64,000 nucleotides of DNA from Candidatus Omnitrophota bacterium (lineage in GTDB: Bacteria; Omnitrophota; Omnitrophia; Omnitrophales; Aquincolibacteriaceae), in contig CAISGE010000058.1 in the NCBI GenBank assembly GCA_903884815.1, positions 6,583 to 70,582 on the forward strand, in the 5' to 3' direction. The translations under genes were made by a program, and so were the position numbers. The first letter of the stretch is position 1, and each line of letters opens with the position of its first letter. Below are positions 1 through 64,000 of this stretch, in pieces. Below the pieces are notes generated by a model. It did no database searches. It saw only the letters and a program-made list of their open reading frames with translations, and was not told where the DNA came from.

Positions 1-1
1 G

Positions 2-409
2 ATGGCGGTCTGGACACAGCAGTTCCAGGGCGTCGGGGCCTATTATTTTGATGATCAGCACAAAACAGCCCTTATCACGACCACCACTTACAATTTGAAC
101 AGCAAACGGTATTCCCAGGACCTCAAGCCCGGCCAAAGTATGACGCTGGAGTATGCTCTGAGCCATTACATGAATAGCCGTATTGAGGTCGGGGTGTGTG
201 GTTACGACCAGTGGCAGATCTCGTCCGATACCGGAACCGCCGCCAGGAACAAGAATGTCTTTTATCAGATCCACGCCATCGGTGGCCAGTTCACGGGTTG
301 GGTGATCAAAGAGAAGCTCAGCCTCACCGCCAAATGCTACTACGAATATTACGGCGTTGATCGTTTCAAGGGAATACTCGGGACGGCCAATTTGATCTAC
401 GTTTTCTAA
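2..409 (+). CDS. outer-membrane beta-barrel-type protein, C-terminal fragment (5' end outside window)
   Basis: ORF open from the window edge. Alternating hydrophobic/polar beta-strand-like pattern and a C-terminal ...YVF ending in Phe, typical of OM beta-barrels. Family not identified (a MetA/phenol-degradation-type transporter is a guess). Confidence 0.45.
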   Translation: MAVWTQQFQGVGAYYFDDQHKTALITTTTYNLNSKRYSQDLKPGQSMTLEYALSHYMNSRIEVGVCGYDQWQISSDTGTAARNKNVFYQIHAIGGQFTGWVIKEKLSLTAKCYYEYYGVDRFKGILGTANLIYVF

Positions 410-430
410 CTCATTTAGGAGCTTGAAATA

Positions 431-1297
431 ATGCAATCTCAGCGATGGATCACCTGGTTTTGTGTCCTGATGCTTACAGGCAGTCTGATGGCTCAGCCTG
501 TCGCTGCTTTTGTGGAGGAAGGAAAGGCTCTGCCTGCAGAAACTTTGGGGGGAAGAGGCATTCTTACTCAAGCCGAGAAAAATGAAGCGCTGATCAAGGC
601 CGCGCAAAACCCGATCGCGAATATGGTCAGCGTTCCTTTTCAGAATAATTTCGGCCTCGGATATGGCCCGGACGGGAAGATGCAATACGTCTGTAATATT
701 CAACCCGTCTATCCGATCGATTTGCCTCACAAGTGGACGCTCATTACCCGGAACATTCTTCCGGTGATCGCGCAGCCCTGGCCGCGAAATACCGGGGGAT
801 TGGGAGATCTCACAAGCTCCTTTTTCTTCACCCCGCCGCCTTTCGGGAATCTCATGGTGGGGTTGGGTCCTGTTTTTCAATTTCCCACCGCGACCGATCG
901 CACGCTGGGTCTTGAAAAATGGTCCGTGGGCCCCACGGGGGTTTTCGTCTACTCCCAGGGAAAGTGGCTGGTCGGTGCGCTCGTGAATAATCTCTGGTCT
1001 TATGCTGGGAACCGTAACCGCAGAGATGTCAACGATATGACCCTCCAGCCCTTCATCAATTACAATCTTCCGAAGGGATGGTTCCTTTTCACTTCTCCGA
1101 TCCTGACGGCGAATTGGGAAGCCAAAAAAGATGAGCGGTGGACGATCCCTGTTGGCGGCGGGCTCGGTAAACTCCTCCATTTTGGAAAGACGCCCGTAAA
1201 TATGAGCGTTCAGGGACTCTACAACATGGAACGGCCGCGGTATCAAGCCGATTGGACGATCCGGTACACGGTGCAATTCCTTTTCCCAAAGTCCTGA
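431..1297 (+). CDS. secreted/outer-membrane beta-barrel-like protein with N-terminal signal peptide
   Basis: 288-aa ORF. SD-like GGAG about 8 nt upstream. N-terminus MQSQRWITWFCVLMLTGSLMAQPVAA is a Sec signal. Gly/aromatic-rich with a C-terminal aromatic-rich strand (QFLFPKS). Confidence 0.6.
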   Translation: MQSQRWITWFCVLMLTGSLMAQPVAAFVEEGKALPAETLGGRGILTQAEKNEALIKAAQNPIANMVSVPFQNNFGLGYGPDGKMQYVCNIQPVYPIDLPHKWTLITRNILPVIAQPWPRNTGGLGDLTSSFFFTPPPFGNLMVGLGPVFQFPTATDRTLGLEKWSVGPTGVFVYSQGKWLVGALVNNLWSYAGNRNRRDVNDMTLQPFINYNLPKGWFLFTSPILTANWEAKKDERWTIPVGGGLGKLLHFGKTPVNMSVQGLYNMERPRYQADWTIRYTVQFLFPKS

Positions 1298-1353
1298 CGC
1301 GTCTGATAGAGTGTGTCAGAGAGAAGTCTTTTTTATCCTTAGAAGGGGAATTC

Positions 1354-1617
1354 ATGGCTCATCAAAATGTGCAGGACCCGCTTCACGGTGTGACGCTCGA
1401 AATGATCCTGAAAAGGATGGTCGATCAGGTGGGTTGGAAGAAGATGGCGGAGCATCTCCCGGTCCGTTGTTTTCTTTTTGATCCGACGATCACTTCGAGT
1501 CTCCGGTTTTTCCGGAAAACGCCGTGGGCCCGGGAAAAGCTGGAGCAAATGTATGTGAAGGTTTTCAAGAAACGCTACTGCCCGAAGCCTCCGAAGTCCG
1601 AACTTCCTCGCCCGTAA
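1354..1617 (+). CDS. small conserved protein, DUF2132/VF530-like
   Basis: The ORF track gives 1252..1617, but an internal ATG at 1354 is preceded by AGAAGGGGA (1341-1349). The product MAHQNVQDPLHGVTLEMILKRMVDQVGWKKMAEHLP...RKTPWAREK resembles the DUF2132 family. The upstream part of the ORF overlaps the end of the preceding gene. Confidence 0.5.
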   Translation: MAHQNVQDPLHGVTLEMILKRMVDQVGWKKMAEHLPVRCFLFDPTITSSLRFFRKTPWAREKLEQMYVKVFKKRYCPKPPKSELPRP

Positions 1618-1645
1618 CCCCTTCAACCTAGGTGGTTGAAAGGGG
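1618..1645 (+). terminator. imperfect hairpin directly after stop of 1354..1617 (no U-tract)
   Basis: CCCCTTCAACC (1618-1628) pairs with GGTTGAAAGGGG (1634-1645) with a one-base bulge. No T-run follows, so intrinsic-terminator status is weak. Confidence 0.25.
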
Positions 1646-1747
1646 CGATGCTCCAGTAATTTCTGCTCCATAAATCTATAAACTATCAATAAATAGCTAT
1701 GGATAACAATACATAGCAATCGAGCGATAATAAATACTGTCACACCC

Positions 1748-1776
1748 TTGAAATAAACAATTAAATCAAGCATATT
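1748..1776 (+). promoter_or_regulatory. candidate sigma70-like promoter for giant gene 1 (TTGAAA-17bp-CATATT; TATAGT 6 bp further)
   Basis: AT-rich 260-bp intergenic region. TTGAAA at 1748-1753, 17-bp spacer, CATATT at 1771-1776. The hexamers are weak. Confidence 0.2.
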
Positions 1777-1805
1777 TATAGTAGAAATCGAGGGTTCCAA
1801 AGAAT

Positions 1806-1885
1806 GGAGGCCTATGAAGTCGGGGGCCTCAATAGGGAGGTATGAAAGTTAATTTAGAAGGCTTATGAAGTCACAAAAACTATGA
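1806..1885 (+). promoter_or_regulatory. leader with three tandem SD-ATG-AAG mini-ORFs (12, 8 and 6 codons); last stop overlaps the giant start (CTATGATG)
   Basis: The motif GGAGG-N3-ATGAAGT occurs three times, at 1806-1820, 1836-1849 (GGGAGGTATGAAAGT) and 1857-1871. uORF1 is 1814..1852 (MKSGASIGRYES). uORF2 is 1842..1868 (MKVNLEGL), and its TGA overlaps the uORF3 ATG. uORF3 is 1865..1885 (MKSQKL), and its TGA at 1883-1885 overlaps the ATGATG of the giant ORF at 1882-1887. The giant start itself has no SD. Confidence 0.35.
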
Positions 1886-4800
1886 TGAAAAAAAGTATCA
1901 CCAAAATTCAATCGCATGGAGCGGTGACAAAAGCGATCGCGCTAGCGGTGGCGTTCGTCTTTACGTGTACGAGCGTGACGTGGGCGGATCCCGCGGCCGC
2001 GTCGAAGACGTCTCTTGTTGCGCCCGCTCCCGTCGGCGACTTGGCGCTTGATCTCGGGAAGGTTTCTTTGCCGGCAGAGATGGGAAAGATCGTCGAGACC
2101 TATCGCGGCACGGGAGACAAAACCGTCGTGCTCGTTCAGGACGCGCACTCGATCCCCGACGCGCAGCGCAGCATTCGTTCCGTTATCGAATTCTTTCAGA
2201 AGAGCTACGGTGTATCGACTGTTGGACTCGAAGGCGCGGCGAGTGAACTCGACGCTCAGATCTTCAAAAGTTTTCCGGACAAGGAACGTCTCGAAAGAAC
2301 TTTTGATCAGTACGCGGCGCGTGGTGAGTTGACCGGAGGATCGGCGGCCGCGATCTTTAGCAAGGCCCCGGCAGAGTATCACGGGATCGAAGACTGGAAG
2401 CTTTACGAGCAAGGGATTGCCCTTTATCTCGCCGCGACAAAAGCCGGGGAGGCGGCCGGGCAACAGCTCGCGGAAGAGGAGATGAAACTTGAGGGCGAAA
2501 AGGCGACGGTTTATTCCAAAGAACTTCTCGAAGTAGACCGCGCCTTGAGGGATTTTGAGGCAAACAAGATTGATCTTGCCGCGCTTCTCGTCAGCCTGAA
2601 CCGTTATCTGGCACCGACCGCCGGTTCCGAGCTTGCGGTTCTCACGGCAGAGGTCGATCGCGAGGGCGTTTCGGACATCCCCGTCGAGACCGAGATCAAG
2701 GAAATCGCGAACAAAGCGGAAGCGTTTCTGAAAGCGGATCCTTCGACGGCAGGCGACTTCAAAACTCTCAACGGAAAAGTCCAAGAGTTCCGGACTGCTC
2801 AGATCACGCCGCAGGCCTTTGCACTCTATCTCAAGGAAATCGTCAAGCGTCATGGCATCAAGGTTAAAGTCTCGGCCAAGCTTGCTCGCCTTGTCCAAGA
2901 CCAGAAGCTCCTCCGCGACATCGAAGGCACGAAGCTGTTTGGTGACCTGAAACGGTACGAGGATCAAGTTAAAGCATCTCTGATGCGACCCACGGACACA
3001 CCGGGTGTGGACAGGGTTGAAGCGATGCGTGAACTTGATCGCCGGAGCAGAGGGCTGGATCTGCTGAAACGTCTTGCGAAGTTGGAACTCAGTTTTGAGG
3101 ATTGGACGATTGTAAAAAGGTCAACGGTCAACGGTCAACGGTCAACGAACACTCCCGGTGTGGAATATCGGAGTGGCAACGGCAACACACCGGGAGTGGA
3201 TAGGGTTGAACAACTGTCGATCGATCCCATTCTGCTCAGCAGGCTTGAAGAGAACATCCAGTTCTACCGCGTGGCCGAACAGCGCGACGCCGCCTTCTTC
3301 AAAAATCTCTCGTCTCTGATGCAGAAGGATTTTCGCCGTACGCCTTACGCCTTACGCCAGACGCCGCGATCAGCTTTGCTGATTGCGGGCGGCTTCCACA
3401 CCGGCGGCATGACGCGCATTTTCAAGGAGCAGGGGATCTCTTATCTCCTGATCCAGCCCAAGATCGCCCAAATGCCCACCGAGCCCCTTTACCGCGAGCA
3501 CATGCAGGGCAAAGTTTCCTGGAGCAAATATTTCGAAGTCCGTGATGGCCAAGTTAATCTGTATGACGCGTTTGTCCGCGGGGCGAGAGACCAGCTGTTA
3601 GGGACCGTTGATCTCAAGAATCCTCTTTCCGCCGTACTCCCTACTCCGTACTCCGTACGCAAAGATTGGCGCGACCAGATCCTCCGCGACCTCGCGGCCG
3701 AGGGACGGATCACGGAAGCTTCGTCTTACACCCGCTTTATCGATGAGTTGTCGTCGTCCGCCGTACACCGTACTCCGTACGCCGAAGAGTGGCTCGCGAA
3801 CATTCGCAAGTTCGGCGAAGGGCTCAAACAGCTGAAATTGGGTGGCACCCTCACCGTCGCCAACATCCAACAGCTTGTCCGTTCTATCACAATTCCCGCG
3901 ATGGCCATTGGGGCGGAACTGAGTCCTGATTCGACGTCCCTACCACTGGTTCGTCCAGAGTCAGATTCCCGGAATTTGGCGCAATCGATTTCCGGAGATT
4001 GGAAGGATGAACCGGCCAAACCCGAATCCCGCGCGCCTGATGCCATCGTCCACAATGAAGGCGAGCGACGTGAATTGCGGGAAAAAAGAAAGCGAGAGAT
4101 CCTCGATTGTGATCTCATGAAAAATCTTCAGAGCCGTTATCCGCGTGTCATGTCCTTTGTGGCGGAATTCCTGGAGCCGGACCATATTCTTAAAGAAAGG
4201 ATCATGAACGAGATCGATGGTCTTGAGGATGCGGCGGTTCTGGCGGAAGTGAATAACGGCCTTAACCAGTTCCCAGAGACGAGAGGCGTGAACGAGTATG
4301 GGCTATACAATCCGGCGACGGTGGAAACCCTCTTTCTGACCTTAACCGCGGGAATTGAAGATATACCGCAAGTACTTGCATCGATCAGCGCGGTGGCAAG
4401 CAGTATGTCGATCGAGCGCATGAAACAGTCGAAGGATGAATCTTATGTAATAAAACGGATCGAACACTTTTATCTATTTTTTCACGCATTGGAGATTCTA
4501 TCCAAAACTCAGGGGAAAGCGCTTATCGATCGCTTTGAGAGAGCGCTCGCTGAAGCCCGCGCCGAATCCCGCACGCCAAAAGGGAAGGCGGTTGTGTCTG
4601 AGACGCCGTCGGACAAGGTCAGGGTCCCGGACGAGCCGTGGAAGAATTTTCCAAATTTCAGCAAGAACCTTCAGGCCGCGCTCCGGCAGATCTTTGAAGA
4701 AATAAATAACGCTTATGGGAACAAGATCTTGCTGGCCTCGATAACACCTGAGTGCTCTATCATGAAGGGAACCGCGATGCCCTATTCCGACGCGGACGGA

Positions 4801-7800
4801 TTGATCGTTATTCATGACTTTAAAACAAGCGAGGAATTGATCGAGGCTCAAAAGGTGCTGGAAAGGAAAATGACCCGCAATTTTATCAACGTGGCAGAAA
4901 AAGGCTTTGAAATGCCCTCGTGGATCAGCGTCGAAGAGATCAAAGCAGCGCGTAAGAAGCAGGCAGGAGCGCCGGAGCCTCACTTGGGTAAACAGATCTT
5001 GAGGAAGGCATCCTGGGCTGTTCATTATTTTTCCAGGGTTTATGAGGCGAAGGATACCATAGAGGCCCTCGCTATTCCTAAATTAGACAAGCCTGGTTCC
5101 CTGCCTCGTAATCAGAACAAATTGTTATACCGAGAAGACTTGTTTCGCCTCTGGCCCTCTCTGTCACCTGATTTGAAGAAATTGGTTTGGCAGATTCACA
5201 TGGCTTTAACGCCGCACGGTAATGTGGATAACGAACGGCCCGAGATAAGCGGGACTTATGAGCAGATCAAGGAACTGGAGAAGCTGGGCCTGCTTACTAT
5301 ACGGCGAGAAACTCCTTTTGAAAGGGACAGGAAGCCCGGAGAAAAGCCTTCTCGAATTAATGCCGTAGCGACATGGGTCCAAGTAACTCTTGACCTCAAG
5401 GAAGCGAACGGACAGAAAGGACTGTACCGCTCCGAATCCCGCACGCCAAAAGGGAAGGCGGTTGTGTCTGAGACGCCGGCGGCCCGCCCGGAAGCCGGCG
5501 GGCAAACGCACGCCATTCCTCCCGCCATGGCGGCGGCGAACACCGAGGATCTTGAGAAGCCGTTGGTGTTATCCGCCTCATTTAAAGTTGGGCCGGACGC
5601 GGATGAGGAGGGCTTGAGGAACATCTCAAGACAAGTCAATCGCGATCTCTTGCCTCAAGACCTGGAGATCCCTTCCGCCGGGCTCCGGCTTGAAAGGGAC
5701 CCACAGGATTTCCTGAATCTTGTCGAAGGCGATAATGCCGAGGAATCTTTGATCGTCGGCATTTTTATCCACAATGCTGTCGATGCGATCGCAGACTTGG
5801 CGGAGGCAGAGAAGCGGCCGATCGAAGGACGTATCACCCTGACCCTAAGCCGTCAGGGCAGGAACATTCTTGTCGAGCTTTCGGATAATGGAATTGGCAT
5901 TCCCCGGACAATTTTACGCCGGTTTTCAGAGGAGGGGCCGGTCACTACCAAGCCTCCGCCGCACACCGGAAAAAGACTTGGCGGGTTCGGGGTCGGGCGA
6001 GCGCAGATCTATGGCGTGGTCGCCGAACGTAAGGGCTCTGTGGAGATCGAGACGAGAACTTCGCGGGAAGGGGCCTGGAAAAAAGTGATCGATTACGGGA
6101 CCTATAGAGCCATGGGGCGGAATGGCGTGGGGTCACGGTTGCGTCCCTCCGGGCGTCAAACGGTCGGCACGACGATCCGCTGGATCATCCCGGCGAATCG
6201 CTCCGAAACCCGCGAGGTGACGACTTCTCCGGCGGTCACAGCCGAAGAGATCGAGGCGATAGATAGAGTCTCCGTCGCGATAAGGAGTCTTTTTCACGGC
6301 GCTAATAACCCCGTCGAAATTTCCGTTGACCTCGAGCATATCAAAATTATGCTTTTTTCTCTCGCCGGTATCCAGAACAGTGGTTACATAGCGAAATTCA
6401 TGGATAAGGTCATCGCAGGCCTGAAGACTCTAGGGGAGGAGTTTCGAGACGCGTCACGGGCCGGAACTTTAACCGCCGCAAACGCCCGTCAATATGGGAA
6501 AAGGCTTAGCGATCTTCTCGAGGAGATCAAACGCCGGGAAGCGAAACTGAAGATCATGCGAACGGAGTTGACCGGTACGCCTGAACGACAGCTTGCTGTG
6601 AAGAACAAGGCGACGGAGGAGGCGATCAACAAGAAGAGAGAGATATTCTCGGACATCTTTGAAAGCTTTGATCTGGTGATTGGAAAACTTCAGAGCCGCG
6701 TCGAGATCGCGACGGGCAGCACGGCATCCTACGCCTCTCAGGACGTGGCGCGAATCCTCGACGAGATTCGCGGCCAGTTCAAGAATGTGAAAGTGGAAAA
6801 CAAGCTGTCAGCTCCGGTCATGGTTCACGCCAACCCCTGGGCTCTGCACAGCGCTTTGTGGGTCATCATTGATAACGCTGTCTCATATTCAGAAGGGGAA
6901 GATGGGCAATACAAGACGGTCCAGGTCACGTTAGCCGAAGAAAACGGCAAGGCGAGGATCGATGTCAGGGATCTCGGAGCCGGCACAAATGATTTCAAGG
7001 ACATCGACTCGGTCACCCAAAGGCCACGGCCCTTTAACCGCGATTTCTCCAAACGTCCCGGCGGGACGGGGATCGGACTTACGGAGGCGTGGATCGTTCT
7101 GGTGAAAGCCATGGGCGGCACGATCGAGGTCCATTCCGTTCCCGGTGAGGGCACGACCTTCACGATCCGGTTGCCGATCCGTTCTGAGGGCAGGAACCGG
7201 AAGACCCCTGCGGCAGGAGGGGCCGAAAGCGTGCTGAAGGTGGACGGCTTGTTCGACACGAAGAAGATCCTTGAAATGGTGAACGCGGGCCTCTTGGATC
7301 ATATCAAAGTCTTTGTTTTTGATTACGACGGAACGCTGGCGCCTGACAGGAAACCCATGTCTTCTGAAATGGTGGAGGCCCTGCTGGCCCTTCTCGCTAC
7401 CGGCAGGAAAGTTATCATTCTGACCAACGCGGATTTTATAAGATTGAAAGTGAGTTTGGACGGTAGCGTTGCTAGGAACGGCAAAACGATACAGGCGAAT
7501 CTCAGGGCGGAGGATGAGCTCTGGGTGTATGGGGAACGTGGCGGAAGCGCGCGCCGGATGCGGCCCGCCGGGTATGAAAGTTTTCCCGATCACGCGATCG
7601 CCTATGCTCCCGGCGCGGTGGAGGCTATCACGGCGGCGTTCGAGTCCATCCGGGATAATTTTAAAGCAGACCCCGCGTTCGCTGGACAAGAATTGAAGCT
7701 CCAGGTATTCAATGATGTCGCCACGAATCCGTGGTGTTTTGTCCGGTTCAAGCTGATGGGCGACAGGGAAATACCCGAGAAAAAAATGATCCAGATCGGC

Positions 7801-10800
7801 GCATCTCTCAGGAAATTCCTTAAAGACCGCGGCATCAAACTGCCCAAGGGGACTGGGCCATTTGTTTTCAAAAAGCCTTACTCTTACCCGACCGAGATCG
7901 ACGGGATACAGTACGCGTCGGGTGTCTACCATATTGCATTCCTGCCGAGCGAAAAAAGAAAGGCCTTGAGAGAAAAGATCATTCCCTTGCATTGCGACGG
8001 GAAGGTCGAAGAGATGTTCTATGCCGGCGATGGCTTCTTCAAAGGTTCGGATAAGGAGGTCGAGGGAGTGAAAGATCTGACCAAGGCGAATGTGGAGGAT
8101 CCGGACGGGACCTTGGAGATCGCCAATGCCTTTCTGGCAAGATTTAACAACGTGTCCGCTGCGGCGGATGACAGCCGCGCGGAGACGCGGGAGGCGAGGT
8201 ATGCCGCTCTTCGCGAAGAGCGGGATCTGAATGTTTGGAGCGGGTTGTTTACCGGGTACCAGGACGCGTTCGCACGGGGCGAAAAAGGGACGACCCGGCC
8301 CGTTCTCAGTCCCTACGCTTTATCGCCTATGAAACTGGCCCGGAAAGTTTTAATTGAAGAGAGGACGCGGGGTGCCTTTGCAAGCCGGCTTGATTTCATC
8401 GAGAGATTTGCGCGGATGAAATTCGATGATTCGGAAATACACGGGCTGGATCCCGGTGCTGTGGCGGAATGGGCCATTTTGCACCTTAACCAGGCGTTTT
8501 TGAACCGTTACAGCGTTCTTCAGGAAGTGGATTCAGTTTCTCTGTCCTATGAAGAGTGGAGGACGTTGCTCGAGGAAATCCGTGCCAGCGAACCCGCGCT
8601 GTTCGAGTACCTGGATTTTGAGGGATACCTAGATAGCACGGTGGCCTTCCAGCCTTACACGGGCGAGAGTAATATTGAGGCTCAATTGAAAGATCCCCGG
8701 CATCCCGAAACGGCGATCATTGTAAAAATGATCGCCATGAAGTTATTCGGGGAAAACCCGCAGATGCTGGACGGGATGCATCTGACCAAGGGGACCCATA
8801 TCAGTCTTTCTTCCGGGCTGGTGGTAAGCGAAGAGGTCGACCGAAGCGGCGAGAGCGCCGCGGAATTGCTGGATGATTTCTTTACCGTCGAAGAATGGAC
8901 AAGTCATGCCTTGATGGATCCCGATTGGGGATATTACGGTTCGGGAAAAGTTGTATTCGGAAATCACTTCAATACGGCGCCCCAAACGCTAAGGCCCTAT
9001 TTCGGGAAATTGGTCGCCGAGCAGGCTTTTAAGATGTGGCGGGGTATGCGGGATGCCGGAACCATTCACAGGGGCGAATCCTTCCATGTGAGGGAGCCGG
9101 CAGCGGGCGACGGCCAATTGATGGAGGATTTCCTGCAACATGCCTTGGAGCGCTCGGCGGCAGACGCCGACTGGAAGGAATTTTATGAGGCGCTTCTTTA
9201 TGAAGCCATCGAGCCCAATCCCGTGACCGCTCAAGGGATCAGGGCCAGAAATCACGGTCTTGAGACGTCGGGAAAAATAAGGGTCTGGCAGGAGGATGCC
9301 TTTCAATTTTTTAACCGGGCCCGGACCAAACCCGTCAAAGGGGTCGTTATATCCAATGAATTTCTGGACAATATGCCGACCCATCAGATCAGGATCTCAA
9401 GATCCGGAAAAGTCGAGGTGGGCGTCGTGATGCCGCGTATTTCCAAAAGGGCACTTTCTTACTTTGCACGCCGCGGATTTTTAAATGACCAGCCCGGCAT
9501 ACGATTCATTCCGGATAGGGACGATCCCGATTATTTCCTCGTTTCGAAGGGCACTTTCCTGGTAATGCGCAAGCAGCTTGAAAAGCCCGAGAATTCTATT
9601 TTTAAAACGCTCCTGAGGGGCGAGATGGAACTCGCGCTGACCTATGTCGATGCGGCCGGTTTTCCGGAGCTTGAAAATTACGCCAAGATCAATGAAAAAG
9701 AGATCCATGAAGCGATGGAGCGGATGGAGGGTGAGGAGGATCACCTGACCGCGATGGTTTCGTTAAAAAATGTGGAGTACCTGGGCCTTGTGAAGGACTC
9801 GCTCAGCGCTGGATACGTCTTTACTCTTGACTATGGTTTTCCCGCGGATCTGGTATTCAGTCCCGCGATGCGGCAGATGGATATCTATCATGACCCGCGT
9901 CGGGAAATCAATTATTACTCAGATGTCGGCGATTTTGATATCACCTTCAAGCAAGATCTTTCATTTGTTATGCGTTCGGCGGAAGCGCTGAGTCTAAAAA
10001 CGAAGTTTTTGGGGAACGAAGGGGCTCTGACAGCCGGAACAGGGATCGATCTGGGGTCGTATGAAGCCCGGAAAACAATGTTTCGGGCGGGTTTTCAGCG
10101 GTTGAGAGACGCGTTCGGGCAAAACTCTAAAAGCAATCTCGCACAAAGCGGGTTTGATGCTGCGGACCGAGCATCTTTGGCGAGCCTCATCCAAGCGGTC
10201 GTGGAACAATTCCCTCTGGATGAACTCAGCGAGGCCGCGGCTAAAAAACAGTCCACGCTTGCAATCCTCAGGTCCTTCGCCCGGAAAGCTTTGACCGCGT
10301 CGGCGAGTGAGCACGACGCGCAAGCGGAGTCGGAGATCCAAATGATGATGGTGCCGCTGGTTGAAGGGCTTCAAAATTACATTCACGTAACGGATGCTCA
10401 GACGGAAGCTTTTTTGAAAGCTTCTCAGCGGGATGAAATGGGCGTGCCTTTTAGTGTTTTACTGGCGGTTCATCAGGTCCCGCATACCGATGATCATTAT
10501 GAATATCCAGAAGGATTCGAAGACCTGCGGTATCTGTTGTTAGGCGAAGGAGAGGCCTCCAGGTCCACTCCGGAAGCCGGCGGAGCCAGACCCTGGAACG
10601 CCATTCTTGATAAGTTGATCAGAAACATGAAGAACTCTCACAATGACTGTGTTCTGAAGGGTCGAGAGGCTCTCATTAATAAGCTTGAAGCTGACGAGCG
10701 CGATCGCGGCGCATTTTCCCAGGCCGATTTCGCGAATCGTCTGTTGCCCATCCTTTCGGAACATGTGAGCGGTGTTGAAACGCATGAACTTTTAGGCTGG

Positions 10801-13800
10801 TTTCACCGGGCACTATTTCCGCCGGCCTCCGGAGAACGCCGCTCCGAGACGCACTCGAAGTCTGCTTCTGAGCCTGGCTCGCGAGCCGGGCACTCGACCG
10901 CGGTCACGCTTTCGGAGGTGCTTGCGGCTCCGGACGCCGCGATGAAATTCCAGATCCCGGATATTAAAAATCCCGGAAGGATGATCGAACTGGAGCGGAT
11001 TGTTCCGAAAGAGGACGAGCCGGTCGCGAAGCGCGAGGGATTACTGGCGGGTACTCGGCTCCTTTCTTTCAACGTGGCGGGTCTCAAGGATTCCATTCTG
11101 ACCCTGAAGTATTCCGAAGCGGATAACGTCGTTGAAGTTCTGTATATCAGCGTCCGGGGAGGGCAAGACCGAGGACTCGCCCAGTCGGTCTATCAATGGA
11201 TCGCGCGGACAGCGCCTCCCGGGCACAGGATCCTGATTTCCCCATTCAACGAACCGGCCCAGCTTGTCTTTTTGCGTTCCGTAGAGCTTGCGGGGATCGA
11301 GCTGGTGATCGACCGGAGGACATTGAATGATCGTGACATTATTGAAGCGCTGAATGTTCCTGCGGATCAAAATCAAATGGATTCTCTGGATTATCTCCGG
11401 TTGGTCCTGACGCATCCGCGACTCGAGCGGACTTTTGTGGAGGGTAGGACCCCAGACGGTGTGACCGGGATCATATTCAGGCAAAGACCCTCGGAAACTG
11501 TAAAAGCCGGGGAAGGAGATTGGTTGGCGCTTGGTCCTGGAGAAAGAACAGCGCAGGAACTCAGGATCAAGGTGCGGGGAATGCGGCCCGGCGGAAGCGT
11601 GGTCGAGGAAGCCACCGCCATCTTCAGACCCGCCGGCTATTTTGAGATCGTAGATCAGCGCGGGGACGAGATTCTTTCCGGCCGTTTATCCGTGGTTCCC
11701 GTCACGAAGATCTCCGGCAACCCCGTCCGCTCGGAGACGCGCTTGGATGAAATAGACGACTATGTACCTGAGCCCTTTGATGTCACGGTATCCGGGGTGG
11801 CGACGGCCGGGCAATTGCTCCATTTGCGGCCCATCAAGGGCTTGCGCCCGATCCTGAAAGCTTTCCCCCATGCCCGTGGGCGTTTGACGTTGCTTGACTC
11901 AAGCGACGGTACGGCGACCACAGCCGACGTGCGAAGTATCATGAGTATTCTTTTGATGACCGTCCAGCCGGGAGTGAAGATTCTGGTCGAAACGGGCGGG
12001 GAGAATGCTCAAGGCTTCTTTGATGCGATCATATCGTGGATCGAGGCAAATGATGAGAAGAGTCTACCGGTAATGATCGGGCAAAGTGCAGATATCCTGG
12101 CACTCTCGGGAGTCAAGTATGCTGCCCAGGATCCGGAAGAGCTTGCCGCAGTAAGCGCTGAGAAGATCCGGAAACTGGCCGGTGATTCTGCAAAAAATTC
12201 CGAAGGCGAGGTGCCTAACGCCTCGGTGGTTCTAAGATGGAAGAATCCCGTCTCCAGAAAAAAGGATATTCAGTTGGCAGTGGCCCCTTCCTGGATCGGG
12301 CATCTTCTTTCGCATCCCGATCTGGCGGCCGCGGCGGGGATGGCCATGACAGGAAAACCGGGAGGGCCGGATCTCAAATTGCACGGTTATTACCGCCTGC
12401 TCGTGGATTTTGACGGACACAAAAAGCTTGTTTCCATCACGATCCTTCCGGACGTAGGTGTGTTCGATGAATCTAAAAAACCGGGCGCGCCGCAGAAGGA
12501 AAGGGTGAAGGCCGAGAAGCAGTTCCGGGATGATGTGATCCTCCTTGCGCGTTTCTGCGCGAAGATGACGGAGGCCTATGGGCTGACGGAACGAGAAAAA
12601 GACGCGATCCAAGTGGACATTCTGGGTTTCGACGAATGGGCGGCGGCGCTCCGGGCGAAAGAAAGGGGAACCCCGATATCGGACGAAGATAGGGAAGAGG
12701 GCGGGGCGATTACGTTAAGTCAACTCAAGGCCCTGGCCGCCTGGCCGCTAGAAAATCCGTGGCATATCGAGAATTTCGGCGACCGCTCCGAAGTCCGCGC
12801 CCCTGAAGTATTACCGAGCGTGGCTTCCATTTATGAGCGTTTGCCGGCCGCCATCAATGAGCTTCTGGGTGAGGCGGGCCTCTCTGAGACGGAATTGGCC
12901 GCCGCTCGAAATATGACGGAACTCCTGACGGATATTTATAAGGATATGGGGCTTGCGGGTGAGGAGTTCTACCACAACATGGCCCACAACCTGGAAGTGA
13001 CTTATCTGAGTCTTTTGGCCGCCGCGGGGAGGCCGGAGGGCCCCAATGCCTGGGACGCCAAGATCCTTTTTGTGTCGTCCATGCTACATGATTTCCATGT
13101 GCGGAAACCCCATATGAATCCGCCGGTGGTCGAACAGACACTCCGACAACTGAAGCCTGTATTTCATAACGAACCGGCCGTGGGTCTTGAGGCGGCGGAT
13201 GTCCCTGTTTACGAAGCCTTGTTTACCACCGAACGCCAGGCTGCGCTCAAAGCGGCTCTGGCAGGAGTTCTTGGAGATGTTCCGCTGCTCGAGGCAGTGC
13301 CGGCGATCGAGGCGATCATCCGCCGATCCGACTTTGATCCCAGCCCCGTGGAATCGGAAAATATTTCGGCCCGGTTCCTTCAGGCGCTATACAAGATCCC
13401 GGCGGGTTCTCAGCAGAGGCATGTGGTGAACCTGGCCTGGCTGATGCAGATGATCGACTATGCCGGGTTCTATTGTCTTCTCGATCAGGAAGCGGTCCTT
13501 CAGAAGGTCATTCCCGGACTGGCTAACGAAAAGGGAGCCGATAAGGCCAGCGCAGAAGGAACTTATCGCTATTTTCTAAAACTCAAGCTTGCTTCCGGTG
13601 ATAATGAGGGTGATACGGCGCTTGCGATCGTCCGTCTTCTTCCCGAGGTTTTTAGGCGAAATCTTTTATCGAGTTTCGCATCGTTTGCTGCCCTGAGCAA
13701 GGCGTCTGATAGCTGGAAGGCAAAGGAGCCGGAAGTCTGTGCGAAATTGGGAGTTGAGATGTATGAAACCCGGATTCCGGAATATCGCGTTTGGGTCCGA

Positions 13801-16800
13801 TTGATCGAAGCGGAGATCCGGGAGAGTCCTCTCGAGATGTGGGAGGGCATGAAGGAAAGCTTCGTGAGTGGAATCTATGAGGGTCGTAGGGTGTTACCGG
13901 ATGACCTGGTTTCTTTTCTAAAAGCGTTCGCGGAATCCCATTTAAAACTTCTGACGTCTGCTGCGGCACCCGGCGGAGAATCCCAAGTGCCGGAATCTTC
14001 GGAAAAGGGAAACATCCTCAAAAACATCCGCGCCATCCGCGACCATCTTTGGAAATTCTTTGATTCAGGGCAATATCCTGATCCCGAAATCCATAGAACG
14101 ATCCTTAAGCTGAATGCAATCCTTCGATCAGAATCGCGCACCCCTCCCGAAGGGAAGGCGCCCGGTAAGACGGTCTGGGACCGGGTCAAGACCGTGTTTG
14201 TCTGGGCTATGTGGATCACGGGCGGAGTCCTCTGTCTCGGAATTCCCTTGGCGGGGATCATTCTCTACCACTGGGATAAGGGGCTTTCGGGAGTACCGAT
14301 GGGGTTGTATCTCGGGGGCGCCTGTCTCGCCATAGGGGATTCGTTTTTCTTTGAGAGAATCGTGGAACGGTGGCAGAAGAGGATCACGTCCTATTTCGAG
14401 ACGCGCCTGATGCACTGGATGAGGCAGCATGAGCCCTCTTTGTGGTACTTGATCCTGAGTTATAAAACAGACGACGCGAAAGATCGTCTCCTGAAGATCT
14501 ACCGGGATAGGTTTTTCCGAAAATCCTCTTTTGAGAAATACATGAATGCCGTGAACAAAGTTCTGGAGTCGATACGTGCGGTCCATCCGGATTTGTGGGT
14601 CGACGTCCTGGCCTTGCTGAACGGGGGATTGCTTTACGATGAGTATGGCCGCGGGGAAAAGGACATGGGGATTGTTCGCGATCTCGTGACGGATGACATC
14701 TTGTTTGGCGATCTTAAGCCAAAGCCTGAGGCGCCGGAGGTTGTCGAGTTTATTGCTTCGGGTCTTTCAAGGGATTTTGGGCGCATAAAATTCGGCGATG
14801 ACCCTTTCTCGAGCACCGACCATGAGAAATTCATCTCTCTCTTTAACCGTCTCCCCAAGCACTTTGGGATCAGGGTTCTGCGGTTTGGGAAAAACAAATA
14901 TGCTCTGGGGGTCAGCCTCATTGAGGCGCACGGTCCCGAATACCGTTGGCCTCTGATAAAGCAATGGGGGAAAATCTTCATTAACCGGACGGCACTCGCC
15001 ACCTCTCTCGTCGAGACGCCAAGTGTGAAGCCCACGGCCATTTCCAGGGAGAGAGAAAGATTTTCCCCTGACCGTTTGCCCGAGTCCGTAAAGTTGAAAG
15101 AAGGAAACACGAGGCTGGTCTACTTAGCGTTTCCTTATCCGGATGAAGGGAACTATCCTTCCCCGGACGCTCAAGGGCCGCTTTATCCGCGCGGTCTACG
15201 AGGGCGGCCTTCGGAGAACATTTCGGACCATATTTTCTTTGAGCTAGGGGACGGGAAAATTCTCCCGAAATATAGCACGGACGATGAGGCGCCGGCTTAT
15301 GCCGTCGTGATCGATCTCCCCGCGGACCTGGCAAAACAGGCCCTTCTGATGGAAGCCCACGATGTGCCGGCGCCGGACGCAAAAGGTCAATTAACATTCG
15401 ATCCCGCTTTCGCGAATTTGGCGTTTTTGTTTTCCGAGAAGAGCAAACCGAACATCATCGGAGTGATCGACCGCGCGACGCTTGAATTCATACCCAATGA
15501 GAGTCGCTCGGAAGCGCGTCCCGGTGTTGTTCGTGATCCTCAACAGGTTGTTGCTTATGTTAATGAAATCTTGAAGCGTTTTCCGGATTCTCTGGCTTCA
15601 GAATGGAAGGCTCGTTTAGAAGGATTCAGAACATTCAGCCCCGCTCCGGGGCGCTATGAGGGAATGGTTGCTGAGTTGAAAGAATTCACAGTAGCGCTCA
15701 ATGATAGCGTCATGAAGGCGCGCGGGTCAGCAGGCTTTCAAGCGGTTCTTCCCGTCGTGATCGATCTGGACGGTTTTGTGAGCGCGCTTCCTCGCTCTGA
15801 GATGCACAGTTCTACTTCTGGTTCCGGGAATCAGAGGTTGGATGCCTACGAGACGAAGGGCGGAAGGACCACCGTCGCGAAGAAACTTTTGAAGGTCGGG
15901 CTCTGGGCGGGGCTCCCGCCCGTGATTGCCGCGGTGATCGTTAATTTTGCGGCTCTTTTCTATCTGAAACACCACGAGGAGCGTGTTTATCCCGGGGACG
16001 GTTTTGAGCTGGGTGTTTATCCCTACGCTCAAGTTGACGGTAAGAATATTTTCTACGTTTCCAACGGGCCGCTCTACGGAGAGAGCACGAAAATAAAAGG
16101 GGAGCGTTTCAATATCGGCCTCGTCCGCTCCATGGGGAAAACAATCAATATCTACAACCCGAACGCTTCTGGCAGCGCACAGCAAAAAGCCATCTTTCTG
16201 AAAAACAAATCGGGCGAGATCCGCATTATTGCCGCGGCTGATTTTTCTGCCGAGAAATACCCCTTAGAAGATTGGCCGGATGCGTTCCAGGCAGGTCCCC
16301 TGGCCGTCATTGACGGAAAGATCAATGAGAGTATTTATTCCTGGAATGAATCTCATGACGGACGCAAGGTTTTTATCGGCGTGGACGCCACCCAAAGAAA
16401 TTTGTTCGTGCTTGAGCTCTATGGGAATGATGCCGCCGGCTATACAGCTCCCGGGACGAAAGAATTTAAGATGAAAGTCGAAAGATTTGTCCACGGTCAC
16501 GCGATCCTCGACGGCATGTGGACCGATGGCGGCACCATGGGTAAAGAACCGGGCCAAAGGAAGCCTGTCACAGTCCTTGGCGGAAAGCTCATCCCTCAAG
16601 CGGGTCCTCGCAACGAGAGACGCTTGAATCCTATTGATTCAAGCAATTCCAAACGGACATGGATCCTGGGTTCGGTCATTGCGGCTCTGGCGATTGGAAT
16701 GCTGATCGTTAAGGTCGTGGAGCCTTCTTCCTCTGAGAAAGAAGCGGAACTTCGCAGGAACGGGGAGCACAGTCAAACAATCGTGCCGGCCCCTTTGGAA

Positions 16801-19800
16801 GGCGGACCTCAGGTGACTCGGAGAGCGCCGAGACAGGTGAACGTCCCCTATGATGACGCGACTTTGCAGGAGATCAAAAAAGTCAAAAAAGACGTCGCTT
16901 CGCAGTTCGGCATGACGGTTGACGGCTATCCCAGGCCGTTCAAAAAATTTCTCGACGAATATCTGGGGAGCCGGTATCTCGCGAATCCCAAGGATCCACT
17001 CCTCCTCACGAAGGACCTCCCGACTTTGTGCGAGCATGCGTTGAAGAATCACCCGCAGCTGATATGGGAACCTGGAAATCGTCCTCTCCCGAGAGCAGGC
17101 GAGATCGTTATCGAAGAAAACATTTCAGAGTTAGAGCCCCTTCGCCTTTCGAACGGAGACATCATACAGACCGCTATCCCCACGATCTACCTCAACTACA
17201 AGGAAATCATGCCATTGGAAAATGTCCCGGAGCCCGGGGGTCCACGCTCTGAGATGCGGCGGAAGCGGGAGACTCTGACTTCCGCGTCGAATCCCGAGGA
17301 GATCGTCGCCGGAGGACGCGTTGCGTCGCGCCGGGAATTTCAAAAAGCCATTGAAGGATCAGCGCGAACAAAGATTGTAGGCCCTCAATGGATGCGCTAC
17401 CGGAAACTTGAAAATGCGGCGGACGCTTCACGGTTTTTGAAAAACGGCAAAGTTGATATCCTGGAAACGAAACAGTGGGGAGGACCCTATATTTCTTCCC
17501 CCAGCCCCGGATTCCTTCATCCTATTTTCGCGGATGTCCGCGAGAAGACCCATTTGGTGGTTGAGTTGACGCCGTCTGCTGTGGAGAAAGCGGGCTATGT
17601 GGGAGCTCCGGGGGCCTCCGGAGAATTTTTCCTGAGAGATGTGGAGCGTGCCTGGATCGTCAAGGATGAGGAGAGTGGCCGGATCCGCTATCAGGAGGTC
17701 CGGCTCGTGGGCGATAGGATGCTGGCCCGGGCCATCCGTTACTGGATACAGAACTGGAAAGAAAAAATTACGGAGATCCTGGACTCGTGGCGGAAGGTCC
17801 TTGGGGAGGATGAAATGAACGCCCTGTTTGAAAAACTCAAGGCCGAGGGGGGGATTCCTAAAGGTATCACGATCGATGCGAAAGCGGATGCGGCGGGAGG
17901 GGTGCTGATCGATATCCGTCGTAGAACCACACGGGATCGGCCTGTGACCCTGCTTCGGTTTAAACCGCAGTGGATCGCGGATCCGGAGGACAAGGATATG
18001 CAGATCCAGGTCCCCGGTCAGCGGATCACGAGGATCTTCGCGGGTGGCGGGAAGCTTTACGTGGAATATTTAAGTTCAAGGGAGCTTTTCCCGGAACGGC
18101 GCTACAGGGTCGTGGATCTTAAAGATCCTCGTGAGATGAAATCGGAAGATCTGAGCCAGGCAGAACTTGGCGCGAAATCTCCGGAGATCCTGAAAATCTT
18201 CAGGCCTTCGCGTCAGGGATTCAAGAAAATCTATTCTGAAAGTAAGAAGCACCAACTCTGGGTGGAAGCGGTCCTTGGGTTGGGTGCTGTGGGCGCCTTG
18301 TTCGACCGGTTCCTGACCCCGGAAACCGTCAACGCTGTTGTTCTGTGGGCCAAGCCGGTCTTTTATGATCTTTATAACAAAACCAGCAGGGATCCTGTCT
18401 ATTTTTGGATGGGGGCCTACCTTGCATTCGCGATCGGTGGTCTTGCGTACCACGCCGGTCTCTTTGGCGTGATTTTTGAATATATTCGTCTGCCATTTGG
18501 ATTGATGGCCATGGGGATCAGATTTGTCGCGGCAGGCGGAGCGTACCTGCTTGAGACCATCACCTATGTCACCCCAATTCCGGATAGCCTCTACGATCTC
18601 GGGTTCATGAACCGTTCTCCGGACGCGGGGGATATTGAAAAACTGAGATCGACCGAGTCAATGTCCGGTAATCCTGCGGGAATACTGGGAATTAAGACAG
18701 GTGGGGAGCGCTCCGAGACGCGCTTGCAAGCCAATCTTGCGATCTCGGATGTCGAGGCCTCCCAACTTGCTCGTGAGGTCAGCAATATCCTCGGGCAAGG
18801 AACAACCCTGCTCAGAAAAGAAACCATTAAAATCAACGATCAATCCTTTGACGTGGAAGCGACCGAGGAGATGATGCCTTTAAATAATGAGGAAATATAT
18901 AAGCAGCCTGTCTATGCAAACAGAATTACCCGGATCGGTTCTTTCGTGTTTGTGATTCCGCCGCATGGTGAGACCCGAGAGGAAATCGAGCAACAGTTTG
19001 CAAAGCTGCGCAAGAGTTCGGATCTGTTCCGGAATTATGAGGGGAATGTTCTGGTCGTGGAGGGCACAGCGTTCGATTACGCGGACGAGCACATGATTCA
19101 TCCGCAGACGCGTTTTGCGATCGCTCTTATGCTGAGTGAGGCGAAGGCGTTACGGGGCGAGGTGTTTGAAGATTACGGCACGGGTCCCGGGATTCTTTCG
19201 CGGGTGGCGTTCCGTCTGGGTGCCAGAAAAGGGATCATGTATGAAAAGGAACGCGGCGCGCTTAAACTGGCGCGAGCACATCTCAACGCTGAAGGGCTGA
19301 GGGAGGATACGGATTTTTTCATCGTGCGGCAGGATCTTTTGAGCACGCAAAACGCCGGTTCTTTATTAAAACGCCTTGGGAGGCTCTTCGGTTTCGGCCT
19401 TCAGAGGGATGCCGAACTGCGGGACGCACAAAACGAAGCCAGCATCGCGCTGATCAATATCGGACCTGAGTACGGGGAAGTGAATTATCAGGCAGACAGC
19501 CTGGCCTCAAGTCATCCCGGGGAGAGGCTTCTCATCAACACGGGCTATCTGCTCGCCGAACCCGCCGATGTGGCGATGCAGAAACAGCAGATAGAGAATG
19601 CGACCCTTTTGCTAAAGAAGGACGGTTGGAAGGTGGATCGGGTTGAGTTGCCGGAAGGCTATGCCGCATTGGTGGCTCGGCGCCAGTCTCAAAATCAGCG
19701 AAACGAAATGCGAGCGGAGAAGTATGCAGTGAAGATACCCGGAGCTGGAAACGGCCGGACCACGGAGGTCTGGTTGGATGGCGAGTTGGCTTTGGCATTG

Positions 19801-22800
19801 AGGAATATGCCGGCGGGAACGTCGGTCACTCTTTGGGGAAGTGCCGCCGTTGCGATGCTTCTGGCGCAACGGGGCCCGTTAGCGGCTCATCGATTAGGGG
19901 ATTTTATCGGAGATGTGGATCTCGTTATCCATCACGGGGATGAATCAGCGATCCGGTCTGCTTTCCTGCGTGCGGGGGAACAGGCTCAAGAGAAGCCTCT
20001 CTCCGTAAGTATCCATGAACCATCACTGCTCGATAAATTGCATAACACAATGCATTTTACAGCTTACGATTTGCCTCTTCGCATCACTGTGGGAGAAGAT
20101 CGTCAGCTTACGATCGAATTTGACACCCAGCCTGCAACGGCGACGGGGCAGGAATCTCGGGAACGTGATATTTCTGCGTATCTCGAAGATCTGCTCAATA
20201 AGAGATTAGTGACACCGTGGCCCGCTATGAGCATCGAGGATGCTATCCGGGGTGTGCGCGCGATGCTCGTGTTCGGTCTCATGCCTGATAAAGTCGAGCT
20301 CCAGAAGATAAAGGACGTATTGACGGTCGAGGAACCATGGATTGGAAAATCTGCTTTTCTCCGGGACCTTGATCGGGCGGGGAGCGACGGGTTGGCACTT
20401 TTGAAGGATCAGGGATTGCTGGATACCCGTCTCAAAGAGTGGCTTATCGGCCGCTCCCCCACAGAGTTCCCCGAGAAGCGAAACGAAATGAGGGTGGTTG
20501 AAGCAGCGCAGATCGAGAATTTACTCCGGGAAGAGAGACATCCGTTTGAGTATTACATTGAAGACCCGGTGCTGGCTTATCCGATCGACGAAGCGCCCGC
20601 CTGGATCCTCGATCATCTGAAGCTAGCGAATATGTTGGTCTTTCCGCAGACCCAAGGTGCACCTTTCACGAATCCCGCAGGCGAAAGCCTGGCCGGATTC
20701 TATGTGATGCTGAAGTTCCGCAACGGCGATATCAATCCGTATCTCGTGGGGCATGATTATTTTGAAAGGGAATATTCGGGGGAAGAAGATCCCGTGAAGC
20801 GTGAGAACTTTATCGACGACAACGGTTTGAAGACGGGCGGGCTGGATTTTGGGGAAAAAACGCCGCTTTTCCAGAAACGGCATCCCGTGAAACTATTCAA
20901 GATGTCGGAACTCCCTAATTACCCGGTTTGGGAGAACATAAGCATTCGACATCCCAATGGCGTCCTTCAGGAAAAACCGGCCGGGGAAGACGCCTATATT
21001 TTGCAAGATATGGATGGAAAGATCGAAATGACACCGGGGGACATTCCCTCCGGTTACCAGTCCCTTAAGCTGATCAATCAGGACCGGTTGGCTCTCGAGG
21101 GATTCACCGTGGGGAAACCGCTGACAGATATGGCGATCCAGGGGGTTAAATCCTTGGGTCAGGGAGGATCCTCACGGGTCTATCCCATGAAGGGAATGCC
21201 CGGATTCGTTTTGAGGCTTCCGCTCCCGGGGCTGAGTGTTTCCGAAATAAATCAGGCGGAGGAGGAACTTTTTACTCAAGCGAAATTAATGGAGCTATTC
21301 AACAAGGACGGCGGGATCGAGACGCTGTCGGCTTTGGATAAAATGGGAACAATGGACAATGGGACACTCTACATGGTGCGTTCGGGGCCATGGAAGGCGT
21401 ATACGATGGAGAGTGGCGAAGCGGAGAAGATCCCTCCCGTTGAGAAAGTCCGGATCCTCAGGCTGATGCTGGAAACGCTTGCGTGGGTCCACCGCCATGG
21501 TTTCCATGGAGATATCAAACCTGAAAATATCCTTGTCGAGGAAGGGACCCTGGAGCCCAAGTTGAACGATTTTTCGGCCGTTCGGGCTACGAATATCCAT
21601 GACCCGGGGAGCTATCGCATTGTCGGAGAAACCGCCGGCTATTCGCCTACGGATATTTTGGGGCCTGTTTATGAGGACTTGCCGATAAATCCCGCCTGGG
21701 ATATTCACGCATTTGCGCGGACGATCCTGGCGATATTGAGTGCCCCCCCGGAGGCCGACACGGGATATAGCCGTATTGAAAATGTGATCTGGCGTATGAA
21801 AAAGTACGGCAATTACAAACTTTTCGAAGCGGATCTCCTGGGAGATCTGCTCGGTGAGACACTGCCCGGGATCGGATTAAGCCCCGTGTGGGATCAATTT
21901 CTCATGTCGACGATCGCATGGAGGTTTGTTTCCTCCGCAAGGTCGCAAAGGCAAACCGTTCCCAAGGCTCAATGGCAGGGGGTTCTGAATCAGGCATTGT
22001 CGATCAGGATGCGCCCCGAGGATTATCAGCCCTACCGGGCGAGGCTGGATGGGGAGACTCAGGCGCTTGTCGACAAACTACTGCGCGGTGAAACCATGAC
22101 CGACAGGGAGATCGTTCATATAAACCGCAGGGTTTTAGAGCTCTCTTCTCCGGACCAGATCGCGAAGGCCCCAAAACCAGAGGTGGACGGGAATGTGGAT
22201 CTCTTCCTAGAAAAGATCCCGCAGGCCCAGAAGGAGGCCCTGAGGCCGCTGATCCAATTGGCGCTGACGCGGGGTTACGAGGTTCTTCCCGAAGGCTACT
22301 CCGCGCAGAAATTCCTTGAGGAATTTGATGCGGCGACAAAGGTGCTTTTCCCGGATGGAGCGCCCTTCGTCCACGGGCTCAGGCAACGCGCCGAGATCCG
22401 TTCCCCCGAACAGATCCCGGAATTAGTGCGGGGCCAGGCCCCAACAACTTCTGGAATTAAAGAGGGTGAAAACCGCGCCGAAACGCGGACGAGCTCTGTA
22501 ATGTCGAGGCGCAATTTTTTGAAAGGGGCAGTAGTAGCCGCTTCTGTAGCTGCTCTTCCAACCCCAGGTTTGGCTTTTAGTAGTTCTCCGGCTCAAACCA
22601 CGGCCAAAGTTATAGTGCCTATTTTGCCGGAGAACGGATTTTACGATGATGAAGGGTTTTCCTTTGTTGATATTTATGATATGGATCGAAGTGCCGATTC
22701 TGCCCAGGATCGTGAGAAACTGTACGCTCCGCGACTTTATGCCTATAAAAATGGGGAAGCCTATCGAGTTCTTGAGAGTGGCGAAAGAGTCCGGTCGGAT

Positions 22801-25800
22801 TTTTGGACGGAAAATATTAAAAATAGAGGTCGCTTTACCTCTCTGCCGATTTTAATTCCGCAACATATCAAAGAAGCCGGCCTGTTTCCAAGTAAGGCTG
22901 AGACAGACGATGAGGATTGGTTGCTCGCGCAAGTGCGGGATCATACCCGCTGGGCCGCCGGTGCGGTTTATTCTCTTTTGCGCAGCGCATCGCCAAGGAT
23001 AATGGAAAGTCTCACGGATCTCATGGCGGCTGAAGACCCGTCGCCGAAGCTTGCTATCGCCCGCGAATTAGGGCGAACGGATTGGTGGCGGTCGGATGCC
23101 GGGGAGTTCTCCGACCGTTCCCGTATAGTTGGTCTCAGGTCGCAGAGGTTCACGGACGCATATATCGATTACGTCAAACATCATGGCCGGGGGAAAGACA
23201 TCTATGGTCACGATGCTGTTGAGTATTTTTCTCGGTACCTCAGGAACCGTTTTAAATACACTCAGGCGGGGTCACGTTATGTGATAGGTCCCCGTTCCCA
23301 TTTTTACGCAACGAGCCAACCCGGTCTTACGCCTACCAACATCAAGGCCCTTATGGATATCATATTTAAACAAAAATTCTATGAGATCATTCCGGCCCTG
23401 TACTTCAACGACGTTGGCGGGTTTCTGGGAGAGTTTTCGACGAAGGAGAATTCGGCTCCCTTGGACACGAAAGCAAGACCTGAAGGAATTCAGCGCGAAT
23501 ACGGCGTTGCCCCCGAAGAATGGGAGGTATGGTTTTTGAGAGGGACATATGAGGGGTGTCATTGGATGAGAAACAATGGTGCCAAGGAATGGGAACAGGA
23601 GTGGTCGCGAGTGCATGATAACGTGTATTTTGATGAGCGGTCTGACCGGAATCGGGATGACGTAATCAGGCTGGTGAAAAATCCGGATAAATCCATGGAA
23701 GTCAGGGAACTCGCGCTTGAGCTAACCGTGATGAGCGGAAGTGTCCCCTCCTTTGATCTTTTGGATGATATCCTTTCGGGCCGGCAGTGCCCCGAACTTC
23801 AAGATACGTCCCGCCGGCTCAATCAGATTTACGCTTTCCGCAGGCCCGGCGTCACTGACCACGTCCTATTCTCTGTTGCTAATAATCATTGGGTCCAGGG
23901 GATCCTTGCGGTGGGCGGCGGCGCGGCTGTGTATTTTATCGGGCGCAAGATATGGCGGGATTTGTCGGACAGGGGTTCGGGATATCCGAGGACCCGAACC
24001 ATCTGGGACCGCCCCCCTTTCTCTGAGCGGCTCCGGCGATGGGCTGAGAATTTGTGGATAGACGCTCGAAATAAGGTTGCTGACCTGTGGAATAAGGCGG
24101 TCGGAGTTGCTGAAATAATTAATCAGAAGTTCTTGAAAATGAAACTGCAGGCGTTCGCTTTTTGGCTGCAGCCTAAAATGTTTGCAAGAGAACGTGGCGT
24201 ACCTGCTTTGATCGGGATGGCGGCCTACGGAATTTTTGCCGTTAGAAATCGGATCGCTGAGTTTAACCGGTCTGTAAGTCATGTTTTTTACCGTTTCGCT
24301 ATTTCCGGATGGGTGAACCGGAGGGTAAACATATTCTTTGATCGGAATCAACCCGTCCAAGAGCAGATCCAAGGGGCCTTTAACCGGTTTGCCGGAACAT
24401 TAGGCGAGCATCCAGAACCCACCTTTATCCGCGTGACCCTTCCCGAACTTAAAGAGAGAAAAAAGTTTAGGCGCGGATTTGAGCAGAATTCGCTGGATGT
24501 CGCAAAGATCCTGATGCGAAGTTTTAAATATTTTGAGAAAGATTATATCGCCTTGTTGAAGCGTAGCCCCGAAGTGATCGAGTTTGTTTTTCTGGATGAT
24601 CCGAGTAGTCCCGCAGGATGGGTTCAGATGGACGCTTCGGCCGTTCATATCAATCTGCATGGTTTGGATGTTGCAAAATGGGGTACCGATATCGAGAAGG
24701 TCAGCGGGACCCTGAGGCATGAGATTTTCCACAAACTTGATTTTCATCATCGCGTTTTCACACAGCCTGAATGGTTTCAAGCCGTGCGTGAAGCCGGTTT
24801 CGACGGTTTTTTTGACGGCGACAAGTACCTTCCTCTTGATGAAATAGAAAGGAGCACGGGATTCGTGCCTGCCGCTTCAGACACAGAAATGCCGGGCATT
24901 CTCCAGGGTGACGGCACGGTTGATCTATTTCAGGTGGTTGATGCCGATGGCAACACCGTCCAGCGCGGTTGGCGGGACTTTGTCGATCATGTTTATGCCC
25001 GGATGCGCAAAGCGAATTATCGGTCTTGGGTGCATCAGGGCGCTGACGGGGAAAAACGTGTTTATACGAATCTGATGACTTATCTGATGGAATCATTCTT
25101 GTTTCCTCAAGAAATGAAAACTTGGGAAAAACGCGTGGAGGAGGAGGGTTTCAAGGTTCACGTGACGTTCTCCGAGCCGGAAGCCTATCGTTTTTTTACC
25201 CCGCATGAATATTTGGCTGAATTTGCCATGGCCTATTTTGAGAAAGGTGCAGACCGCAAAAAGATCGTCCAGGAATGGGCCGGCGGAGCTTACTTGGATC
25301 GATTACTTCAAAAAATCATGAGCGAGAAAGCGGGTATTACGCTCGCGTCAGATCGCCGGACAGAGGCGCAGATTTCAGAGAAGGCCGTGACCTCAGAAAA
25401 GAGCCCCGCTCAGGGAATGCCCGGGGAGCTCCTCGCTGTAGGTCGTCCCGAGATCCGTTCCCCCGGTCAATTCCCGGAATTAGTGCGGGTCCGGGCCCCA
25501 ATAACTTCTGGAATTAAAGAGGGTGAAAAACGCGCCGAGACGCGGAGCGGGAATGCAGGGAACCCGGTGACGGAAGAGGCAATCCCGGCGGAGGCTTTTA
25601 AAAAGCTTCACGAGTTGATCGATGATCCAAAAGTGACGGGCCAGTATCGCGTCCGGCACAAGTTCCTGGACGGTGAGAGCGTTCTCGGCTCGGGACACAT
25701 GTTCCCCGTATTTATGCATCGTTATTCGGATGAAGAGACCATCAAAACCGCCTGTCTCCGGGTGGGGAGTCTGCTAGTCGTTTCAGACGAATATTTGAAT

Positions 25801-28800
25801 GTGGAGCCGGTGAATGAAGAGCTCGATAGACTGAAGCACGAATATCCTTCACTGCGCGTTCTGAGAGTGGAGGGCGAGATTGCATTCAGTATGTTTTTAA
25901 AGCCGCTTTTGGGCGCAATGTTGACGCAGGATTTCAAGGGAAAGGTGGTCGAGGATATCGGGACTGGAAACGGCGTTCTCATGCAGGCCTCCTCGGCGCT
26001 TGGCGCGTCGGGGACGGTGGGGATCGATACGGATCTGGAATCTCTTGAGAAGGCGGATGCAGATTTGAAACGGGCAGGGAAGAAGGGCATTCTTCTCAGA
26101 AAAGATCAGTGGAAAACGGACCCTCCGGGTCTGAATGAAGGCCTGGATTATGTCTTAGTGGAGGCGGATCTTGCGGACTGGTTCGCTCCCGAGAACGCCA
26201 AAGCCCGAACGCGTATCCTGGGAGGGAAGGAGGCCGATATCCGATTGTCGAATTTCGGTTCCTGGCCTGATTACGCGACGCTGGAGGACGTGCTTCGGGG
26301 GGCTTCGGCAGCGCACGACACGCTTGTCGCGGATTCGACTTCGAGAAATATTCCTGTCGTGATGTTGGGAGGATATCGTTTGGGATTTTCCGGCTTTGAC
26401 GTCAATGGTAAGGAGGTGGATAGAACCGCCGGATCTCCCCTCGCGACATTCTCTGAAAAAGGATGGAAGACAGCGTTGTTCGCTTCCGGCAATCTTCAAG
26501 CCATCCTTGCGACCCGGTCTCGCTCGGAGACGCGGGGGGAACTGAAGTTCGATCCAAAGATCGCTAGTAGTGTTTCGCCTCTGCTTGGCATGATGACGGG
26601 ACAAATGCCGGTCTGGTATTTCCTGATGGCGCTTGGGATCGATCCGGCAGCAGTGACGAGAGAAGATCTTCTTTCTTTGGGTGGCGGCGCCTCGGCAATC
26701 AGGCTAGCGCAGAAGCCGATGCTGGGTTTGTCCGTCCCGGAGCTGCAGTCTGCGGTACTCGATACTCTCAGACAGCTGACGAGTCATGACGAAGGGATCT
26801 TCGAAGCCCAAAGTCCACCGTATCTCAGGATCGAAAATGGAAGTCCTGTCGCGATCGTGTGGCCTGTGAGTGAGGGGACCGTGACTTATCCCTTTGAAAA
26901 ATTCACAGAAGCGCTTCAGAACGGGAGTTTCCCGACCGTTTATTCGCCCTCTGAAAAAACCTCTTCTTATGTGAAGATCGCAGTCCGCCAAGGGGTGGTT
27001 CAATCGGGCGTAGCGAAGATCTTGGGGATCGACGTGGCCGGGAAGGTTGCTGCGGATGTGGGTTGCGGATCAGGAGTGGTCAGTGTGGAGATGCTGAAGA
27101 AAGGAGCCGCTTCAGTCAGAGCCCTGGATATCAGTCTTCTCAAGATGATGAATACGCTGATGTCGGTGGCCCTCGACAAGGAGACGGCCCCGCTTCTTGA
27201 CCGCCTGAGACTTTTCCTGAATGAAATGCCTGCCGCGGATTTTTATGCTTTTAACGCGCCCACTCTGGGCGGAGAGACGCAAACGACGAGGGCCCTTTCA
27301 GAATCGATTAAAGCGGGCGAACCCGCCAATTGGGGGATAAGCGACAAGGTGCTAAAAGAAAAGATCCTGGATCAAGCATTTCAAAAGGCGAATCCGGGAG
27401 CGAAGTTCCTGCTGAGGATCTTTTTCAGGCGCCATTATGTTCCTGGCATTGAAGTGGAAGGCTTGGATATATTGGATGTCGACGAACTGCCGTCACTCGA
27501 GAAGCTTGTCGCGGATTCGGGGTGGAAGATCCCCAAGGGCCAGCCGGTGATCGCCGACGATCGCGAGGGACGCAGGTTTACCGCGCAGGCAACTTTTCTT
27601 CTCGACCGCTCCGAGATGCGAAAGATGGTCGTGTCTGAAAAATTTGCCGTAATGCTTCCGGGCTTGGAGGACAGGCACTATGCCTTCCAGATAGAGCGAA
27701 TGCCGCACTCGATCGGCAAATATCAAGAGGCGCCGGAATCATTCATTGTCCGTTTGTACGAAGGGGACCAGGAGAACTCATATGCGGGTATCTCCTTTAT
27801 GGCTTTTCCGTACCAAAAAGTGCTTTATCTGGAGAACTATGGTCCGGACTTTCCGGTTCTGGGAAAGGGGGCGCCCCGGTTAGGTCCCGGGCGCGCTTTG
27901 CTCGCGGAGATCCTGAAACGACTTCCCGAATACGATGGGTTCGATCTTATTGCCAATGGCTCACCGAAAATACGGGAGTCCTTCGCCAAATTCGGCAAAG
28001 GGTTGAATTTTAAGATGAAAGGGGAAATTACGGACGCTTACCGGGAAGAGCTCATCGCACGGGCCGGCTGGTTGCCGAAGAATACGAAAAGAGTGCTCAT
28101 GCATATCTCGACTGGGGAACTGATCCAGTCGGGATATTTAACGCCGGATCAGTTCGACAAATATTTACGTATCGCGTCTCACATGAACATGGTCGCGAAA
28201 ATCTCGCTCAAAGATCTAGAGTCTGACCGTTTGGAGGGCAGCACTGAGACGCGGGCGGAAAAGAGGGACTATTATGAGGTCCTGGGTGTTGCTAGAGACG
28301 CATCCTACGGTCAAATTAAGAAGGCGTACCGGAAAAAGGCTCCGAAGGTTCACCCGGACACGAATCCCAATGACCCGAAGGCCGAGGAAAAATTCAAGGA
28401 ACTCGGGGAGGCGTACGAGGTTTTATCGGATTCCGATAAACGTGCGGCCTATGATCGCTATGGTCATAGTGCCTTTACAGCGGGAGGTGTCACCAGGAGA
28501 GCGGACCCCTACGCGGAATTTAATGCCGCAATGCAAAAAGCTGAAGCAGAGGCAAGAGCCGAACGCGAACGTCAAGCTCAACAAGCTTACGCGAAAGCCA
28601 TTGACGCGTTATTGGGTCTGGCGATCGTCGACGGGATGGATTTTGACGCGGCTCTAAAAGAGTTAAGGCGACTGGAAGGAGTTTTCGGGAAAGCTTCTGA
28701 GCAATGGAGCGCAAAGGACCTTCAGCCGCCTCAGGCTATGGAACAGCTTGCCAAAAAACGCGAGGCGGTGCTTCAGGCTCAGCGGAAAGCGCAGCGGGAT

Positions 28801-30921
28801 CTTGCCGACGCGCAAGCGGCACAAATGCGTGCGGCGATTGGGAGTGCCTCCAACCCGCGTGAGGCGCTCGCATCTCTAACAGTGCTGAATCCCGCCGGAA
28901 ACAAGAAGCTTGGAGAATTTCAGATACAAGGACCCGCGGCAGATGTCTACGGGGAATTGTTTGAACAAGCCAAGAAAGCCGCAGATGCCTATGAAGAACA
29001 AGTGGAGGGAGAACTTAGGAGCCTTACGCAACAAGTAGAGGTGATAGGAAAAGGGATTTCTCCTGAGATGACGCTAGCCCAACTATCCGAAGCAGAAGCC
29101 ACCCTCCAACCTTTTAAAGCCAGGGCTGCGGAAATTTCTCGCGGGAGTGGAGATGCCCATGCAAAGATGGAAGAAGCACTTAAGCGCGTCAGATTTGTTA
29201 TCCACGACCGGATGGTCCCTTTGCTTAAGGTGGAGCTTGACGCATTGCAAGGGAAAATCAAGGCCGTTGGTTTTGTCGCCCGCGAAGGTATCTACGCGGT
29301 GATTGATGGCTTGGAGAGTGACGCCAGGGCCCTTGAAGAGATGCTTGGCGGTGATAAATATCATTTAGACAAGATATGGTTTGCCGGCGCACACGTTGAT
29401 ATCGGAGAGTTGCGAGTGGCTTTACTCCGCGGTGAACTTGAGGCGCTGCAACAGAAAATAAAAAATGTTGGCTTTGAGCCCAAGGAAGAAGTGTATACAG
29501 CGCTTGATGGGCTGGAGACGGACGTTCGAACTTTTGAAGAGAAGGCTCAAGCGGTTCTTAAGAGTAACGAATATTATTTGGGAAAGATCTGGTTTGCCGG
29601 CGCGCAAGTGGATCTTAAGAACACACGAGTAAATCTGCTGCGCAGAGAGCTCGAAGTATTGCAGGGGAAAATCAATGCTGTGGGGTATGAGCCCACGGAA
29701 GGAGCGTATGCCGCGCTGGGTGCTCTGGGGGATGATATTCGTGCACTCGAAGAGAGGGCTCAAAGGGTCCTTAAGAATGATACTATTTATCTGAGCAAGA
29801 TTTGGTTCGCCGGTGCGCAAGTCGATCTTAGGAAACGACAAGTTTATCTCTTGGGAAAAGAACTGGAAGCCATCAAGGACCGGGTTTCGAATGGCGATCC
29901 CGGAGTGCTTGAAGAATCGGTGACGGAACTTGAAGCGAAAGCGAACCGGGTGCTTCAAGAAAATCAGTTCTATTTCGGGAAAATTCCGTTTGCAGATGTT
30001 CGTTTTCATATCAAGCAAAGGCGTGAACGGGTGACACCGGAGGACGATCGCCCCCGTCGCGGCGAACTTCGCGTGTCTGATGCCGTGCTCGTCGGGGGGG
30101 CGCTCAAACCGGGAGGGAACCGGGAGATCCCTGAGGCGGTGGCGGTGAAGATCACGACGAAAAGCATCGAGGAGCTGGAGGCTTTCATTTCATCCGTTGC
30201 AAAAGCGGCGGAAGCGGAGGCTCTGGCGATGGGCGCGGCGGAAGCCTTGCCGAGTCAGGAGATGGCCGATGCATTCAAGCAGCATGGCGATAGCGTGGAC
30301 GCAAAATTCCGGGATCTCTTTAAGGCCTACGTTCAGAAACCGCACGCGACCGGTGACGGGACTTTATCGATCGGGTTAGTGATGGACCCGGATGGAAATG
30401 ACTTGTTCTTTAAAGCCTTGGTGGCGGCGCTTGCTGAGTCTCAGTGCCCGGTTGAGTTGCTGGGCCTTGCCGATGCGCTCAATAGTCCGGAATTCCAGCC
30501 ATTGATCAAGCAAAAGCAGATCAAGCTGCGTCCTCTTCACCCCCAGGATTTCAGAAAACCCATCGGGATCCGGGGGGGGAGTGAGGCCCCTGTCGCGCTG
30601 GGTGCCTCATTCCAGAATGTTCCGATGAACGAAATGTTCCACAAGGTATCGCTGGACCTTGGAGATGGCTCCATAGATGCGTTGACGAGCGCGCATTCGA
30701 AGAAGCTTTTCGCCTACGCGCCGGTTTTGATAGGCTTGTTTGTCCAGGAGGATGCGTATCAGGAGCAGAAGCCGGAGAATAAAGCCGCTTATCTCCAGCA
30801 CCGGCTGGAAGAGGTTCTCGGAATACCCATCAGAATAGACACGAACAACGGTGCTTTTTCCATCGTCGCCTCCGAGGTCCAGGCCTATATCGCCCAACTC
30901 GCCGTTGGCACTGCTGCCTAA
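1882..30921 (+). CDS. giant modular membrane-associated multi-domain protein (9,679 aa) with N-terminal Sec signal peptide
   Basis: Uninterrupted 29,040-bp ORF, which chance cannot produce. N-terminal signal [37 protein letters not shown]. Multiple recognisable catalytic motifs and TM segments are detailed in the sub-features below. Antisense ORFs on the minus strand are treated as shadows. Confidence 0.85.
3119..3146 (+). repeat. heptanucleotide SSR (GGTCAAC)x4, in-frame inside giant gene 1
   Basis: Four perfect tandem copies of GGTCAAC encode VNGQRSTN. A change of one unit would frameshift the 29-kb ORF. Confidence 0.8.
3335..3362 (+). repeat. 7-nt periodic repeat CCNTACG x4 (ccgtacg ccttacg ccttacg ccagacg)
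   Basis: Read directly from the sequence. The 7-nt period is independent of codon periodicity. Related GTACNCC x3 tracts lie at 3634-3654 and 3763-3783. Confidence 0.7.
4562..4608 (+). repeat. 47-bp perfect direct repeat, copy 1 (encodes [15 protein letters not shown])
   Basis: ccgaatcccgcacgccaaaagggaaggcggttgtgtctgagacgccg is identical at 4562-4608 and 5432-5478, 870 bp apart, within coding sequence. Confidence 0.85.
5432..5478 (+). repeat. 47-bp perfect direct repeat, copy 2
   Basis: Identical to 4562-4608. Confidence 0.85.
5700..6080 (+). other. GHKL/HATPase_c-type ATPase domain #1 within giant gene 1
   Basis: N-box IHNAVDA, G1 box [10 protein letters not shown]2 box GGFGVGRAQ. Confidence 0.6.
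6780..7190 (+). other. histidine-kinase-like HATPase_c domain #2 (no recognisable H-box upstream)
   Basis: IIDNAVSY (N box), DLGAG (G1), GGTGIGL (G2), [11 protein letters not shown] (G3). Preceded by a coiled-coil segment, but no SHELRTP-type phosphoacceptor motif was seen. Confidence 0.6.
7290..8000 (+). other. HAD-superfamily phosphatase domain, trehalose-6-phosphate-phosphatase-like
   Basis: Motif [14 protein letters not shown] (DxDGT) followed by KVIILTN (motif II Thr). FxDYDGTL is the T6PP signature. Confidence 0.55.
8700..9900 (+). other. DUF185/NDUFAF7-like SAM-dependent methyltransferase domain (tentative)
   Basis: GNHFNTAPQ...FGKLVAEQ...EPAAGDGQL...[14 protein letters not shown] resembles the family's SNEFFDALP motif. 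Confidence 0.4.
12960..13110 (+). other. HD-type phosphohydrolase motif region (tentative)
   Basis: [10 protein letters not shown] ... [13 protein letters not shown] gives an H...HD pattern. Confidence 0.35.
16000..16570 (+). other. NAGPA/phosphodiester-glycosidase-like domain (tentative)
   Basis: Segment [24 protein letters not shown]...[14 protein letters not shown]...[30 protein letters not shown]...[14 protein letters not shown] resembles the NAGPA family. Confidence 0.35.
19160..19330 (+). other. class I SAM methyltransferase motif I region
   Basis: [38 protein letters not shown] (DxGxGxG motif). Similar cores lie at 25951-25983 ([11 protein letters not shown]) and 27052-27081 ([10 protein letters not shown]). 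Confidence 0.5.
21100..21780 (+). other. Ser/Thr protein-kinase-like catalytic domain (possibly atypical)
   Basis: Gly-rich loop [10 protein letters not shown], catalytic loop [19 protein letters not shown] in place of DFG, and [10 protein letters not shown] as a subdomain-IX-like stretch. Confidence 0.55.
22390..22493 (+). repeat. about 100-bp linker repeat, copy 1 ([32 protein letters not shown])
   Basis: About 90% identical to 25448-25551 ([32 protein letters not shown]). Both end in the RAETR linker motif. Confidence 0.75.
22501..22581 (+). other. internal twin-arginine (Tat) signal-peptide-like segment at residue 6874 of giant gene 1
   Basis: In-frame [27 protein letters not shown]. 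The Tat consensus S/T-R-R-x-F-L-K is matched exactly and is followed by a hydrophobic core and an A-x-A-like site. Confidence 0.6.
24700..24760 (+). other. HExxH zinc-metallopeptidase-like motif
   Basis: [15 protein letters not shown]. Confidence 0.3.
25448..25551 (+). repeat. about 100-bp linker repeat, copy 2
   Basis: See 22390-22493. Confidence 0.75.
28267..28464 (+). other. DnaJ-type J-domain embedded near residue 8,800 of giant gene 1
   Basis: [66 protein letters not shown] contains the HPD tripeptide and is near-collinear with the E. coli DnaJ J-domain. Confidence 0.85.
29215..30010 (+). repeat. tandem 210-bp (70-aa) coiled-coil repeat array, about 3.8 units
   Basis: The unit Y-x-x-KIWFAGA(Q/H)VD-x5-LLRxELEALQxKIxxVGxEPxEGxYxALxxLxxDxRxLEExAQxVLK recurs with the KIWFAGA motif at 29383, 29593 and 29803. 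A degenerate KIPFADV follows at 29980. Confidence 0.8.
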
Positions 30922-30953
30922 TTATCATTAATTTCTTGATTGGAAATTAGCGT

Positions 30954-30997
30954 CGCCCTTGTCGGACATTAATGGAATGAAATAAACGACAAGGGCG
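30954..30997 (+). terminator. 11-bp stem / 22-nt loop hairpin 33 bp after the stop of giant gene 1
   Basis: CGCCCTTGTCG (30954-30964) pairs with CGACAAGGGCG (30987-30997). The large loop is atypical for an intrinsic terminator. Confidence 0.25.
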
Positions 30998-31013
30998 CAT
31001 AGCCTCCCCCTAG

Positions 31014-31046
31014 CGACCATTTCAACTGCGCTAGATGAAATGGTCG
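31014..31046 (+). terminator. perfect 10-bp stem hairpin between the giant genes
   Basis: CGACCATTTC (31014-31023), 13-nt loop, GAAATGGTCG (31037-31046). The nearest T6 run is about 28 nt downstream, so this may be a terminator or a regulatory structure. Confidence 0.3.
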
Positions 31047-31248
31047 AATGCATCTCTCAGATGGCCCATTTTTTAGTAAATCTAAAAAATATCTGCAACT
31101 CATTCCACCGTAATTACTTATGGTGTCCATCGAATTTGACACCTATGGGAAGTTATGTTACCTTTATAATGAACATTAAATAAGTGTTTAGTTCTGTCTC
31201 TCGTATAGAGAGAATTAAAATACCAGCCCAAAGGAAGTTACCGTTTAA

Positions 31249-34200
31249 ATGACGCAGTCCGAACTGTTTTCACAATTCTGGAAGCGCTCTGTCTCTCTGG
31301 GCGTTGCTCTGTCTTTTCTCGTGACAAGTGTGATCACGAATCCCGGTGTGGGCTATGGACAAACCGCGGGTATCGACTTTGCGAGAATCTTTTCAGCGCC
31401 AGTTGACCGGATGGCGGGACTTGCCGGATTGCCGGCGGAGATCGGCTCGGTTGTTGAAACATCAATTCGACAGACCCTAGACCACAGACCACAGACCACA
31501 GAAAAAAATGCAAGCCCTGCGGACCGTGGACCGCGGACTGAGGACTCGCTTGTCATTCTCCTCCAGGACGCTCACGCGAATCCAACCGCTCAGGAGAATA
31601 TTCGGCAGATCCTCCGCTATCTTTCCGGAAAATACAAAAATATGACCGTCGCTGTTGAAGGTTCCTCCGGCCAACTGCGCCCCGATTATTTCGATGTCAT
31701 CAAAAACCATCCCAAGGCCGGCGAGGCGATCCTTCGCGACCTCAGCGCCAAAGGCGAGATCACCGGAGCTGAGCTTTTTGCCTTTGAAGAGGCAAAAAAG
31801 TACGCAGTACGGGGTACGGCGTACGGCGAAAACGAGTCAGGTGGAAGGCTTACGGAGTATGGCGTGAAAGATTTAAACCCCGTACGCGGTACGCCTTCCG
31901 CCGTACGCGTCATGGGCGTTGAAAACACCGCGCTCTACCGCGAAGACTTGGAATTATTCCGTTCGGTTCAGAAAGATTTTCCTTCGATCACGAAGGCCCT
32001 CTTGCCCGTCCACGCGGCGCTGGATCAGGAAGCCTCCCGTGTTCTTTCACCCGAGCTGCGGGATTTCCTGAAGGAACGCGAGCGCCGGAAGAATGGCAAA
32101 TTCACAGCCTCTCAAACCGCCGGGGATCCTAATATCGCGGCCTATTCCAACTATCTCGCGAAACAGTCGAACAAGGTCCTGGCGATTGATCTTTCCGATG
32201 CCTTTGAGCAGTTGCGCTATCCGAATCTCATGCGCCTTCTCGCTCTCCAGAAGGATAAAGAAATCACGGATCCGGAGGCCGTCACCGCCGCGTGGGAAAA
32301 ATTCATGATCGATCTCGGCAATAAGATCTCCCAGGAAAAGGAATTTCTTTCGGCGCTGCGCTACTTTGCGGTCACGAACGGGCTTGTTCAGTCAAAGCGT
32401 CCGGCGGGGGAACTTCCGTTCCTCTATTCCAAAGAACTTCTTCCAAGAAAACTGCTTGAGTATCTCTATCACCTGAAGACCTCGGCCGGAATCCGGATGG
32501 AGGACTATCCGGTGGTTTTGAAGTCCTTCCGTTCGCTGATCCTGCGCTGCGAGATCGATGCCGCGGGCCTTTTTGAGGAAATGGATTCGCTTGAAGGCCT
32601 GATCACAGCCAAGCTCGCGGTAAGCGACGCGGAGAAAGCGCTCGTCAAACGTTTCGCGTTCCTTGAAAGACTTGAGAAAGCACTCCGACTCGAACTCGAT
32701 CGCAAAGAATACCGCGCTCTTGTGGCGGAGAAGGCATCCCTCCAGGAATTCACCAAGGCTTCGGACTTGCTTGCTGCGTCGCTTGACCGCGCGCTGAAAT
32801 TTTATGAACTTGCCGAGAAGCGCGACAGCGTGTTGCTCGAAAATGCCCTTGAGCTCGAAGCGGAAGGCGTACGTCGTACGGCGGATGACGGAAAATCAGG
32901 CTTGGCGCCTTCCGCCCTACACCTTCCGCTTTCCGAGGTGATTGTTCTTATCACCGGCGGCTTTCACACGGACGGGATCAAGGCGATCCTGGAGGAAAAG
33001 GGGATCCAGCACGCGGTCGTGATGCCGCGGATCACGTCGACCGATCACGGGGAGGCGTATCTTAAGACCATGAACGGCTCTAATTCCGACCTCTCAGCTT
33101 ATTTTAATGTCGCGAACCCGTTCCGGACAAAGCAGCAGGCCATTATTTTTAAAGGCATCATCGAAAACGCCGCTCCGTCTCTTGTTCAAGACGAAAATCT
33201 TTCCGTCTCGCAGGCCGCGAACCTTGTCCAGGACGCACTTACGAATCACCCGCTGCTCGCGAACGCCCTTCGCGCTGAATTTGCTCCCGTCATCCTGAGC
33301 GGAGCGAAGGATCTCAGCCGAGATTCTTCGGCTGGCGAGCCTCAGAATGACGAGTTGATCCATACGCTCATCATCACACCCGTTCAATTCCGTCCAACGC
33401 TGTCCGGCAATTCCGCCATTCCCGCGGAGCTCCTTTTCAGTCCCGATTATGAATCGACGGTGAGCACGGCGCCTTTTTCCGCCGCTGAAGTTACGATGAT
33501 GCCAGCGGGGAATATTGTCCGGCCGGTGGCGCTGTCATCCAAAAAAGTTTCGTTGAAATCGACCCGCGCCGAGACGCGGTCTTTTAAAAAAGCCGATCGC
33601 TCTGAGAAGCGGGATGAGCCATGGTTCCGGGCCAAGCGGCCTCTCAGAGACGGTGCCATTGCCGCGGCGATGATCGGGGCTTCCATCCTTTTGGTCCTCG
33701 CGCATCCCGGCTGGTATTTTGTCGTGCGCAACGGTCTGGGGCAGCTCGTCGGCCACCTGGCTTCGAGCCTTTTGGATAAAAAGTTCAACTTGCAGCGCTA
33801 CTTCCGGGCGGCCGCGTTCGGCGCGGGGTGGGCCCTGATCATTCCTCTTTACGCTTTCTGGATCCCCACGCTTCGGATCGCGCCGGTGGCGGGAGCGCAG
33901 CTGGATCTTTTCGGTTTCGCGCAGATTGGTGTCCTGGCCGGTTTCACGATCCTTGGAGAGATCTTCCTTCCGGCCCGGGATGGTGAGGGGACTTTGGGGC
34001 GGTTCTGGAGGACACTGAAATTCCAGACGAAGAACATCATTTACGCGGAAGGGGGATTTTTCATCAAGCAGATCACCTATTGGACGGCGCTCTCGGGGCT
34101 CTACTACGCTTCGGTCATTTCATTTCCCGCATTTTCACAGCTTATTGTGATCGCCGCCATGATCTTTGCGCTCCCGCAAGCCCTTGAATCCGTCCTTACA

Positions 34201-37200
34201 GATCAGGTCAAAATCGGTGAGGTTCCGGCACGCGGGAAATGGCAGGGCTTATTCCTGAAATACTGGCCGTGGTTCCCTGCTGTGTTCGTTCTGATGTCCG
34301 GCCTCTTCAACATTATTCCGCTAACGTCGGCGGTATTTCTTTTCGGTTCGGCCGTGGTCAGCCATCACCTCGCGAAGCTCGTGGTAGTTTTGAAAGAAAA
34401 AGTTTTCCCGCACGACGAAGAACCCGTGCTTGGCGCGGGAAACCCTGCCGTGGCGCCGGAGGGGATGAACCTCCATTACGATGCTTCAAAAAAAGTCTGG
34501 AAGGGATCCGAGATCACATGGCCGTCCGATGCCGGAAAGGCCTTGAGAGTCCATGGCTTGTCTTGGAAGAGAGATCGGGAGGATCCCATCCAGAAAGTGA
34601 TCGCAGGGCTTCCCCCTGTCAATTATTGGGATCCTGTTTCCGGAGAAATCCAAACGGAAGAAGCCGCGATCTTTTTCCGGCGCTACAGGACTCGTGCCAC
34701 GTGGGTGGTTCCTGAAGAGGAGCGTGAAGCCGCGTTTCGCCTGGCGGCCCTGTCCGGCGAGGAATTCCGGAGAGATGCCGTGGTCCGGGCGGCGATCAGC
34801 TCTTTTAGGGCTTACCTTCCTGTTCGAGGCGTGAACGAGCTGGATCGATTGCTCGCGGATCTTCAAGATCCAGCCAAAGTCCGGGAGGTTCTGACGGCCC
34901 CCTTTATGGCCGAGGACATGACGCGGCAACTTCTTTTTCAGGCCCAGAAGTTTGGCTTAGGTCCGATCAAGAGTGAAGCGAAAAACCTTAAGAAGTACGT
35001 CCTGGCTCGCCTTGTCCTCCAGGAAATCCTCCACCGGTTGAGTTTGTCGGATGATCTTTTACCTGACGCGAGTTCGTTACGTAGGTCAGGTTTAAACCTG
35101 ACCTACAATCCGGAACAGGATGAACAGCGGTCATATATAGAAGCCCGGCGCGAGAGCTGCCTGGCGGATCTGCACGAATTGGCCCACGACCTGATGCTGC
35201 ATTCCGGGACATTTACTTTTGCGGCTCGTGTGAATGTCTCAGGCATCGAAGCCGATTACGGTCCGGCGCTCGCGGAGGAGCTTCGTTCGAAAATTAATTT
35301 AATTGATGATCTGGAAATTCCGGCGGAACCGCTTACAGCGGAAATGTTACAGACGGCCCAGGAATCCTACAGGACGTTTTTGGTTACGCTGGGTGAGATG
35401 CGAGAGATCATGGTCCGGCATCAGCGCTCGACAGGCCCGGACGCGCCGGCGGAAAGTTTCTCTTATCAAAATCTCATGGACTCCTTGACGCATTATGAGA
35501 GCCTCATTCAGGAGGCTATGTTTCCGGCCATCGATCATTGGCTCGAGAATCTGCGAACCCAAGAGGCCTCGCAGGCGGCAGCGAAGCGGAATTCCGAAGT
35601 GAAACGCCTTCAGTTGCTTCCGGGGTTTTTGGCTCCGGGTGCTTCTTCGTCCGCGGCGCAGGGGGGCAAAAGGGCGGAAACGCGGAGGAAACCGAAAGAC
35701 GGGTTGCGGGGACCGAAGGAAAATTTAAACTCCGGTATCGTTAGGAGATTGCCCGTATGGGTTGTGGGTTCTCTGTTCGGCGCGATGGAGGGGTTGTACT
35801 GGTTGCTCAACCAAGCCATCTTCAACCTGTATGCATTCATTCAACTTCCCTATGAGGACTACACGGCGACTATCGCTTATCTGGTTGGGCCCGTGATCGA
35901 AGAGATCAAGGACCGGCTCATTCTTTTTAAATACGGTTTCATGCCGCGTATGAGTTCTACTGCGGCGGTACTCTCCAGTTCGGCAGTTTTTTCGGTACTT
36001 CATGTTTTGACATACTGGGCCGAGGATCCGATCCTGTTCGCGCCCCGGTTGATCGCATCTTTTGTTGCCGGCGTTTCTCTGGCGGCCAGTTACCGGATAT
36101 CGGGGACCCTGCTCGTCCCGATCGCGCTTCACATGATCCACAATGCCAAGGTAGATGCCTCAAATCCATTGCTCTGGGTCTGGGACGCTCTGTTTATGAT
36201 GATCTCGGTGTTTTATGTCTTTCGCGAGGCCTTCACACCGGCGCTTCAAAAACAGCTCGTCTCTCCGAAGGTTCCCACCTGGCGCAAATTGCTGGTGATC
36301 CGTTTACTGGGCGCCACTGAAACGAAGGAGGCTGAGACAGCGCTCGAGAATTTTATTGCTGCGAAGCCGTCTCCTTCCCCTGATTTATCAAAGGCCGCGC
36401 GCCGCGCGATAGATCAAATGAATCCGCGAAGCCTTCAAGCGAGTGAGAAGAAAAATCCCGTCGGTCGCGCCGAGACGCGCATTCGAGGAGTGATCGAGGG
36501 GATTCAGGCGATGGGGGATGTTCGCGCTCTCGCGTACCTGTCCTCCGCGATCGAAGGGGTGCAGACTTTAAATGATATTCAAGATCCCGAAGTCATGGAC
36601 GCATTAAAAAATGCATTCCAAACCGGTGAAATTGGTGAGATCGAAAATCAAGTTCAAAAAGTGCGGTGGTGGAAAATAGGTACGAAGAATTCATTTTGGA
36701 AATGTGCGCGGACTATTCGCGACAAATTGAACGAACTCCTTAATCCGCAATGGAGTCGTTTTATGCTCGCGGTGGATCAAATCGATCGTAAAGATGTATG
36801 CCAGCTTGTTTATAAGATCATGTCCGGAACGGATGAACCTTCTTTTTCATCGGCAGAACAGGCCTTGTTAGAAAGTCATCACGCGATCATAGATGTTTTT
36901 AGAGATTATCCCCGCCTGGCCCGTCTACTTGGGAATCTTCCTCCGGGTCTGATCATTCCTGAGGCATTGTCCCGCCGATTAAACGAGGTTTTTAACCGCT
37001 TGCGGTCAAAGGAATTGGAGTTCAACTTTCAAAGAATGCGGGCGACTTTTGACGCGATGCTGGCGGCCGGGAGAGTGATTGATGGTATTGATCGTGAACC
37101 GACGCTTGGTTTTGTAATAAGGATCGTTCGGGGTGAAGTGAATGCCGGGGATATTTTGAGTCATAATGAAAGGGAATCCCTGGCCGAGATCGAAATGCTA

Positions 37201-40200
37201 ACCGGAGCGGCAGGACTTGCCGAGGTCATCGCGGCCATTGGGACCGATCCGACCCTCATTCAAAAAGTCGAAATGCGGCGTTCTCTGTTAAGAATGAACC
37301 AAGAAATCGATAGAACGATGAGAGAACTTCAGACGAAATTCGAACATGCAACGGGTCCAGAGCAAGAAAGGCTTCGTCTGCTCTTGGAAGTGGCAGCTAA
37401 ATTAGGTGAAAACAAGCGGCAATTCTTAGAAGAACTTGGGGAGGGGAAAACAAATCAATTCCGTACCGAGATGCGGTCAACGTTGAAATTTCTTGTGGCA
37501 AGTGCCGTGGACGGGATGATCTGGGTCGGAACTTTGATTAGTTTCAAGAGACATTATGAAGCGGGGGTTTCTAATCCTCCGGCGGTCGCGACGGCTCCGT
37601 CGTTTCGTCCGGCTTCCTTCGATGATCCTATTTATGTGGTGCCGTCAGAGAAAGCGCTGCGGTCCAAGGACATTCTCACTCAGTTCATCGGCGATCCGCG
37701 GGGAGTCGCGAGGATCCGGGAAATGGATGAGATCGTCCGCCGGGAATTCGCCAAGGAAGCCGGTTCGCTCGACGCGTACATCCAATTTGCAAAAAGCGGA
37801 GAGGAGCGTCCGCTTGTCGTCCAGCAGGCGCTGTGGCTTGCTTCCAAGATGGACCCGGTTTGGCTCAAGTGGCTTAAGGAAAGAAATACCTCGATCTATT
37901 CGACCGACACGCCTGATTATGGCTACACGCGGGGGAGCCGGTTCTCTGGATATTTCGGGGAACCCCGCATTCGTGTTTCCAATGAGATCAAGTCTCCGAC
38001 GCAACTCGCCATTGTTCTTGCCGGTCACGAGGGCAAGCACGCGAACCGTTTGCCGCGTGATCTTCGCGGGGCGATATGGAACTCGCACATCATGCTGGAG
38101 AACCTCTTTCGAATCACAAAGCTGAATACGGAAGAAGTCGCGGCTTTCAATAGCGCGCGGATCTTCACGAACGCTCTCCTGAATGTAACACCGGAACCGC
38201 CTAATATCGGTTTTAACGACGCGAGTAAGCTCACCTACAGTTATCGTGATGCCGGTTGGGCTTTTGCTTTGGACGGGATCATTACAGTGGGTTGGTATGC
38301 TGTGGGTCTGACGTTCTGGGGTATCGGGTTAAGGAGTATGATCCGCAAAGATCGCCAGCGAGCGGAATGGAAGAAGTACGGCCGTTATGGCCCGAGGCCT
38401 GGGCAGACGCACACTCGGTCCGGATACGGCCGTGCCGAAAATCGGAATACGGCAGGCTCGGTAGACGGACCCGTCGATTGGACTCCCGGGTTGAATCTGG
38501 CGATCCTGGAATATTTCGGGCCCCGATGGTTGCCCGTCGAAAATAGAACAAGTGAAAACCTGAAAAATCGGCAGCGGATTGCGAGATTGATCATAGCCAC
38601 ATCGCTCAACAAGCGGGACTATCTGACAGACGATTTTGAATTTGTGGCGCCCCGGGAAGTGGTGGTCGCTGAAATGGAAGGTTTCCTTGATCACATGCAT
38701 GCCAACATGCGCCCCCTCATTGCCGGGTTGGAAGACCAGTACGGCGCTATTGCTGACGAGCTTGAACGCATCGTCACCGCCTCGCGCCCCGATGTGCGGG
38801 ATCCTGAACATGCGGGCTTCTTGCTGAGATCTCCCGGAGAATTCGATCTGCCCGCTCGCGTGGAGACACTGACGGATGCTGCTACGGGTGCACGAGAACC
38901 TGAAGTTGGCATTTCCGGGACAAGCGAAAATACCGGAAACGACCGTGCCGAAACGCCGAAGACGGAGGAAGAGCGGATCGATTTCCAGGATCTCGGCAAT
39001 GTTCTCACCGCGTTTTTTTCTCCAGAGCGCGTGGAGGGGTATTTTGACAGATACGACATCATTCGCATTATTTCAGCTTTTGTCATGTCGTTGGGGTCTT
39101 TTTACTATATGGATAAGTCGAATATTGCGGCCGTGGTTGCCATGGCGACTTTGTGGAATGTGCTGATCCTCATCCGGTCGATCATTACCGAAAGTGTGCC
39201 CCCTTTGTTGAAGAAAAAGGGCTGGTCGTTCTCTCAGATGCGCTGGGCTAAGTTTACCGCGCAGATGTTCTCTAGCGACATTTCGATCATAACGCTTGTC
39301 TTTTCGATGTTCGTCAACAATCACATCCTGAGCTTTTTTGACATGGCGAAGACGTCCCCGGGCGGGCTTGTAGTGTCGGGTTTTGTGATCGGAACGATGA
39401 ACGGCCTTCACGATGCTTTCTTCCGGGTCATACAGGGAGACTCCCGGCGCACGGTCATTCTGGATTTCTTCAGGGACTATGTGATGTACACGGTCCCTAT
39501 GCTGTTCGTCAATATTTTGCCGTTCCTGTCCAAACCGTTTTTTTACTCGGTATTTGCAAAAGTGATCGGGGAGACATGGGCCGGAATGGCAGAATGGCAA
39601 TCCGAGAGTTACTTGCCGGTAGTGGCAGGCGCGACGATGGAGGAGATGAGAAAAATGTTGCGGCAATTGCCTCGATGGAGATGGGATGACGGAGATAAGC
39701 CTCCCTGCCAGAGATCACTTACGCTAGAGGACACCACGATGATCGTGCGTGTGTCGAATAAAGATGAAGAAGGCTGGGCGATCCAGTTCAGAAAAATCGC
39801 GGAGGAAGGGAACGAGATGCTGACCCTTACATGGAGACCGAACGAGGGGCTGAGGGTTGGGAGAAAAATAGTCGAAGGACTTGATCCTTCGAAGAATCCG
39901 CTTGCCAGTTTTTCTTACGGAGATGACCCTGAAAAACCTCGAAACCTACGCCTCGTGTTCAGTAATGGGCAAGGCTTCACAATCTCTCAAGTCTCATCGG
40001 CTCCAAGGGAATCGGGTCCGGCGGGCTTTATTCTCGAAAACTTTCTCCTGTCCGAGGTGCAGCTCGCCGTAGAGAGAGCTGAAGTCCGTGACGGGGTCGG
40101 ATCAGGGGCGGAGATCGACCGGACCGGGATGAGGCTCACCCCCAGAACGCTTCTCGCTTCGAACGGATTGATGTCGGCAGTCGCGAAACATCTCGCCGCG

Positions 40201-43200
40201 CTCCCGGAGACGGACTTGAACGGAATTCTGAAAACGCAAGGAGTGAAGTTCCCCACAGGCGTGAGGGGAAGGCTTCTGGACACCTTTCAAGAGAGCGGCT
40301 TCAAGCAGGCTTTGCTTGGGGAATTCAGCCGAACGATGATGGCCGGCGGCGTGGTCCTTGTCGAGGCGGATGCCGGCTCTCTTCGAAGGCTCACAAAAAA
40401 TGACAAGGAATTCGAGCTGGTGTGGACCGGCGAGGACGGGAAGATCCATGTCCTTGAGCGCTTCTATGAATACCTGAATCAGATCACGAATGAGAAGGAA
40501 CGGATCAGTGTCGCCGCCGCGCTTTTCGCACGTCAGATCGCCGCAAGACTTTTTCTCCGGATCCTCAGCCAGGAGGACCCGCAAGCAAACACGAACCCCG
40601 TTCTGGCTCCCAAAATTCTCCTGAGTGCCCGTGCTGTTGAAGATTTCGTCTTTAACTCCGCGCCCCAAAAACTCGAAGAGTCGCAGGTCGATCTCCGCGC
40701 CCGCGGCTTCATACACCAGCAGATGTGGGAACGCCATGAACCCATGGCTCGCCATGCCGCGCCTCGTATCGATTGGGGCCCTAATGAACGCCGCATGAAA
40801 GGCCTTCTCAACCGGTTGGAGCTCATGCGCGACAAGTTGGTCACGGCCGGTAAAGTGACTCCTGCCGATCGCAAGGAAATAGACGATATAGACGCCTCTT
40901 TCACGCTGACTTTGAGCAAAAAGACGGCAGATGAGATTGCCCGGAAGGTCAGGGCCGCGACCGCCGTTGAAATTGAGGCGCAGCGCGAAAGACTGTTGCG
41001 GGCCTACGGCGTGATGCAAGGCCGGATCGTTGCGGCAGCCAAAAATCTCGAGGAGAGAATCATCTCGGAGAAGGCCTACCAGGAAACGACTTCCAAGGCG
41101 AACGCTCAGGCGAACGGGATCCTGAACCGGTTGATCAAGGCGGATCTCGCTCTGATCCGCGCCCAGCTTGAAATGAGAGTCTCCTTCCGTAACAGCCTGA
41201 ATGATCTTATCAATCACTTCGAAGAGAAGGTTCATGAACTCCAGTGGCGGAGCGTTCACGATCAGGCCCAGAACGAGATCAAAGAGGTTTTTGTCCGGGG
41301 CGCCGCAAGCGATGATTATTTGAAAGTCCGGATGCTGAAGGATGTGATCGATCGCCAGAGAAGGACGGGCGTGACCGAGCATAAGGAGTCACGGTGGAAT
41401 CACGAGGAGACATATTATCTGGCGACGATCAAGCAGCTCGTGGTCGCGCTCGCGGATGAAGAGGCGGCGGTTACGGTCAATCCCAAGGCGAGGCGCGCTT
41501 GGCTGCTCAGCTATCTCAGGATGAGAAAGGTCGATTTCGGCGGGAAAGCCGATGACGCGGTCATGCTGGATGACATTGCCGCGGCGATCTATTTGCGGCA
41601 GGACATCGCGGACGCCGTGATGAATAAAGTCGGGAAGTGGGCGCATTCCAGGCCTGCCGCCGGGCTTGATGATGCGGCGCTCAGGGAACGGGAGCTCATC
41701 GCCGAGCTGATCCCGGAGCCTGATGACGTGAGGCCGGTCGAGAGACTGAAGCGTATCCGCTATGCGAATCTGTTTAATTTCCTGCGGTCCCGCGATCATG
41801 TGCTTGAGACCTACGACCGCGAGGAGCGTAACGCGTGGCAGGCGATCGGTTTCTGGAATGACATCGCGTATCAGCTCAGAAACGCAAAAAGCGATGCGAT
41901 GACGGCCTCGCGTCTCCGGAATATCCGCTGGGACCTGGCGCCGATCGAGGAGTGGGTGGCGCACGCCCGCGTGGATGAGAAAACAAGGATCCGGGAACTT
42001 GTGGCGAAGGCGCGGGACAATGTCAAATTGGGGCAGTTCGACATCGTTCTTGACGCCGCCGCAGAAGCCCAGACGATACTCCAGAACGACTTTATTGAAA
42101 GGATTCGCCGGATGAGCCGGTATGTGGGCCAGCACAAGCAGTCCATCATGGCGGAGCTGGATACCGGCATGAAGCTGATCCGCTCCGGGATCCGCGAGAA
42201 TAGGCGTCGTGATTTCGGAAAGGCCTTGACCCGTTTCAGGAATTTTAAGGCACGGTATCTTGATGGCGCTAAGTCCACGAGCGAAGAGCCAGGCTATATC
42301 CGGGCGAAGAAGAATCTTACGATGGCGATCGCGGAGCTCGCGGCGGCTCATCAACTCAATTACGTTCCTGCCGAGGACCGTTTGCTCATCATTCTGAAAT
42401 GCCTCTATCGCGTTTGGTACGGCGTCGAGCATAAATACGAAACCATTCCTGAAATGGGCCCCGAAGCCGACGAGATCGAAGCCGAAGTCACTGCCCGCGC
42501 TCGCCAGGACCTCGCCCTCCGCGCCGAGATGCGGAAGGTGGAATTTCTTGGAGCCGATCATCCGATCGTTCGTGATCTGTCCGCGGCGACAACCGGGGCG
42601 GAGGTCAGAAAGATTTTGCCGCGGCTTATTCCCGAAGCTGCGGAGAGAAAGGCTTATTTGGCGTTTCGCGTGATCTCTCGGAATGCGGAAAAAGATGAGG
42701 CCCTTGAAGCCTTGGGGTTCTGGACGGACGTGAGCCGGTCGGACGCCATCGATGCTTTCGAGGCATCAATCCCTCAGAAGTTGGGGAAGCCGGGGAGCAT
42801 CAAAGGGATCGTTTGCTATCCTGGAAACAGGACTGTTGCGATCGAATTCCGGAATGGCGACAGCGTTGTGCTCGGCGTGAAATCCGGTTTTTATGGATCC
42901 ACAAAATTCGAGAACAACATAAGGGGGAACCCTTCCGCTTCGGATATTGCCGCGTTTCCGAAAATTCTACAGGGATATCTCCAAAATGGAAATTTGACGG
43001 TGCGGGGGGTGAAAGCGGATCTCCCTTTGGAGTATCTCTTGCCGACCACTATCCAGGTTGAAAAACTTGCCCAAAGCCTGCCTGATCTAGAGGGAGTTGT
43101 TGTAAGCGACTCGGCGTATCAGCAATATAAAGAGGTGCAGCAAAAAGCGGCAGCGGCAAAAGAGGCGAAACGGGTAAGAGATGCGATTCAGGCTGAAAGC

Positions 43201-46200
43201 GCTAAAGCTGCCGAGAAGGTGAAACTTAAAGACGCCGAGGAAAAGAGACTGGCCAAGGTGGCTCTCGAACAAGCCCAACGCGCAAAATGGAAAACGTGGA
43301 TCGCGCGATGGTCCCTGAGGGTGGGGGTTTCCGTCGGACTCGGGATCGGATGCCTGGTCGGTTACAAGATTCTGGATCTTTTGAAGTTGGACCGGCAGTC
43401 ACGCGCGGCGAGAATCATCAAACAGGACGTGACATCGCTTGATACCGATCTCGTGGAATATTTCGGGTACTATCCCTCCTTGGAAATCCCTTTCCAAAAA
43501 AATCTCGCCCGGTACGAAGAAGCGCTTTCGCACGCGAGTCTCAGTCAGGCGGAGGCGATGGAAAAGGCGACGGGGGATTACGATCTCGCGGCCGCCCTTG
43601 CCGGGATCGAAAAACAGCAGCAGGCCCTCGCGGCAATCCCGAGCGACGTCTTTGACTGGCGGGCGGGATACAGGCAGTACTTGAACCTTGTCTATGATCT
43701 CGCGACAAAAGATATCGAGCGCCGGTGGAAGGCAGCGGTAAAAGCCGGGATTCTTGCGGAGGCGGATCACCGTTCTCTTTCGGTATCGCTCCGCGAGTTG
43801 GTGAAAAATTCGATACAAGCTGAGATCGGAATCGCGGAGTCTCAAAAACTTCCGGTCAGGCCGATCGCCTTCATGGCCGGGCTCTTGCAACGTCCGCACC
43901 CGATCGTGGAACAGTTGCAACATTTGAAGCTGAAGAATGACCGGCCCGAAAAGGATCTGACGGTGATCGCGAGCGCGAGTGTGACGCTGCCTTATTCGCT
44001 TTACGCAAGAATGGTCAAGTATGCGGTCCATCAGGGCGGGACGGCGGCCGTATTTTTGGACGCGACACCTTTTCCGGGAAAGCCGGAGATCCTGACGATG
44101 ATCAACCCCGGCGGGAATACCATCGACGGGAAAATCACCGGCGGGAATATCACCGTTTGGTATCGCGGAAAGCCGGTGGGCAGTGCGCAAGCCAGCCGCA
44201 GGAATTTTGATATCGAGGGTCAGAAGATCCATCTCCTGAGCGCGGAGGGACAACCCGTCCGCACGATCGATGTGAGCAAATTCCCCGGCCTTCCCCGCAA
44301 CGAGTTGCGGGTGGCGGTTCCGGCGCAGGCGTCGGGGCGTATATGGAGATTGGGAATGGCGGATGTTCGCTCGCTTCCCGGAGCAAAAACCGTCGATCGG
44401 CTCAAGAATCTGGAGGATACAGAGGCCCGTAGTCTTTACACGAATTTGCCCGAGATGTTGCTTTCGGATGACGGGAAACTTGAGATCGCCGAAGAAAGCT
44501 TCAATCGGGGAATGGAAATCCTCCAGGAAAAGATCCGCCGTCTTAATGCGACGATCAAACTTATCGAGCGTAACGAGCCGGGTTCCGATTTGAAAGATAT
44601 TCTGGGAACCCATAGGGATGCGTTGGTGGAACTGGACAAAATCCTACAGAAAGACCCTCAAGCGATCGTGCAGCGCATGGCGAACGAGAATATCCGGTTC
44701 TCGGTGGTGTTTCTCGAGGAAGGCATTCTCAAGGATGGCCGGCGCGTTAACTATGGCAGTGAGATCGTGCTCGGGAAGCTTCGTAAGGGGTTGGCGATGG
44801 CGCAAACCATGCTGGCGCAGGCAATCGAGGGGTTGGAGCTGAACGCCTTTGTTGAAAAAGTTTTAGGGCTTCCCCGTCGTGAGCAGAGCGATTTTATGGC
44901 GAAAAGCGATGAGCTGAAGCGTTTGGATGAGGACGTGGCCGAGACTGTTAAAGCGGCGATCATCCAGGTCTCGATGTTCCGTAAGAACGTTTCGGATGCC
45001 GAAGAGTTTGACGCTGTCATGAAGGAGATCCTTGTGAAGATCCAGACGGAGGGAACTCCTGAGGATAGCGAGGCGGACGGTCACGCGAAATTCCTGGATT
45101 ACATGCTGTTCCCGGAGCAAGTGCCATCGCCGGAGCAGTATTTGGCTGAGCGGCGGGCGCACGGAAAACTTCTGAAGGCCGTTGTTCTTGTGGGCGAAGG
45201 TCTTAATGCTACGGGGCACTTGGCGATCGTGATCGGAAGCGACAACGAACCGCCCATTTTAGTTTCTATCACTCCGGAAAACATGAAGGAAGTCAAAAAA
45301 GCGATCGCCGAGAGTGGCGCCGGAGGTCAGGTCCCGATCCTCATCCGGCCTGCGGAGGCCGGTTCAGAGCGGAGCGTCAAAGAGGAAGGCGCTGCCGGCG
45401 TGGCCATCGAATTGATCGTCAATCCCTCGGCGGATGAGCTTGCGGAATACCGGCGGCAGGAGTGGATCCAGTCGCTTTGGCCCAAAGCCCTGGCCCGTTT
45501 CTCGCGCGGGATTACCCATTCGGTGAAGCTTAACATGCTGCCCGGTCAGGAGTCTGATCCCGACCATGATGTGGGGCTTTACCGGACCGAGATCATGACG
45601 GCCGAGAGGCTTCAGATCTATTTCGATCTTTTCAAGATCAAAACGGCGGAATTGAACGATCCTAAGGGGGGACGCGACGTGGGAGCGAACCTGAAAGATG
45701 CTCTTTGGCGCCGGCTTTATGAGGATATGGAAGATGAAATGCGGCATATTGCGGAGGATCCGACGCTTGCCGGTAAAAGATTTCGGATGAGGCCCGAGGA
45801 CCGTCGCAGTGACAAGAACTCGGAATATTATGTTGAAATGGAGATGAACGGGATCCCGAACGACGCGGAAGGGCAGGACCATTACCGGACACCGCTCGGA
45901 CGCATCGAGCTTACTTTCCGCCTGATGGCGACTTTGACAGCCGAGGCTATGGCGGCAAAATCCGGGAAGCCACATGCCAAATTCGAAGTGATCTATCCCG
46001 GCGTACGCGGGCCCGAAGACCTCGACTTCATTGAGAACGAGATCCTTCCGGAGGCGAGAAAGTTCGCCGCGCAACGGGTCGCGGAACTTTCGGGGGAGAC
46101 TGTTGAGGCGTCCGCTCGGGCGATCGCAGCCGCCGAGGCAAACATCCGTTTTGGGATGATGATCGAGCTTTCCGAAGCTGCTGTGGAGAATAGGCAGGCG

Positions 46201-49200
46201 CTGTTGACGCGCCCAGGATATTTGGATTTCAGTGTCGGGTCAAACGATCTTGAGACGAGCCTTGCGGATAAAGCTTCACAGGCCAAAGGGGGGCCGAGGA
46301 TCACTCGCGATAGCCCGGAGATCAGTCAAGCGAAAGGTATCATCGGAGAAGATATGCGGGAGATCGTGACCGGTTGGGCGAGTGATATTGACCGTATGAA
46401 CCGTGAGGCAGCGCCGGGACAGGAGAAAACGCTTTCGATCTGCGGGGAGAAAGCGGCAGACAAGGAAGGACGCAACTTCTTCGGGCCTTTTTTCAACGAC
46501 CTTGTACAGCGCTTTCCGCGTGCGAATCTTTCCCGAAGTATGTCCGTGGGGAGCATTCCTTACACTGCCACGCTTGAAAATTTGCTTCGTATGCCGCAGT
46601 ACTCCGGCATCGGCTCCGTTTATAGCCAGCCCCGTCAGACCGAATTGCCTCTCGAGACTGGGGCGACGGAAGAAGCTCCGGAGGTCGAAGCCGGACGCGA
46701 GGTGGAGGCTCTCATGCAGAACCTCAGGCCCGTAATGCTCGTTCTGGAGCAGTACCAGTCCCGCTACGAACGTGAGGGTTTTTACGATGCCTTGCATCTG
46801 CTCAAGATCAATATGAGGGACGGCATCGGGGGGCTAGCCGAATTTCAATATCTGGACCGGATGCTTACGGCTGTTTCGAAAGAGGACAAGAAGCCTTCCG
46901 CCGACGAGCTCTATGTGGATCCCGACCAGAGGATGAACGCTGCCGGCCTCCGAACGCTTCTTAAAAAACTCAAAACGCACGTCAAGTCCGGTTCGATCAG
47001 CGCGGAGGATATCGATTTGCTTGAGGAGGCATTTAAATTTATGACGTCCCTCCAGGAGTCTTTTGAGACGGCGAGCAAGAAGGACCCCGAACTTTTTGGC
47101 CACTCACTCAATTTGCACAACATGGAAGAGTTCCTGAAAGTTTATCCTTTGGCTTCGGGCGATCCGACGCGCCAAGCCTACGATCTCATATCCCAATATC
47201 AGGCCTACGCGGAGAAAGTTTTCACTATCACGGCTCGCTTCCTTTTCACGGTGAGTCAGGAAAAATTCCCCCCAGAGATCGCGAGCGAAAAAGATCTCGG
47301 GGTAGCGATGTCCGATCAGAGTGGGAAAGTATTTTTCATGGAGCAGGAACGGAAGGGGATCAGTTTTTATTTGGGGGAAGGTTTTGTCTATGGCATCGGC
47401 CGGTATCTGGAGGTGAAGAATGCCCGGGCGTGGCTTGAGGCGAACCCGGAGCGGCTCCTGGAGATCTTCCGTGTTGCGGCGCAGCGCGGCCTGAGGATCT
47501 CGCAGTCGACACAGCAGGCGATCGAGGGTTTTCTGGCGTCCCAGGGGCCCATCGTTCCTGACGAGGTTCAGCGTGCCTGGATGAAGGATTTTGATCATAT
47601 CCTGAAATCCCCCGGGAATGCGGAGTATGCGTTGATCCGCATGGCGCGATTGGGAGTGCTATCAACCCTTTTTCCGGAATCCGTGGCGAGCCGGGGCGTG
47701 CGGGCACGTGAGGGAAACCATTTTGATCTTTTTTCGGATGCGCTTCGCAATTGGGAAATGCTCGGGGCGTTACCCTCTCAAAAAAACCCTGTTTACAGTC
47801 TTGCCCAGGAGACCCTTCACCAAGAGGGGACGAGTCCTACTGGGTTGAGCGATCTTCGACTGGCATTTTTCCTTCCCAGTCTTACGAGGGGATGGGATCT
47901 GAATTCGTCGCCTGCAAGCAGACTTGCGTTGGTTCGTAGCGTCCTGCGTCCCTACGCGAATGCCACTGAAATGAAGCTTAAGGATTTTGTGGGCTGGACG
48001 GCGCGTCTTGTGCGGCTGCTCGATAAACAAGCCTCTCTACTTCAGCATGATTTTCTGACGGATGCTGAGGTTTCCAGGGCGTTGGAGCATCTGACGAAAG
48101 GGATGGAACGCTCCGACATGGAGCTTCTGCGGCAGATCTATCTTATGGCGTTTGTCGCCCGGGCGGGACTGCCCGATTCGGTTGACCGCGGCATGGGCGA
48201 ACGACAGGGACTCGATTCGCCGCTGGCTGATCTCGACACAATGTCTCTCGCCGCGCAGCTCTTGATCGCGGAGGAGCCCGTCAGAGCAGCGGCTTCCGCG
48301 CGCATCGCGGAGGCCGAAGCGGTTGCGCGTCAACAAATGCGGGATGTTGCGGTGGAGAGTGGTTCTGCGCGGCTGCAGGCTTTTGAGCGGATCCGGTCGG
48401 GAGTGCTGAGTGATCTTGCCAATACCGGGGCCATGAGTCGAACCCTGAATGCTTATCTCAAAGTGAACAGGGTGTTGCCGGATTTTCGTAAAAAAGCCGT
48501 GGAGAATGTCGATCTCAAGATCAAGAAGAAGCTTGGCGTCCTTGCGGACGGGACCTTGGATCGTGATGTTGCAACGGCTTTTTTTGATCGCTACGCGCAG
48601 CGAGTCTCGAAATATTATGTCGCGTCCGTGGATGAAGCGACCGTGATCCAGGACCTTTTGATGCTCGCGCATCTTGAATCGGTGCATGAGGAGGAAGGCC
48701 TTGAGCCCGCGGTAAGTTTCCGGGCGTTGCCGCATCACCATCAGCAGGCTTTCGAGATTACTTTCGGATTTCCGATGGCCTCCCCGAGCGCTCTGGCGGT
48801 TTTTCTCGGCATTTTGGCGAACCGGGGTTTTTCCATTACCAACGGACGGCTTTATCCATCGGGGGACGAGAACGCGCCTGTGATAATGAAGTTTTCGGGT
48901 GTTTTCGAACAGGGGCATGTGGACGCCCAGGCCATGCGCATGCAGATCGCCACGGATGTCCAGTCGATCCTGGAGCCGGAAACATTGCCGAAGAAGCGGG
49001 CCACCTTCTTCGGTCGCGCCCGCGACATACTATCCGTATTCTTTCTCGGGGAGAGGAAAAATCGTTTTAATCGTCTGGCCGATCGGTTCCCGGAAGGGTT
49101 CACGGTCCAGAGCTTGAAAGCTGAATGGGAGAAAGCGGAGACACAAGTCGAACGGCTTCCCCGGGACCCCTCCAAGAATTTCACCACGTTTGTGATCTCG

Positions 49201-52200
49201 ACCGATATGCGGCGAGGTCCATTTTACCTGGTGGCCACGCTCCTGGCGAATACCCGGGTTTTGGTCACGGGCTTTGAATATGACACCATGAACGGGAGGC
49301 GCTCGCGTCTGAGATTGGATCTGACGCATAGCGGCCTGCCTCTCCGCCAAGACATGGAAGAAGGCATTGAGCAGGATCTTAAACGCTATCTGGGAATGGA
49401 ATTTGTCCGCGTGAAGGGGGATGAGATTGTCCCGGTAAAACGCTCCGAAGGGCGGTTGGAGTTTTGGTCCTTTGGGGATTATGAGAAGGCGTTAAAGGGG
49501 ATCCCGGTTGCGAACCGAAAAGCATTCGACGATTTTCATAATGAAGTGACCAGATTTCTTGGATCGCATGGGGAATATGTGACTCAGGCGAATCTGAATC
49601 GCGTGATCGGGATCGTCCGGGACCCAGATCAACCCGAAATTGTCCGCTATACCGCCGCCAGGCTTCTGCGCCATTTTCCGAAGTTTGATTCGTCACTCGT
49701 CAATGAAAAGAATCGAAAGAATGCCTCCGGGCTTTTGAGTGATCGCGATTCCTTAGGTCTGGCAGGCAGTAGTTATCGCTTTGAAATGGAATTTAATGCT
49801 TTTCTGCTTCAGTCCGGGGGAACCATTGACGGGGGATGGCTGCTAGGAGGCGGCGTTTCGGCGCCATCGGCGCCCGTTTCTAATACTGCAAGCCTTCCCG
49901 GAAAGCGCACTGAGATGCGAAAAGACTTCGATCAGGCGGCTTTGGATGAATTCCTGAGTGCGTTGAACTATACGCTTACCGGCAATATTCGGCTTAGAAA
50001 ACGTGCGACGGTGAGCTCCTCCATTGTTGTTTCTCCGTCCACTCTGCGGTTTCCAAACCCTGCTGAAGTTAATATGACCGTCAGCATTAAAGAATCCGGC
50101 GAGGGCGCGATCCTTCCTCAGGCGGAGAAGGAATATTTCAGGGACTATTTGAATTCAACCTTCCGCCGTTCCTATGTGGAGGCCTTCGCGTTAGATGGAT
50201 ATGCTCAGTACACATTGTCCTCTTATGATCTCTCGGAAACGGATCAGTCCGTTCAGGTGAAGATTAAATTTCAGCTTCGCGCCGGTCCAGTTCATGAGCC
50301 TCGTACTGATTCGGGGGAGGCCGATGTCCTGCGTTTCGAGGCGCGAGCAGCGACAATGGATGCATTGAAAGACATGCTTCACGAACCCGAAAGGATGCCG
50401 GGGTGGAATTGGGTGGGCCGTGGCAAGGTCCAGCGCTTCATTAAAGTGGGCCCCTCGGTGGGGATCGTCCGTGTGACGGAAGACTCCTGGGGAATCGATA
50501 TCAGCGAGCCGGCGCGTGGCGCTGACCGGTTGACGATTACCTGGAGTGAAGAGGAAGGGTTGTGTGTCGGGCGTCAAGAGATCAAAGGCTTTCGTGGCAA
50601 AGGGAAAAGCCCGCTCGTGAGCTTCTCGTACGCAGAAAACGACACGTACCCACAGGACTTCAGTATTGCATTCACGCCGGAAGTTTACACCAAGGACACC
50701 GAAGGGCTTCTCCCGGAGGATAACCACGCGTCCACCACCCGGGGAGTGGGGCCTATGGGTTACACCTTTAAAGGCCGATCCGAGCACCGGCATTTTCCGG
50801 AAGCCGTGGCCGTTGATGACGAAAAAGCCGCAGAGATCGCGGCTGTGGTGGCGACGTATTTTCCTCCTGAGCTTCCTAAAGTCAAGGTCCTCACAAAACA
50901 GAACGCGAGTCAGTATCTGAGATACTTTTCAACGCTGGTCATTCGGATCAGGTCTTCAGGCATTCTGGATGCCTTGCCCGACCAGATATGGGTAAAAGAC
51001 ACGGGCGATTTGCTGCCGCGAATGATCGAGAAAAAGACCTGGTTTAACCGGCATGAGTTCGGGAATTTCGCGACAGTGGTCGGCGCAGTTAGTAGCGCTG
51101 AGACGGATTATCCGAGCGTCGCGGAATACCTGGCGGAGGTCGAGCTGAAGAAAAAAAGACCGGAAGAGATCCGTAAGGCCCGTGATAGTTACGATCTCGG
51201 GAGGATCCGGAATGCGGATGAGGTGCTGGGTATTTTTGCGGAGCTGTGCCGGGACCATTTTGACTTGTTCGAAGATAAGTGGAAGGAAACGAAAGCGGAC
51301 GGTAGTCTTAAATATGAAGCTACGGAGGACTCGCCGATCCCTTATCAATGGATCGTTCCGTACATGGTCCACAGATCTTTTGGCAAGGGGGGGAGGGAAA
51401 TCCGGGAAGCGGTCTTCAGAGAAGCGGTCAGGCGTACTGAAAAAATCTGGCCTCAGGTTCGAAAGTACACCCAGAAGATCTTTACCGAGATCCAGGCTGA
51501 ATGGGACGATGCCGTGCTCCGGCTGGATTTGCCTGCAGCTGCGCCAGTCGAGACGGCGCCAGTGCAACCTGTGCCGGAACTCGTCCAGGGCGATCTTTTC
51601 CGTGGAGAGCTTCGCGGCTCGACCGCGCAGGTCAAGACAGCGCTTGAAAAGTTATTTGATCGGAGCGAGAAACGGAACCTCGTTCCGGAGTGGGTGCCCC
51701 AAGAAAATATTCAGGCGATCGAAGGTGCGGCGGCTGAAGCGGATCATTTTTATTCTGTCCCGGGCCTCGAGGTTTTGATGGAGCCGGACCGGCGCTTCGC
51801 GGCGCGGCTATGGATCGCAGATCGGCTGATCAAGGCTTTCGAGACGCAGCAACCCAAGCCGGGCACGATCGAGAATGCGGCGCTGCGAACCGTGATCGAT
51901 TCCTTGAAGCGCTTTCAGCTGACGGGGACGGCGGATTCTGTTCTGGAAACAAAAGGAATCCACGTGTCACTGCCGGTCCTTATGCCGGAACAGTATCAAG
52001 AACTGGCGGAACTCGCGCCTGTCTTTCTCGCGTTTGCCGTTTCACTTAACGCGAAACTTTATTTGAATGTGAAAGGCCAGGATCCGGAAAAACTAAAAAC
52101 CTTATTTCTTTCCGCGGCGACCCGGAACGGTATTGAGGCAAAGGCGTTTCTTGAGATTGTGGCGGTCCGGGGTTCTCAAGCTTTTACGTCCGCAAAGGAG

Positions 52201-52464
52201 GGAAGGAAGAGGGACGCATTACTTGCAAGTCAGGTGGGGGACCTTCCCGAACAGGACAAGGAGGCAACGCTTTGGTTTAATAGTACGGAAGCTTCCCGGG
52301 ATATGAAGGTGCTAGCCGCGGAGATCACGGAAGCGCTCTATGCGGCGCTGGATCCGAAGATCCCAAGGAATAAACCGACAAATATCGCGGAGCATTTCGG
52401 AGAACTTACAACAGCGATCATGAATGCCATCCAGGCTTCTCTCAAGATACTCGTGGCTGCGTAA
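31249..52464 (+). CDS. giant modular membrane-associated multi-domain protein (7,071 aa), paralogous N-terminus to giant gene 1
   Basis: Uninterrupted 21,216-bp ORF. AGGAAG 11 nt upstream of the ATG. N-terminal hydrophobic signal-like segment RSVSLGVALSFLVTSVITNPGVGYG. TM clusters at about 33640-34380 and about 43300-43370. Confidence 0.85.
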   Translation: MTQSELFSQFWKRSVSLGVALSFLVTSVITNPGVGYGQTAGIDFARIFSAPVDRMAGLAGLPAEIGSVVETSIRQTLDHRPQTTEKNASPADRGPRTEDSLVILLQDAHANPTAQENIRQILRYLSGKYKNMTVAVEGSSGQLRPDYFDVIKNHPKAGEAILRDLSAKGEITGAELFAFEEAKKYAVRGTAYGENESGGRLTEYGVKDLNPVRGTPSAVRVMGVENTALYREDLELFRSVQKDFPSITKALLPVHAALDQEASRVLSPELRDFLKERERRKNGKFTASQTAGDPNIAAYSNYLAKQSNKVLAIDLSDAFEQLRYPNLMRLLALQKDKEITDPEAVTAAWEKFMIDLGNKISQEKEFLSALRYFAVTNGLVQSKRPAGELPFLYSKELLPRKLLEYLYHLKTSAGIRMEDYPVVLKSFRSLILRCEIDAAGLFEEMDSLEGLITAKLAVSDAEKALVKRFAFLERLEKALRLELDRKEYRALVAEKASLQEFTKASDLLAASLDRALKFYELAEKRDSVLLENALELEAEGVRRTADDGKSGLAPSALHLPLSEVIVLITGGFHTDGIKAILEEKGIQHAVVMPRITSTDHGEAYLKTMNGSNSDLSAYFNVANPFRTKQQAIIFKGIIENAAPSLVQDENLSVSQAANLVQDALTNHPLLANALRAEFAPVILSGAKDLSRDSSAGEPQNDELIHTLIITPVQFRPTLSGNSAIPAELLFSPDYESTVSTAPFSAAEVTMMPAGNIVRPVALSSKKVSLKSTRAETRSFKKADRSEKRDEPWFRAKRPLRDGAIAAAMIGASILLVLAHPGWYFVVRNGLGQLVGHLASSLLDKKFNLQRYFRAAAFGAGWALIIPLYAFWIPTLRIAPVAGAQLDLFGFAQIGVLAGFTILGEIFLPARDGEGTLGRFWRTLKFQTKNIIYAEGGFFIKQITYWTALSGLYYASVISFPAFSQLIVIAAMIFALPQALESVLTDQVKIGEVPARGKWQGLFLKYWPWFPAVFVLMSGLFNIIPLTSAVFLFGSAVVSHHLAKLVVVLKEKVFPHDEEPVLGAGNPAVAPEGMNLHYDASKKVWKGSEITWPSDAGKALRVHGLSWKRDREDPIQKVIAGLPPVNYWDPVSGEIQTEEAAIFFRRYRTRATWVVPEEEREAAFRLAALSGEEFRRDAVVRAAISSFRAYLPVRGVNELDRLLADLQDPAKVREVLTAPFMAEDMTRQLLFQAQKFGLGPIKSEAKNLKKYVLARLVLQEILHRLSLSDDLLPDASSLRRSGLNLTYNPEQDEQRSYIEARRESCLADLHELAHDLMLHSGTFTFAARVNVSGIEADYGPALAEELRSKINLIDDLEIPAEPLTAEMLQTAQESYRTFLVTLGEMREIMVRHQRSTGPDAPAESFSYQNLMDSLTHYESLIQEAMFPAIDHWLENLRTQEASQAAAKRNSEVKRLQLLPGFLAPGASSSAAQGGKRAETRRKPKDGLRGPKENLNSGIVRRLPVWVVGSLFGAMEGLYWLLNQAIFNLYAFIQLPYEDYTATIAYLVGPVIEEIKDRLILFKYGFMPRMSSTAAVLSSSAVFSVLHVLTYWAEDPILFAPRLIASFVAGVSLAASYRISGTLLVPIALHMIHNAKVDASNPLLWVWDALFMMISVFYVFREAFTPALQKQLVSPKVPTWRKLLVIRLLGATETKEAETALENFIAAKPSPSPDLSKAARRAIDQMNPRSLQASEKKNPVGRAETRIRGVIEGIQAMGDVRALAYLSSAIEGVQTLNDIQDPEVMDALKNAFQTGEIGEIENQVQKVRWWKIGTKNSFWKCARTIRDKLNELLNPQWSRFMLAVDQIDRKDVCQLVYKIMSGTDEPSFSSAEQALLESHHAIIDVFRDYPRLARLLGNLPPGLIIPEALSRRLNEVFNRLRSKELEFNFQRMRATFDAMLAAGRVIDGIDREPTLGFVIRIVRGEVNAGDILSHNERESLAEIEMLTGAAGLAEVIAAIGTDPTLIQKVEMRRSLLRMNQEIDRTMRELQTKFEHATGPEQERLRLLLEVAAKLGENKRQFLEELGEGKTNQFRTEMRSTLKFLVASAVDGMIWVGTLISFKRHYEAGVSNPPAVATAPSFRPASFDDPIYVVPSEKALRSKDILTQFIGDPRGVARIREMDEIVRREFAKEAGSLDAYIQFAKSGEERPLVVQQALWLASKMDPVWLKWLKERNTSIYSTDTPDYGYTRGSRFSGYFGEPRIRVSNEIKSPTQLAIVLAGHEGKHANRLPRDLRGAIWNSHIMLENLFRITKLNTEEVAAFNSARIFTNALLNVTPEPPNIGFNDASKLTYSYRDAGWAFALDGIITVGWYAVGLTFWGIGLRSMIRKDRQRAEWKKYGRYGPRPGQTHTRSGYGRAENRNTAGSVDGPVDWTPGLNLAILEYFGPRWLPVENRTSENLKNRQRIARLIIATSLNKRDYLTDDFEFVAPREVVVAEMEGFLDHMHANMRPLIAGLEDQYGAIADELERIVTASRPDVRDPEHAGFLLRSPGEFDLPARVETLTDAATGAREPEVGISGTSENTGNDRAETPKTEEERIDFQDLGNVLTAFFSPERVEGYFDRYDIIRIISAFVMSLGSFYYMDKSNIAAVVAMATLWNVLILIRSIITESVPPLLKKKGWSFSQMRWAKFTAQMFSSDISIITLVFSMFVNNHILSFFDMAKTSPGGLVVSGFVIGTMNGLHDAFFRVIQGDSRRTVILDFFRDYVMYTVPMLFVNILPFLSKPFFYSVFAKVIGETWAGMAEWQSESYLPVVAGATMEEMRKMLRQLPRWRWDDGDKPPCQRSLTLEDTTMIVRVSNKDEEGWAIQFRKIAEEGNEMLTLTWRPNEGLRVGRKIVEGLDPSKNPLASFSYGDDPEKPRNLRLVFSNGQGFTISQVSSAPRESGPAGFILENFLLSEVQLAVERAEVRDGVGSGAEIDRTGMRLTPRTLLASNGLMSAVAKHLAALPETDLNGILKTQGVKFPTGVRGRLLDTFQESGFKQALLGEFSRTMMAGGVVLVEADAGSLRRLTKNDKEFELVWTGEDGKIHVLERFYEYLNQITNEKERISVAAALFARQIAARLFLRILSQEDPQANTNPVLAPKILLSARAVEDFVFNSAPQKLEESQVDLRARGFIHQQMWERHEPMARHAAPRIDWGPNERRMKGLLNRLELMRDKLVTAGKVTPADRKEIDDIDASFTLTLSKKTADEIARKVRAATAVEIEAQRERLLRAYGVMQGRIVAAAKNLEERIISEKAYQETTSKANAQANGILNRLIKADLALIRAQLEMRVSFRNSLNDLINHFEEKVHELQWRSVHDQAQNEIKEVFVRGAASDDYLKVRMLKDVIDRQRRTGVTEHKESRWNHEETYYLATIKQLVVALADEEAAVTVNPKARRAWLLSYLRMRKVDFGGKADDAVMLDDIAAAIYLRQDIADAVMNKVGKWAHSRPAAGLDDAALRERELIAELIPEPDDVRPVERLKRIRYANLFNFLRSRDHVLETYDREERNAWQAIGFWNDIAYQLRNAKSDAMTASRLRNIRWDLAPIEEWVAHARVDEKTRIRELVAKARDNVKLGQFDIVLDAAAEAQTILQNDFIERIRRMSRYVGQHKQSIMAELDTGMKLIRSGIRENRRRDFGKALTRFRNFKARYLDGAKSTSEEPGYIRAKKNLTMAIAELAAAHQLNYVPAEDRLLIILKCLYRVWYGVEHKYETIPEMGPEADEIEAEVTARARQDLALRAEMRKVEFLGADHPIVRDLSAATTGAEVRKILPRLIPEAAERKAYLAFRVISRNAEKDEALEALGFWTDVSRSDAIDAFEASIPQKLGKPGSIKGIVCYPGNRTVAIEFRNGDSVVLGVKSGFYGSTKFENNIRGNPSASDIAAFPKILQGYLQNGNLTVRGVKADLPLEYLLPTTIQVEKLAQSLPDLEGVVVSDSAYQQYKEVQQKAAAAKEAKRVRDAIQAESAKAAEKVKLKDAEEKRLAKVALEQAQRAKWKTWIARWSLRVGVSVGLGIGCLVGYKILDLLKLDRQSRAARIIKQDVTSLDTDLVEYFGYYPSLEIPFQKNLARYEEALSHASLSQAEAMEKATGDYDLAAALAGIEKQQQALAAIPSDVFDWRAGYRQYLNLVYDLATKDIERRWKAAVKAGILAEADHRSLSVSLRELVKNSIQAEIGIAESQKLPVRPIAFMAGLLQRPHPIVEQLQHLKLKNDRPEKDLTVIASASVTLPYSLYARMVKYAVHQGGTAAVFLDATPFPGKPEILTMINPGGNTIDGKITGGNITVWYRGKPVGSAQASRRNFDIEGQKIHLLSAEGQPVRTIDVSKFPGLPRNELRVAVPAQASGRIWRLGMADVRSLPGAKTVDRLKNLEDTEARSLYTNLPEMLLSDDGKLEIAEESFNRGMEILQEKIRRLNATIKLIERNEPGSDLKDILGTHRDALVELDKILQKDPQAIVQRMANENIRFSVVFLEEGILKDGRRVNYGSEIVLGKLRKGLAMAQTMLAQAIEGLELNAFVEKVLGLPRREQSDFMAKSDELKRLDEDVAETVKAAIIQVSMFRKNVSDAEEFDAVMKEILVKIQTEGTPEDSEADGHAKFLDYMLFPEQVPSPEQYLAERRAHGKLLKAVVLVGEGLNATGHLAIVIGSDNEPPILVSITPENMKEVKKAIAESGAGGQVPILIRPAEAGSERSVKEEGAAGVAIELIVNPSADELAEYRRQEWIQSLWPKALARFSRGITHSVKLNMLPGQESDPDHDVGLYRTEIMTAERLQIYFDLFKIKTAELNDPKGGRDVGANLKDALWRRLYEDMEDEMRHIAEDPTLAGKRFRMRPEDRRSDKNSEYYVEMEMNGIPNDAEGQDHYRTPLGRIELTFRLMATLTAEAMAAKSGKPHAKFEVIYPGVRGPEDLDFIENEILPEARKFAAQRVAELSGETVEASARAIAAAEANIRFGMMIELSEAAVENRQALLTRPGYLDFSVGSNDLETSLADKASQAKGGPRITRDSPEISQAKGIIGEDMREIVTGWASDIDRMNREAAPGQEKTLSICGEKAADKEGRNFFGPFFNDLVQRFPRANLSRSMSVGSIPYTATLENLLRMPQYSGIGSVYSQPRQTELPLETGATEEAPEVEAGREVEALMQNLRPVMLVLEQYQSRYEREGFYDALHLLKINMRDGIGGLAEFQYLDRMLTAVSKEDKKPSADELYVDPDQRMNAAGLRTLLKKLKTHVKSGSISAEDIDLLEEAFKFMTSLQESFETASKKDPELFGHSLNLHNMEEFLKVYPLASGDPTRQAYDLISQYQAYAEKVFTITARFLFTVSQEKFPPEIASEKDLGVAMSDQSGKVFFMEQERKGISFYLGEGFVYGIGRYLEVKNARAWLEANPERLLEIFRVAAQRGLRISQSTQQAIEGFLASQGPIVPDEVQRAWMKDFDHILKSPGNAEYALIRMARLGVLSTLFPESVASRGVRAREGNHFDLFSDALRNWEMLGALPSQKNPVYSLAQETLHQEGTSPTGLSDLRLAFFLPSLTRGWDLNSSPASRLALVRSVLRPYANATEMKLKDFVGWTARLVRLLDKQASLLQHDFLTDAEVSRALEHLTKGMERSDMELLRQIYLMAFVARAGLPDSVDRGMGERQGLDSPLADLDTMSLAAQLLIAEEPVRAAASARIAEAEAVARQQMRDVAVESGSARLQAFERIRSGVLSDLANTGAMSRTLNAYLKVNRVLPDFRKKAVENVDLKIKKKLGVLADGTLDRDVATAFFDRYAQRVSKYYVASVDEATVIQDLLMLAHLESVHEEEGLEPAVSFRALPHHHQQAFEITFGFPMASPSALAVFLGILANRGFSITNGRLYPSGDENAPVIMKFSGVFEQGHVDAQAMRMQIATDVQSILEPETLPKKRATFFGRARDILSVFFLGERKNRFNRLADRFPEGFTVQSLKAEWEKAETQVERLPRDPSKNFTTFVISTDMRRGPFYLVATLLANTRVLVTGFEYDTMNGRRSRLRLDLTHSGLPLRQDMEEGIEQDLKRYLGMEFVRVKGDEIVPVKRSEGRLEFWSFGDYEKALKGIPVANRKAFDDFHNEVTRFLGSHGEYVTQANLNRVIGIVRDPDQPEIVRYTAARLLRHFPKFDSSLVNEKNRKNASGLLSDRDSLGLAGSSYRFEMEFNAFLLQSGGTIDGGWLLGGGVSAPSAPVSNTASLPGKRTEMRKDFDQAALDEFLSALNYTLTGNIRLRKRATVSSSIVVSPSTLRFPNPAEVNMTVSIKESGEGAILPQAEKEYFRDYLNSTFRRSYVEAFALDGYAQYTLSSYDLSETDQSVQVKIKFQLRAGPVHEPRTDSGEADVLRFEARAATMDALKDMLHEPERMPGWNWVGRGKVQRFIKVGPSVGIVRVTEDSWGIDISEPARGADRLTITWSEEEGLCVGRQEIKGFRGKGKSPLVSFSYAENDTYPQDFSIAFTPEVYTKDTEGLLPEDNHASTTRGVGPMGYTFKGRSEHRHFPEAVAVDDEKAAEIAAVVATYFPPELPKVKVLTKQNASQYLRYFSTLVIRIRSSGILDALPDQIWVKDTGDLLPRMIEKKTWFNRHEFGNFATVVGAVSSAETDYPSVAEYLAEVELKKKRPEEIRKARDSYDLGRIRNADEVLGIFAELCRDHFDLFEDKWKETKADGSLKYEATEDSPIPYQWIVPYMVHRSFGKGGREIREAVFREAVRRTEKIWPQVRKYTQKIFTEIQAEWDDAVLRLDLPAAAPVETAPVQPVPELVQGDLFRGELRGSTAQVKTALEKLFDRSEKRNLVPEWVPQENIQAIEGAAAEADHFYSVPGLEVLMEPDRRFAARLWIADRLIKAFETQQPKPGTIENAALRTVIDSLKRFQLTGTADSVLETKGIHVSLPVLMPEQYQELAELAPVFLAFAVSLNAKLYLNVKGQDPEKLKTLFLSAATRNGIEAKAFLEIVAVRGSQAFTSAKEGRKRDALLASQVGDLPEQDKEATLWFNSTEASRDMKVLAAEITEALYAALDPKIPRNKPTNIAEHFGELTTAIMNAIQASLKILVAA
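31480..31508 (+). repeat. heptanucleotide SSR (GACCACA)x3 (plus one degenerate copy upstream) immediately followed by an A7 homopolymer, in-frame in giant gene 2
   Basis: gaccaca at 31480-31486, 31487-31493 and 31494-31500, then g-aaaaaaa at 31501-31508. A degenerate GACCCTA lies at 31473-31479. Related GTACGGN x3 at 31807-31827 and GTACGCS-period-7 x4 at 31882-31909. Confidence 0.8.
35740..36240 (+). other. CPBP (CAAX protease/Abi) intramembrane metalloprotease domain embedded in giant gene 2
   Basis: Motif 1 PVIEEIKDRLILF (EExxxR), motif 2 FSVLHVLTY (FxxxH), motif 3 ALHMIHNA (HxxxN), all in a hydrophobic multi-TM context. Confidence 0.6.
45150..46300 (+). other. PEP-utilising enzyme-like module (phosphohistidine domain plus PEP-binding TIM barrel; PtsI/PPDK/PEP-synthase family)
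   Basis: NATGHLAIVIGS resembles the GGxTSHAAIxAR phosphohistidine motif. HDVGLYRTEIM resembles GLFRTEFL. FSVGSNDLETSLA resembles SIGTNDLTQY. The order matches PtsI. Confidence 0.55.
47560..48900 (+). other. GlnD-like HD/ACT-like segment (tentative)
   Basis: Placed only on weak motif resemblance: an HFDLFSDALRNW stretch and a C-terminal segment with an ACT-like character. No nucleotidyltransferase signature (G...GRGE..P.SD.D) was seen. Confidence 0.25.
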
Positions 52465-52611
52465 TCGCTAAACCCTTCAATCTCGTCCTTGTTGTTTAAT
52501 TCAGATTCAGGATGACCCAAAAAGCAGCTCGCTGATGTCCAGTTTAAAAAAGTTCGAATAATCTAGCGTCGGGTAAAAGGGCTAAGCTTTATACTTATTC
52601 ATGGTTTCCGC

Positions 52612-52639
52612 TTGGAATTTTTGCTGGAATCGGTATAAT
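52612..52639 (+). promoter_or_regulatory. candidate sigma70-like promoter (TTGGAA-16bp-TATAAT) about 170 bp upstream of tRNA-Glu
   Basis: TTGGAA at 52612-52617, 16-bp spacer, TATAAT at 52634-52639. The downstream leader contains several perfect short hairpins. Confidence 0.35.
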
Positions 52640-52805
52640 CCTCGCCTCGTGCTGGAACGAACGTCAAAGTTCGTTCTGGACACGTACCTGCGCATTAGGC
52701 GAAGGTACCACAGTTTTCGTGTCCCCATCGCACTTGCGCTTGTTGCGCAAGTACGGCTCTTCAGGAAATAGGACTTTCCTGTACGAAGGGGATAAAACAA
52801 AATAC

Positions 52806-52883
52806 GTCCCCATCGTCTAGGTTGGTCTAGGACACCAGGTTTTCATCCTGGTAACAGGGGTTCAAATCCCCTTGGGGACGCCA
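52806..52883 (+). tRNA. tRNA-Glu (anticodon UUC), CCA encoded
   Basis: Cloverleaf read by eye: acceptor GTCCCCA/TGGGGAC, anticodon stem CCAGG/CCTGG with loop TTTTCAT (anticodon TTC), T-arm AGGGG-TTCAAAT-CCCCT, discriminator G, CCA. Nearly collinear with E. coli tRNA-Glu. Confidence 0.9.
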
Positions 52884-54360
52884 ATCTTGATTCTGGAGCC
52901 GTCGCTTCTTGTAACACCTTGAAGAATATACAAGTTGCGGCGGTTCCAAATCTTCCTTCCAAAAACGGCAATCCCGCAGGAAATAGAACCTTCTGAAACC
53001 GCTGTTTCTGATCCAGATTCATTTCCATCCAGATGCGAGCGGGGTTCGACGCAAGATATCGCGCGAAGTTAAACGCTCCTTCAACATCCAAGGCCTCTAA
53101 TTTTGCTTGGTGGGCCTCTCCCTCAGCGATTGCTATCTCCTCGGCCAGTTTATCCCTTTGCTCGTCATAAGTTGCCTTAGAGATGCGTTTTTCGTAAATA
53201 AACGCCTCTTCCAGCTTATCTTTACGCCCTCTTAGTTCGTCCACGCATCTTTGCATGGATTTGCTTTGTGCCGTAGCCGCAGCTTCCTGATCGTGCCATT
53301 TATCCAAGACAATGGCTTTTAAAAGATTCAAATACTCAGGTACGGGAATTAGCTGTTCAAGGTGGCTGATAAACTCCTTTTCCAACGCGCCTTTGCTTAC
53401 GTTTATGGCCTTGCATCGGCTGTTAGGACAACGGTAATAGGGGTATTTCTTGGTGCGTCCTTTTGACCAGCTTGCCGTCAAAGGCCGGGAGCATGTTCCA
53501 CATTGCACAAATTGACGAAGGGGGAAGTCGGGATGATTCCTCTGATAAGGGGTTATGGTGTGTTTTTTTCCAGCGAGAACATCTTGGACTTTGTAAAAAA
53601 GAGCTTTTTCGATGATTGGTTCGTAATGACCCTCTTCGGGTTGATCGGTGAGCTTGGTCTTCATAATTCCCGTATAAAGAGAATTTTTTAGTATGTCTTC
53701 AAAAGTTTGGAGGCTGATTTTGTTACCCTTGCGCGTTCGCAAGCCAAGGTCATGAATCATCCTGAGAACTTGAGGACGGGCATAAAGGGCTGTCGCATAA
53801 AGTTCAAATGCTTTTTTAATCAATGGGGCGCGTTCAGGGTCCGGGATGATGTTGCCCTGTCCTTTGGGGGCCTGATTTCGCAAATACCCTAAAGGTGCTT
53901 GAAAGGTCCATCGGCCATGTCCTAGGGCCGCTTTCATGCCCGTTTTCGTTCTCTCGGCCTTAACATCGTTATCGAACTGCGCGAAGGCAGCAAGCATGTT
54001 CTCTGTCAGCTTACCGGTAGAAGAATCCCCGGTTTGTTCAGTAGCCGAACGGAGTGAAATTCCAATGGTTTTTAAAAAGACCGACATAGCGGCATGATCG
54101 TAGCTGTTTCGTGCAAAGCGGCTTATTTGATAAACAACGAGGAACTGAATTTTCCCCTTGTTCTGTCGGCAATAAGTGAGCATTTTTTGAAATTCCGGTC
54201 GAGCGGTAGTTTTTGCAGACTCGCCTTCGTCTATGAAAATTTGGTCTGCTTCAATGCCATGGTGTTGGCAATATGCGAGACAGGCTTTTCGTTGGGTGGG
54301 AAGGCTTTCAGTAAGAACTTGTTCTTTTGTGCTTACTCGGCAATAAATGATAGCTCGCAT
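52843..54360 (-). CDS. large serine recombinase (serine integrase); 3' end overlaps tRNA-Glu
   Basis: N-terminus MRAIIYCRVSTKEQ with catalytic Ser, resolvase-like catalytic domain, recombinase domain, Cys-rich zinc ribbon (CGTCSRPL...YYRCPNSRC) and coiled-coil C-terminus. 505 aa. Confidence 0.85.
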   Translation of the reverse strand: MRAIIYCRVSTKEQVLTESLPTQRKACLAYCQHHGIEADQIFIDEGESAKTTARPEFQKMLTYCRQNKGKIQFLVVYQISRFARNSYDHAAMSVFLKTIGISLRSATEQTGDSSTGKLTENMLAAFAQFDNDVKAERTKTGMKAALGHGRWTFQAPLGYLRNQAPKGQGNIIPDPERAPLIKKAFELYATALYARPQVLRMIHDLGLRTRKGNKISLQTFEDILKNSLYTGIMKTKLTDQPEEGHYEPIIEKALFYKVQDVLAGKKHTITPYQRNHPDFPLRQFVQCGTCSRPLTASWSKGRTKKYPYYRCPNSRCKAINVSKGALEKEFISHLEQLIPVPEYLNLLKAIVLDKWHDQEAAATAQSKSMQRCVDELRGRKDKLEEAFIYEKRISKATYDEQRDKLAEEIAIAEGEAHQAKLEALDVEGAFNFARYLASNPARIWMEMNLDQKQRFQKVLFPAGLPFLEGRFGTAATCIFFKVLQEATAPESRLASPRGFEPLLPG

Positions 54361-54365
54361 CGTTT

Positions 54366-54641
54366 TTATTCCCTCTTGCGCGAATGGTGAAAAGCCTGAG
54401 CTTCTGCCTCGCTTCTTGGCAGCCCTGCATCGAACTCCATTATTGCAGCTCTTTCACTTTCCGCATTCGTTAATTTTTCGGTCTTCGTGGAAGCGGAAAC
54501 GGGCATAAAGCCTTTTTGACGATATATCGCGTTACTGATATCGGCAAGCCCATTGAGCTGATCGCGGAGCAATTCTAAATCCGAATCTGAAAGATTGCAA
54601 CTTGGGCCGACGATTTTACGGCATTGAGATACCGATAGCAT
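54366..54641 (-). CDS. small hypothetical protein directly upstream of the recombinase gene (possible accessory/directionality factor, speculative)
   Basis: 91-aa ORF on the same strand, ending 6 bp before the recombinase start. No recognisable motif. Confidence 0.35.
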   Translation of the reverse strand: MLSVSQCRKIVGPSCNLSDSDLELLRDQLNGLADISNAIYRQKGFMPVSASTKTEKLTNAESERAAIMEFDAGLPRSEAEAQAFHHSRKRE

Positions 54642-55090
54642 AGCAGCCTCGACCTATGCGCATAGAAGCAGGGAGAGGGTGCTCGCGTCGGACCGCCTTG
54701 AGGTTGGCAAAATAAAACATCAAGTGATTCCCCCTAGCGCGTTTGCTGCCCGGAAATAAAAAACCCCGGAACAGATATGTTCAACCACATATCTATCCAG
54801 GGCCACGCAAGGGGTAATCCCAAGTGAGGGTGTCCCAGAAAGGGCGTTTTAGATTCACTCCCGGGCCCTTGCCAAAGGGGTGTCCGAGGGGCTTTCCGCA
54901 CTGGGTACTTACCGACGATAAACCCAGCACTTAATTCCTACAATTTCAGAATATCATCATTTAGATTTTGGATGCAAGATATTTTTTAGCCGATTATTTT
55001 TAACCGATTATTCTAAGTTAATCCAGGTGGTTTTTTTGTTTTTGCAGAGTTAAACTGCGTAAGTGGTGACTGTGAAAATAGGAGGGGGTT

Positions 55091-55264
55091 ATGGGGATAA
55101 AAGTGTTAAAAAATATTGCTCGTGAATATAAGTCAAAGCTAAGGCAAAGCAGGAGGGAAGCGATTCAAGCGCAGACTTCCCAGGGGAATAAAGTGACTTC
55201 TTCTCTCGTTGTTGAACTGAGAAAATCCGCCAGGGAATATAAGAAGAAACTACGAGGAATCTAA
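55091..55264 (+). CDS. 57-aa basic protein with internal duplicated motif (below the ORF-track cutoff)
   Basis: Strong SD AGGAGGGGG at 55079-55087, 3 nt before the ATG at 55091. Translation is MGIKVLKNIAREYKSKLRQSRREAIQAQTSQGNKVTSSLVVELRKSAREYKKKLRGI, and the IAREYKSKLR / SAREYKKKLR motif is repeated. Confidence 0.45.
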   Translation: MGIKVLKNIAREYKSKLRQSRREAIQAQTSQGNKVTSSLVVELRKSAREYKKKLRGI

Positions 55265-55298
55265 GGGGAAAAGATGATGAGCGGATTCAGAGAGAAAA

Positions 55299-55787
55299 AT
55301 GAAAGCTGATCTTCTGCCGGCGATTATGAAACAATTTCAACTTAGACAGGATTCCATCCACGGCATAGAGCATTGGAGGCGTGTTGGGGGACTGGGACTT
55401 ATGCTTGCGGAGAAAACGGGGGCGGATAGGAATGTCATCAGCCTGTTTGCGTATCTTCACGATTCTAAGCGTGAGAATGAATTTGTGGACCTAGAGCATG
55501 GTGCGAGAGCAGCCGAGTTCGTGACGGAACTTTATAAGACGGGGAAAATGTCTATTTCCGAAAAGCAGTTGGAACAGCTTACCTATGCCTGTCGTTATCA
55601 TAGCGATCTGAACGCCAAGTCAGACGATATTACGGTTATGACCTGTTGGGATGCCGATAGGCTCGATCTCTGGCGGGTTGGGGAAACCCCCGATCCGGCA
55701 CGGCTCAATACAGATGCCGCGAAAGTACCAGCCATGATCGAATATAGCGGGCAGATGACGAAAGATTTTTTAAAAGGCGATCGTTAA
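55299..55787 (+). CDS. HD-domain phosphohydrolase-like protein
   Basis: HGIEHWRRVG...FAYLHDSKRE gives an H...HD metal-binding pattern. 162 aa. Confidence 0.55.
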   Translation: MKADLLPAIMKQFQLRQDSIHGIEHWRRVGGLGLMLAEKTGADRNVISLFAYLHDSKRENEFVDLEHGARAAEFVTELYKTGKMSISEKQLEQLTYACRYHSDLNAKSDDITVMTCWDADRLDLWRVGETPDPARLNTDAAKVPAMIEYSGQMTKDFLKGDR

Positions 55788-55796
55788 AGGCGAGAA

Positions 55797-56018
55797 TTAA
55801 ATCTTTTCTGTTTCCCGAAGCAGTTGCGAGAGGGGCGTTTTTAAGGCTTTTGCAATTTTAGAACATACTTCTATTCCTGCCGCCACTTTTCCGGATTCAA
55901 TAGAGCTGACATAGGTCCGATGGATCTCCGCAAGCTCAGCAAATCTCTCCTGGGATAGACCAAGTTTCTGCCTTCTTCGTCTCACCACCACTCCAAAATG
56001 CCGCTTGATGTCCGTCAT
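55797..56018 (-). CDS. XRE/Cro-CI family helix-turn-helix transcriptional regulator
   Basis: LGLSQERFAELAEIHRTYVSSIESGK is a classic HTH_3 pattern. 73 aa. Divergent from the gene at 56106. Confidence 0.75.
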   Translation of the reverse strand: MTDIKRHFGVVVRRRRQKLGLSQERFAELAEIHRTYVSSIESGKVAAGIEVCSKIAKALKTPLSQLLRETEKI

Positions 56019-56080
56019 CCATACCCTCGCTTTTGTAAGGGTATGGTGCTATCATGCAGACGATATATCTACAGACGATA
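56019..56080. promoter_or_regulatory. divergent intergenic operator-like region: 9-bp perfect inverted repeat plus CAGACGATA direct repeats
   Basis: CCATACCCT (56019-56027) pairs with AGGGTATGG (56038-46), abutting the XRE start codon. CAGACGATA occurs at 56057-56065 and 56072-56080. Confidence 0.4.
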
Positions 56081-56105
56081 GTCTACAAATAAATAAAGGA
56101 TACTT

Positions 56106-56969
56106 ATGGGAACGGTTATCTCATTAGTCGCGTTATTTTTTCTCATCGTAATGTTTCTTCCCCATCTCTCCCGTAAAGCGAATCCAAAGTTGAGGATTAT
56201 TCTCATAGTTATAATCATGATGTGGGCTACGTTTTGGATCGACAATCAAAATCAGTTGCCTTTTAGAGATCCTTTTGTGGTGGGGAAGGAATTTGTTTGC
56301 GGCTTAATCATTCAAGATAAAACAGCGATGGAAGCCGTCTCGTCAAATAAGGAATTGAACCGAAAAGTTGCGGCGTTAATTCCGAACGATTATAACAATC
56401 TTCGTGACGAGATAATAAAAGGTTCTGGAAGTGATGTTTTTCGCGAAGTTTCCAGAATGGATTATCTAGAGCCTCGTGATCGTTCCGGCCGTCTCGAACT
56501 CATTTCGTTTGCTAAATACGCCCAGTTTGATGATTCCCGGTGGGAAACGCCGTTCATTATTTGCACGTACGCTTACGGCGTAAACGAAGATGATAACAAC
56601 CGTTTCTTTTATTACACATTGCTCTTGCGATCAATATACTCACCTACTCTTTGGGAGAAATCCAGGCAATGGATTCATAAAATTCCTTTTATTGGAGATA
56701 GGCTTTGTGCGTATCCAGATAGCAAGCCCAAATGGATCGTAGAAGGCTTTTACACAAAAGATAACTATATGGCGTTTGCTCTAGATCAAATCAAAACAAT
56801 TGACGAGATCACTAATCTGCCTGACAAGCAAAAAAACGGATACTTTGAAAAAGTTTCTAAGCTCGCTTCCATCGATTTAAGCAGCATAATGAAATTCTCC
56901 GGAGTGGAACTTTTAGAGAAGCAAAATCAAGAAGCGAGGGAAATATCAACAACGGTGAATCAAAATTAA
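56106..56969 (+). CDS. hypothetical membrane-anchored protein
   Basis: RBS AAGGA 6 nt upstream. Two N-terminal hydrophobic helices (VISLVALFFLIVMFL, IILIVIIMMWATFWI). 287 aa, AT-rich codon usage. Confidence 0.5.
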   Translation: MGTVISLVALFFLIVMFLPHLSRKANPKLRIILIVIIMMWATFWIDNQNQLPFRDPFVVGKEFVCGLIIQDKTAMEAVSSNKELNRKVAALIPNDYNNLRDEIIKGSGSDVFREVSRMDYLEPRDRSGRLELISFAKYAQFDDSRWETPFIICTYAYGVNEDDNNRFFYYTLLLRSIYSPTLWEKSRQWIHKIPFIGDRLCAYPDSKPKWIVEGFYTKDNYMAFALDQIKTIDEITNLPDKQKNGYFEKVSKLASIDLSSIMKFSGVELLEKQNQEAREISTTVNQN

Positions 56970-57151
56970 ACCATCTGCAGCTCAAAAGTATCTGTGGAGC
57001 AATTAAAACAATCCGTGGAGTTTTAACGGTTTTATGATACCGTCCATTTCTGGCGGGGAAAATAATTTCCGCAATGAGTTTACCGTTTCAACAGGAGCAT
57101 AACAAATGCTTGGCCCAATGCTAAACGTGTAATCTTTAAAGAGAAAAGACC

Positions 57152-58279
57152 ATGAAGAAAAAATGCGCCGTATTATTTTTGATACTTCTGCTTCCGTTGA
57201 ATGCCTATGCTGAAGACAAAGAAATCGTTACCCGAACTGGGCAGTCCACAGGTTTATATGTTCATGAAAATAATCCGATACAGCAATATCAAAGCACAAT
57301 GAGGATGACGAATCAAACGCCGGGAGTTAGCGTGGACCCGTATATGGCAAGTACTGGTGGGCGAAATCTTCAAACGATCGGAAGTGGTATGCAAAATTCT
57401 TTTTTCCAATTATCAAATAAGTTGGCCGCCAGAGATCTTGCTGCGGCCGCAAGTGACTTTCAGCTGCGATTAAGCAATATCCAAACTAGTGCTACGCTAG
57501 ACAAGGATTGTTCCGAATTGGCTTTGATCAAATATCAGGGGGAGATTGAACGGGCTGTTTCCGACTCTTCTCGCCTTGTTGGTCGCTCGGGGGATAGAAG
57601 GCGGTTTACAAATCAAGCAAAGACAAACGCAACGATTTTAAGAAACGAAATACTCATCGAATTTTCTCGAAAAAGAAAAGACGCGGGGCTGCCAGAATTT
57701 GATAGTTCGTTCATAGAAAAAGTTATTGCTGGAACGGTAACTAATCCTGGTAATTCTTCCGTCCCGTTTGAAGGAGAAGTGTATTTCAAAAAAGGTGAAG
57801 TTGATAAAGCTCTCTCTTATTGCAACAAGGCCATTGAAACAAACAAGGAAGATGCGCGAGCTTACTCTCTGCGAGGATTTATCTATCTTACTAAAGGCGA
57901 TTTAGATGGGGCCATGTCTGACAGCAGCAAGGCCATATCAATAAATCCTATATTCTCGGGAGGCTATAATACGCGAGGGGCGGCCTATTTTGAGAAGGGG
58001 GTTTTCGACAAAGCGATTTCGGATTACAAGACAGCTATAGAGCTCGATCCTTTGGCTACTATTGTTTACTGCAACCGAGGATTAGCTTATTACCGCTTAG
58101 GACAGTATGAGGAAGCACTTGATGATTATATGGTTTTTTATGTTACCGGAAAATTGTCCAAGGAAGATTGCCGTGGAGCTTATGATGACTTTGTGAAATA
58201 TGCTCCAAACAAGGCTCCGACAGACACAATGGATATAAGAAGTCAAATACTTGGACTTTTAAAAGAAAAGATGGGATGA
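57152..58279 (+). CDS. secreted TPR-repeat protein
   Basis: Signal peptide MKKKCAVLFLILLLPLNAYA. At least four TPR-like units in the C-terminal half (AYSLRGFIYLTKGDLDGAMSDSSKAISINP, NTRGAAYFEKGVFDKAISDYKTAIELDP, YCNRGLAYYRLGQYEEALDDY). Confidence 0.65.
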   Translation: MKKKCAVLFLILLLPLNAYAEDKEIVTRTGQSTGLYVHENNPIQQYQSTMRMTNQTPGVSVDPYMASTGGRNLQTIGSGMQNSFFQLSNKLAARDLAAAASDFQLRLSNIQTSATLDKDCSELALIKYQGEIERAVSDSSRLVGRSGDRRRFTNQAKTNATILRNEILIEFSRKRKDAGLPEFDSSFIEKVIAGTVTNPGNSSVPFEGEVYFKKGEVDKALSYCNKAIETNKEDARAYSLRGFIYLTKGDLDGAMSDSSKAISINPIFSGGYNTRGAAYFEKGVFDKAISDYKTAIELDPLATIVYCNRGLAYYRLGQYEEALDDYMVFYVTGKLSKEDCRGAYDDFVKYAPNKAPTDTMDIRSQILGLLKEKMG

Positions 58280-58310
58280 CGCGGCAGAGAAAAACAGAAA
58301 GGGTTAAACC

Positions 58311-58529
58311 GTGAAAATTATGCACCGTTCTATCCTTATAGGGCTTGTCGTAGTCGCGATGTTTTTTTCTTGGAAAATGGAAAACGTAAGAGCTGGGTGG
58401 AGTGATGAGTCAGAGCGAGCGTATCAAACGCAGGAAGTAACGAGTGCAATTCGAGATCAAACAATGCAACAGCTTAATATCGCCAACGACCAGGCCGTCC
58501 AAGAAAGATTAGAGCAAAACCGAAGATGA
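58311..58529 (+). CDS. small membrane protein
   Basis: 72 aa with an N-terminal TM helix ILIGLVVVAMFFSW. Weakly supported. Confidence 0.3.
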   Translation: MKIMHRSILIGLVVVAMFFSWKMENVRAGWSDESERAYQTQEVTSAIRDQTMQQLNIANDQAVQERLEQNRR

Positions 58530-58671
58530 TATTGAAAAGAAAACAGAGAGGATAAAGGATCAAAGTGTTTGATGGTCCTGCTGGATGCGCGGGCTAACGC
58601 CACAGCGTGTGGAGATGCTGATAATGGGCGGAAAACGTAGCTGCCTTATTTTGGTTTACTGAAAAAGGAGG

Positions 58672-58878
58672 ATGAGAATAAAAAAGTTTTTTTCAGTGCT
58701 GCTAATGCTTGTTCTTTTTACCACCCCGGCTTTTGCATATCATGATTTCGAGACCGTTAGTGATGCCCAGGATCGGCACCAAGCGGAGCATTACGAGCAG
58801 AGACAAGCGAACGGTGGCAATGAACCTTTGGGTGGATATTCCGATAAGCTCGGCGATTCGTCTGGTCGCAGCAATTAA
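58672..58878 (+). CDS. small secreted peptide, paralog A (signal peptide plus 45-aa mature region)
   Basis: AAGGAGG immediately upstream. Signal peptide ...LLMLVLFTTPAFA. The mature part YHDFETVSDAQDRHQAEHYEQRQANGGNEPLGGYSDKLGDSSGRSN is near-identical to paralog B. Confidence 0.6.
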   Translation: MRIKKFFSVLLMLVLFTTPAFAYHDFETVSDAQDRHQAEHYEQRQANGGNEPLGGYSDKLGDSSGRSN

Positions 58879-58922
58879 AATATGATGGATGTTGTCAGAC
58901 AATCTACGAATAAGAGGTATCG

Positions 58923-59396
58923 ATGTCGCAATCGCAAAGCAAGCCGCTACGAACTAACTACTTAAAGCGATTATGGCTGACAATGTCTTGGAACGTTGTG
59001 TGGTATGCCGTTTATGCTTTATGGATATTATTTCATTATGTAATTCCTACTGCGATTAGTGTATTTCATAATTTGGGATGGATTTATAAATACTCCACAT
59101 GGGAAATCTTTATTTCTCCCGCGGCGTATATTTTTCTTTCTTTATCTATCGGTTCAATTTTCTTTCCAATCCAATGTCTTTTTCTAATACCAGGTTATTT
59201 TGATAAAACAGTCGAACAACTATTTCGCAGAAGATATTTATGGACGCTACTCACATTCATTGGCTTGCCTGTGGCAATGGCGGTCATCGGGTTTATTCTT
59301 TGGGGATCTTGTCCGTTAGATGTCGACAAAGATTCTTTTATCCATCTTAGATTCATCCCATTTTTCCCCTGGCCAAGTGAGCCTTTCTTTACATGA
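58923..59396 (+). CDS. hypothetical polytopic membrane protein
   Basis: 157 aa with about 4 hydrophobic helices, rich in W/Y/F. Confidence 0.45.
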   Translation: MSQSQSKPLRTNYLKRLWLTMSWNVVWYAVYALWILFHYVIPTAISVFHNLGWIYKYSTWEIFISPAAYIFLSLSIGSIFFPIQCLFLIPGYFDKTVEQLFRRRYLWTLLTFIGLPVAMAVIGFILWGSCPLDVDKDSFIHLRFIPFFPWPSEPFFT

Positions 59397-59405
59397 TGTG
59401 ATTTT

Positions 59406-59798
59406 ATGCATGACGAGATAATGCAGGAAAAATGGCCGGAGTTTGAAAAACAATTTAAGCAATATGCGGAGTTTGGACCATTTTTAGCAAAGGTTGGCTA
59501 TTCCGAAACGATGGCTGAGGCGCGTAAACGCTTGCGGAAGATCGTTAGGGAATCCCGCGGCAAAAACTTTGCCGAAGAATCGAAGCGGTTAGTTTTTAGG
59601 GAGTTTGCCATATTCCTCCTTATGCTTTACCGCATCCAAGTGACCCACAAGGAAGCATGTGAGTGTTCGGTATGCTTCAATTTTCGTCGTCTGTTCAGTC
59701 TCTTTTTCAGGAAATCCAAGCGAGGACTCAGTTTTTTCTTCGATACGGGTAAGCACTTTGACGGAGACGTTGGCTTTCGTTTAACAGATGTTGTATAA
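59406..59798 (+). CDS. hypothetical protein
   Basis: 130-aa ORF starting 10 bp after the previous stop. No motif recognised. Confidence 0.35.
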   Translation: MHDEIMQEKWPEFEKQFKQYAEFGPFLAKVGYSETMAEARKRLRKIVRESRGKNFAEESKRLVFREFAIFLLMLYRIQVTHKEACECSVCFNFRRLFSLFFRKSKRGLSFFFDTGKHFDGDVGFRLTDVV

Positions 59799-59837
59799 GC
59801 TGTTGGAATAGCCCATAGAGAGAGCGATAAAAAATGA

Positions 59838-60386
59838 TTGCGGAAAAGCATTATGTGGACGCCCGTTAGGCTATCGATTTTGATCCTTTTCATATTTTCT
59901 GCGGCCAACGTAGGGTTTGCAGACGAGGATGCTAAATCAAAAGCTGTTGCAAAAAATGTTGCAACCGATATTGAGAGGCAAATCGATGAGATGACCCAAA
60001 GAGGGAACGAGAGAAAAATGTACTATCATAAAAAAATTCAGGAGTCTTTAGAAAATTCTGCAAAAGAGATCTCGATGCCGGGATGGCGTCGTCAATGGAT
60101 GTTAGAAAATGAAGCAAGAGATCAGCAGGAGTACGCCAAAATTGATGCAATCTCTGAACAAAAAATCAAAGATGGGAAAAAACAAATATTGGATCTTCCC
60201 GAAGACGTTTGGCGCAAAGAATACATCTCGGCTACCGAAGACGCAAAGGGGGGAGTCATTCTTTTTTATGAAACTATTTTGGACGGCCTAGTCCAAGATG
60301 GTTATATAACAACGACGGAATCTGCGGATAGAAAAAGTAGAGCCGCTAGGGAATGGCCGGAAGCTCGTGCGGCGTATGGGCGATAA
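59838..60386 (+). CDS. hypothetical secreted protein
   Basis: Signal-like N-terminus MRKSIMWTPVRLSILILFIFSAANVGFA. 182 aa. Confidence 0.45.
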   Translation: MRKSIMWTPVRLSILILFIFSAANVGFADEDAKSKAVAKNVATDIERQIDEMTQRGNERKMYYHKKIQESLENSAKEISMPGWRRQWMLENEARDQQEYAKIDAISEQKIKDGKKQILDLPEDVWRKEYISATEDAKGGVILFYETILDGLVQDGYITTTESADRKSRAAREWPEARAAYGR

Positions 60387-60491
60387 TATTTCTGGTGATC
60401 TTGCGCAAGAGAGTCAAACTATCCCAAAAGATTTATTTAAAGGCTCTTTTCTGAGTGCTGATGAAGTGAGTTTGAAAACAAGGAGGACATT

Positions 60492-60692
60492 ATGAAAAAG
60501 GTTCTATTTGTAGTAGTTGCTATGTTGGTTATATCAACCCCAGTTTTTGCATATCACGATTTCGAGACCGTTAGTGATGCCCAGGATCGGCACCAAGCGG
60601 AGCAATATGAGCAGAGGCAAGCGAACGGTGGGAATGAGCCTTTAGGTGGATATTCCGATAGGCTCGGCGATTCGTCTGGTCGTACCAATTAA
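60492..60692 (+). CDS. small secreted peptide, paralog B
   Basis: AAGGAGG 5 nt upstream. Signal MKKVLFVVVAMLVISTPVFA. The mature region is about 93% identical in nucleotides to paralog A. Confidence 0.65.
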   Translation: MKKVLFVVVAMLVISTPVFAYHDFETVSDAQDRHQAEQYEQRQANGGNEPLGGYSDRLGDSSGRTN

Positions 60693-60717
60693 AAGTTAGC
60701 TGAAATTATTTCAGCCA

Positions 60718-61116
60718 ATGACGAAAGACAAGCCTAATATCCTTATTGATGCCGAATGGGATGGTCTCGGAGAATATTTGTCCGAATTTCTAACGGATAA
60801 TGATTTTAAAGTAACTGTGATAGAGGCGAATTTTGACAGCGAAAAAATTATTTCAGAATTATCCAGAGGAACCTATGCCGTAGTCATATTGACCGAGAAT
60901 TGTTCCCCGTCTAAGCGATGGCCAGATGCAGCAAAACAACTTTTAGATGCAGTGTCGGAAGTTAAGAGGAAATGCCCGAAGGTTTATTGTGTGGTTATGG
61001 GTGGGCAACATGATATAGATTTCGTGATCGGACTTGAAAGGCGAGGGATTGACGATTTTTTTCCATTGCCATTCAAAACCGAATATCTTCTCAGTCGGAT
61101 CGAAAAAGCCATTTAA
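60718..61116 (+). CDS. receiver (CheY)-like domain protein lacking the canonical phospho-acceptor Asp (pseudo-receiver, tentative)
   Basis: A (beta-alpha)5-like hydrophobic pattern (NILIDAEWDG ... YAVVILTENCS ... KVYCVVMGG). The expected Asp position reads TEN. Confidence 0.3.
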   Translation: MTKDKPNILIDAEWDGLGEYLSEFLTDNDFKVTVIEANFDSEKIISELSRGTYAVVILTENCSPSKRWPDAAKQLLDAVSEVKRKCPKVYCVVMGGQHDIDFVIGLERRGIDDFFPLPFKTEYLLSRIEKAI

Positions 61117-61134
61117 TTACTCGGAGAGAGAAAA

Positions 61135-61449
61135 ATGAAACCGGTGAAGCTCCAGTTCCTACAAGAAGCGGGGCTGTACGAAGTACCGGACGACCTCCTG
61201 GAAAAGTATTGCCAGGACAACAATCTGGAGGAGGGGGAAGTGTACGAGTTCCTTCCGAACCCCGAGACCGGCCTACCGATGATTTTGGGGAATCGCCCGA
61301 GCCCATCGTTCCACAAGAAGTTAGACCAACTCCTGCAAGAAGCGACGTCCCTCGAGGAACTAAGAGCGATAAAAGACTCGCAGGAAAGGACTCTCGAAGG
61401 ATTGGAAGTTCTGCTGTCTCTAAGGTCGGATATACTAGCGATGGCATAA
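61135..61449 (+). CDS. hypothetical protein
   Basis: 104 aa. GGAGAGAG upstream. Confidence 0.35.
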   Translation: MKPVKLQFLQEAGLYEVPDDLLEKYCQDNNLEEGEVYEFLPNPETGLPMILGNRPSPSFHKKLDQLLQEATSLEELRAIKDSQERTLEGLEVLLSLRSDILAMA

Positions 61450-61466
61450 TTGCATTATCGCAAACT

Positions 61467-61994
61467 CTAGTTGCTCTGTCCGGCTAATTCTCTTTCCCTT
61501 TCTTCCATAGCTCTGAAAACCCTAAGAAACGAGATTTCCTCGCCGATTGATTTCCCAAAGACTTTCTGAAACATTTCGTCGATTTTGTGAGCAGCTGTTT
61601 TGAACCCCATCCCACGGATAAAGTCTTTAAATGATACCTCGTTTGAAGCACCTGCCAGGTCCAATAAGAATTGGTTTGCCTTTAAAGAGGCACTTTCATT
61701 CTTGGCTTTTTGGGAGAGGATGATAATTCGATCAATTGCATATTGGGCTTCCTCCCGGGCTCGATTTAATGCTCCCGTGATTTTGTTTTGAGCTTCTTGC
61801 TGCTGAATTGCGGCAAAGTCCCTGTAGGCAGATTCCAATCTTCCGCCCTCCATAAACAAGTTTCTAACATAAGCTTCACTATATCCGGTAGCATCAGCGA
61901 TGTCTTTGGAAGTTTTACCCAAATATCGCATTTCAATAGCTTGGCGTCTTTTTTCATTCAAGGTCTTTGGTTTAGATGTTGTCTTTTGTTGCAA
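61467..61994 (-). CDS. HTH-containing protein (sigma-70 region-4-like / phage terminase small-subunit-like)
   Basis: LNEKRRQAIEMRYLGKTSKDIADATGYSEAYVRNLF is a region-4/LuxR-type HTH. 175 aa. Confidence 0.45.
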   Translation of the reverse strand: MQQKTTSKPKTLNEKRRQAIEMRYLGKTSKDIADATGYSEAYVRNLFMEGGRLESAYRDFAAIQQQEAQNKITGALNRAREEAQYAIDRIIILSQKAKNESASLKANQFLLDLAGASNEVSFKDFIRGMGFKTAAHKIDEMFQKVFGKSIGEEISFLRVFRAMEERERELAGQSN

Positions 61995-62017
61995 TTTGTC
62001 ACTTCCTCGGATTCAGG

Positions 62018-62359
62018 TCATCCGACGTCAAAATGCAAAGGTTTGCCGTCGATTATTATTGGCCCCATCTGGGTGTAGGTAGGTTCGCTTTGGACTACTT
62101 TCTGTGTCACTTTGCCGTCTACCCGATCTAAAATCTCTTTGATCGCTGAAACCTCGCCATTCAGGCCGCTCCAAACCAATCGCAATATAAGAGCTTTTTT
62201 CCCCGGCATCGTTAACTTCAATCCCGACTCGGGATCGCTAATACTAAAGTCTCCTTCCAAGACCTTTCTGAGGAGGGGGCCAAGATAAGGACCTTTTTGA
62301 GTATGGTCTTTACGATTCACTGGAAAGCGTGTTCTTTTCGGCGGTGCCGGCGTTGGCAT
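62018..62359 (-). CDS. hypothetical protein
   Basis: 113-aa ORF co-oriented with 61467..61994, 23 bp apart. Confidence 0.35.
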   Translation of the reverse strand: MPTPAPPKRTRFPVNRKDHTQKGPYLGPLLRKVLEGDFSISDPESGLKLTMPGKKALILRLVWSGLNGEVSAIKEILDRVDGKVTQKVVQSEPTYTQMGPIIIDGKPLHFDVG

Positions 62360-62644
62360 ATTCCCCCCTCAAATCAGCCTCAAATCTATTTCGTTTCGTT
62401 TTAAAACGTCTTTTAAAGCCCAAAGGCTTCATAATGGTCGTTACTAGCCCATGAGCCAGACACTCCTTGCTCCATGAACTCTAAGACCCTCGCACCCACA
62501 TTTCATGATTCTAATACCGTTGGGGAGTATATTTCATAGACGAAAAGCCGCTTTTGGGTAGAATACAGCCCGTTATACATTGCAAGCGTCCCTTAGAAGC
62601 TCGACTTCGCGCAACCATTGATATAATTGGTTCCAATCATTTTG

Positions 62645-62664
62645 GCTTAGGGACGCCAATTTTC
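62645..62664 (+). repeat. attR-like imperfect copy of the tRNA-Glu 3' end
   Basis: CTTAGGGACGCCAATTTTCA versus the tRNA 3' end CTTGGGGACGCCAATCTTGA. Confidence 0.4.
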
Positions 62665-62881
62665 AAGCCGGGAAATAAATCCGGCTTGAAAATTGCTATT
62701 AACGCCGGGGATTTGAGACCGACCCGAACGACACGGGTTCAAGTGAGGGCGGCCGGCTTTGGAGGAACACGCTGACAGGCGTGCGGGGGAAAAGAAATCT
62801 CCTCCAGTAAACAGGGTCGAGCGCCAGATTGAATGATGTGCCAACCGCCGAAGGTTTTAATCTTCGAATTCAGGAGGGATT

Positions 62882-63403
62882 ATGAACCATCAAACTGAAA
62901 TCACACCGCGTTTGGGCCGTATTTTGGCCTGCCCGAAATGCCACGGAAATTTGATTGCTGAACTTTCCGGTAGCGTTGAAGTGGGTGTTTGTTCGGAGGG
63001 TTGTGGGACCTGGGTGGATATCCACCAGGAAAAAGCATTCTGGGATCTGAAGCCCGAAGTTTTTACGGTAGATGAGATGCTTCAGTTCCGTAAAAATTAC
63101 GAAGGGTTGGGTCCTCAAGGGCCGCTTCGCTATATTAATTGTCCGGTCTGCAAACAGTTGATGAACCGAAAAGTGTGGGGGAGCTATTCGGGCGTTTTCA
63201 TTGACCGTTGCCAGGCCCACGGGACGTGGTATGGCAAAGAGGAAGTTGAGAAGATCCGGGAATATATTCAAAAAGGCGGCGTGGAGTTTGAAAAGTTCTG
63301 TCTCGCGGACTCCGGAATGAGCGCCCTCGGCTTAAAGTTGAGTCAGCTTGAAACGCGGCTGGAGCATAAAATCAATAGCCTGCAAATGAGAGCTCGTTTC
63401 TAA
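62882..63403 (+). CDS. zinc-ribbon protein with two CxxC...C(x)nC modules (zf-TFIIB-like)
   Basis: ACPKCHGNL...VCSEGCGTW and NCPVCKQLM...DRCQAHGTW. GGAGGGA RBS 4 nt upstream. 173 aa. Confidence 0.6.
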   Translation: MNHQTEITPRLGRILACPKCHGNLIAELSGSVEVGVCSEGCGTWVDIHQEKAFWDLKPEVFTVDEMLQFRKNYEGLGPQGPLRYINCPVCKQLMNRKVWGSYSGVFIDRCQAHGTWYGKEEVEKIREYIQKGGVEFEKFCLADSGMSALGLKLSQLETRLEHKINSLQMRARF

Positions 63404-63421
63404 TTAAAACAGAGGTGTTCT

Positions 63422-63823
63422 GTGAAGTGTAAAGTTATCCCGATAGCGATCCTTGTCCTGATGGTTGGAGCCTTTTCCGGTTGCGCGAAGACGGCGGATC
63501 CGAAGCGGCCGCTTGAGAAGATCCAAAGTGAGGTCGTGTCCATGCCCATGGCGACTCTTGAGTCGAACGCGCAACTTTACGCGGTGGCGATCCGCGTTGA
63601 GAAGGCCAAGATCACGAATATCCAGGAACAGATGAGGAAAATGCCCGTGCAGCAGCTCTTCAGCGATAAAAAGATGACTCGTGAGATCGCGGCGATCGGT
63701 CAGCGGGCCGAGGCCCTCTTTGATCGCTATCAGATCTATGTGAAGGCTTTTCAGGAAAAAGGCGGAGATCTCAGCAAGGTTCAGATAGAAACCGGACAAA
63801 CACCTACGGGAGAATCCAAATGA
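63422..63823 (+). CDS. lipoprotein
   Basis: Lipobox MVGAFSG-C after a hydrophobic signal ([23 protein letters not shown]). Its stop TGA overlaps the next ATG (ATGA). Confidence 0.6.
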
Positions 63824-64000
63824 AGATCTTGGAAGAATTCAAAGCATTTGTGATGCGCGGCAATGTGATCGATATGGCGGTCGGTGTGATCATCGGCGGT
63901 GCGTTCGGCAAGATCGTGTCATCCATGACCGCGGACATTATTATGCCGCCGATCGGACTTTTGCTCGGCAAAGTGGACTTTAGCAGCCTGTATATCAATA
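63820..64000 (+). CDS. mscL: large-conductance mechanosensitive channel MscL, N-terminal part (3' end beyond window)
   Basis: [54 protein letters not shown] is near-identical in pattern to E. coli MscL TM1 ([46 protein letters not shown]). Confidence 0.85.

What the first reader, a model, noticed from the sequence alone, without database searches (positions are those of the whole stretch)
22381..22600. Canonical Tat signal peptide buried at residue 6,874 of giant gene 1, right after a duplicated linker
The in-frame ATG at 22501 begins [27 protein letters not shown]. This is an exact S-R-R-x-F-L-K twin-arginine motif with a hydrophobic core and an AxA-like cleavage site. It follows a roughly 100-bp linker that is duplicated at 25448-25551. 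An internal secretion signal implies one of two things. Either an originally separate Tat-exported gene was fused in-frame, giving modular accretion by stop-codon loss. Or translation re-initiates internally, so the locus yields several products with different export routes.
Basis: partly seen in the sequence, partly recalled or inferred. Interest (0 to 1): 0.78.

Follow-up and report, generated by a model that had tools for sequence, protein, structure and literature searches.

The report
Internal export signals in giant polyprotein
A 9,679-residue gene of an uncultured Omnitrophota bacterium is a chain of protein-sized modules joined by a short recurring motif, and one module begins with a textbook Tat export signal, which suggests (but does not prove) that these giant proteins are cut into separately targeted products.

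Summary
Giant ORF g1 (1882-30921, 9,679 aa) has at residue 6874 MSRRNFLK, a 17-residue weakly hydrophobic core and AFS. It scores above NCBIfam's TAT_signal cut-off, and about 2e-4 such sites are expected by chance. The 99-nt linker before it recurs 3,057 nt downstream at 91% identity.

The genes belong to a family of Candidatus Omnitrophota giant genes. Both ORFs are chains of protein-sized modules (median 326 aa) joined by a junction motif R-[S/A]-E-x-R:
- 27 copies here against about 1 expected;
- 311 against 11 in 59 related giant ORFs;
- no excess in ordinary genes.

The Tat signal starts 4 residues after such a motif. Five more internal Tat-like signals (two with lipoboxes) and Sec-type signals in relatives all lie within 13 residues after a motif. 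g1 modules match single Pfam families in natural layout.

Best reading: an in-frame cassette array that works as a polyprotein. The ORFan Tat cargo module, flanked by the duplicated linker, must be freed at its junctions to be exported. Cleavage and the protease are inferred, not shown. Internal initiation has no Shine-Dalgarno or promoter support. A fossil signal, or uncleaved Sec/Tat-like use, remain rivals.

The parts
1882..30921 (+). Giant ORF g1, 9,679 aa, Omnitrophota giant-gene family
   Evidence: The N-terminal 700 aa have homologues only in Candidatus Omnitrophota.
1882..1986 (+). N-terminal Sec-type signal of g1 ([35 protein letters not shown])
   Evidence: Hydrophobic segment at aa 14-32, basic n-region, TWA at the end. 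Assigned by eye; no predictor was available.
1882..3981 (+). Conserved N-cap (aa 1 to about 700), the only part shared by the whole family; EreA/ChaN/TIKI/TraB-like core (tentative)
4557..4612 (+). Junction linker with RAESR; first copy of a 56-nt duplicated linker
   Evidence: D5, 96% identity with 5427-5482.
5427..5482 (+). Junction linker with RSESR; second copy. The two copies bracket a 290-aa module.
21421..21741 (+). Protein-kinase-like domain in the module upstream of the Tat module
   Evidence: Pfam Pkinase E=1.7e-7.
22391..22489 (+). Junction linker, copy 1 ([33 protein letters not shown])
22387..22401 (+). Junction motif RAEIR (aa 6836-6840)
22474..22488 (+). Junction motif RAETR (aa 6865-6869), 4 residues before the Tat Met
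22501..22581 (+). Twin-arginine signal peptide [27 protein letters not shown] (aa 6874-6900)
22489..25545 (+). Tat cargo module (aa 6870-7888), an ORFan with no relative in any searched collection
24718..24732 (+). HEIFH (HExxH zinc-peptidase-like motif) inside the Tat module; significance uncertain
   Evidence: No Pfam match. The AF2 model is unusable.
25448..25546 (+). Junction linker, copy 2 ([33 protein letters not shown]), ending in motif RAETR at 25531-25545
28252..28455 (+). Junction RAEKR followed directly by a DnaJ J-domain (module residues 1-63 = profile 1-63)
4558..28266 (+). Span holding all 17 R[SA]ExR junction motifs of g1. Their first bases are 4558, 5428, 6199, 7180, 8176, 11728, 12784, 14125, 15505, 17245, 18709, 22387, 22474, 25531, 26521, 27607, 28252.
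   Evidence: 17 observed against 0.6 in shuffles (max 5 of 500). Coordinates.
31249..52464 (+). Giant ORF g2, 7,071 aa, same family. It has 10 junction motifs with first bases 33565, 33598, 35671, 36466, 38431, 40075, 42520, 49441, 50776, 51661. RSEKR at 33598 is followed by a signal/anchor-like segment.

Best explanation
The Tat signal is the native N-terminal export signal of one cargo module (g1 aa 6870-7888). That module sits inside a modular giant protein of a Candidatus Omnitrophota bacterium.

Architecture (shown). Proteins of this family have a conserved, Sec-signal-led N-cap and a recurrent '...AA' C-terminal tail. Between them lies a hypervariable string of protein-sized modules. The modules are joined in frame by short linkers that carry the motif R-[S/A]-E-x-R.

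Origin (inferred from anatomy). Modules are gained and shuffled as in-frame cassettes through recombination between similar linkers. This explains why this ORFan module is bracketed by a 99-nt duplicated linker and still keeps its start Met.

Mechanism (inferred, not shown). The giant product is a polyprotein that is cut at or next to the junction motifs on the cytoplasmic side. Each module then follows its own address: no signal means cytoplasm, a Sec signal or TM means membrane or periplasm, and here a Tat signal means export of the folded module.

Need for downstream cleavage. A cut at the downstream junction (RAETR, aa 7884-7888) is required for any Tat export. Another 1,790 residues of cytoplasm-type domains follow (two SAM methyltransferase modules and a DnaJ J-domain), with no convincing stop-transfer segment.

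The protease is unidentified.
For: Shown:
- The signal is genuine and non-random.
- The junction motif occurs 17 + 10 times in g1/g2 against about 0.6 each expected. It occurs 311 times against 11.4 expected in 59 related giant ORFs, and 14 against 0.39 in L008.
- Ordinary ORFs of 150-600 aa from the same loci show 7 against 10 expected.
- Only the five motif residues are conserved; the flanks are not. The motif occurs in frame 0 almost exclusively: 219 against 1 and 1 in the other frames.
- Inter-motif distance has a median of 326 aa.
- Each g1 module matches one Pfam family in natural layout. HATPase_c ends 4 aa before a junction, a HAD domain starts at module aa 37-40, and the DnaJ J-domain occupies module aa 1-63.
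- All six hydrophobic internal Tat-like signals lie within 13 aa after a motif. They are window g1 6874, L015 1099, L039 1351 and 2233, L061 1531 and L063 3413; two carry lipoboxes. Only 3.6% of residues lie within 20 aa after a motif. For the 3 of 3 signals that passed the strict filter, the binomial P is 5e-5.
- Sec-type signals also follow motifs, for example L024 aa 991 and aa 1299. Module 991-1299 has a signal peptide, an ectodomain, a TM and a basic tail.
- A TM starts within 40 aa after a motif in 24 of 338 cases, against 12.5 +/- 3.1 at random positions.
- The L015 Tat module is homologous to a standalone Elusimicrobiota protein that has its own signal-like segment.
- Duplicated linkers at junctions recur: 19 of 68 intragenic repeats have both copies at junctions, against about 0.4 by chance.

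Topology argument. g1 has a Sec signal at aa 1-35 and no TM until aa 4110. Yet aa 900-4100 carry HATPase_c, HAD, SAM-MTase and HPr domains. This is only coherent if the chain is separated.

Literature. [quoted passage not shown]
Against: - No cleavage product, proteome or N-terminal data exist here.
- No protease was found. Pfam finds only an Rce1-like CPBP domain in g2, and no conserved neighbouring gene exists.
- Tat machinery in this lineage was not verified. No TatA hit and no ordinary N-terminal Tat signals were found in the 1.3 Mb fetched, and no paper links Omnitrophota and Tat.
- The Tat module has no homologues, so conservation of its signal cannot be tested.
- The module contains two moderately hydrophobic segments (aa 7338-7354 and 7438-7454) that could complicate Tat export.
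- Synonymous sites inside the motif are biased. This hints at an extra nucleotide-level role or at recent common descent of the linkers.
Confidence: 0.55

Rival explanations
1. Fossil signal. The Tat peptide is a non-functional relic of a recently fused, once-independent Tat-exported gene. The giant protein stays in one piece and the signal does nothing.
For: - The module is an ORFan bracketed by a 91%-identical duplicated linker, and it keeps its start Met. Both are signs of a recent insertion.
- Most differences between the two linker copies change the amino acid, which points to relaxed constraint.
- Tat machinery is not verified in the lineage.
Against: - Five further internal Tat-like signals in four other genomes keep RR, an h-region and a c-region or lipobox. 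Four of them lack a Met between junction and RR, which suggests older fusions that were still retained.
- Sec-type signals are likewise retained at module starts.
- A perfect SRRxFLK with an uninterrupted 17-residue uncharged h-region and AFS shows no decay.
Confidence: 0.2
2. Uncleaved internal targeting signal. The signal works from inside the chain, as in dual Sec/Tat-integrated polytopic membrane proteins. The h-region inserts as a TM (possibly followed by signal-peptidase cleavage) without any junction protease.
For: - Internal twin-arginine signals preceded by Sec-inserted TMs are established (Tooke et al. 2017, PMC5449189; PMC3471239).
- g1 has four TM-like segments upstream, at aa 4110-5532.
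- In L024 a signal-ectodomain-TM module layout would also give a consistent topology in an uncut chain.
Against: - In the known cases the Tat-dependent helix is the last TM, followed only by the C-terminal cofactor domain.
- Here the signal lies about 1,340 aa after the last strong TM.
- It is followed by 2,780 aa that include SAM-methyltransferase and DnaJ modules, with no strong stop-transfer segment. These would all have to cross the membrane via Tat.
Confidence: 0.15
3. Internal translation initiation at ATG 22501 yields a separate Tat-exported protein from the same mRNA.
For: - An in-frame Met sits exactly at the head of the signal.
- Met is enriched 2.9-fold at +1 after junctions, and in L061 five of ten junctions read RAExR|M.
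Against: - There is no SD at -5..-15 (gcggacgagctctgta), although Omnitrophota genes often carry AAGGAG. The GAGGGTG in the linker lies about 30 nt too far upstream.
- There is no promoter-like site, no Rfam element and no consistent RNA structure.
- Four of the five other internal Tat-like signals have no Met between junction and RR.
- A product started here would still run on to the g1 stop 2,806 codons later.
Confidence: 0.08
4. Chance resemblance or assembly chimera.
For: Only one assembly covers the region. The linker is repeated.
Against: - The joint chance expectation is about 2e-4.
- The position is 4 aa after a junction motif, as in five other cases.
- The two linker copies differ at 9 of 99 positions, share at most 27 exact bases, and keep the frame.
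Confidence: 0.02

Closest known systems
Omnitrophota giant genes (West-Roberts et al. 2023, bioRxiv 10.1101/2023.11.21.568195; Seymour et al. 2023, PMC10066038; 2026 preprint 10.64898/2026.06.07.730766)
   Same: - Same phylum.
- Multi-kilobase ORFs with an N-terminal signal or TM and mixed domains: methyltransferases, histidine-kinase ATPase, glycosidase-like.
- Tandem giant genes.
- Cleavage into several products has been hypothesised.
   Different: - Those papers give no cleavage sites. One states that cleavage points are unknown. The other deliberately discards internal signal-peptide calls as chunking artefacts.
- The R[SA]ExR junction motif, the module-initial Sec, Tat and lipoprotein signals and the duplicated junction linkers are not described in any paper I could search.
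- At 9.7k and 7.1k aa, g1 and g2 are small members.
Dual Sec/Tat-integrated polytopic membrane proteins (actinobacterial Rieske Sco2149, Sco3746, polyferredoxins; Tooke et al. 2017, PMC5449189)
   Same: A twin-arginine signal that is not at the N-terminus of the translated chain and lies downstream of Sec-type TM segments.
   Different: - There the Tat helix is the final TM, and a single cofactor domain ends the protein.
- Here the signal heads one module in the middle of a 9,679-aa chain. It is far from the last TM and is followed by cytoplasm-type modules.
MARTX multi-effector toxins (own knowledge: conserved N- and C-terminal regions, variable effector modules released by an internal cysteine protease domain)
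   Same: - Conserved caps with a hypervariable string of enzyme-like modules between them.
- Release by site-specific cleavage between modules.
   Different: - No CPD (C80) domain or RTX repeats were detected.
- MARTX processing sites follow Leu, not R[SA]ExR.
- MARTX effectors carry no bacterial export signals.
Viral polyproteins and the 'polyvalent proteins' of phages and conjugative elements (own knowledge: Iyer, Burroughs, Aravind et al. 2017, J Bacteriol)
   Same: Many independent functional units are encoded as one ORF. There is a short conserved junction motif with small residues at the position after it. Processing gives separately acting products.
   Different: - This is a chromosomal gene family with several paralogues per genome, not a virus or plasmid. 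No phage or plasmid match was found.
- No protease is identified.
- Modules carry their own Sec, Tat or lipoprotein signals.

Membership tests
Twin-arginine (Tat) signal peptide | Consensus S/T-R-R-x-F-L-K | tested here: met
   S-R-R-N-F-L-K is an exact match. TIGR01409 gives 21.2 bits against a cut-off of 16.7 on the 60-aa segment. Pfam PF10518 gives 20.3-21.6 bits, just under its 22.7 cut-off.
Twin-arginine (Tat) signal peptide | Weakly hydrophobic, uncharged h-region followed by an AxA-type c-region | tested here: met
   [17 protein letters not shown] has 17 uncharged residues and a Kyte-Doolittle mean of 1.3-1.7. It is followed by A-F-S.
Twin-arginine (Tat) signal peptide | Located at the N-terminus of the translated protein | tested here: not met
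   It lies at residue 6874 of an uninterrupted 9,679-codon ORF. It would become N-terminal only after cleavage at RAETR (aa 6865-6869) or internal initiation.
Twin-arginine (Tat) signal peptide | TatA/TatC translocase present in the organism | tested here: inconclusive
   No TatA-like hit and no ordinary N-terminal Tat signals were found in the window plus 88 loci, about 1.3 Mb and mostly giant genes. No literature was found. Whole genomes were not available.
Twin-arginine (Tat) signal peptide | Tat-dependent export of the passenger | not testable with these tools
   Needs an experiment.
Omnitrophota giant-protein family with conserved N-cap | Homologous N-terminal domain of about 650-700 aa behind a signal peptide | tested here: met
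   g1 and g2 are 24% identical. There are 13 protein hits, with E-values down to 1e-264, all Omnitrophota or unclassified MAGs. GTDB genomes hold 233 relatives.
Omnitrophota giant-protein family with conserved N-cap | Modules joined by R-[S/A]-E-x-R junctions | tested here: met
   17 + 10 sites here; 311 against 11.4 expected in relatives.
Omnitrophota giant-protein family with conserved N-cap | C-terminal tail ending ...x-A-A / S-A | tested here: met
   g1 ends ...[11 protein letters not shown] and g2 ends ...ASLKILVAA. Relatives are listed. A C-cap HMM built from relatives did not hit g1 or g2, so only the tail is shared, not the domain.
Processed polyprotein | Conserved short motif at every module boundary | tested here: met
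Processed polyprotein | A protease with matching specificity, in cis or in trans | tested here: not met
   None was identified. Pfam finds only an Rce1-like domain in g2 and an isolated HExxH in the Tat module. There is no conserved neighbouring gene. The N-cap fold assignment is tentative and the N-cap is probably on the wrong side of the membrane.
Processed polyprotein | Separate mature products observed | not testable with these tools
   Needs proteomics or N-terminomics.
Dual Sec/Tat-integrated membrane protein | The Tat-dependent helix is the last TM and is followed only by a C-terminal cofactor domain | tested here: not met
   2,780 aa with MTase and DnaJ modules follow the signal. The last strong TM lies 1,340 aa upstream.
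EreA/ChaN/TIKI/TraB-like fold (N-cap only) | Structural similarity of the alpha/beta core with conserved His/Glu motifs | tested here: inconclusive

The most novel reading that the evidence does not exclude
Omnitrophota giant genes of this family are 'protein-level operons'. They are in-frame arrays of gene cassettes, gained and shuffled by recombination between junction linkers. Each array is translated as one chain and then cut at R-[S/A]-E-x-R. The modules are then addressed independently to the cytoplasm, the membrane, the Sec pathway, the Tat pathway or the lipoprotein pathway.

A still bolder variant is that the polyprotein is delivered into prey cells, so that the modules use the prey's Sec and Tat systems.
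Probability: 0.4. Interest if true: 0.9.

Novelty: new variant of a known kind. Interest (0 to 1): 0.8.

Why it matters
Whether the giant proteins of Omnitrophota (up to more than 100,000 aa) act as single chains or are cut into many products is an open question. The field says it lacks any information on cleavage points, and current pipelines delete internal signal-peptide calls as artefacts.

This finding helps in two ways:
- The buried Tat signal is an export address that makes little sense unless the chain is separated.
- It led to a simple, family-wide candidate junction motif that splits these ORFs into protein-sized, individually addressed units.

That makes the question directly testable. 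One can search existing metaproteomes for peptides that end or begin at R[SA]ExR. The motif also gives a principled way to chop giant ORFs for annotation and structure prediction.

If confirmed, this would be a cellular polyprotein system with per-module Sec, Tat and lipoprotein targeting, and an in-frame cassette mode of gene accretion. Neither is part of the textbook picture of bacterial gene organisation.

Tried and rejected
Searches for relatives of the Tat module that found nothing:
- the 5.8-billion-protein word search;
- full HMMER against 1.84 billion representatives;
- GTDB genomes;
- IMG/VR;
- JGI metagenomes;
- plasmids.

Other negative results:
- A JGI scan for orthologues of the L039 modules that carry two Tat-like signals found nothing, so conservation of internal signals across orthologues could not be tested.
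- tblastn among the 88 loci found no shared cargo modules.
- An AF2 single-sequence model of the Tat module is unusable, with pLDDT 35.

RNA-level explanations for the linker or motif were rejected:
- The apparent CCGCG...CGCGG hairpin shows no covariation; paired cells observed equal paired cells expected.
- There is no Rfam hit.
- Folding z-scores are -1.9 and +0.8 for the two copies.
- The x codon is not preferentially a start codon. G at its third base is favoured for Val, Ala, Thr and Ser alike.

Further ideas rejected or left open:
- Shine-Dalgarno relic: GGAG is possible at only about 11% of sites (estimated from the base frequencies).
- Mobile element or phage origin of the giant genes: the serine recombinase next to tRNA-Glu belongs to a lower-GC island to the right, while the giant genes have many chromosomal paralogues.
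- N-cap as the junction protease: considered, but its predicted extracytoplasmic location and the weak Foldseek support argue against relying on it.
- A C-cap HMM built from relatives does not detect g1 or g2.
Full report
OBSERVATION

The window holds two tandem giant ORFs on the + strand: g1 (1882..30921, 9,679 aa) and g2 (31249..52464, 7,071 aa). ATG 22501 is g1 codon 6874 and reads [27 protein letters not shown]. This is an exact S-R-R-x-F-L-K twin-arginine consensus, followed by a 17-residue uncharged, weakly hydrophobic core and A-F-S.

- NCBIfam TIGR01409 scores the 60-aa segment at 21.2 bits (cut-off 16.7).
- Pfam TAT_signal scores 20.3-21.6 bits, just under its 22.7 cut-off.
- The RR motif alone is expected 0.02 times in g1+g2. 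The following uncharged run has a probability of about 0.01.
- The linker in front (22391-22489) recurs at 25448-25546: 99 nt, 91% identical, 3,057 nt = 1,019 codons downstream.

WHAT THE GENES ARE

The first roughly 700 aa of g1 and g2 are homologous (24% identity). Relatives occur only in Candidatus Omnitrophota MAGs. GTDB genomes hold 233 relatives, often several per genome, and 80 loci were fetched.

Only the N-cap is conserved across the family. The middle of each protein is unique cargo. Most complete members end in a similar tail, '...A-x-[SA]-[AE]-[VI]-x-[KQ]-A-A'. g1 and g2 end in ...AVGTAA and ...ILVAA.

The giant genes (GC 51-58%) lie to the left of a tRNA-Glu (52806-52883). This tRNA is overlapped by a large serine recombinase gene that heads a lower-GC island (41-49%). 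The giant genes are therefore chromosomal and not part of that element.

THE JUNCTION MOTIF

Four residues before the Tat Met lies RAETR, and 29 residues earlier lies RAEIR.

Enrichment:
- R-[S/A]-E-x-R occurs 17 times in g1 and 10 times in g2. Shuffles give 0.6 and 0.55, with a maximum of 5.
- It occurs 14 times against 0.39 expected in the giant ORF of L008.
- It occurs 311 times against 11.4 expected in 59 giant ORF pieces (176,903 aa) from the fetched loci.
- Ordinary ORFs of 150-600 aa in the same loci show 7 against 10 expected.

Sequence properties:
- Across 336 sites only the five motif positions are conserved (S 77%, A 23%; x = V, L, M, A or T). Small residues lie at -1 and +1, and acidic residues follow at +2 to +6.
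- The corresponding DNA pattern is found 219 times in frame 0, against 1 and 1 in the other frames and 7 antisense.
- Synonymous codons vary, so the motif is selected as a peptide.
- There is an unexplained extra bias at two synonymous sites. The first Arg is CGY in 84% of cases. The third base of the x codon is G in 70% of cases, against 29% in matched codon pairs.
- Base-pair covariation is absent.

MODULES LOOK LIKE WHOLE PROTEINS

Inter-motif distances have a median of 326 aa (IQR 185-477). Cutting g1 at the motifs gives modules that each match one Pfam family in its natural position:
- two HATPase_c modules, one ending 4 aa before the junction;
- a HAD hydrolase starting at module residues 37-40;
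- Methyltransf_28;
- HPr;
- a NAGPA-like glycosidase;
- a protein kinase;
- two SAM-methyltransferase modules;
- a DnaJ J-domain occupying module residues 1-63.

Met is enriched 2.9-fold at +1 after the motif. In L061 five of ten junctions read RAExR|M.

Duplicated linkers at junctions are a family trait. Of 68 short intragenic direct repeats, 19 have both copies at junctions, against about 0.4 expected. A second pair in g1 (4557-4612 and 5427-5482, 96% identity) brackets a 290-aa module. Together this is the signature of in-frame cassette accretion.

INTERNAL EXPORT SIGNALS ARE SYSTEMATIC

In the related giant ORFs, every hydrophobic Tat-like signal lies directly after a junction:
- L015 RSEAR|DNRLQGSSRRYFLG...
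- L039 RSEMR|RRDFLGMML...LTGC (Tat plus lipobox)
- L039 RSESR|...TTRRNFVVGAAMAAAAAG...
- L063 RSEMR|SLFSRREFLKTALSAAAAS...
- L061 RAEIR|MAMARRQFLKAAASFAIASFMGGC (Tat plus lipobox)

Only 3.6% of residues lie within 20 aa after a motif. For the three signals that passed the strict filter, the binomial P is 5e-5.

Classical Sec signals also follow junctions, for example L024 RSEAR|KFLGLKGFVLAAALFLSSMTYAQS. Module L024 991-1299 has the full layout of a type-I membrane protein. A TM starts within 40 aa after a motif in 24 of 338 cases, against 12.5 +/- 3.1 at random positions.

The L015 Tat module is 40% identical to a standalone 390-aa Elusimicrobiota protein. The homologous part of that protein begins after its own signal-like segment.

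Because signal n-regions must face the cytoplasm, these junctions are cytoplasmic.

MECHANISM

The architecture is shown. The processing step is inferred.

The best-supported reading is a polyprotein cut at or beside R[SA]ExR, after which each module follows its own address. Two arguments favour it over an uncut chain.
1. g1 starts with a Sec signal and has no TM until aa 4110. Yet aa 900-4100 carry ATP- and SAM-dependent, cytoplasm-type enzymes.
2. The Tat system moves folded passengers. Behind the Tat module lie 1,790 aa of methyltransferase and DnaJ modules with no strong stop-transfer segment. At least the downstream junction, which carries the duplicated linker copy, must therefore be cut.

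West-Roberts et al. proposed cleavage of Omnitrophota giant proteins but state that cleavage points are unknown. A 2026 catalogue suppresses internal signal-peptide calls as artefacts. I found no paper describing this motif or Tat signals in Omnitrophota.

WEAK POINTS

- No protease was identified.
- The N-cap is probably extracytoplasmic.
- Tat genes were not verified for the lineage.
- There are no orthologues of the Tat module, so selection on its signal is untested.
- The module has two moderately hydrophobic internal segments.
- There is an unexplained nucleotide bias inside the motif.
- A single assembly supports the region.

RIVALS

- A fossil signal from a recent fusion (0.2).
- An uncleaved internal signal as in dual Sec/Tat polytopic proteins (PMC5449189), whose defining layout is not met here (0.15).
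- Internal initiation at 22501 (0.08). There is no SD or promoter, and four of the five other signals have no Met between junction and RR.
- Chance or a chimera (0.02).

VERDICT

The finding is real. Its first interpretation, modular accretion of a Tat-exported gene, is supported and generalised. Its second, internal re-initiation, is not.

The main value lies in what it uncovered. There is a family-wide junction motif, and export signals are systematically placed behind it. Together they turn the open question of whether giant bacterial proteins are processed into a directly testable one.

Novelty: a new variant of known kinds (giant Omnitrophota genes, polyproteins, internal Tat signals). 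If processing is confirmed, it would amount to a new mode of bacterial gene organisation.

Noticed in passing
window 52806-54360: A tRNA-Glu (UUC) lies at 52806-52883. Its 3' 41 nt are overlapped by the end of a 505-aa large serine recombinase gene (52843-54360, minus strand). To the right lies a lower-GC region (41-49%) of small ORFs with an HTH gene and a TPR gene, probably an integrated element. No second copy of the tRNA 3' end occurs in the window, so the far boundary is undefined. The same recombinase is found on 9 ENA lake-metagenome contigs (BUCK21).
   Followed up: partly
window 58723-58880 and 60537-60694: A 158-nt direct repeat (92% identity) lies inside the low-GC island and is unrelated to the giant genes.
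   Followed up: no
window 29336-29826 (g1 aa ~9150-9320): Three tandem copies, period 213 nt (71 aa), at 63-72% identity in the C-terminal part of g1 ('...[10 protein letters not shown]'). A 301-nt self-match at 69% identity was also seen by blastn at g1 nt 27476-27988.
   Followed up: no
C-termini of g1 (30886-30918), g2 (52429-52461) and of relatives in L010, L014, L016, L025, L029 and others: Family members end in a conserved tail '...A-x-[SA]-[AE]-[VI]-x-[KQ]-A-A*'. In several members the tail is the junction motif itself (ARSEVRKAA*, ARAEVRQAA*, RAEVRQSA*). The last internal junction usually lies 270-300 aa before the stop. The -AA end resembles an ssrA-type C-terminus (own knowledge). 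Released modules might carry a similar C-terminal tag.
   Followed up: partly
junction motifs, all loci (e.g. window 22474-22488): Synonymous-site bias inside the motif. The first Arg is CGY in 84% of cases, Ser is never AGY, and the third base of the x codon is G in 70% of cases against 29% in matched contexts. There is no base-pair covariation. This could reflect accuracy selection, common descent of the linkers, or a DNA-level (recombination) role.
   Followed up: partly
L005 10001-15368 / L006 1410-6777: In one Omnitrophota genome (GCA_023247055.1) the N-cap is a separate 562-aa gene. It is followed, with a 32-nt overlap in another frame, by a 1,236-aa gene carrying one junction motif. This is a split or minimal version of the family, useful for fusion-versus-fission analysis.
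   Followed up: no
window 3334-3782 and 31878-31908: A short GC-rich repeat (CGCCGTACKCC...) encodes 'RTPY(A/S)' and 'TPGV' peptides. It occurs 3 times in the g1 N-cap and once in g2, in low-confidence loops of the N-cap model (aa 421-442 and 577-587).
   Followed up: no
window 35869-36147 (g2 aa 1541-1633) and 24718-24732 (g1 aa 7613-7617): The only peptidase-like features found are an Rce1-like CPBP intramembrane protease domain in a g2 module (E=2e-10) and an isolated HEIFH motif in the Tat cargo module. Either could be tested as the junction protease.
   Followed up: partly
P0014 (Elusimicrobiota, 390 aa): The annotated N-terminus of this standalone homologue starts with about 34 residues that look like a GroEL N-terminus ([35 protein letters not shown]) before its signal-like segment. 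This is probably a mis-called start or a small fusion.
   Followed up: no

Follow-up and report, generated by a model that had tools for sequence, protein, structure and literature searches.

The giant open reading frame p1, found in a 64,000-nt stretch of DNA (the window) from an uncultured freshwater Omnitrophota bacterium, carries a bona fide J-domain whose residues appear suited to docking on DnaK and triggering it. The domain is the N-terminal part of the last cargo module (aa 8792-9392), itself the second-to-last module of the protein. Its most likely role, judged from sequence, would be to bring the cell's own DnaK locally to the C-terminal part of p1, which is predicted to be cytoplasmic. 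The fuller proposal, in which a functional class C J-module acts as a built-in, membrane-localised DnaK recruitment site on the giant, is one that we hold with evenly balanced confidence. Coordinates of the features discussed are collected in Table 1.

The J-domain and the protein that carries it

The initial annotation had described a 66-codon segment (28267-28464), containing an HPD tripeptide, as collinear with the J-domain of E. coli DnaJ. The two indeed align without gaps, at 62% identity across 66 residues. A search with the Pfam family PF00226, proposed there as a check, returned a significant match spanning all 63 profile positions, with E=6.2e-27 and a score of 93.9 bits (gathering score 27.8), and the resulting core at aa 8796-8858 agrees with the annotated position near residue 8,800. 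The nearest solved structures were those of the E. coli DnaJ J-domain (5NRO_B, 1BQ0 and 1XBL; E ~5e-27), recovered in a single ungapped alignment of 77 residues; 5NRO_B (E=5e-27) is this domain crystallised with DnaK. Similarity to class A DnaJ spans the native DnaJ N-terminus to the first residues beyond helix IV. The four-helix J fold is implied by identities of 62-82% to solved or genuine J-domains, and a single-sequence AF2 model (pLDDT <50) places helices at model residues 9-15, 25-32, 47-61 and 65-75, in keeping with the positions of helices I-IV. A scan of all six frames with a custom J-domain HMM recovered this one J-domain in the whole window (nt 28261-28470, E=4e-41).

The DnaK-contact residues of E. 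coli DnaJ are R22, K26, R27, K48, K51, H33, P34 and D35, of which the last three form the HPD motif essential for stimulating the Hsp70 ATPase (Mayer 2021, PMC8215388). The corresponding positions in p1 read K, R, K, K, G, H, P and D, with H8824-P8825-D8826 aligned to H33-P34-D35. The basic docking positions 22, 26, 27 and 48 thus keep their charge. Position 51 is a glycine; this residue and K28 are common to p1 and its nearest genuine DnaJ relatives, for which G is the consensus at 51. Two substitutions, M30P (beside the HPD loop) and R36T, were seen in none of the 120 nearest J-domains.

The remaining parts of a canonical DnaJ were not detected. G and F make up 12.5% of the 40 aa following the J-domain, as compared with the at least 25% within 40 aa by which a G/F region is recognised (Malinverni 2023), and neither the zinc finger (PF00684) nor the DnaJ C-terminal domain (PF01556) had a Pfam match in aa 8576-9679. 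Lacking all three, p1 is a class C J-protein by definition. NCBIfam models of DnaJ match p1 over their first ~80-110 positions only (74-115 bits against cutoffs of 338-619). The best NCBIfam match was to TopJ, in the J part of that model; this and the other named J-protein models, again matched in the J part only, scored far below their cutoffs (TopJ 115 against 300 bits, DjlA 27 against 162, CbpA 58 against 403).

The reading frame of p1 is unbroken across 29 kb in the ORF list. The mass computed from its 9,679 aa bears out the roughly 1 MDa estimated at the outset, and the description of p1 as a giant membrane protein is upheld by an N-terminal signal peptide together with at least five further strong hydrophobic segments. 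The 1 MDa chain comprises ~20 enzyme-like modules. About ten distinct Pfam families were matched along it, among them HATPase_c (two domains), HAD, Methyltransf_28, HPr-like, NAGPA-like, PrmA-like methyltransferases, Pkinase, a Tat signal and DnaJ; an HExxH motif lies at aa ~7612. An Omnitrophota origin is indicated by flanking proteins, which fall into clusters of at least 90% identity named Candidatus Omnitrophota or Omnitrophica, and by homologs of the p1 N-terminal domain, which carry Omnitrophota names. The exact p1 sequence was absent from the searched protein collection. A p1 allele of 9,567 aa exists, and three loci (L001-L003) that cover the first 9.4 kb of p1 only are nearly clonal, differing by 2 mismatches or by one 12-nt deletion. 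Neither a dnaK nor a grpE gene was found within the window.

The giant belongs to an Omnitrophota family with a common plan, in which the two ends, an N-terminal domain and a C-terminal module, are conserved, whereas the cargo modules between them vary and are split by linkers of the form [RS]xE[TMS]R. In p1 a Sec-type signal peptide (aa 1-35, ...TWA/DP) stands at the start. The N-terminal domain is 24% identical to the N-terminus of the neighbouring paralog p2 (E=4e-23) and matches P0051, the only complete smaller family member, with i-E values of 6e-68 and 8e-111; it contains invariant QDAH and EG residues. No known fold or family was detected for this domain, and its identification as a ChaN/Tiki-like hydrolase proved unsupported, with no detectable hydrolase relatives. 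The C-terminal module matches that of P0051 at E=1.7e-5 against the whole library and at i-E=8e-13 in direct comparison. The J-module is absent from both P0051 and p2, and can thus be regarded as optional cargo.

Table 1. Features of the p1 locus, in positions of the window
Feature	Position (nt)	Strand	Basis or remark
Giant ORF p1	1882..30921	+	9,679 aa, 1,079 kDa (1.08 MDa); modular, multi-enzyme, membrane-anchored; carries the J-domain
Conserved family-defining N-terminal domain (aa 12-674)	1915..3903	+	Homology to p2, P0051 and Omnitrophota contig-end fragments
Two PrmA-like SAM-dependent methyltransferase modules (aa 7889-8213, 8219-8575)	25546..27606	+	Pfam PrmA, Methyltransf_25, MTS
Cargo module directly upstream of the J-module (aa 8581-8786)	27622..28239	+	Between linkers RSEMR (aa 8576) and STETR (aa 8787)
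Linker STETR (aa 8787-8791), [RS]xE[TMS]R variant	28240..28254	+	Motif census; overlaps RAEKR; directly precedes the J-domain
J-domain (aa 8794-8870; Pfam core aa 8796-8858 = nt 28267-28455)	28261..28491	+	PF00226, E. coli DnaJ structures, BLAST extents
HPD tripeptide (aa 8824-8826)	28351..28359	+	Codons CAC CCG GAC, read directly
Predicted helical region after the J-domain (aa 8871-9109)	28492..29208	+	Low-confidence AF2 model; without G/F region
Four tandem ~71-aa repeats (aa ~9100-9392), ends KIWFAG or KIPFAD	29209..30057	+	Self-comparison, periods 71, 71, 61
Degenerate linker RGELR (aa 9393-9397), closes the J-module	30058..30072	+	Motif scan
Conserved C-terminal module (aa 9398-9679; detectable homology aa 9489-9676)	30073..30918	+	phmmer against P0051 C-terminus
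Second giant ORF p2, 7,071 aa	31249..52464	+	p1 paralog via N-terminal domain; same linker motif; no J-domain

Origin of the domain and construction of its module

The J-domain appears to descend from the N-terminal part of a regular class A DnaJ. Its nearest relatives are housekeeping dnaJ genes, located in grpE-dnaJ and hrcA-grpE-dnaK-dnaJ operons, to which it is 78-82% identical in amino acids and 39-47% identical at third codon positions (pS 0.81-0.88, pN 0.15-0.17). Since synonymous sites are saturated while pN is only ~0.16, comparison with these housekeeping relatives indicates purifying selection on the domain. It is also no more divergent from the nearest DnaJ J-domains (mean identity 77%) than these are from each other (79.5%).

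Such values are relevant to a deflationary account of the domain as a fragment of a housekeeping gene, captured by a recombination-prone and hypervariable giant-gene locus and carried along without selected function. Hypervariable Omnitrophota loci often carry housekeeping cargo, according to the abstract of Nielsen & Lui 2026; a serine recombinase is encoded just downstream of p2, and the patchy occurrence of the J-module in the family, the shorter p1 allele and the two unique substitutions could all be accommodated by this account. However, saturated synonymous sites and low pN, found against every sampled relative, argue against recent capture or decay. The HPD and DnaK-contact residues have been kept (the glycine at position 51 being that of the nearest DnaJ), the frame is uninterrupted over 29 kb, and the databases hold no near-identical donor: none closer than 83% identity was found among 5.8 billion clusters, a collection in which the organism's flanking genes recur. 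We therefore regard the account as very improbable. The taxon-named near-neighbours of the domain are all Verrucomicrobiota and none are Omnitrophota, with about a quarter of the database proteins bearing a name. Recent foreign acquisition from any sampled donor was likewise rejected, as the J-region matches its surroundings in GC content and its third codon positions have reached saturation against every near relative.

The annotation had placed the J-domain deep within the giant, between RxETR linkers. Rather than being buried, it heads the last cargo module; the linker STETR does immediately precede it, but none directly follows, the next being the degenerate RGELR. It is thus the 600-aa J-module, and not the 66-aa domain, that is flanked by linkers. 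The position of RGELR is equivalent to that of RSEQR, the linker before the homologous C-terminal module of P0051. At the other boundary, the J-domain starts 4 residues past its linker, matching the start of a stand-alone DnaJ ('TR/' as against 'MA(T)'). Behind it, the module of ~600 aa continues with a helical region and four repeats of ~71 aa (Table 1); AF2 modelling of the whole module from its single sequence gave a pLDDT of 47, too low for the model to be relied on. Beyond the J-domain, the module had no homologs among 1.84 billion (1.84e9) representatives. Searches of genome and metagenome contig collections, with the C-terminal region (either including or omitting the J-domain) and, for synteny, the p2 N-terminus as queries, recovered no relatives of the J-module or of p2 in other genomes. 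The four repeats, themselves orphan sequence, are possibly the client- or partner-binding part of the module.

Two PrmA-like modules lie upstream on the same TM-free stretch, bounded by the linkers RAETR (aa 7884), RSETR (8214) and RSEMR (8576), and are followed by a cargo module (aa 8581-8786) which has no Pfam match at E<=1. Several database matches annotated as PrmA+DnaJ turned out to be frameshifted high-GC dnaJ-prmA gene calls that resemble p1 in the J-domain alone, and a PrmA link was discarded.

The motif [RS]xE[TMS]R occurs at 19 sites in p1 and at 7 in p2, as against 0.9 and 0.8 expected. Codons vary between the sites, so it is the linker peptide that is selected. Taken together, the over-representation of the linkers, the conserved ends around variable cargo and the native-like starts of the modules give an indication of how such giants are put together and, possibly, processed, and may matter more than the J-domain itself.

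Processing would be central if p1 were a polyprotein, that is, an in-frame chain of whole genes cut at the linkers to free a class C J-protein of ~600 (or ~890) aa. The linker excess and the recurrence of the motif in P0051 are in keeping with cleavage, as are modules that begin like native N-termini and an internal Tat-type signal, including its Met, right behind the linker RAETR; such a signal normally needs a free N-terminus. Cleavage of giants by their own peptidase domains has already been raised by West-Roberts et al. Against this, the Tat match, at 22.0 bits, falls just below the Pfam cutoff of 22.7. A search for protease domains in p1 found none, nor was any protease of suitable specificity identified; the Rce1-like CPBP domain of p2 is circumstantial. 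Conserved linkers may also be mere flexible spacers or docking sites, and we consider the polyprotein reading unlikely.

Topology and proposed role

A J-domain requires the ATP and Hsp70 of the cytoplasm in order to function. No strong TM segment occurs after aa 5557. By our estimate, based on strong-segment parity, the NAGPA-like domain would lie outside and the last ~4,100 aa in the cytoplasm. SAM-dependent methyltransferases and a protein kinase share this presumed-cytoplasmic stretch with the J-domain. The parity could be reversed by four weak hydrophobic segments (aa 4134-4152, 5461-5479, 7421-7441 and 8235-8253), and topology predictions for giants of this kind are described as inconsistent or unreliable (West-Roberts et al.). 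A cleavable signal peptide would place the N-terminal 4,000 aa, with their ATP- and SAM-using domains, outside the cell; such an extracellular part does not fit a simple resident-enzyme picture.

On the best explanation, a class A DnaJ contributed a copy of its first ~78 residues, which was fused in frame directly behind an inter-module linker. There it heads a cargo module of ~600 aa, after which only the conserved C-terminal module follows. If the estimated topology holds, some 4,100 residues at the C-terminal end (~4,100) would be cytoplasmic and held at the inner membrane by upstream helices, and their J-domain would dock on ATP-bound DnaK of the same cell through its basic helix II and HPD loop. 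ATP hydrolysis would then be triggered and DnaK clamped onto a nearby polypeptide. Candidate clients include the giant's own segments, neighbouring copies of it, p2, or proteins held by the downstream repeats. The role would be one of maintenance, assembly or remodelling of the megaprotein rather than that of a co-translational folding aid. At residue 8,796 of 9,679, the J-domain is made after 91% of the chain and could thus give no help in cis to upstream modules during their synthesis. An earlier suggestion of chaperone-assisted folding of the giant is weakened to this extent. Precedents for the proposed role exist among class C J-proteins that are tethered to a membrane or dedicated to one structure, such as DjlA, DjlB and DjlC.

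Another reading takes p1 to be an effector. The bacterium is presumably episymbiotic or predatory, and the giant or its released modules may enter a host or prey whose DnaK/Hsp70 is then hijacked by the J-module. Several observations are consistent with this: a Sec-type signal peptide is followed by ~4,000 aa of cytoplasm-type domains (HATPase_c, HAD, SAM methyltransferase, HPr-like), Omnitrophota giants have been linked to a host-dependent lifestyle in the literature, and a class-A-like J-domain should suit a generic bacterial DnaK. The Verrucomicrobiota names of all named near-neighbours could reflect acquisition from, or mimicry of, a host, and HopI1, a type III effector acting on plant Hsp70 (PMC8150971), provides a precedent. 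However, Pfam searches of p1 and p2 detected no translocation or secretion apparatus, no pore-forming region and no autoprocessing protease, and segment parity places the J-module in the cytoplasm of the producer. The Verrucomicrobiota signal is also weak, given the small fraction of named proteins, and may merely reflect PVC relatedness. Delivery of p1 as an effector is accordingly a doubtful proposition. A combined version strikes us as quite improbable. In it, p1 is a secreted or surface-exposed train of genes, whole proteins being fused through conserved R-S-E-T-R-type linkers that serve for processing or docking; the modules, a host-like J-domain co-chaperone among them, are released into or onto bacteria that act as host or prey, and the J-module takes over the DnaK of the victim. 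If true, one prokaryote would for the first time be seen to hijack the Hsp70 of another, and the Omnitrophota giants would gain a first functional handle.

The J-domain in p1 represents a new architecture for a well-known domain and not a new kind of system. These giants are among the largest proteins known, and a selectively kept J-domain may mark, from within the protein, the compartment that the C-terminal third of p1 occupies, because it works only where Hsp70 and ATP are present. Stimulation of the DnaK ATPase, moreover, offers an easy first biochemical assay for a giant protein.

Comparison with known systems

The closest counterpart of the domain itself is the class A DnaJ J-domain (E. 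coli residues 1-78), with which p1 shares the full PF00226 profile, the HPD motif, the basic helix II, K48 and the N-terminal start. Identity ranges from 62% (E. coli) up to 82% (DnaJ of the PVC group). Differences include the missing G/F region, zinc finger and DnaJ C-terminal domain, the location at residue ~8,800 of 9,679, and the substitutions M30P and R36T. In its proposed use, the domain resembles those of DjlA, DjlB, DjlC and Mycoplasma TopJ, where an add-on J-domain likewise brings Hsp70 to one place or assembly from a tether at the cytoplasmic membrane; however, these are proteins of 270-900 aa with one function, in contrast to the 1 MDa and ~20 enzyme-like modules of p1.

To our knowledge, sacsin (DNAJC29) is the largest J-protein described, and p1, at 9,679 aa, is about twice its length. 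Sacsin (520 kDa) is modular, with GHKL/Hsp90-like ATPase regions and a J-domain near its C-terminus (PMC8584178, PMC9880540). The layout of p1 is similar, with two HATPase_c domains and its J-domain close to the C-terminal end; the HATPase_c domains were identified at the level of the Pfam family only. Sacsin is, however, eukaryotic, cytosolic and without membrane segments, and has no homology to p1 outside the shared domain families.

HopI1 of Pseudomonas syringae shares with p1 a J-domain located C-terminally beside a repeat region, and engages Hsp70 away from normal proteostasis. It is small, secreted and active on a eukaryotic Hsp70, whereas no feature found in p1 supports delivery into another cell. 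MARTX-like autoprocessed toxins and polyproteins contain a built-in protease and are cleaved between their modules; in p1 no protease domain was found, and the features seen were an HExxH motif in p1 and the Rce1-like domain of p2.

The overall construction of p1 is that of the Omnitrophota multi-enzyme giants (class 1 of Nielsen & Lui 2026; Archaeovorin-type of West-Roberts et al. 2023). It is like them in origin, in its signal peptide and TM helices, in enzyme domains tiled along mostly unique sequence, and in a content of methyltransferase, HATPase_c and HAD domains corresponding to 'module 1'. J-domains, DnaJ, Hsp70 and the linkers go unmentioned in both papers. With 9,679 aa, p1 falls just short of the 10,000 aa from which Nielsen & Lui catalogue proteins, and its 29 kb lie far under the >90 kb genes that West-Roberts et al. 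list; it is a smaller relative of the giants in both catalogues.

Identity and anatomy of the J-module

A 66-residue segment, in frame within the very long ORF of p1 (the first of two adjacent giant genes, the second being p2), matched the Pfam DnaJ family PF00226 over its whole profile (positions 1-63/63; E=6.2e-27; 93.9 bits against a curated cutoff of 27.8). Among all PDB sequences, the best matches were to the J-domain of E. coli DnaJ, including 5NRO chain B, in complex with DnaK (E ~5e-27), through a single, ungapped alignment of 77 residues; identity is 62% over 66 residues. The initial annotation had proposed a bona fide J-domain with an HPD tripeptide and called for the PF00226 search, which thus bears it out; its placement near residue 8,800 of a roughly 1-MDa protein likewise agrees with our coordinates (table below). 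A custom J-domain HMM, built from 80 distinct near relatives, detected one site only in the six frames of the window (E=4e-41).

In E. coli DnaJ, residues R22, K26, R27, K48 and K51 position the domain on DnaK, while H33, P34 and D35 make the catalytic contacts (Mayer 2021). The corresponding residues in the giant are K, R, K, K and G, followed by H, P and D. At position 51, the nearest genuine DnaJs likewise have G as their consensus, and the two closest share K28, where E. coli has L. Only two substitutions, M30P and R36T, were absent from all 120 nearest relatives, at positions which vary among real DnaJs (K30 and F36, for example, in the DnaJ of locus L007).

The linkers said to flank the domain were confirmed upstream, where STETR (overlapping RAEKR) adjoins it, but not downstream, where the next is a degenerate RGELR 530 residues on. 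The residues following STETR correspond to the start of free-standing DnaJs, which begin MA(T), and the module boundary therefore coincides with a native DnaJ N-terminus. Similarity to DnaJ stops at about E. coli residue 78. The G/F region is absent after the J-domain (G+F 12.5%, against a criterion of 25%; Malinverni et al.), Pfam found neither zinc finger nor DnaJ C-terminal domain, and the NCBIfam models for DnaJ, TopJ, CbpA and DjlA matched the J part alone, far below their cutoffs. By definition, this is a class C J-protein architecture with a class-A-like J-domain. Downstream lie approximately 240 residues predicted to be helical and four tandem repeats of ~71 aa, orphan sequences with no homologs among 1.84 billion representatives. 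A single-sequence AF2 model of the module (pLDDT 47) was too poor for use.

Coordinates of features in the window and in the two giant proteins
Feature	Window (nt)	Protein (aa)	Remarks
p1 ORF	1882-30921 (+)		9,679 aa; 1,079 kDa
N-terminal domain, p1	1915-3903
Strong membrane segments, p1		14-32, 4110-4128, 4674-4695, 4928-4946, 5514-5532, 5539-5557	first is signal peptide
NAGPA-like domain, p1		~4738-4855	weak match
Weaker segment pair, p1		6882-6900, 7337-7354	first is Tat-like
Example linkers	6199-6213, 11728-11742, 26521-26535, 28240-28254
Linker block, copy 1	22387-22488	6836-6869	34 residues
Linker block, copy 2	25444-25545	7855-7888	34 residues
Internal Tat-type signal	22501-22581	6874-6900	own Met
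HExxH-type motif	~24715-24750	~7612-7623
J-module		8792-9392
J-domain segment	28267-28464		66 residues
J-domain, custom HMM	28261-28470
HPD	28351-28359	8824-8826
RGELR		9393-9397
C-terminal region, p1	30073-30918	9398-9679
p1-p2 spacer	30922-31248		327 nt
p2 ORF	31249-52464 (+)		7,071 aa
N-terminal domain, p2	31285-33111
CPBP domain, p2	35674-40077	~1540-1635	PF02517
Serine recombinase	52843-54360 (-)		505 aa
Direct repeats	58706-58880, 60518-60694		177 nt

Relatives of the J-domain and selection

The nearest relatives are class A DnaJs of 370-390 aa, encoded in grpE-dnaJ or hrcA-grpE-dnaK-dnaJ operons; all those carrying a taxon name are Verrucomicrobiota. Against three of these, amino-acid identity is 78-82% and third-codon-position identity 39-47%, with pS saturated at 0.81-0.88 and pN at 0.15-0.17. 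These values sum over the giant and DnaJ lineages. Its mean identity to these DnaJs is 77%, compared with 79.5% among the DnaJs themselves. The database held no donor more than 83% identical, although this organism has been sampled there many times, and the GC content of the region blends into the surrounding gene. Taken as a whole, this evidence favours purifying selection on the J-domain and speaks against a recent or decaying capture. That the domain is a functionless passenger seems to us very improbable.

Conserved ends, variable cargo and linkers

The N-terminal ~600 aa of p1 and p2 are homologous (24% identity, E=4e-23). The corresponding domain (~650 aa, behind the signal peptide) recurs in P0051, a complete 2,070-aa protein (i-E 6e-68 and 8e-111), and on many Omnitrophota contig-end fragments, with invariant QDAH and EG motifs in the family alignment. 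AF2 models it with confidence (pLDDT 78), yet comparisons by fold, profile and Pfam yielded no match. The domain defines the family and is uncharacterised. An exhaustive phmmer search with p1 aa 8860-9679 against the 1.84 billion representatives returned two matches: a 98-aa fragment of the same gene and P0051, whose C-terminal module is homologous to p1 aa 9489-9676 (i-E 8e-13). P0051 shares three or four of the linkers, while no Pfam domain or J-domain was found in it. Since N-terminal domain and C-terminal module are common to p1 and P0051, the family consists of conserved ends that enclose a varying series of cargo modules. The C-terminal ~190-280 aa of p1 are homologous to the C-terminus of P0051 (5842-6428 on locus L009), not that of p2; this conserved module could serve as an anchoring or export signal.

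The inter-module motif [RS][SANTP]E[TMSVAI]R occurs 19 times in p1 (0.9 expected from composition) and seven times in p2 (0.8 expected), most commonly as RSETR or RAETR. Its codons differ between sites, and the peptide is therefore conserved rather than a DNA repeat; processing or docking might take place there. RSEQR precedes the C-terminal module of P0051, and RGELR is its equivalent in p1, which makes the J-module the last cargo module. Separately, one linker block, beginning R[AP]EIRSP[EG]Q[IF], is duplicated, each copy holding two motifs 29 residues apart. An internal Tat-type signal follows directly on an RAETR linker (Pfam TAT_signal, 22.0 bits against a cutoff of 22.7). This signal, with its own Met, and the DnaJ-like start of the J-module suggest that whole genes were fused in frame to form the giant. 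Cleavage at linkers, releasing a free class C J-protein, would suit such native-like starts, yet we consider it unlikely. The HExxH-type motif lies in a module without Pfam match, which could be a metalloprotease relevant to processing. In p2, an Rce1-like CPBP intramembrane protease domain (E=5e-11), surrounded by several TM helices, is the sole recognisable protease-family domain of both giants.

Other Pfam content of p1 comprises two HATPase_c domains, a HAD-like region, Methyltransf_28, HPr-like and NAGPA-like matches, three PrmA-like methyltransferases and a protein kinase. Downstream, p2 has Rce1-like, GlnD-type and PEP-utilising matches, and neither the custom HMM nor Pfam found a J-domain in it. 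The spacer between them is strongly AT-rich: its GC is 0.35-0.40, while the window as a whole has 0.52. This suggests that p2 has a promoter or regulatory region of its own.

The small flanking genes belong to 90%-identity clusters in which the named members are 'Candidatus Omnitrophota bacterium' and 'Omnitrophica bacterium RIFOXYB12_FULL_50_7', and the same locus recurs, almost clonal, in several stratified-lake metagenomes. Within this population (otherwise 2 mismatches in 11.3 kb), a 9,567-aa p1 allele with the same start is 112 aa shorter (ERZ27313089 k141_216006), and in another sample 12 nt are deleted in frame near nt ~6650. Beyond p2, at a distance of 380 nt, comes a large serine recombinase with Resolvase, Recombinase and Zn_ribbon_recom domains; its cluster is represented by a 414-aa form on other contigs. 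Such a gene fits a locus that is mobile or hypervariable. Further on, direct repeats, ~90% identical, stand among small ORFs of unknown function.

Compartment, possible roles and known systems

On a Hessa-type scale, no strong membrane segment follows aa 5557 of p1. The parity of the strong segments predicts that the NAGPA-like domain lies outside and the last ~4,100 residues, with kinase, methyltransferases and J-domain, inside. The weaker pair leaves this parity unaltered; it would reverse if the other weak segments added an odd number of crossings, and published topology predictions for such giants are unreliable (West-Roberts et al. 2023). The model also has 4,000 residues, in domains that depend on ATP and SAM, lying outside the cell. 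This is implausible for resident enzymes and keeps alive both the release of a cleaved J-protein and an effector, in which the J-module would hijack a host's DnaK by analogy with HopI1. The latter, too, appears improbable.

The likeliest role, to which we give an even chance, is that the J-module is a built-in, membrane-tethered recruitment site for DnaK. The targets would be the giant once complete, its neighbours, or whatever clients the repeat region has. The earlier idea of a folding aid fails in its co-translational form, as the J-module is unable to assist the upstream 91% of the chain.

DnaJ, J-domains, Hsp70 and the linkers are unmentioned in Nielsen & Lui 2026 and West-Roberts et al. 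2023, and the giant-gene papers searched do not mention the J-domain. For a class of proteins otherwise intractable, it supplies a marker of compartment and a simple assay, and its analysis revealed how the family is constructed, from conserved ends, cargo and linker. As add-on modules, J-domains are familiar from hundreds of architectures, and Omnitrophota giants contain hundreds of different Pfam families; the giant's J-domain is therefore not a new system. The content of p1 and p2 matches the 'multi-enzyme' class and 'module 1' of Omnitrophota long proteins (Nielsen & Lui 2026), as well as the Archaeovorin-type domain set of West-Roberts et al. 2023. The proposed membrane-tethered recruitment of DnaK would have analogues in DjlA, DjlC and TopJ, while p1 is analogous in overall design to sacsin.

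What the first reader, a model, noticed from the sequence alone, without database searches (positions are those of the whole stretch)
31473..31909. Matching heptanucleotide SSR cluster plus A7 tract near the 5' end of giant gene 2
(GACCACA)x3 with a degenerate fourth copy is followed directly by a G-A7 homopolymer at 31473-31508. Then come GTACGGN x3 (31807-31827) and period-7 GTACGCS x4 (31882-31909). The GTACG-core heptamer is the same family as in gene 1, although the two N-terminal domains are only distantly similar at the protein level. This suggests the repeats are maintained or seeded by a common DNA-level process. Both giant genes could be independently switchable.
Basis: seen in the sequence. 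Interest (0 to 1): 0.68.

Follow-up and report, generated by a model that had tools for sequence, protein, structure and literature searches.

The report
Palindromic heptamer repeats in giant-gene loops
The 7-base repeats are real, but rather than looking like on/off switches they belong to a set of hairpin-forming 7-base repeat modules that sit in frame in the floppy surface loops of one N-terminal protein domain of giant genes in many Omnitrophota bacteria, a pattern I did not find described in the papers I searched.

Summary
In detail: (GACCACA)x3 plus a degenerate copy, then A7 (31473-31508), GTACG-core heptamers at 31799-31828 and 31880-31908, plus unreported arrays at 31519-31546 and 32866-32886. 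Period 7 is the only enriched tandem period in the window, and all arrays lie in the N-terminal domain DNA of the two giant genes.

Each cluster is an in-frame insertion in a loop predicted with low confidence. Most are inverted pairs: a 5' array, an A-rich spacer and a roughly complementary 3' array.

Across 80 Omnitrophota genome loci, array density is 32 per 100 kb in this domain, 0.5 in the rest of the same ORFs, 0 in 546 kb of other ORFs and 10.8 in non-ORF DNA. A partly overlapping metagenome set repeats the pattern. The same loops are hit with a limited set of unit families.

Phase variation is not supported:
- Arrays have at most 6 units.
- 159 of 160 domain ORFs are intact; the exception is an error-ridden contig.
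- Four assemblies of gene 1 show no length change.
- Close relatives keep a module unchanged or replace it whole.

The A7 tract is ordinary. Best reading: long-lived translated heptamer-palindrome modules acting as swappable loop cassettes. Their function is unproven.

The parts
31249..52464 (+). Giant gene 2 (7071 aa). It has an N-terminal hydrophobic helix (residues 4-25 in the model) followed by the conserved domain.
   Evidence: ORF list, translation, AF2 secondary structure.
31249..33350 (+). DNA for the conserved N-terminal domain of about 650-700 aa (motifs QDAH, EG, GGFH). It is shared with gene 1 and with many Omnitrophota genes, and it is the only place in gene 2 where heptamer arrays occur.
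   Evidence: BLASTP of gene 1 against gene 2, E 1e-25. Alignments A1-A3. 225 and 286 tblastn-confirmed relatives. No Pfam or PDB sequence match.
31473..31500 (+). Module A, 5' array: GACCCTA GACCACA GACCACA GACCACA. Encodes LDHRPQTT (loop 1).
   Evidence: A 28-nt stretch (about 31479-31506: array plus the start of the A run) is 96% identical to L008 at the same loop, although the proteins are only 42% identical.
31502..31508 (+). A7 run, the start of the A-rich spacer of module A. L008 has A5GA3 and L122 has A8 at the same place.
   Evidence: A7 and T7 runs are common in the window: 19 in total, and no A or T run is longer than 7.
31519..31546 (+). Module A, 3' array: GCGGACC GTGGACC GCGGACT GAGGACT. 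It is partly complementary to the 5' array. The antisense strand folds at -40 kcal/mol against -17 for the sense strand.
31799..31870 (+). Module B, 5' array: AGTACGC AGTACGG GGTACGG CGTACGG. It then continues in register as degenerate units (GAAAACG AGTCAGG TGGAAGG CTTACGG AGTATGG).
31880..31908 (+). Module B, 3' array: CCGTACG CGGTACG CCTTCCG CCGTACG, the reverse complement of the 5' array. The 31796-31914 stretch folds at -51.1 kcal/mol, z = -3.8. It encodes loop 2 (residues about 185-220).
32860..32935 (+). Module in loop 5, just before the GGFH motif. It contains a 10-bp stem, GCGGAAGGCG (32860-32869) pairing with CGCCTTCCGC (32906-32915), around GTACGTC GTACGGC (32868-32880).
   Evidence: The AF2 model has low confidence at residues 542-560.
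3119..3147 (+). Gene 1, loop 4 array: GGTCAAC x4.1. It is followed by a perfect 13-bp inverted repeat, 3150-3162 with 3186-3198.
3334..3368 (+). Gene 1, loop 5 array: CGCCGTA CGCCTTA CGCCTTA CGCCAGA CGCCGCG (CCGTACG family).
3632..3658 (+). Gene 1, loop 6 array: CCGTACT CCCTACT CCGTACT CCGTACG.
3761..3784 (+). Gene 1, loop 6 array: CCGTACA CCGTACT CCGTACG.

Best explanation
The SSR cluster is part of a set of palindromic heptanucleotide-array modules. Each module has a 5' array of about 4 units, an A-rich spacer of 8-50 nt, and a 3' array of about 4 roughly complementary units, 70-110 nt in all.

The modules sit in frame in the DNA for loops, predicted with low confidence, of a conserved N-terminal domain found in both giant genes. 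They are translated as hydrophilic loop peptides.

This is not private to this genome. About one in five homologous genes across Omnitrophota carries such modules, at the same six or seven loops. The units come from a limited repertoire: GTACGGN, AGACYNN, GGAGGGC, GGGGAAC, GCGCAAC, GGTCAAC, GTGGACC.

Most likely mechanism (inferred): the arrays arise by replication slippage, which favours a 7-nt register in many bacteria. Intrastrand template switching then makes and maintains the inverted arm. The modules persist because the loops tolerate them. They are exchanged as whole cassettes by recombination anchored in the conserved motifs that flank each loop. The net effect is loop diversification, not frameshift on/off switching.

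Shown here: the anatomy, in-frame status, placement in low-confidence loops, domain-specific enrichment, short-term stability, and whole-module replacement.

Inferred: the generating mechanism, and any selective benefit.
For: Insertions in loops: every array cluster corresponds to a gap in the paralogue or in orthologues. The AF2 low-confidence segments 75-97, 187-217 and 542-560 coincide with the array-encoded residues.

Period specificity: in 1.16 Mb of GTDB Omnitrophota loci there are 57 arrays at lag 7 against 0-4 at other lags. In 0.6 Mb of JGI contigs there are 34 against 0-2.

Domain specificity:
- 54 arrays in 168 kb of domain DNA
- 2 in 379 kb of the rest of the same ORFs
- 0 in 546 kb of other ORFs
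- 7 in 65 kb of non-ORF DNA
The second set gives 30 of 34 arrays in the domain.

Recurrent loops: arrays cluster at gene 2 residues 70-102, 181-225, 244-262, 352-386, 490-513, 530-567 and 644-705.

Palindromic architecture: 15 of 57 elements are inverted array pairs, with mean fold z of -3.2. The loop 2 insertions of 90-132 nt are mostly long imperfect hairpins built from at least six different unit families.

Stability:
- 159 of 160 domain ORFs are intact.
- Four assemblies of gene 1 have identical arrays.
- The loop 1 and loop 4 modules of L011 and L090 are conserved.

Whole-module replacement: in L011 versus L090, which are 95-98% identical in the background, loops 2 and 5 are swapped for unrelated families. 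In L124 versus L138, 92-95% identical in the background, loop 1 is swapped exactly between the conserved motifs, with a 21-nt length difference. Each type is shared with a more distant relative.

Heptanucleotide units are reported as the most abundant class of long SSRs in most of the bacterial genomes surveyed, attributed to polymerase slippage (cited in PMC4679880 and PMC4692102).
Against: Tolerance alone does not explain why the domain density is about 3 times that of non-ORF DNA and about 60 times that of the rest of the same giant ORFs, which must also contain permissive linkers.

Slippage of 7-nt units in a coding region shifts the frame. It is therefore unclear how arrays become homogenised without passing through null alleles.

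In 16 of 19 inverted pairs the 5' arm is more purine-rich than the 3' arm. This model does not predict that.

The module A 5' array plus the start of its A run (28 nt) is 96% identical between proteins that are only 42% identical. That suggests either constraint on the nucleic acid or lateral exchange.

No read-level data were examined, and there is no expression or proteomic evidence that the loops are translated as written.
Confidence: 0.5

Rival explanations
1. Classical contingency locus. Slipped-strand mispairing adds or removes a 7-nt unit (or one A in the A7 run). That shifts the frame early in the giant ORF, so each giant gene switches on and off independently, as in neuO.
For: The units are not multiples of three, and they lie in the first 0.2-2 kb of the ORF. 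Frameshifts at module A would hit stops at 31539 or 31643. Published surveys report that SSRs are enriched near N-termini of prokaryotic genes (cited in PMC4692102). neuO shows that a 5' coding heptanucleotide tract can act as a switch (PMC13001214).
Against: Only 3-6 units, often imperfect. There are several different tracts per gene rather than one long one.

159 of 160 homologous domain ORFs are open, and the exception has at least five frameshifts, mostly outside arrays. In neuO, 65.6% of genomes are out of frame and tracts have 3-53 units (PMC13001214).

There is no copy-number change in four assemblies of gene 1, nor in the retained modules of L011 and L090. The arrays come as inverted pairs, and similar arrays occur in non-ORF DNA. 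The A7 run is one of 19 such runs in the window.
Confidence: 0.1
2. The modules are selected nucleic-acid structures: hairpins in the 5' 2 kb of the giant mRNA, or hairpins or cruciforms in the DNA. They could act in mRNA stability, pausing for co-translational targeting, processive transcription of a very long gene, or as recombination signals. On this view the peptides are a by-product.
For: Arm complementarity is kept while unit sequence differs completely between orthologues at the same loop. In loop 2 alone the pairs are GTACGGC/CCGTACG, AGTCCAC/GTGGACT, AGACCAG/CCAGTCT, GGAGGGC/CTCCATC and GCAACGC/GCGTTGA.

Inverted pairs fold with mean z of -3.2, and module B with z of -3.8 to -4.7. The fraction of strongly folding windows is raised at loops 1, 2 and 5: 0.11-0.16 against 0.025 in the background.

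Module A is conserved far beyond the surrounding protein. Density in the domain exceeds that of non-ORF DNA.
Against: Only about 20-25% of homologues have arrays, and many loops fold no better than background. There is no sense-versus-antisense stability bias: 26 against 31. Several arrays have no partner (for example gene 1 at 3334, z = +1.7). No Rfam family matches. Palindrome correction by template switching can maintain complementarity without selection.
Confidence: 0.2
3. The modules are copies of small non-autonomous mobile palindromic elements (MITE, REP or RPE-like). They insert throughout the genome and survive in ORFs only where a loop tolerates them.
For: They are palindromic, 70-110 nt long and in frame in low-confidence loops. 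Similar heptamer-array hairpins occur in non-ORF DNA of the same genomes (L005 at 3339, 5252, 6614, 7665; L011, L073, L075). Modules are present or absent, and are replaced, between close relatives.
Against: No module has a second full-length copy anywhere in 1.8 Mb of sampled Omnitrophota DNA. Only the 7-nt unit type and the architecture are shared. There are no arrays in 546 kb of other ORFs, and no target-site duplications or conserved termini are evident. Neither a transposase nor a RAYT gene was looked for.
Confidence: 0.08
4. A chance or compositional artefact of a GC-biased coding sequence.
For: Individual arrays are short, with TRF scores of 32-58.
Against: Zero arrays in shuffles. Only lag 7 is enriched. 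The pattern is replicated in two collections and is tied to one protein domain.
Confidence: 0.01

Closest known systems
neuO poly-heptanucleotide (AAGACTC) tract of E. coli K1 / phage CUS-3
   Same: Heptanucleotide tandem repeats inside the 5' coding region that are translated when in frame. The unit even resembles the AGAC-type units seen here (PMC13001214).
   Different: neuO has one long perfect tract of 3-53 units. It is highly polymorphic, two thirds of genomes are out of frame, and it has no inverted partner. Here there are 3-6 units and several tracts per gene, mostly as inverted pairs. The tracts are stable and always in frame.
Bacterial heptanucleotide long SSRs: cyanobacterial STRR repeats, TAACTGA repeats of Beggiatoaceae and cyanobacteria, GGGAATC repeats of Xanthomonas and Nostoc
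   Same: A strict 7-nt period and diverse units. The modal array size is about four units in the Xanthomonas/Nostoc GGGAATC-type repeats. Function is unknown, and a proposed polymerase-slippage origin is cited for heptameric repeats (PMC4679880, PMC4692102). The Omnitrophota non-ORF arrays look like this class.
   Different: Those repeats are overwhelmingly intergenic and are under-represented on coding strands. Here the highest density is inside one protein-coding domain, in frame, and arranged as palindromic pairs.
Rickettsia palindromic elements (RPE) inserted in frame in protein genes (from my own knowledge: Ogata et al. 2000, not retrieved here)
   Same: Palindromic DNA inside ORFs, translated, and located in surface-exposed segments without destroying the fold.
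   Different: RPEs are families of near-identical 100-150-bp copies spread over many unrelated genes. Here no full-length copies exist, the elements are built from 7-nt arrays, and they are confined to one domain family.
Variable-loop cassettes of antigenic-variation genes, such as pilE/pilS mini-cassettes and vlsE (from my own knowledge)
   Same: Short hypervariable segments bounded by conserved sequence that are replaced as units between close relatives.
   Different: No silent donor cassettes, recombinase or initiating structure have been identified. Donors could simply be other alleles or paralogues.
Erythromycin-esterase / ChaN / TraB / Tiki-like fold (for the host domain only)
   Same: Alternating strand-helix core with conserved His and Glu motifs (QDAH, EG, GGFH). 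The top, non-significant Foldseek hit is 3b55, which from my own knowledge is EreA-like, and EreC is at rank 44.
   Different: No significant sequence or fold match: Pfam none, PDB profile E 0.2 to an unrelated protein, Foldseek E 0.7. The domain also has a large helical insertion. This is a lead only.

Membership tests
SSR-driven phase-variable (contingency) gene | Tandem repeat with a unit that is not a multiple of 3, inside the 5' part of the reading frame or the promoter | tested here: met
   7-nt units lie 224-660 nt and 1610-1690 nt into gene 2, in frame.
SSR-driven phase-variable (contingency) gene | A long, near-perfect tract, enough copies for high slippage rates | tested here: not met
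   At most 3-4 perfect units in the window and at most 6 anywhere in the 160 loci. neuO has 3-53, and its commonest count is 20 (PMC13001214).
SSR-driven phase-variable (contingency) gene | Copy-number polymorphism between closely related strains or within a population | tested here: not met
   Gene 1 arrays are identical in 4 assemblies that differ by 2 SNPs in 9 kb. The retained modules of L011 and L090 show no unit change. Gene 2's own tracts could not be tested: there is no second assembly or read set, and the metagenome scan found no close relative.
SSR-driven phase-variable (contingency) gene | Out-of-frame (OFF) alleles common among sequenced genomes | tested here: not met
   0 of 80 GTDB loci and 1 of 80 JGI loci have a broken domain ORF. 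The one exception has at least five frameshifts, mostly outside arrays.
Heptanucleotide long SSR (Mrazek-type LSSR / STRR-like) | Head-to-tail repeats with a 7-nt unit, over-represented relative to other periods | tested here: met
   Lag 7 is the only enriched period in the window and in 1.76 Mb of related loci.
Heptanucleotide long SSR (Mrazek-type LSSR / STRR-like) | Predominantly intergenic location | tested here: not met
   54 of 63 arrays are inside one coding domain, and 7 are in non-ORF DNA.
In-frame palindromic mobile element (RPE / MITE / REP-like) | Palindromic, short, and tolerated in frame in exposed protein segments | tested here: met
   Inverted array pairs fold with mean z of -3.2. 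The AF2 low-pLDDT loops coincide with them.
In-frame palindromic mobile element (RPE / MITE / REP-like) | Multiple near-identical full-length copies dispersed in the genome | tested here: not met
   blastn-short of 9 modules against 1.8 Mb finds only self matches, identical assemblies, and one 28-nt orthologous match. A whole genome was not available.
Known structured RNA family (Rfam) | Match to a curated covariance model | tested here: not met
   The only hit in the window is a tRNA at 52806-52880.
Programmed -1 ribosomal frameshift site at the A7 run | A conserved slippery heptamer with a downstream structure and a productive alternative frame | tested here: not met
   A_AAA_AAT is present, but the -1 frame ends at 31539. 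The run is A5GA3 in L008.

The most novel reading that the evidence does not exclude
Omnitrophota giant genes carry a dedicated loop-diversification system. Palindromic heptamer-array modules at six or seven fixed loops of the N-terminal domain would be recombination-prone cassettes: hairpin or cruciform sites bounded by the domain's most conserved motifs. They would be swapped between alleles or paralogues to vary the exposed head of a giant surface protein. That would be a form of cassette variation built from non-triplet microsatellites, and I know of no precedent for it.
Probability: 0.2. Interest if true: 0.85.

Novelty: new variant of a known kind. Interest (0 to 1): 0.62.

Why it matters
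Non-triplet microsatellites are normally purged from coding DNA, or else exploited as frameshift switches. Here they are most abundant inside one protein domain, always in frame, arranged as hairpins, and conserved as an architecture in many Omnitrophota genes. That gives a concrete marker and a testable handle on how the enigmatic giant genes of these putative predatory or parasitic nanobacteria evolve and vary. It also bears on the old unanswered question of what bacterial heptanucleotide repeats are for. Finally, it is a warning against reading every 5' coding SSR as a phase-variation switch.

Tried and rejected
- Phase variation: tested by ORF integrity in 160 loci, by four assemblies of gene 1, and by close relatives. 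Not supported.
- Apparent 12-nt indel in L003: it is a run of N, not a polymorphism.
- L122 broken ORF: a contig with many frameshifts, not evidence of switching.
- Compensated frameshifts between paired arrays: the alternative frames of the spacers contain stops (31539, 31865, 31874), so there is no specific support.
- Untranslated or bypassed insertions: rejected, because all are in frame and stop-free.
- A7 as a hypermutable tract or -1 frameshift site: ordinary frequency, not conserved.
- mRNA-specific structure shown by G-U asymmetry: no sense-versus-antisense bias.
- Mobile element with conserved sequence: no copies found.
- Formal column-wise covariation on loop 2: the MAFFT alignment of the 16 loop sequences was too gapped. 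Arrays also appear to pair in shifted registers. The analysis was abandoned in favour of per-sequence folds.
- Close relatives of gene 2 in JGI metagenomes: none found.
- A shuffle-based z-profile timed out. It was replaced by a GC-regressed MFE profile.
Full report
CONTEXT. The window holds two tandem giant ORFs: gene 1 (1882-30921, 9679 aa) and gene 2 (31249-52464, 7071 aa). Their closest relatives are Candidatus Omnitrophota proteins. Pfam finds scattered enzyme domains along the genes but nothing in the first 700 residues. The two N-termini share a domain of about 650 aa at 24% identity (E 1e-25), with invariant QDAH, EG and GGFH motifs.

THE OBSERVATION.
- I found three further items: an array at 31519-31546, a third module at 32860-32935, and a degenerate continuation of the 31801 array.
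- Period 7 is the only enriched tandem period in the 64 kb. All arrays fall in two short stretches, 3119-3784 and 31473-32935, which are the N-terminal domain DNA of the two genes.
- Shuffles give zero arrays and zero GTACGNNGTACG matches, against 5 and 9 observed.
- The A7 run is one of 19 A7 or T7 runs in the window and is unremarkable alone.

ANATOMY.
- Aligning the paralogues and three database homologues shows that each array cluster is an insertion relative to the others.
- In an AlphaFold model of gene 2 residues 1-700 (pLDDT 66, five-sequence alignment), the low-confidence segments 75-97, 187-217 and 542-560 are exactly the array-encoded residues.
- Most clusters are inverted pairs. 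Module B (31796-31914) folds at -51 kcal/mol, z = -3.8. The arms of module A pair better on the antisense strand, -40 against -17 kcal/mol. The loop 5 module has a 10-bp perfect stem.
- In 13 of 19 inverted pairs the spacer has more A than T, against 4 with the reverse.

COMPARATIVE EVIDENCE.
- A profile scan of GTDB species genomes returned 80 Omnitrophota loci (1.16 Mb). These hold 57 lag-7 arrays against 0-4 at any other lag.
- With a stricter caller, density per 100 kb is 32 in the domain, 0.5 in the remainder of the same giant ORFs, 0 in 546 kb of other ORFs, and 10.8 in non-ORF DNA.
- 19 of the 80 genes carry at least one array.
- Arrays map to about seven hot spots on the protein alignment.
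- A second sample from JGI metagenome contigs (80 loci, 0.6 Mb, 7 of them identical to GTDB loci) gives 34 lag-7 arrays against 0-2 at other lags, with 30 in the domain.
- Unit families recur across genomes: GTACGG, AGACY, GGAGGGC, GGGGAAC, GCGCAAC, GGTCAAC, GTGGACC.
- GTACG tandems occur in 16 other loci, nearly all in the domain.
- At loop 2, orthologues have insertions of 90-132 nt. These are mostly long imperfect hairpins built from different unit families, each with a matching 3' arm.
- Gene 2 and L008 (42% protein identity) share module A: a 28-nt stretch of its 5' array and A run is 96% identical. In module B they share the GAAAACG spacer but have different units in both arms.

DYNAMICS.
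- Four independent assemblies of gene 1's first 9 kb differ by two SNPs and no array change. A supposed 12-nt indel is a run of N.
- In 159 of 160 loci a single open frame covers at least 95% of the domain match. The exception, L122, has at least five frameshifts in about 1 kb.
- L011 and L090 are 95-98% identical in the background. Their loop 1 and loop 4 modules carry 2-3 substitutions. Loops 2 and 5 are replaced by unrelated families, with flanking blocks at 75-85% identity, a mosaic pattern.
- L124 and L138 are 92-95% identical. Loop 1 is replaced exactly between the conserved PAEMG and QDAH motifs, with a 21-nt length difference. Each type is shared with a more distant relative.
- No module has a full-length copy elsewhere in the sampled DNA.

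INTERPRETATION.
- The switch hypothesis is not supported. The tracts are short, multiple, paired, stable and never out of frame. neuO, by contrast, has 3-53 units and is OFF in 65.6% of genomes (PMC13001214).
- I favour long-lived, translated heptamer-palindrome modules. They would be generated by slippage in the 7-nt register reported for many bacteria (PMC4679880, PMC4692102) together with template switching. They would be retained in low-confidence loops and exchanged as cassettes.
- A selected hairpin function remains a serious rival, because complementarity is kept across unit changes and the domain density exceeds that of non-ORF DNA.
- Against a selected hairpin: only about a fifth of homologues have arrays, and there is no strand bias in stability.

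NOVELTY.
- Two papers on Omnitrophota giant genes do not mention tandem or heptamer repeats.
- Rfam has no matching family.
- Heptanucleotide SSRs, palindromic elements inside ORFs and heptanucleotide switches are each known.
- I did not find the combination described: non-triplet arrays, palindromic, in frame, and confined to one domain across many Omnitrophota genes.

LIMITS.
- No reads, no complete genome of this organism, and no expression data were available.
- The structure model rests on a shallow alignment.
- Coding status in the loci was approximated by long ORFs.
- The identity of the domain is unresolved.

Noticed in passing
window 3150-3162 and 3186-3198 (also 2997-3023): A perfect 13-bp inverted repeat, CACTCCCGGTGTG / CACACCGGGAGTG, lies inside gene 1 right after the GGTCAAC array. 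The same ACNCCGGG(T/A)GTGGA motif occurs three times as a direct repeat encoding TPGV(D/E). The stretch 3110-3215 folds at -33 kcal/mol, z = -2.5.
   Followed up: partly
19 inverted array pairs in the window and loci (listed): In 16 of 19 pairs the 5' arm is more purine-rich than the 3' arm. For a palindromic module this asymmetry reads the same on both strands, so it cannot be an orientation effect. It is unexplained.
   Followed up: partly
window 30954-30997 and 31014-31046: Two 11-bp-stem hairpins lie in the 327-nt gap between the giant genes: CGCCCTTGTCG...CGACAAGGGCG and CGACCATTTCA...TGAAATGGTCG. The simple scan found no sigma-70-like promoter in 30800-31600.
   Followed up: partly
L002 (contig k141_216006), gene at 5954: In another assembly the gene 1 product is recorded as 9567 aa, against 9679 aa in the window. 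The first 9 kb are identical apart from 2 SNPs, so a length difference of 112 aa lies further downstream. It could not be fetched.
   Followed up: no
L033 3920-4000; L034 765-956: Loop 2 of two homologues holds near-perfect long hairpins without obvious 7-nt arrays. L033 folds at -51.7 kcal/mol over 81 nt. L034 has a perfect 15-bp stem, GGTGTAGTGGCAATTC / GAATTGCCACTACACC.
   Followed up: no
L058 960-1130: A palindromic GTACGGC / GCCGTAC module with an additional GCCCGCCGAGGTGGGC / GCCCACCTCGGTGGGC stem lies 7.6 kb upstream of the domain match. Its coding context was not checked.
   Followed up: no
L005 3339-3416, 5238-5284, 6610-6686, 7665-7717: Intergenic heptamer-array hairpins in a related Omnitrophota genome. 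One lies directly upstream of a probable tRNA gene (recognised by eye, not checked with a tool). One has a T7 run in its loop and an A6 run after it.
   Followed up: partly
L122 (Ga0124853_1361307): The contig has at least five frame changes within about 1 kb of the domain. One falls inside the CTCCAGT array, but most do not. It is probably a low-accuracy assembly.
   Followed up: yes
window 44108-44155: A period-15 tandem repeat, CCGACGGGAATACCA x3.2, lies inside gene 2. It is a triplet-compatible repeat, unlike the heptamers.
   Followed up: no
window 52806-52880: A tRNA gene on the + strand (Rfam 58.7 bits) immediately downstream of gene 2. It overlaps the start of a mechanically listed minus-strand ORF (52843-54360).
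   Followed up: no
L020 10453-10481, L055 10245-10273: The (GGAGGGC)x4 arrays contain four GGG runs with 4-nt spacers, which is a canonical G-quadruplex motif on the coding strand.
   Followed up: no

Follow-up and report, generated by a model that had tools for sequence, protein, structure and literature searches.

An island at tRNA-Glu with a large serine recombinase whose gene probably contains the attachment site

Attachment sites and integrases in described systems

Large serine recombinases (LSRs) such as those of phiC31, Bxb1, A118, TP901-1, SPbeta (SprA) and CcrAB resemble the enzyme considered here in their Resolvase-Recombinase-zinc ribbon order and long coiled-coil, in what seem to be short attachment-site cores (6-22 bp of identity here) and in having the integrase gene beside attP. 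The known LSRs, however, target a protein-coding gene, whereas our locus has its site at a tRNA gene's 3' terminus. Here, moreover, attP appears to lie inside the recombinase ORF, so that the C-terminus would depend on the integration state, and the protein has an extra conserved C-terminal domain and a tethered helix. A large survey of LSRs never mentions tRNA (PMC10083194). Insertion at tRNA 3' ends, with the tRNA regenerated by the element, is a feature of islands and prophages with tyrosine integrases (P4-like and others), which also share with our island the integrase gene beside the tRNA and the atypical composition. Yet their integrases belong to an unrelated superfamily, the repeat is far shorter here (~9-12 bp), and our integrase gene runs into the tRNA in antisense.

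Attachment sites within coding regions have been described as well. In mycobacteriophage BPs and its relatives, attP lies in a coding region; the prophage product is shorter and has a different C-terminus, and the free-form product carries an ssrA-like tail (PMC4557955). There it is the repressor gene that is split, and the element integrates by a tyrosine recombinase, whereas at our locus the ORF that contains attP, and that yields different free and integrated C-termini, is that of the serine recombinase itself. SSV-type integrases of Sulfolobus fuselloviruses are summarised as having the att site within an integrase gene that is interrupted on integration (PMC5861418). Those enzymes, archaeal tyrosine recombinases, have their gene broken into two fragments, whereas here the exchange affects only the last 25 codons and leaves an ORF for a full catalytic protein; membership of the SSV type is ruled out because our enzyme is a serine recombinase, and the location of att within the gene is an analogy only. 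Serine recombinases have been reported beside tRNA-Glu, tRNA-Phe and tRNA-Pro in Thermotogota proviruses (10.1101/2020.11.07.368316), and for IME_Spy2096_SNF2 (PMC5357655) the reported att site falls within the gene of a serine integrase. Compared by description only, neither report has a conserved state-dependent tail or a family-wide tRNA overlap.

Anatomy of the island

The window, a stretch of 64,000 nucleotides from a Candidatus Omnitrophota bacterium, shows two hallmarks of a tRNA-associated island (Table 1): a segment bordered by a tRNA gene and, on the opposite side, by a direct repeat of the 3' part of that gene, and a composition that departs from that of the flanks. A first-pass annotation had judged the interior to be AT-richer than its surroundings, and the GC fraction is indeed 0.439 in the island against 0.539 in the upstream and 0.536 in the downstream flank.

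Table 1. Features of the island and its borders (window coordinates)
Feature	Position	Strand	Basis
Promoter-like site TTGGAA-16-TATAAT, 5' of tRNA-Glu; host's, not the island's	52612-52639	+	10/12 consensus positions
tRNA-Glu(UUC), intact; putative integration target, attB-derived part of attL	52806-52883	+	ARAGORN; Rfam tRNA 58.7 bits
LSR, integrated form, 505 aa	52843-54360	-	Resolvase, Recombinase, Zn_ribbon_recom domains
attL core GGGACGCCAAT: tRNA's final 9 nt (CCA included) and 2 nt more	52875-52885	+	Repeat search
Conserved small protein, 91 aa, directly upstream of LSR	54366-54641	-	Homologues at same position in 22/24 elements
HD-domain protein, cargo	55299-55787	+	PF01966 borderline; phrog_3921 4.5e-9
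XRE-family HTH regulator, 73 aa	55797-56018	-	HTH_3 7e-16
287-aa protein, hydrophobic N-terminal region, cargo; without family match	56106-56969	+	
375-aa TPR protein, signal-like N-terminus, cargo	57152-58279	+	Domain search
Cargo block: two 66-68-aa peptide copies flanking ORFs of 157, 130 and 182 aa	58672-60692	+	ORF calls
Small-peptide copies, signal-like N-terminus	58672-58878; 60492-60692	+	~90% DNA identity to each other
132-aa receiver-like domain protein and 104-aa ORF, cargo	60718-61449	+	Weak response-regulator matches
175-aa HTH protein and 113-aa ORF, island-end pair on LSR strand	61467-62359	-	ORF calls, profile matches
Detached LSR 3' end: 25 codons LSQNDWNQLYQWLREVELLRDACNV and stop	62573-62650 (codons 62576-62650)	-	Repeat joining; leave-one-out profile
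attR core GGGACGCCAAT	62650-62660	+	Repeat search
Strong hairpin, stem TTTTCAAGCCGG / CCGGCTTGAAAA	62657-62695	+	dG -22.8 kcal/mol, z -5.8

The recombinase has an N-terminal resolvase domain (PF00239, 4.4e-34, residues 3-151) with the nucleophilic serine, Ser10, in the catalytic motif YCRVS, and Recombinase (PF07508, 7e-15) and zinc-ribbon (PF13408, 4e-8) domains with an embedded coiled-coil. An AlphaFold model of the homologue P0050 places long paired helices of this coiled-coil at 340-419. Among solved structures, that of the SPbeta integrase is closest (9dxh, E 1.7e-7). A comparison of 40 homologues shows R8, S10 and further positions to be invariant; the ORF in the window is intact and retains them all. 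That the ORF enters the 3' end of tRNA-Glu, as had been proposed, is borne out by a 41-nt overlap of its end with the 3' part of the tRNA. The tRNA, read in antisense, supplies the last ten residues of the protein, PRGFEPLLPG, and the TGA stop, which is the antisense of U35-C36-A37 in the anticodon loop.

An imperfect copy of the tRNA 3' end had also been placed about 9.8 kb downstream, and we recover it at the attR position. Its core occurs exactly twice in the 64 kb, both times on the same strand, and extends to a 17/20 match. By itself, the 11-nt repeat is not significant and falls within chance (P ~0.12): an exact match of at least 11 nt between a 57-nt seed from the tRNA end and the 11 kb downstream arises in 12% of Markov resamplings, and on control strands the longest matches to the seed were 10-11 nt. 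The repeat becomes significant because it spans exactly the tRNA 3' terminus, because it abuts the sole hit in the window of a leave-one-out profile of the recombinase tail, and because the flanks, once joined, give back the tRNA with the strong hairpin behind it. The earlier worry that the match might be non-significant thus applies to the 11-mer alone, but not to the repeat in its comparative setting and beside the tail hit, which fixes the right end of the island independently of the repeat. In the reconstructed attB the hairpin directly follows the restored tRNA, and it is likely to be the original terminator of tRNA-Glu, pushed 9.8 kb away by the insertion.

The XRE repressor, HD protein, TPR protein and duplicated small peptides that the first-pass annotation listed are all present. 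The 91-aa protein has the motif MLSLEQCRK..LSDEELExLRDxLYxLA and no Pfam match, and its conserved position makes it a candidate accessory or directionality factor. XRE homologues occur in 4 of the 24 delimited elements. The region 56106-58279 gave no PADLOC hit, and the ORFs between the peptide copies match no known family. The 175-aa HTH protein resembles sigma-70 region 4 and has a weak match of terminase-small-subunit type (E 1e-3); in the circular form its gene and that of the 113-aa ORF are located downstream of the LSR's tail. Genes for transfer, replication or packaging were not identified within the island ORFs, and the ORFs scanned contain no tyrosine integrase.

The recombinase family and its detached tail

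The same anatomy is seen directly in dozens of relatives, as are free forms that bear the tail and conservation of the tail at the protein level. LSR relatives from many phyla share the arrangement at 33-69% identity. The 80 genome loci compared hold 72 complete LSR ORFs, of which 66 either stop within antisense tRNA or run right through it; this tRNA is tRNA-Glu in 53, and the overlap measures 41 nt in 51. Nearly all homologues at 47-69% identity end in tRNA-antisense peptides such as ..SPTGFEPVLPP, and so do at least 101 of 150 diverse representatives. Judged from these sequences, the LSRs make up an uncharacterised clade, large and spread widely over the phylogeny, whose predicted targets are tRNA 3' ends, mostly of tRNA-Glu. 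A serine-recombinase island at a tRNA had been called less common, which fits cultured organisms, where the best phage and plasmid LSR hits are at most 30% identical, but not metagenomes, in which the clade comprises 2402 clusters at E<1e-30.

In related loci the tRNA terminus is repeated, over a short length, 3.3-11.2 kb away, and in 15 of 65 the exact terminal 9-mer occupies the side and strand expected of it, against 2, 4 and 1 in three controls. The att cores of 20 related loci are identical over 6-22 bp and intersect in 4 nt, consistent with the simple short sites of serine integrases; dyad symmetry of the sites is weak and not convincing. Across the 24 delimited relatives (3.3-11.2 kb) the cargo is variable, the sole conserved core being the LSR and the small protein. 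Together with the repeats, the free forms and the missing tyrosine integrase, the family arrangement supports the original proposal that an LSR, rather than a tyrosine integrase, mobilised the island.

Joining the repeat copies prolongs the LSR ORF into a conserved helix, WNQ[IL]xxWLxx[VM]xxLR, and only when the island is circular is this tail in frame with the LSR, giving a 520-aa form. Joining yielded the conserved tail in 11 loci, and a profile of it found 12 further loci. Built without the window, the profile has a single hit in the 64 kb, at 62579-62650 (E 7.6e-7; next best 0.11). All hits with E <0.02 share the strand of the LSR and, where the locus is integrated, lie upstream of it. Entropies of 1.34, 0.85 and 1.50 at the three codon positions of the tail are a coding signature, and its ORF is open for 23-37 codons in most elements. 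Free forms include a circular contig of 5454 bp with the tail and without a tRNA, and two tRNA-less loci whose ORF contains the attP core TTTGGCGACCCTAAC. Two viral contigs from IMG/VR (42-47 kb) carry tails, and the LSRs of three proviral ones end in tRNA.

How might the island have arrived? Probably, the segment from 52875/52886 to 62660 is a 9.8-kb integrative element whose own LSR put it into tRNA-Glu(UUC) at the 3' terminus, with attP inside the 3' end of the LSR gene and the tail of that gene exchanged in the process. The overlap of the ORF with the tRNA implies that attP lies inside the recombinase gene, and hence that insertion and excision rewrite the tail of the enzyme; because the element re-supplies the exchanged nucleotides, the tRNA stays intact. 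We envision that the LSR catalyses both integration and excision of its island, and the intersected cores of the 20 loci would place strand exchange within the last nucleotides of the tRNA, in a 4-nt interval at about positions 71-74. Integration would then cut the LSR gene, stranding its final 25 codons, which encode an amphipathic helix, at the far end of the island and replacing the 25 C-terminal residues by the 10 that the tRNA encodes; excision to the circle would restore the 520-aa protein. The 91-aa protein conceivably acts as an accessory or directionality factor in these reactions.

Mobility of the island and possible role of the exchanged tail

The empty tRNA-Glu site that the first-pass annotation suggested seeking in related genomes was not found. 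Junction-pattern scans recovered neither an empty attB for this element nor its excised-circle junction; they turned up only a decayed attL-type relative, L087, in which some 110 nt of the LSR 3' end are left beside tRNA-Glu. The right flank was not found without the island, every contig with this flank carrying it among the matches listed, and the island-carrying contigs come from several samples (JGI 3300009502; ENA BUCK21-1, ERZ1426xxx and ERZ27313102). In L005, from at least two samples, an identical island lies beside a tRNA-Glu whose 5' flank differs and whose body carries one SNP; a comparable promoter-like sequence stands upstream of this tRNA. The arrangement could be a second, recent insertion and a second occupied site.

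That the adjacency of LSR and tRNA is coincidental, the repeat a product of chance and the AT-rich block something of other boundaries or origin is a highly improbable reading. The chance level of the 11-mer speaks for it, and it is effectively refuted by the family-wide arrangement, the tail hit at the repeat, the restored tRNA with its hairpin and the GC step at both ends. More serious, though still rather improbable, is the view that the LSR delivered the island but is now inactive or idle, leaving a fixed and immobile remnant. It would account for the uniform occupancy of the right flank and the missing empty site and circle junction, and it draws on the outright decay of L087 and on a tail terminus, -ACNV, that departs from the -ACAA of the closest relatives; the intact LSR with its invariant residues, the detached tail that is still open, and L005 argue against it. 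A little more weight attaches to a doubtful but possible alternative, in which the element is a degraded prophage or a helper-dependent phage satellite and not an autonomous island. Family members in viral contigs, the XRE regulator, the weak terminase and phage-HTH matches of the 175-aa protein and the Thermotogota proviruses with serine recombinases beside tRNA-Glu (10.1101/2020.11.07.368316) point in that direction. Yet the island lacks capsid, tail, lysis, replication or primase genes, its delimited relatives are small with variable cargo around a two-gene core, and the terminase-like matches are weak. A PICI-like satellite in particular is rejected: integrase and XRE regulator are present, but the island ORFs gave no replication module and, for packaging, no more than the weak terminase-like match.

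Does the exchange of the tail matter to the enzyme? Many LSRs tolerate C-terminal changes, and the swap might be just such a tolerated by-product, the tail being conserved as DNA, for recognition of an attP half-site, and not for protein function. The most conserved tail codons, TGG AAC CAG (WNQ), are some 20 bp away from the presumed crossover, inside the expected attP arm of an LSR, and AlphaFold models the tail helix with low confidence and no docking. We nevertheless consider this explanation unlikely: conservation reaches 40-60 nt past the core, outside a typical attP, the periodicity is amphipathic with the lowest entropy at codon position 2, the ORF stays open in most elements, and the -AA ending of many tails is without an obvious explanation at the DNA level. 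If the conservation does reflect protein function, the swap may affect stability, or activity or directionality. A change in stability is possible because about a third of the free-form tails (17 of 47, the closest relatives of the window's element among them) end in -AA, which resembles the ssrA degron and offers an analogy to BPs. The tail in the window, with -NV at its end, lacks such a tag; the degron idea may thus fail here, or this copy may be drifting.

Returning to the integrative element as we reconstruct it, one could imagine that the recombinase senses its own integration state, each reaction rewriting its gene and the swap setting directionality, half-life or both; the free enzyme would bear the tethered helix, often with the ssrA-like -AA at its end, and the integrated one the short tail from the tRNA. 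This is a tentative proposal that we hold to be possible rather than probable. If true, the widespread tRNA-targeting serine integrases would possess a built-in switch, working alongside a separate directionality factor or in its place.

Ends of the island and the probable split of the recombinase gene

The 9.8-kb island begins at the 3' terminus of tRNA-Glu(ttc), the single tRNA reported by ARAGORN in the 64 kb (58.7 bits with Rfam, which returned nothing else across island and tRNA leader). As the first-pass annotation had proposed, this end is entered by the ORF of a large serine recombinase (LSR), recognized by its domain architecture: the final 41 nt of the ORF lie inside the tRNA, its TGA stop codon is the antisense of the anticodon-loop U35-C36-A37, and the protein ends in R-LAS-PRGFEPLLPG. 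The same annotation was right in placing a copy of the tRNA 3' end at the far end of the island, where GGGACGCCAAT (the final 9 nt of the tRNA and the 2 nt that follow) has the second of its exactly two occurrences, and in describing the interior as AT-richer (43.9% GC, against 53.9% and 53.6% in the upstream and downstream flanks).

Features of the island and its surroundings (window coordinates)
Feature	Position	Strand	Remarks
Giant ORF	31249-52464	plus	7071 aa
10-nt copy of tRNA 5' end	52721-52730		GTCCCCATCG
tRNA-Glu(ttc)	52806-52883	plus	
LSR	52843-54360	minus	505 aa; Resolvase, Recombinase, Zn_ribbon_recom domains
LSR stop codon	52843-52845		
Repeat, tRNA copy	52875-52885		
Small partner protein	54366-54641	minus	immediately upstream of LSR; conserved in 22 of 24 delimited elements
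Small-peptide gene, left copy	58706-58880		copies ~90% identical in DNA, 66-68 aa
Small-peptide gene, right copy	60518-60694		
Tail profile match	62579-62650	minus	
Repeat, far copy	62650-62660		

Might this repeat simply reflect local composition? For the 11-mer alone this concern, raised at the outset, holds: when a 57-nt tRNA-end seed was compared with the 11 kb downstream, exact matches of at least 11 nt arose in 12% of Markov resamplings, and the control strands yield matches of 10-11 nt. Three independent observations, however, support the repeat. When its outer flanks are joined, tRNA-Glu is directly followed by a strong, terminator-like hairpin (dG -22.8 kcal/mol, z -5.8), and joining its inner flanks, as in a circle, lets the LSR ORF continue in frame through the core (LAS) and a further 25 codons, LSQNDWNQLYQWLREVELLRDACNV. 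We judge the repeat to be beyond chance because tRNA and hairpin are restored, the ORF is extended in frame and this extension, the tail, is conserved in the family. A tail profile built without the window's own tail gives one match in the six-frame translation of the window (E 7.6e-7; runner-up, E 0.11), and this match abuts the repeat. Codon-position entropies in the tail are 1.34, 0.85 and 1.50, and its hydrophobic residues follow an i/i+3/i+4/i+7 pattern, together indicating selection on the protein and an amphipathic helix.

Since free forms of relatives carry the tail and no tRNA, attP, the site on the circular element, sits within the recombinase gene, and the reaction trades the final 25 residues of LSR for 10 that are encoded by the tRNA. 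The identity blocks of related loci intersect in 4 nt at tRNA positions ~71-74, which puts the inferred crossover in the acceptor end. To locate the central dinucleotide, attP and attB (the empty target) were aligned and analysed for dyad symmetry; this was rejected as evidence, the attP signal being weak and that of attB dominated by the T-arm of the tRNA. The earlier view of a tRNA-Glu island mobilized by an LSR is supported by the family-wide arrangement, the conserved tail and the free forms of relatives, and the island is probably an LSR-integrated element with these ends and a split recombinase gene.

The giant gene adjoining the integration site stops 340 nt upstream of tRNA-Glu. The leader between a promoter-like site and the tRNA is unusually long (165 nt) and repeats the tRNA 5' end over 10 nt; this copy, possibly left behind by an earlier rearrangement, is statistically marginal (2 matches were reached in 3 of 100 shuffles).

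A family directed at tRNA genes

A protein search with LSR gave 3084 matches at E<1e-20. Among the best 120, identity ranges from 47 to 69%; most of these proteins are ~505 aa long, and nearly all end in peptides like ..SPTGFEPVLPP, ..TLPGIEPGLPP or ..APRGIEPRFNG, GFEP being the tRNA T-loop read in antisense. We compared 80 genome loci from Verrucomicrobiota, Acidobacteriota, Omnitrophota, Myxococcota, Gammaproteobacteria, Patescibacteria and other phyla. Of the 72 complete LSR ORFs, 66 terminate within an antisense tRNA or read through one; in 53 of the 66 it is tRNA-Glu (UUC or CUC), in the others Arg, Ala, Asn, Pro, Leu or Gln, and the 41-nt overlap is identical to that of the window in 51 loci. 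An exhaustive library, grouped into clusters at 50% identity, has 2402 that match LSR at E<1e-30, and at least 101 of the best 150 have tRNA-antisense ends. Among cultured phages and plasmids, no relative closer than ~30% identity was found.

The far repeat and the tail recur as well. Related loci repeat 9-22 nt of the tRNA 3' terminus at a distance of 3.3-11.2 kb, upstream of the stop codon of LSR. Of 65 loci, 15 have the exact terminal 9-mer where predicted, by side and by strand, compared with 2, 4 and 1 in three control configurations. In 11 loci a conserved tail, xSWNQ[IV]xxWLxx[VM]xx[LF]R, results when the repeat copies are joined, and its profile recovers 12 further loci that were absent from its construction; matches with E below 0.02 all share the strand of LSR, and those in integrated loci all lie upstream of it.

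Free forms, cargo and other sites

Among the free forms, one contig (CAZWRK010000210.1) of 5509 nt has a 55-nt terminal overlap and is accordingly read as a 5454-bp circle; it lacks a tRNA, and its LSR of 521 aa bears the tail. Its other genes encode a membrane protein, an HTH_Tnp_1_2 protein and a protein of 546 aa that includes an Mrr-like restriction endonuclease domain; the contig is a minimal free family member whose cargo is possibly defence-related. Two further loci (L088 and L089) carry tail and attP core (TTTGGCGACCCTAAC) within the ORF and no tRNA. Family members are also found on 42-47-kb viral contigs of IMG/VR, where those without a tRNA bear tails (..LPRAA in L095, ..TPLAA in L097) and proviral members terminate in antisense tRNA-Arg, tRNA-Ala or tRNA-His.

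Apart from LSR, the small partner protein is the sole conserved core gene of the 24 delimited elements and is a candidate for an accessory or directionality role. The rest of the cargo varies. A MerR-type HTH protein (261-332 aa) is common to four related loci (L008, L020, L024, L053), where its ORF of ~300 aa lies upstream of the small partner gene, and is missing from the window's island. The XRE, HD and TPR genes and duplicated small peptides listed in the first-pass annotation are all present. PADLOC, PHROGs, NCBIfam and Pfam gave weak matches to this cargo and no defence, replication, conjugation or virion/structural genes. The duplicated peptides have a signal-like N-terminus and share ..FAYHDFETVSDAQDRHQAE.YEQRQANGGNEPLGGYSD.LGDSSGR.N; their genes flank three ORFs without assigned function.

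Neither an empty site nor a circle junction of the window's island was found in contig comparisons and junction-pattern scans. A degenerate pattern for attB, attP and the end junctions attL and attR gave no match in viral_contigs and one in metagenome_contigs (L087; Ga0182027_10308939, 1620-1786), an attL-type junction at which ~110 nt of the LSR 3' end adjoin tRNA-Glu, followed by an unrelated membrane-protein gene; this locus appears to be the scar of a decayed relative of the window's island that was lost or deleted. In another contig (L005; ERZ18625568 scaffold_17194, 3124-3577), the left end of the island (100% identity) adjoins a tRNA-Glu whose D-loop has one SNP (T to C) and whose 5' flank diverges entirely upstream of 52805/52806, with a promoter only ~25 nt away. 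An occupied second tRNA-Glu site could explain this, as could a chimeric assembly joined within the tRNA. The context is present in at least two samples. No alternative right junction matching it was found among the longer contigs read, all of which have the same right flank. An Acidobacteriaceae MAG (MFD02579.bin.1.114) has three family members (L029, L030, L038) on three contigs, each at tRNA-Glu(ttc), which implies that multiple tRNA-Glu copies are occupied in one genome; the ORF of L038 ends short of the tRNA and looks disrupted.

A state-dependent C-terminus

How might the tail serve the recombinase? AlphaFold predicts for a tail-bearing homologue a confident LSR body (mean pLDDT 86.8) and, behind a disordered linker, the tail as a low-confidence tethered helix. 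Free-form tails end in -AA in 17 of 47 cases and in -A in 26 of 47; the window's tail ends in -ACNV and those of its closest relatives in -ACAA. In mycobacteriophage BPs, ssrA-like tags keep the virally encoded repressor unstable until integration truncates it (PMC4557955), and the -AA and -A tails resemble this tag, whereas -ACNV differs. That the swap acts as a functional switch is a tentative proposal, which we consider less likely than not.

The window's island resembles serine-integrase elements in the behaviour inferred from its sequence and passes the family domain tests, but differs by its target, a tRNA 3' terminus, and by an attP within its own ORF. Partial precedents exist in Thermotogota proviruses, with serine recombinases adjoining tRNA-Glu (10.1101/2020.11.07.368316), in one streptococcal IME with its att site within the serine integrase gene (PMC5357655), in SSV-type tyrosine integrases, whose gene is interrupted upon integration (PMC5861418), and in BPs immunity. 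Beyond such precedents, our literature search found no description of this LSR clade or its family-wide state-dependent tail, and a large LSR survey nowhere mentions tRNA (PMC10083194).

The clade aims, across many phyla, at the acceptor end of tRNA-Glu, and surveys limited to protein-coding targets cannot see it. This acceptor end is among the most conserved bacterial sequences. For annotation, the arrangement accounts for a common quirk, recombinase ORFs of ~505 aa that end in ..TGFEPV.., and such islands can be delimited via the detached WNQ..WL tail. Serine integrases are major genome-engineering tools, and what determines their direction is a question at the centre of the field. Each reaction of this family alters the recombinase's own C-terminus; should the swap govern stability or direction, this would constitute a natural, self-contained state switch, a parallel both to integrase-RDF fusions made by engineering and to integration-dependent immunity in mycobacteriophages.
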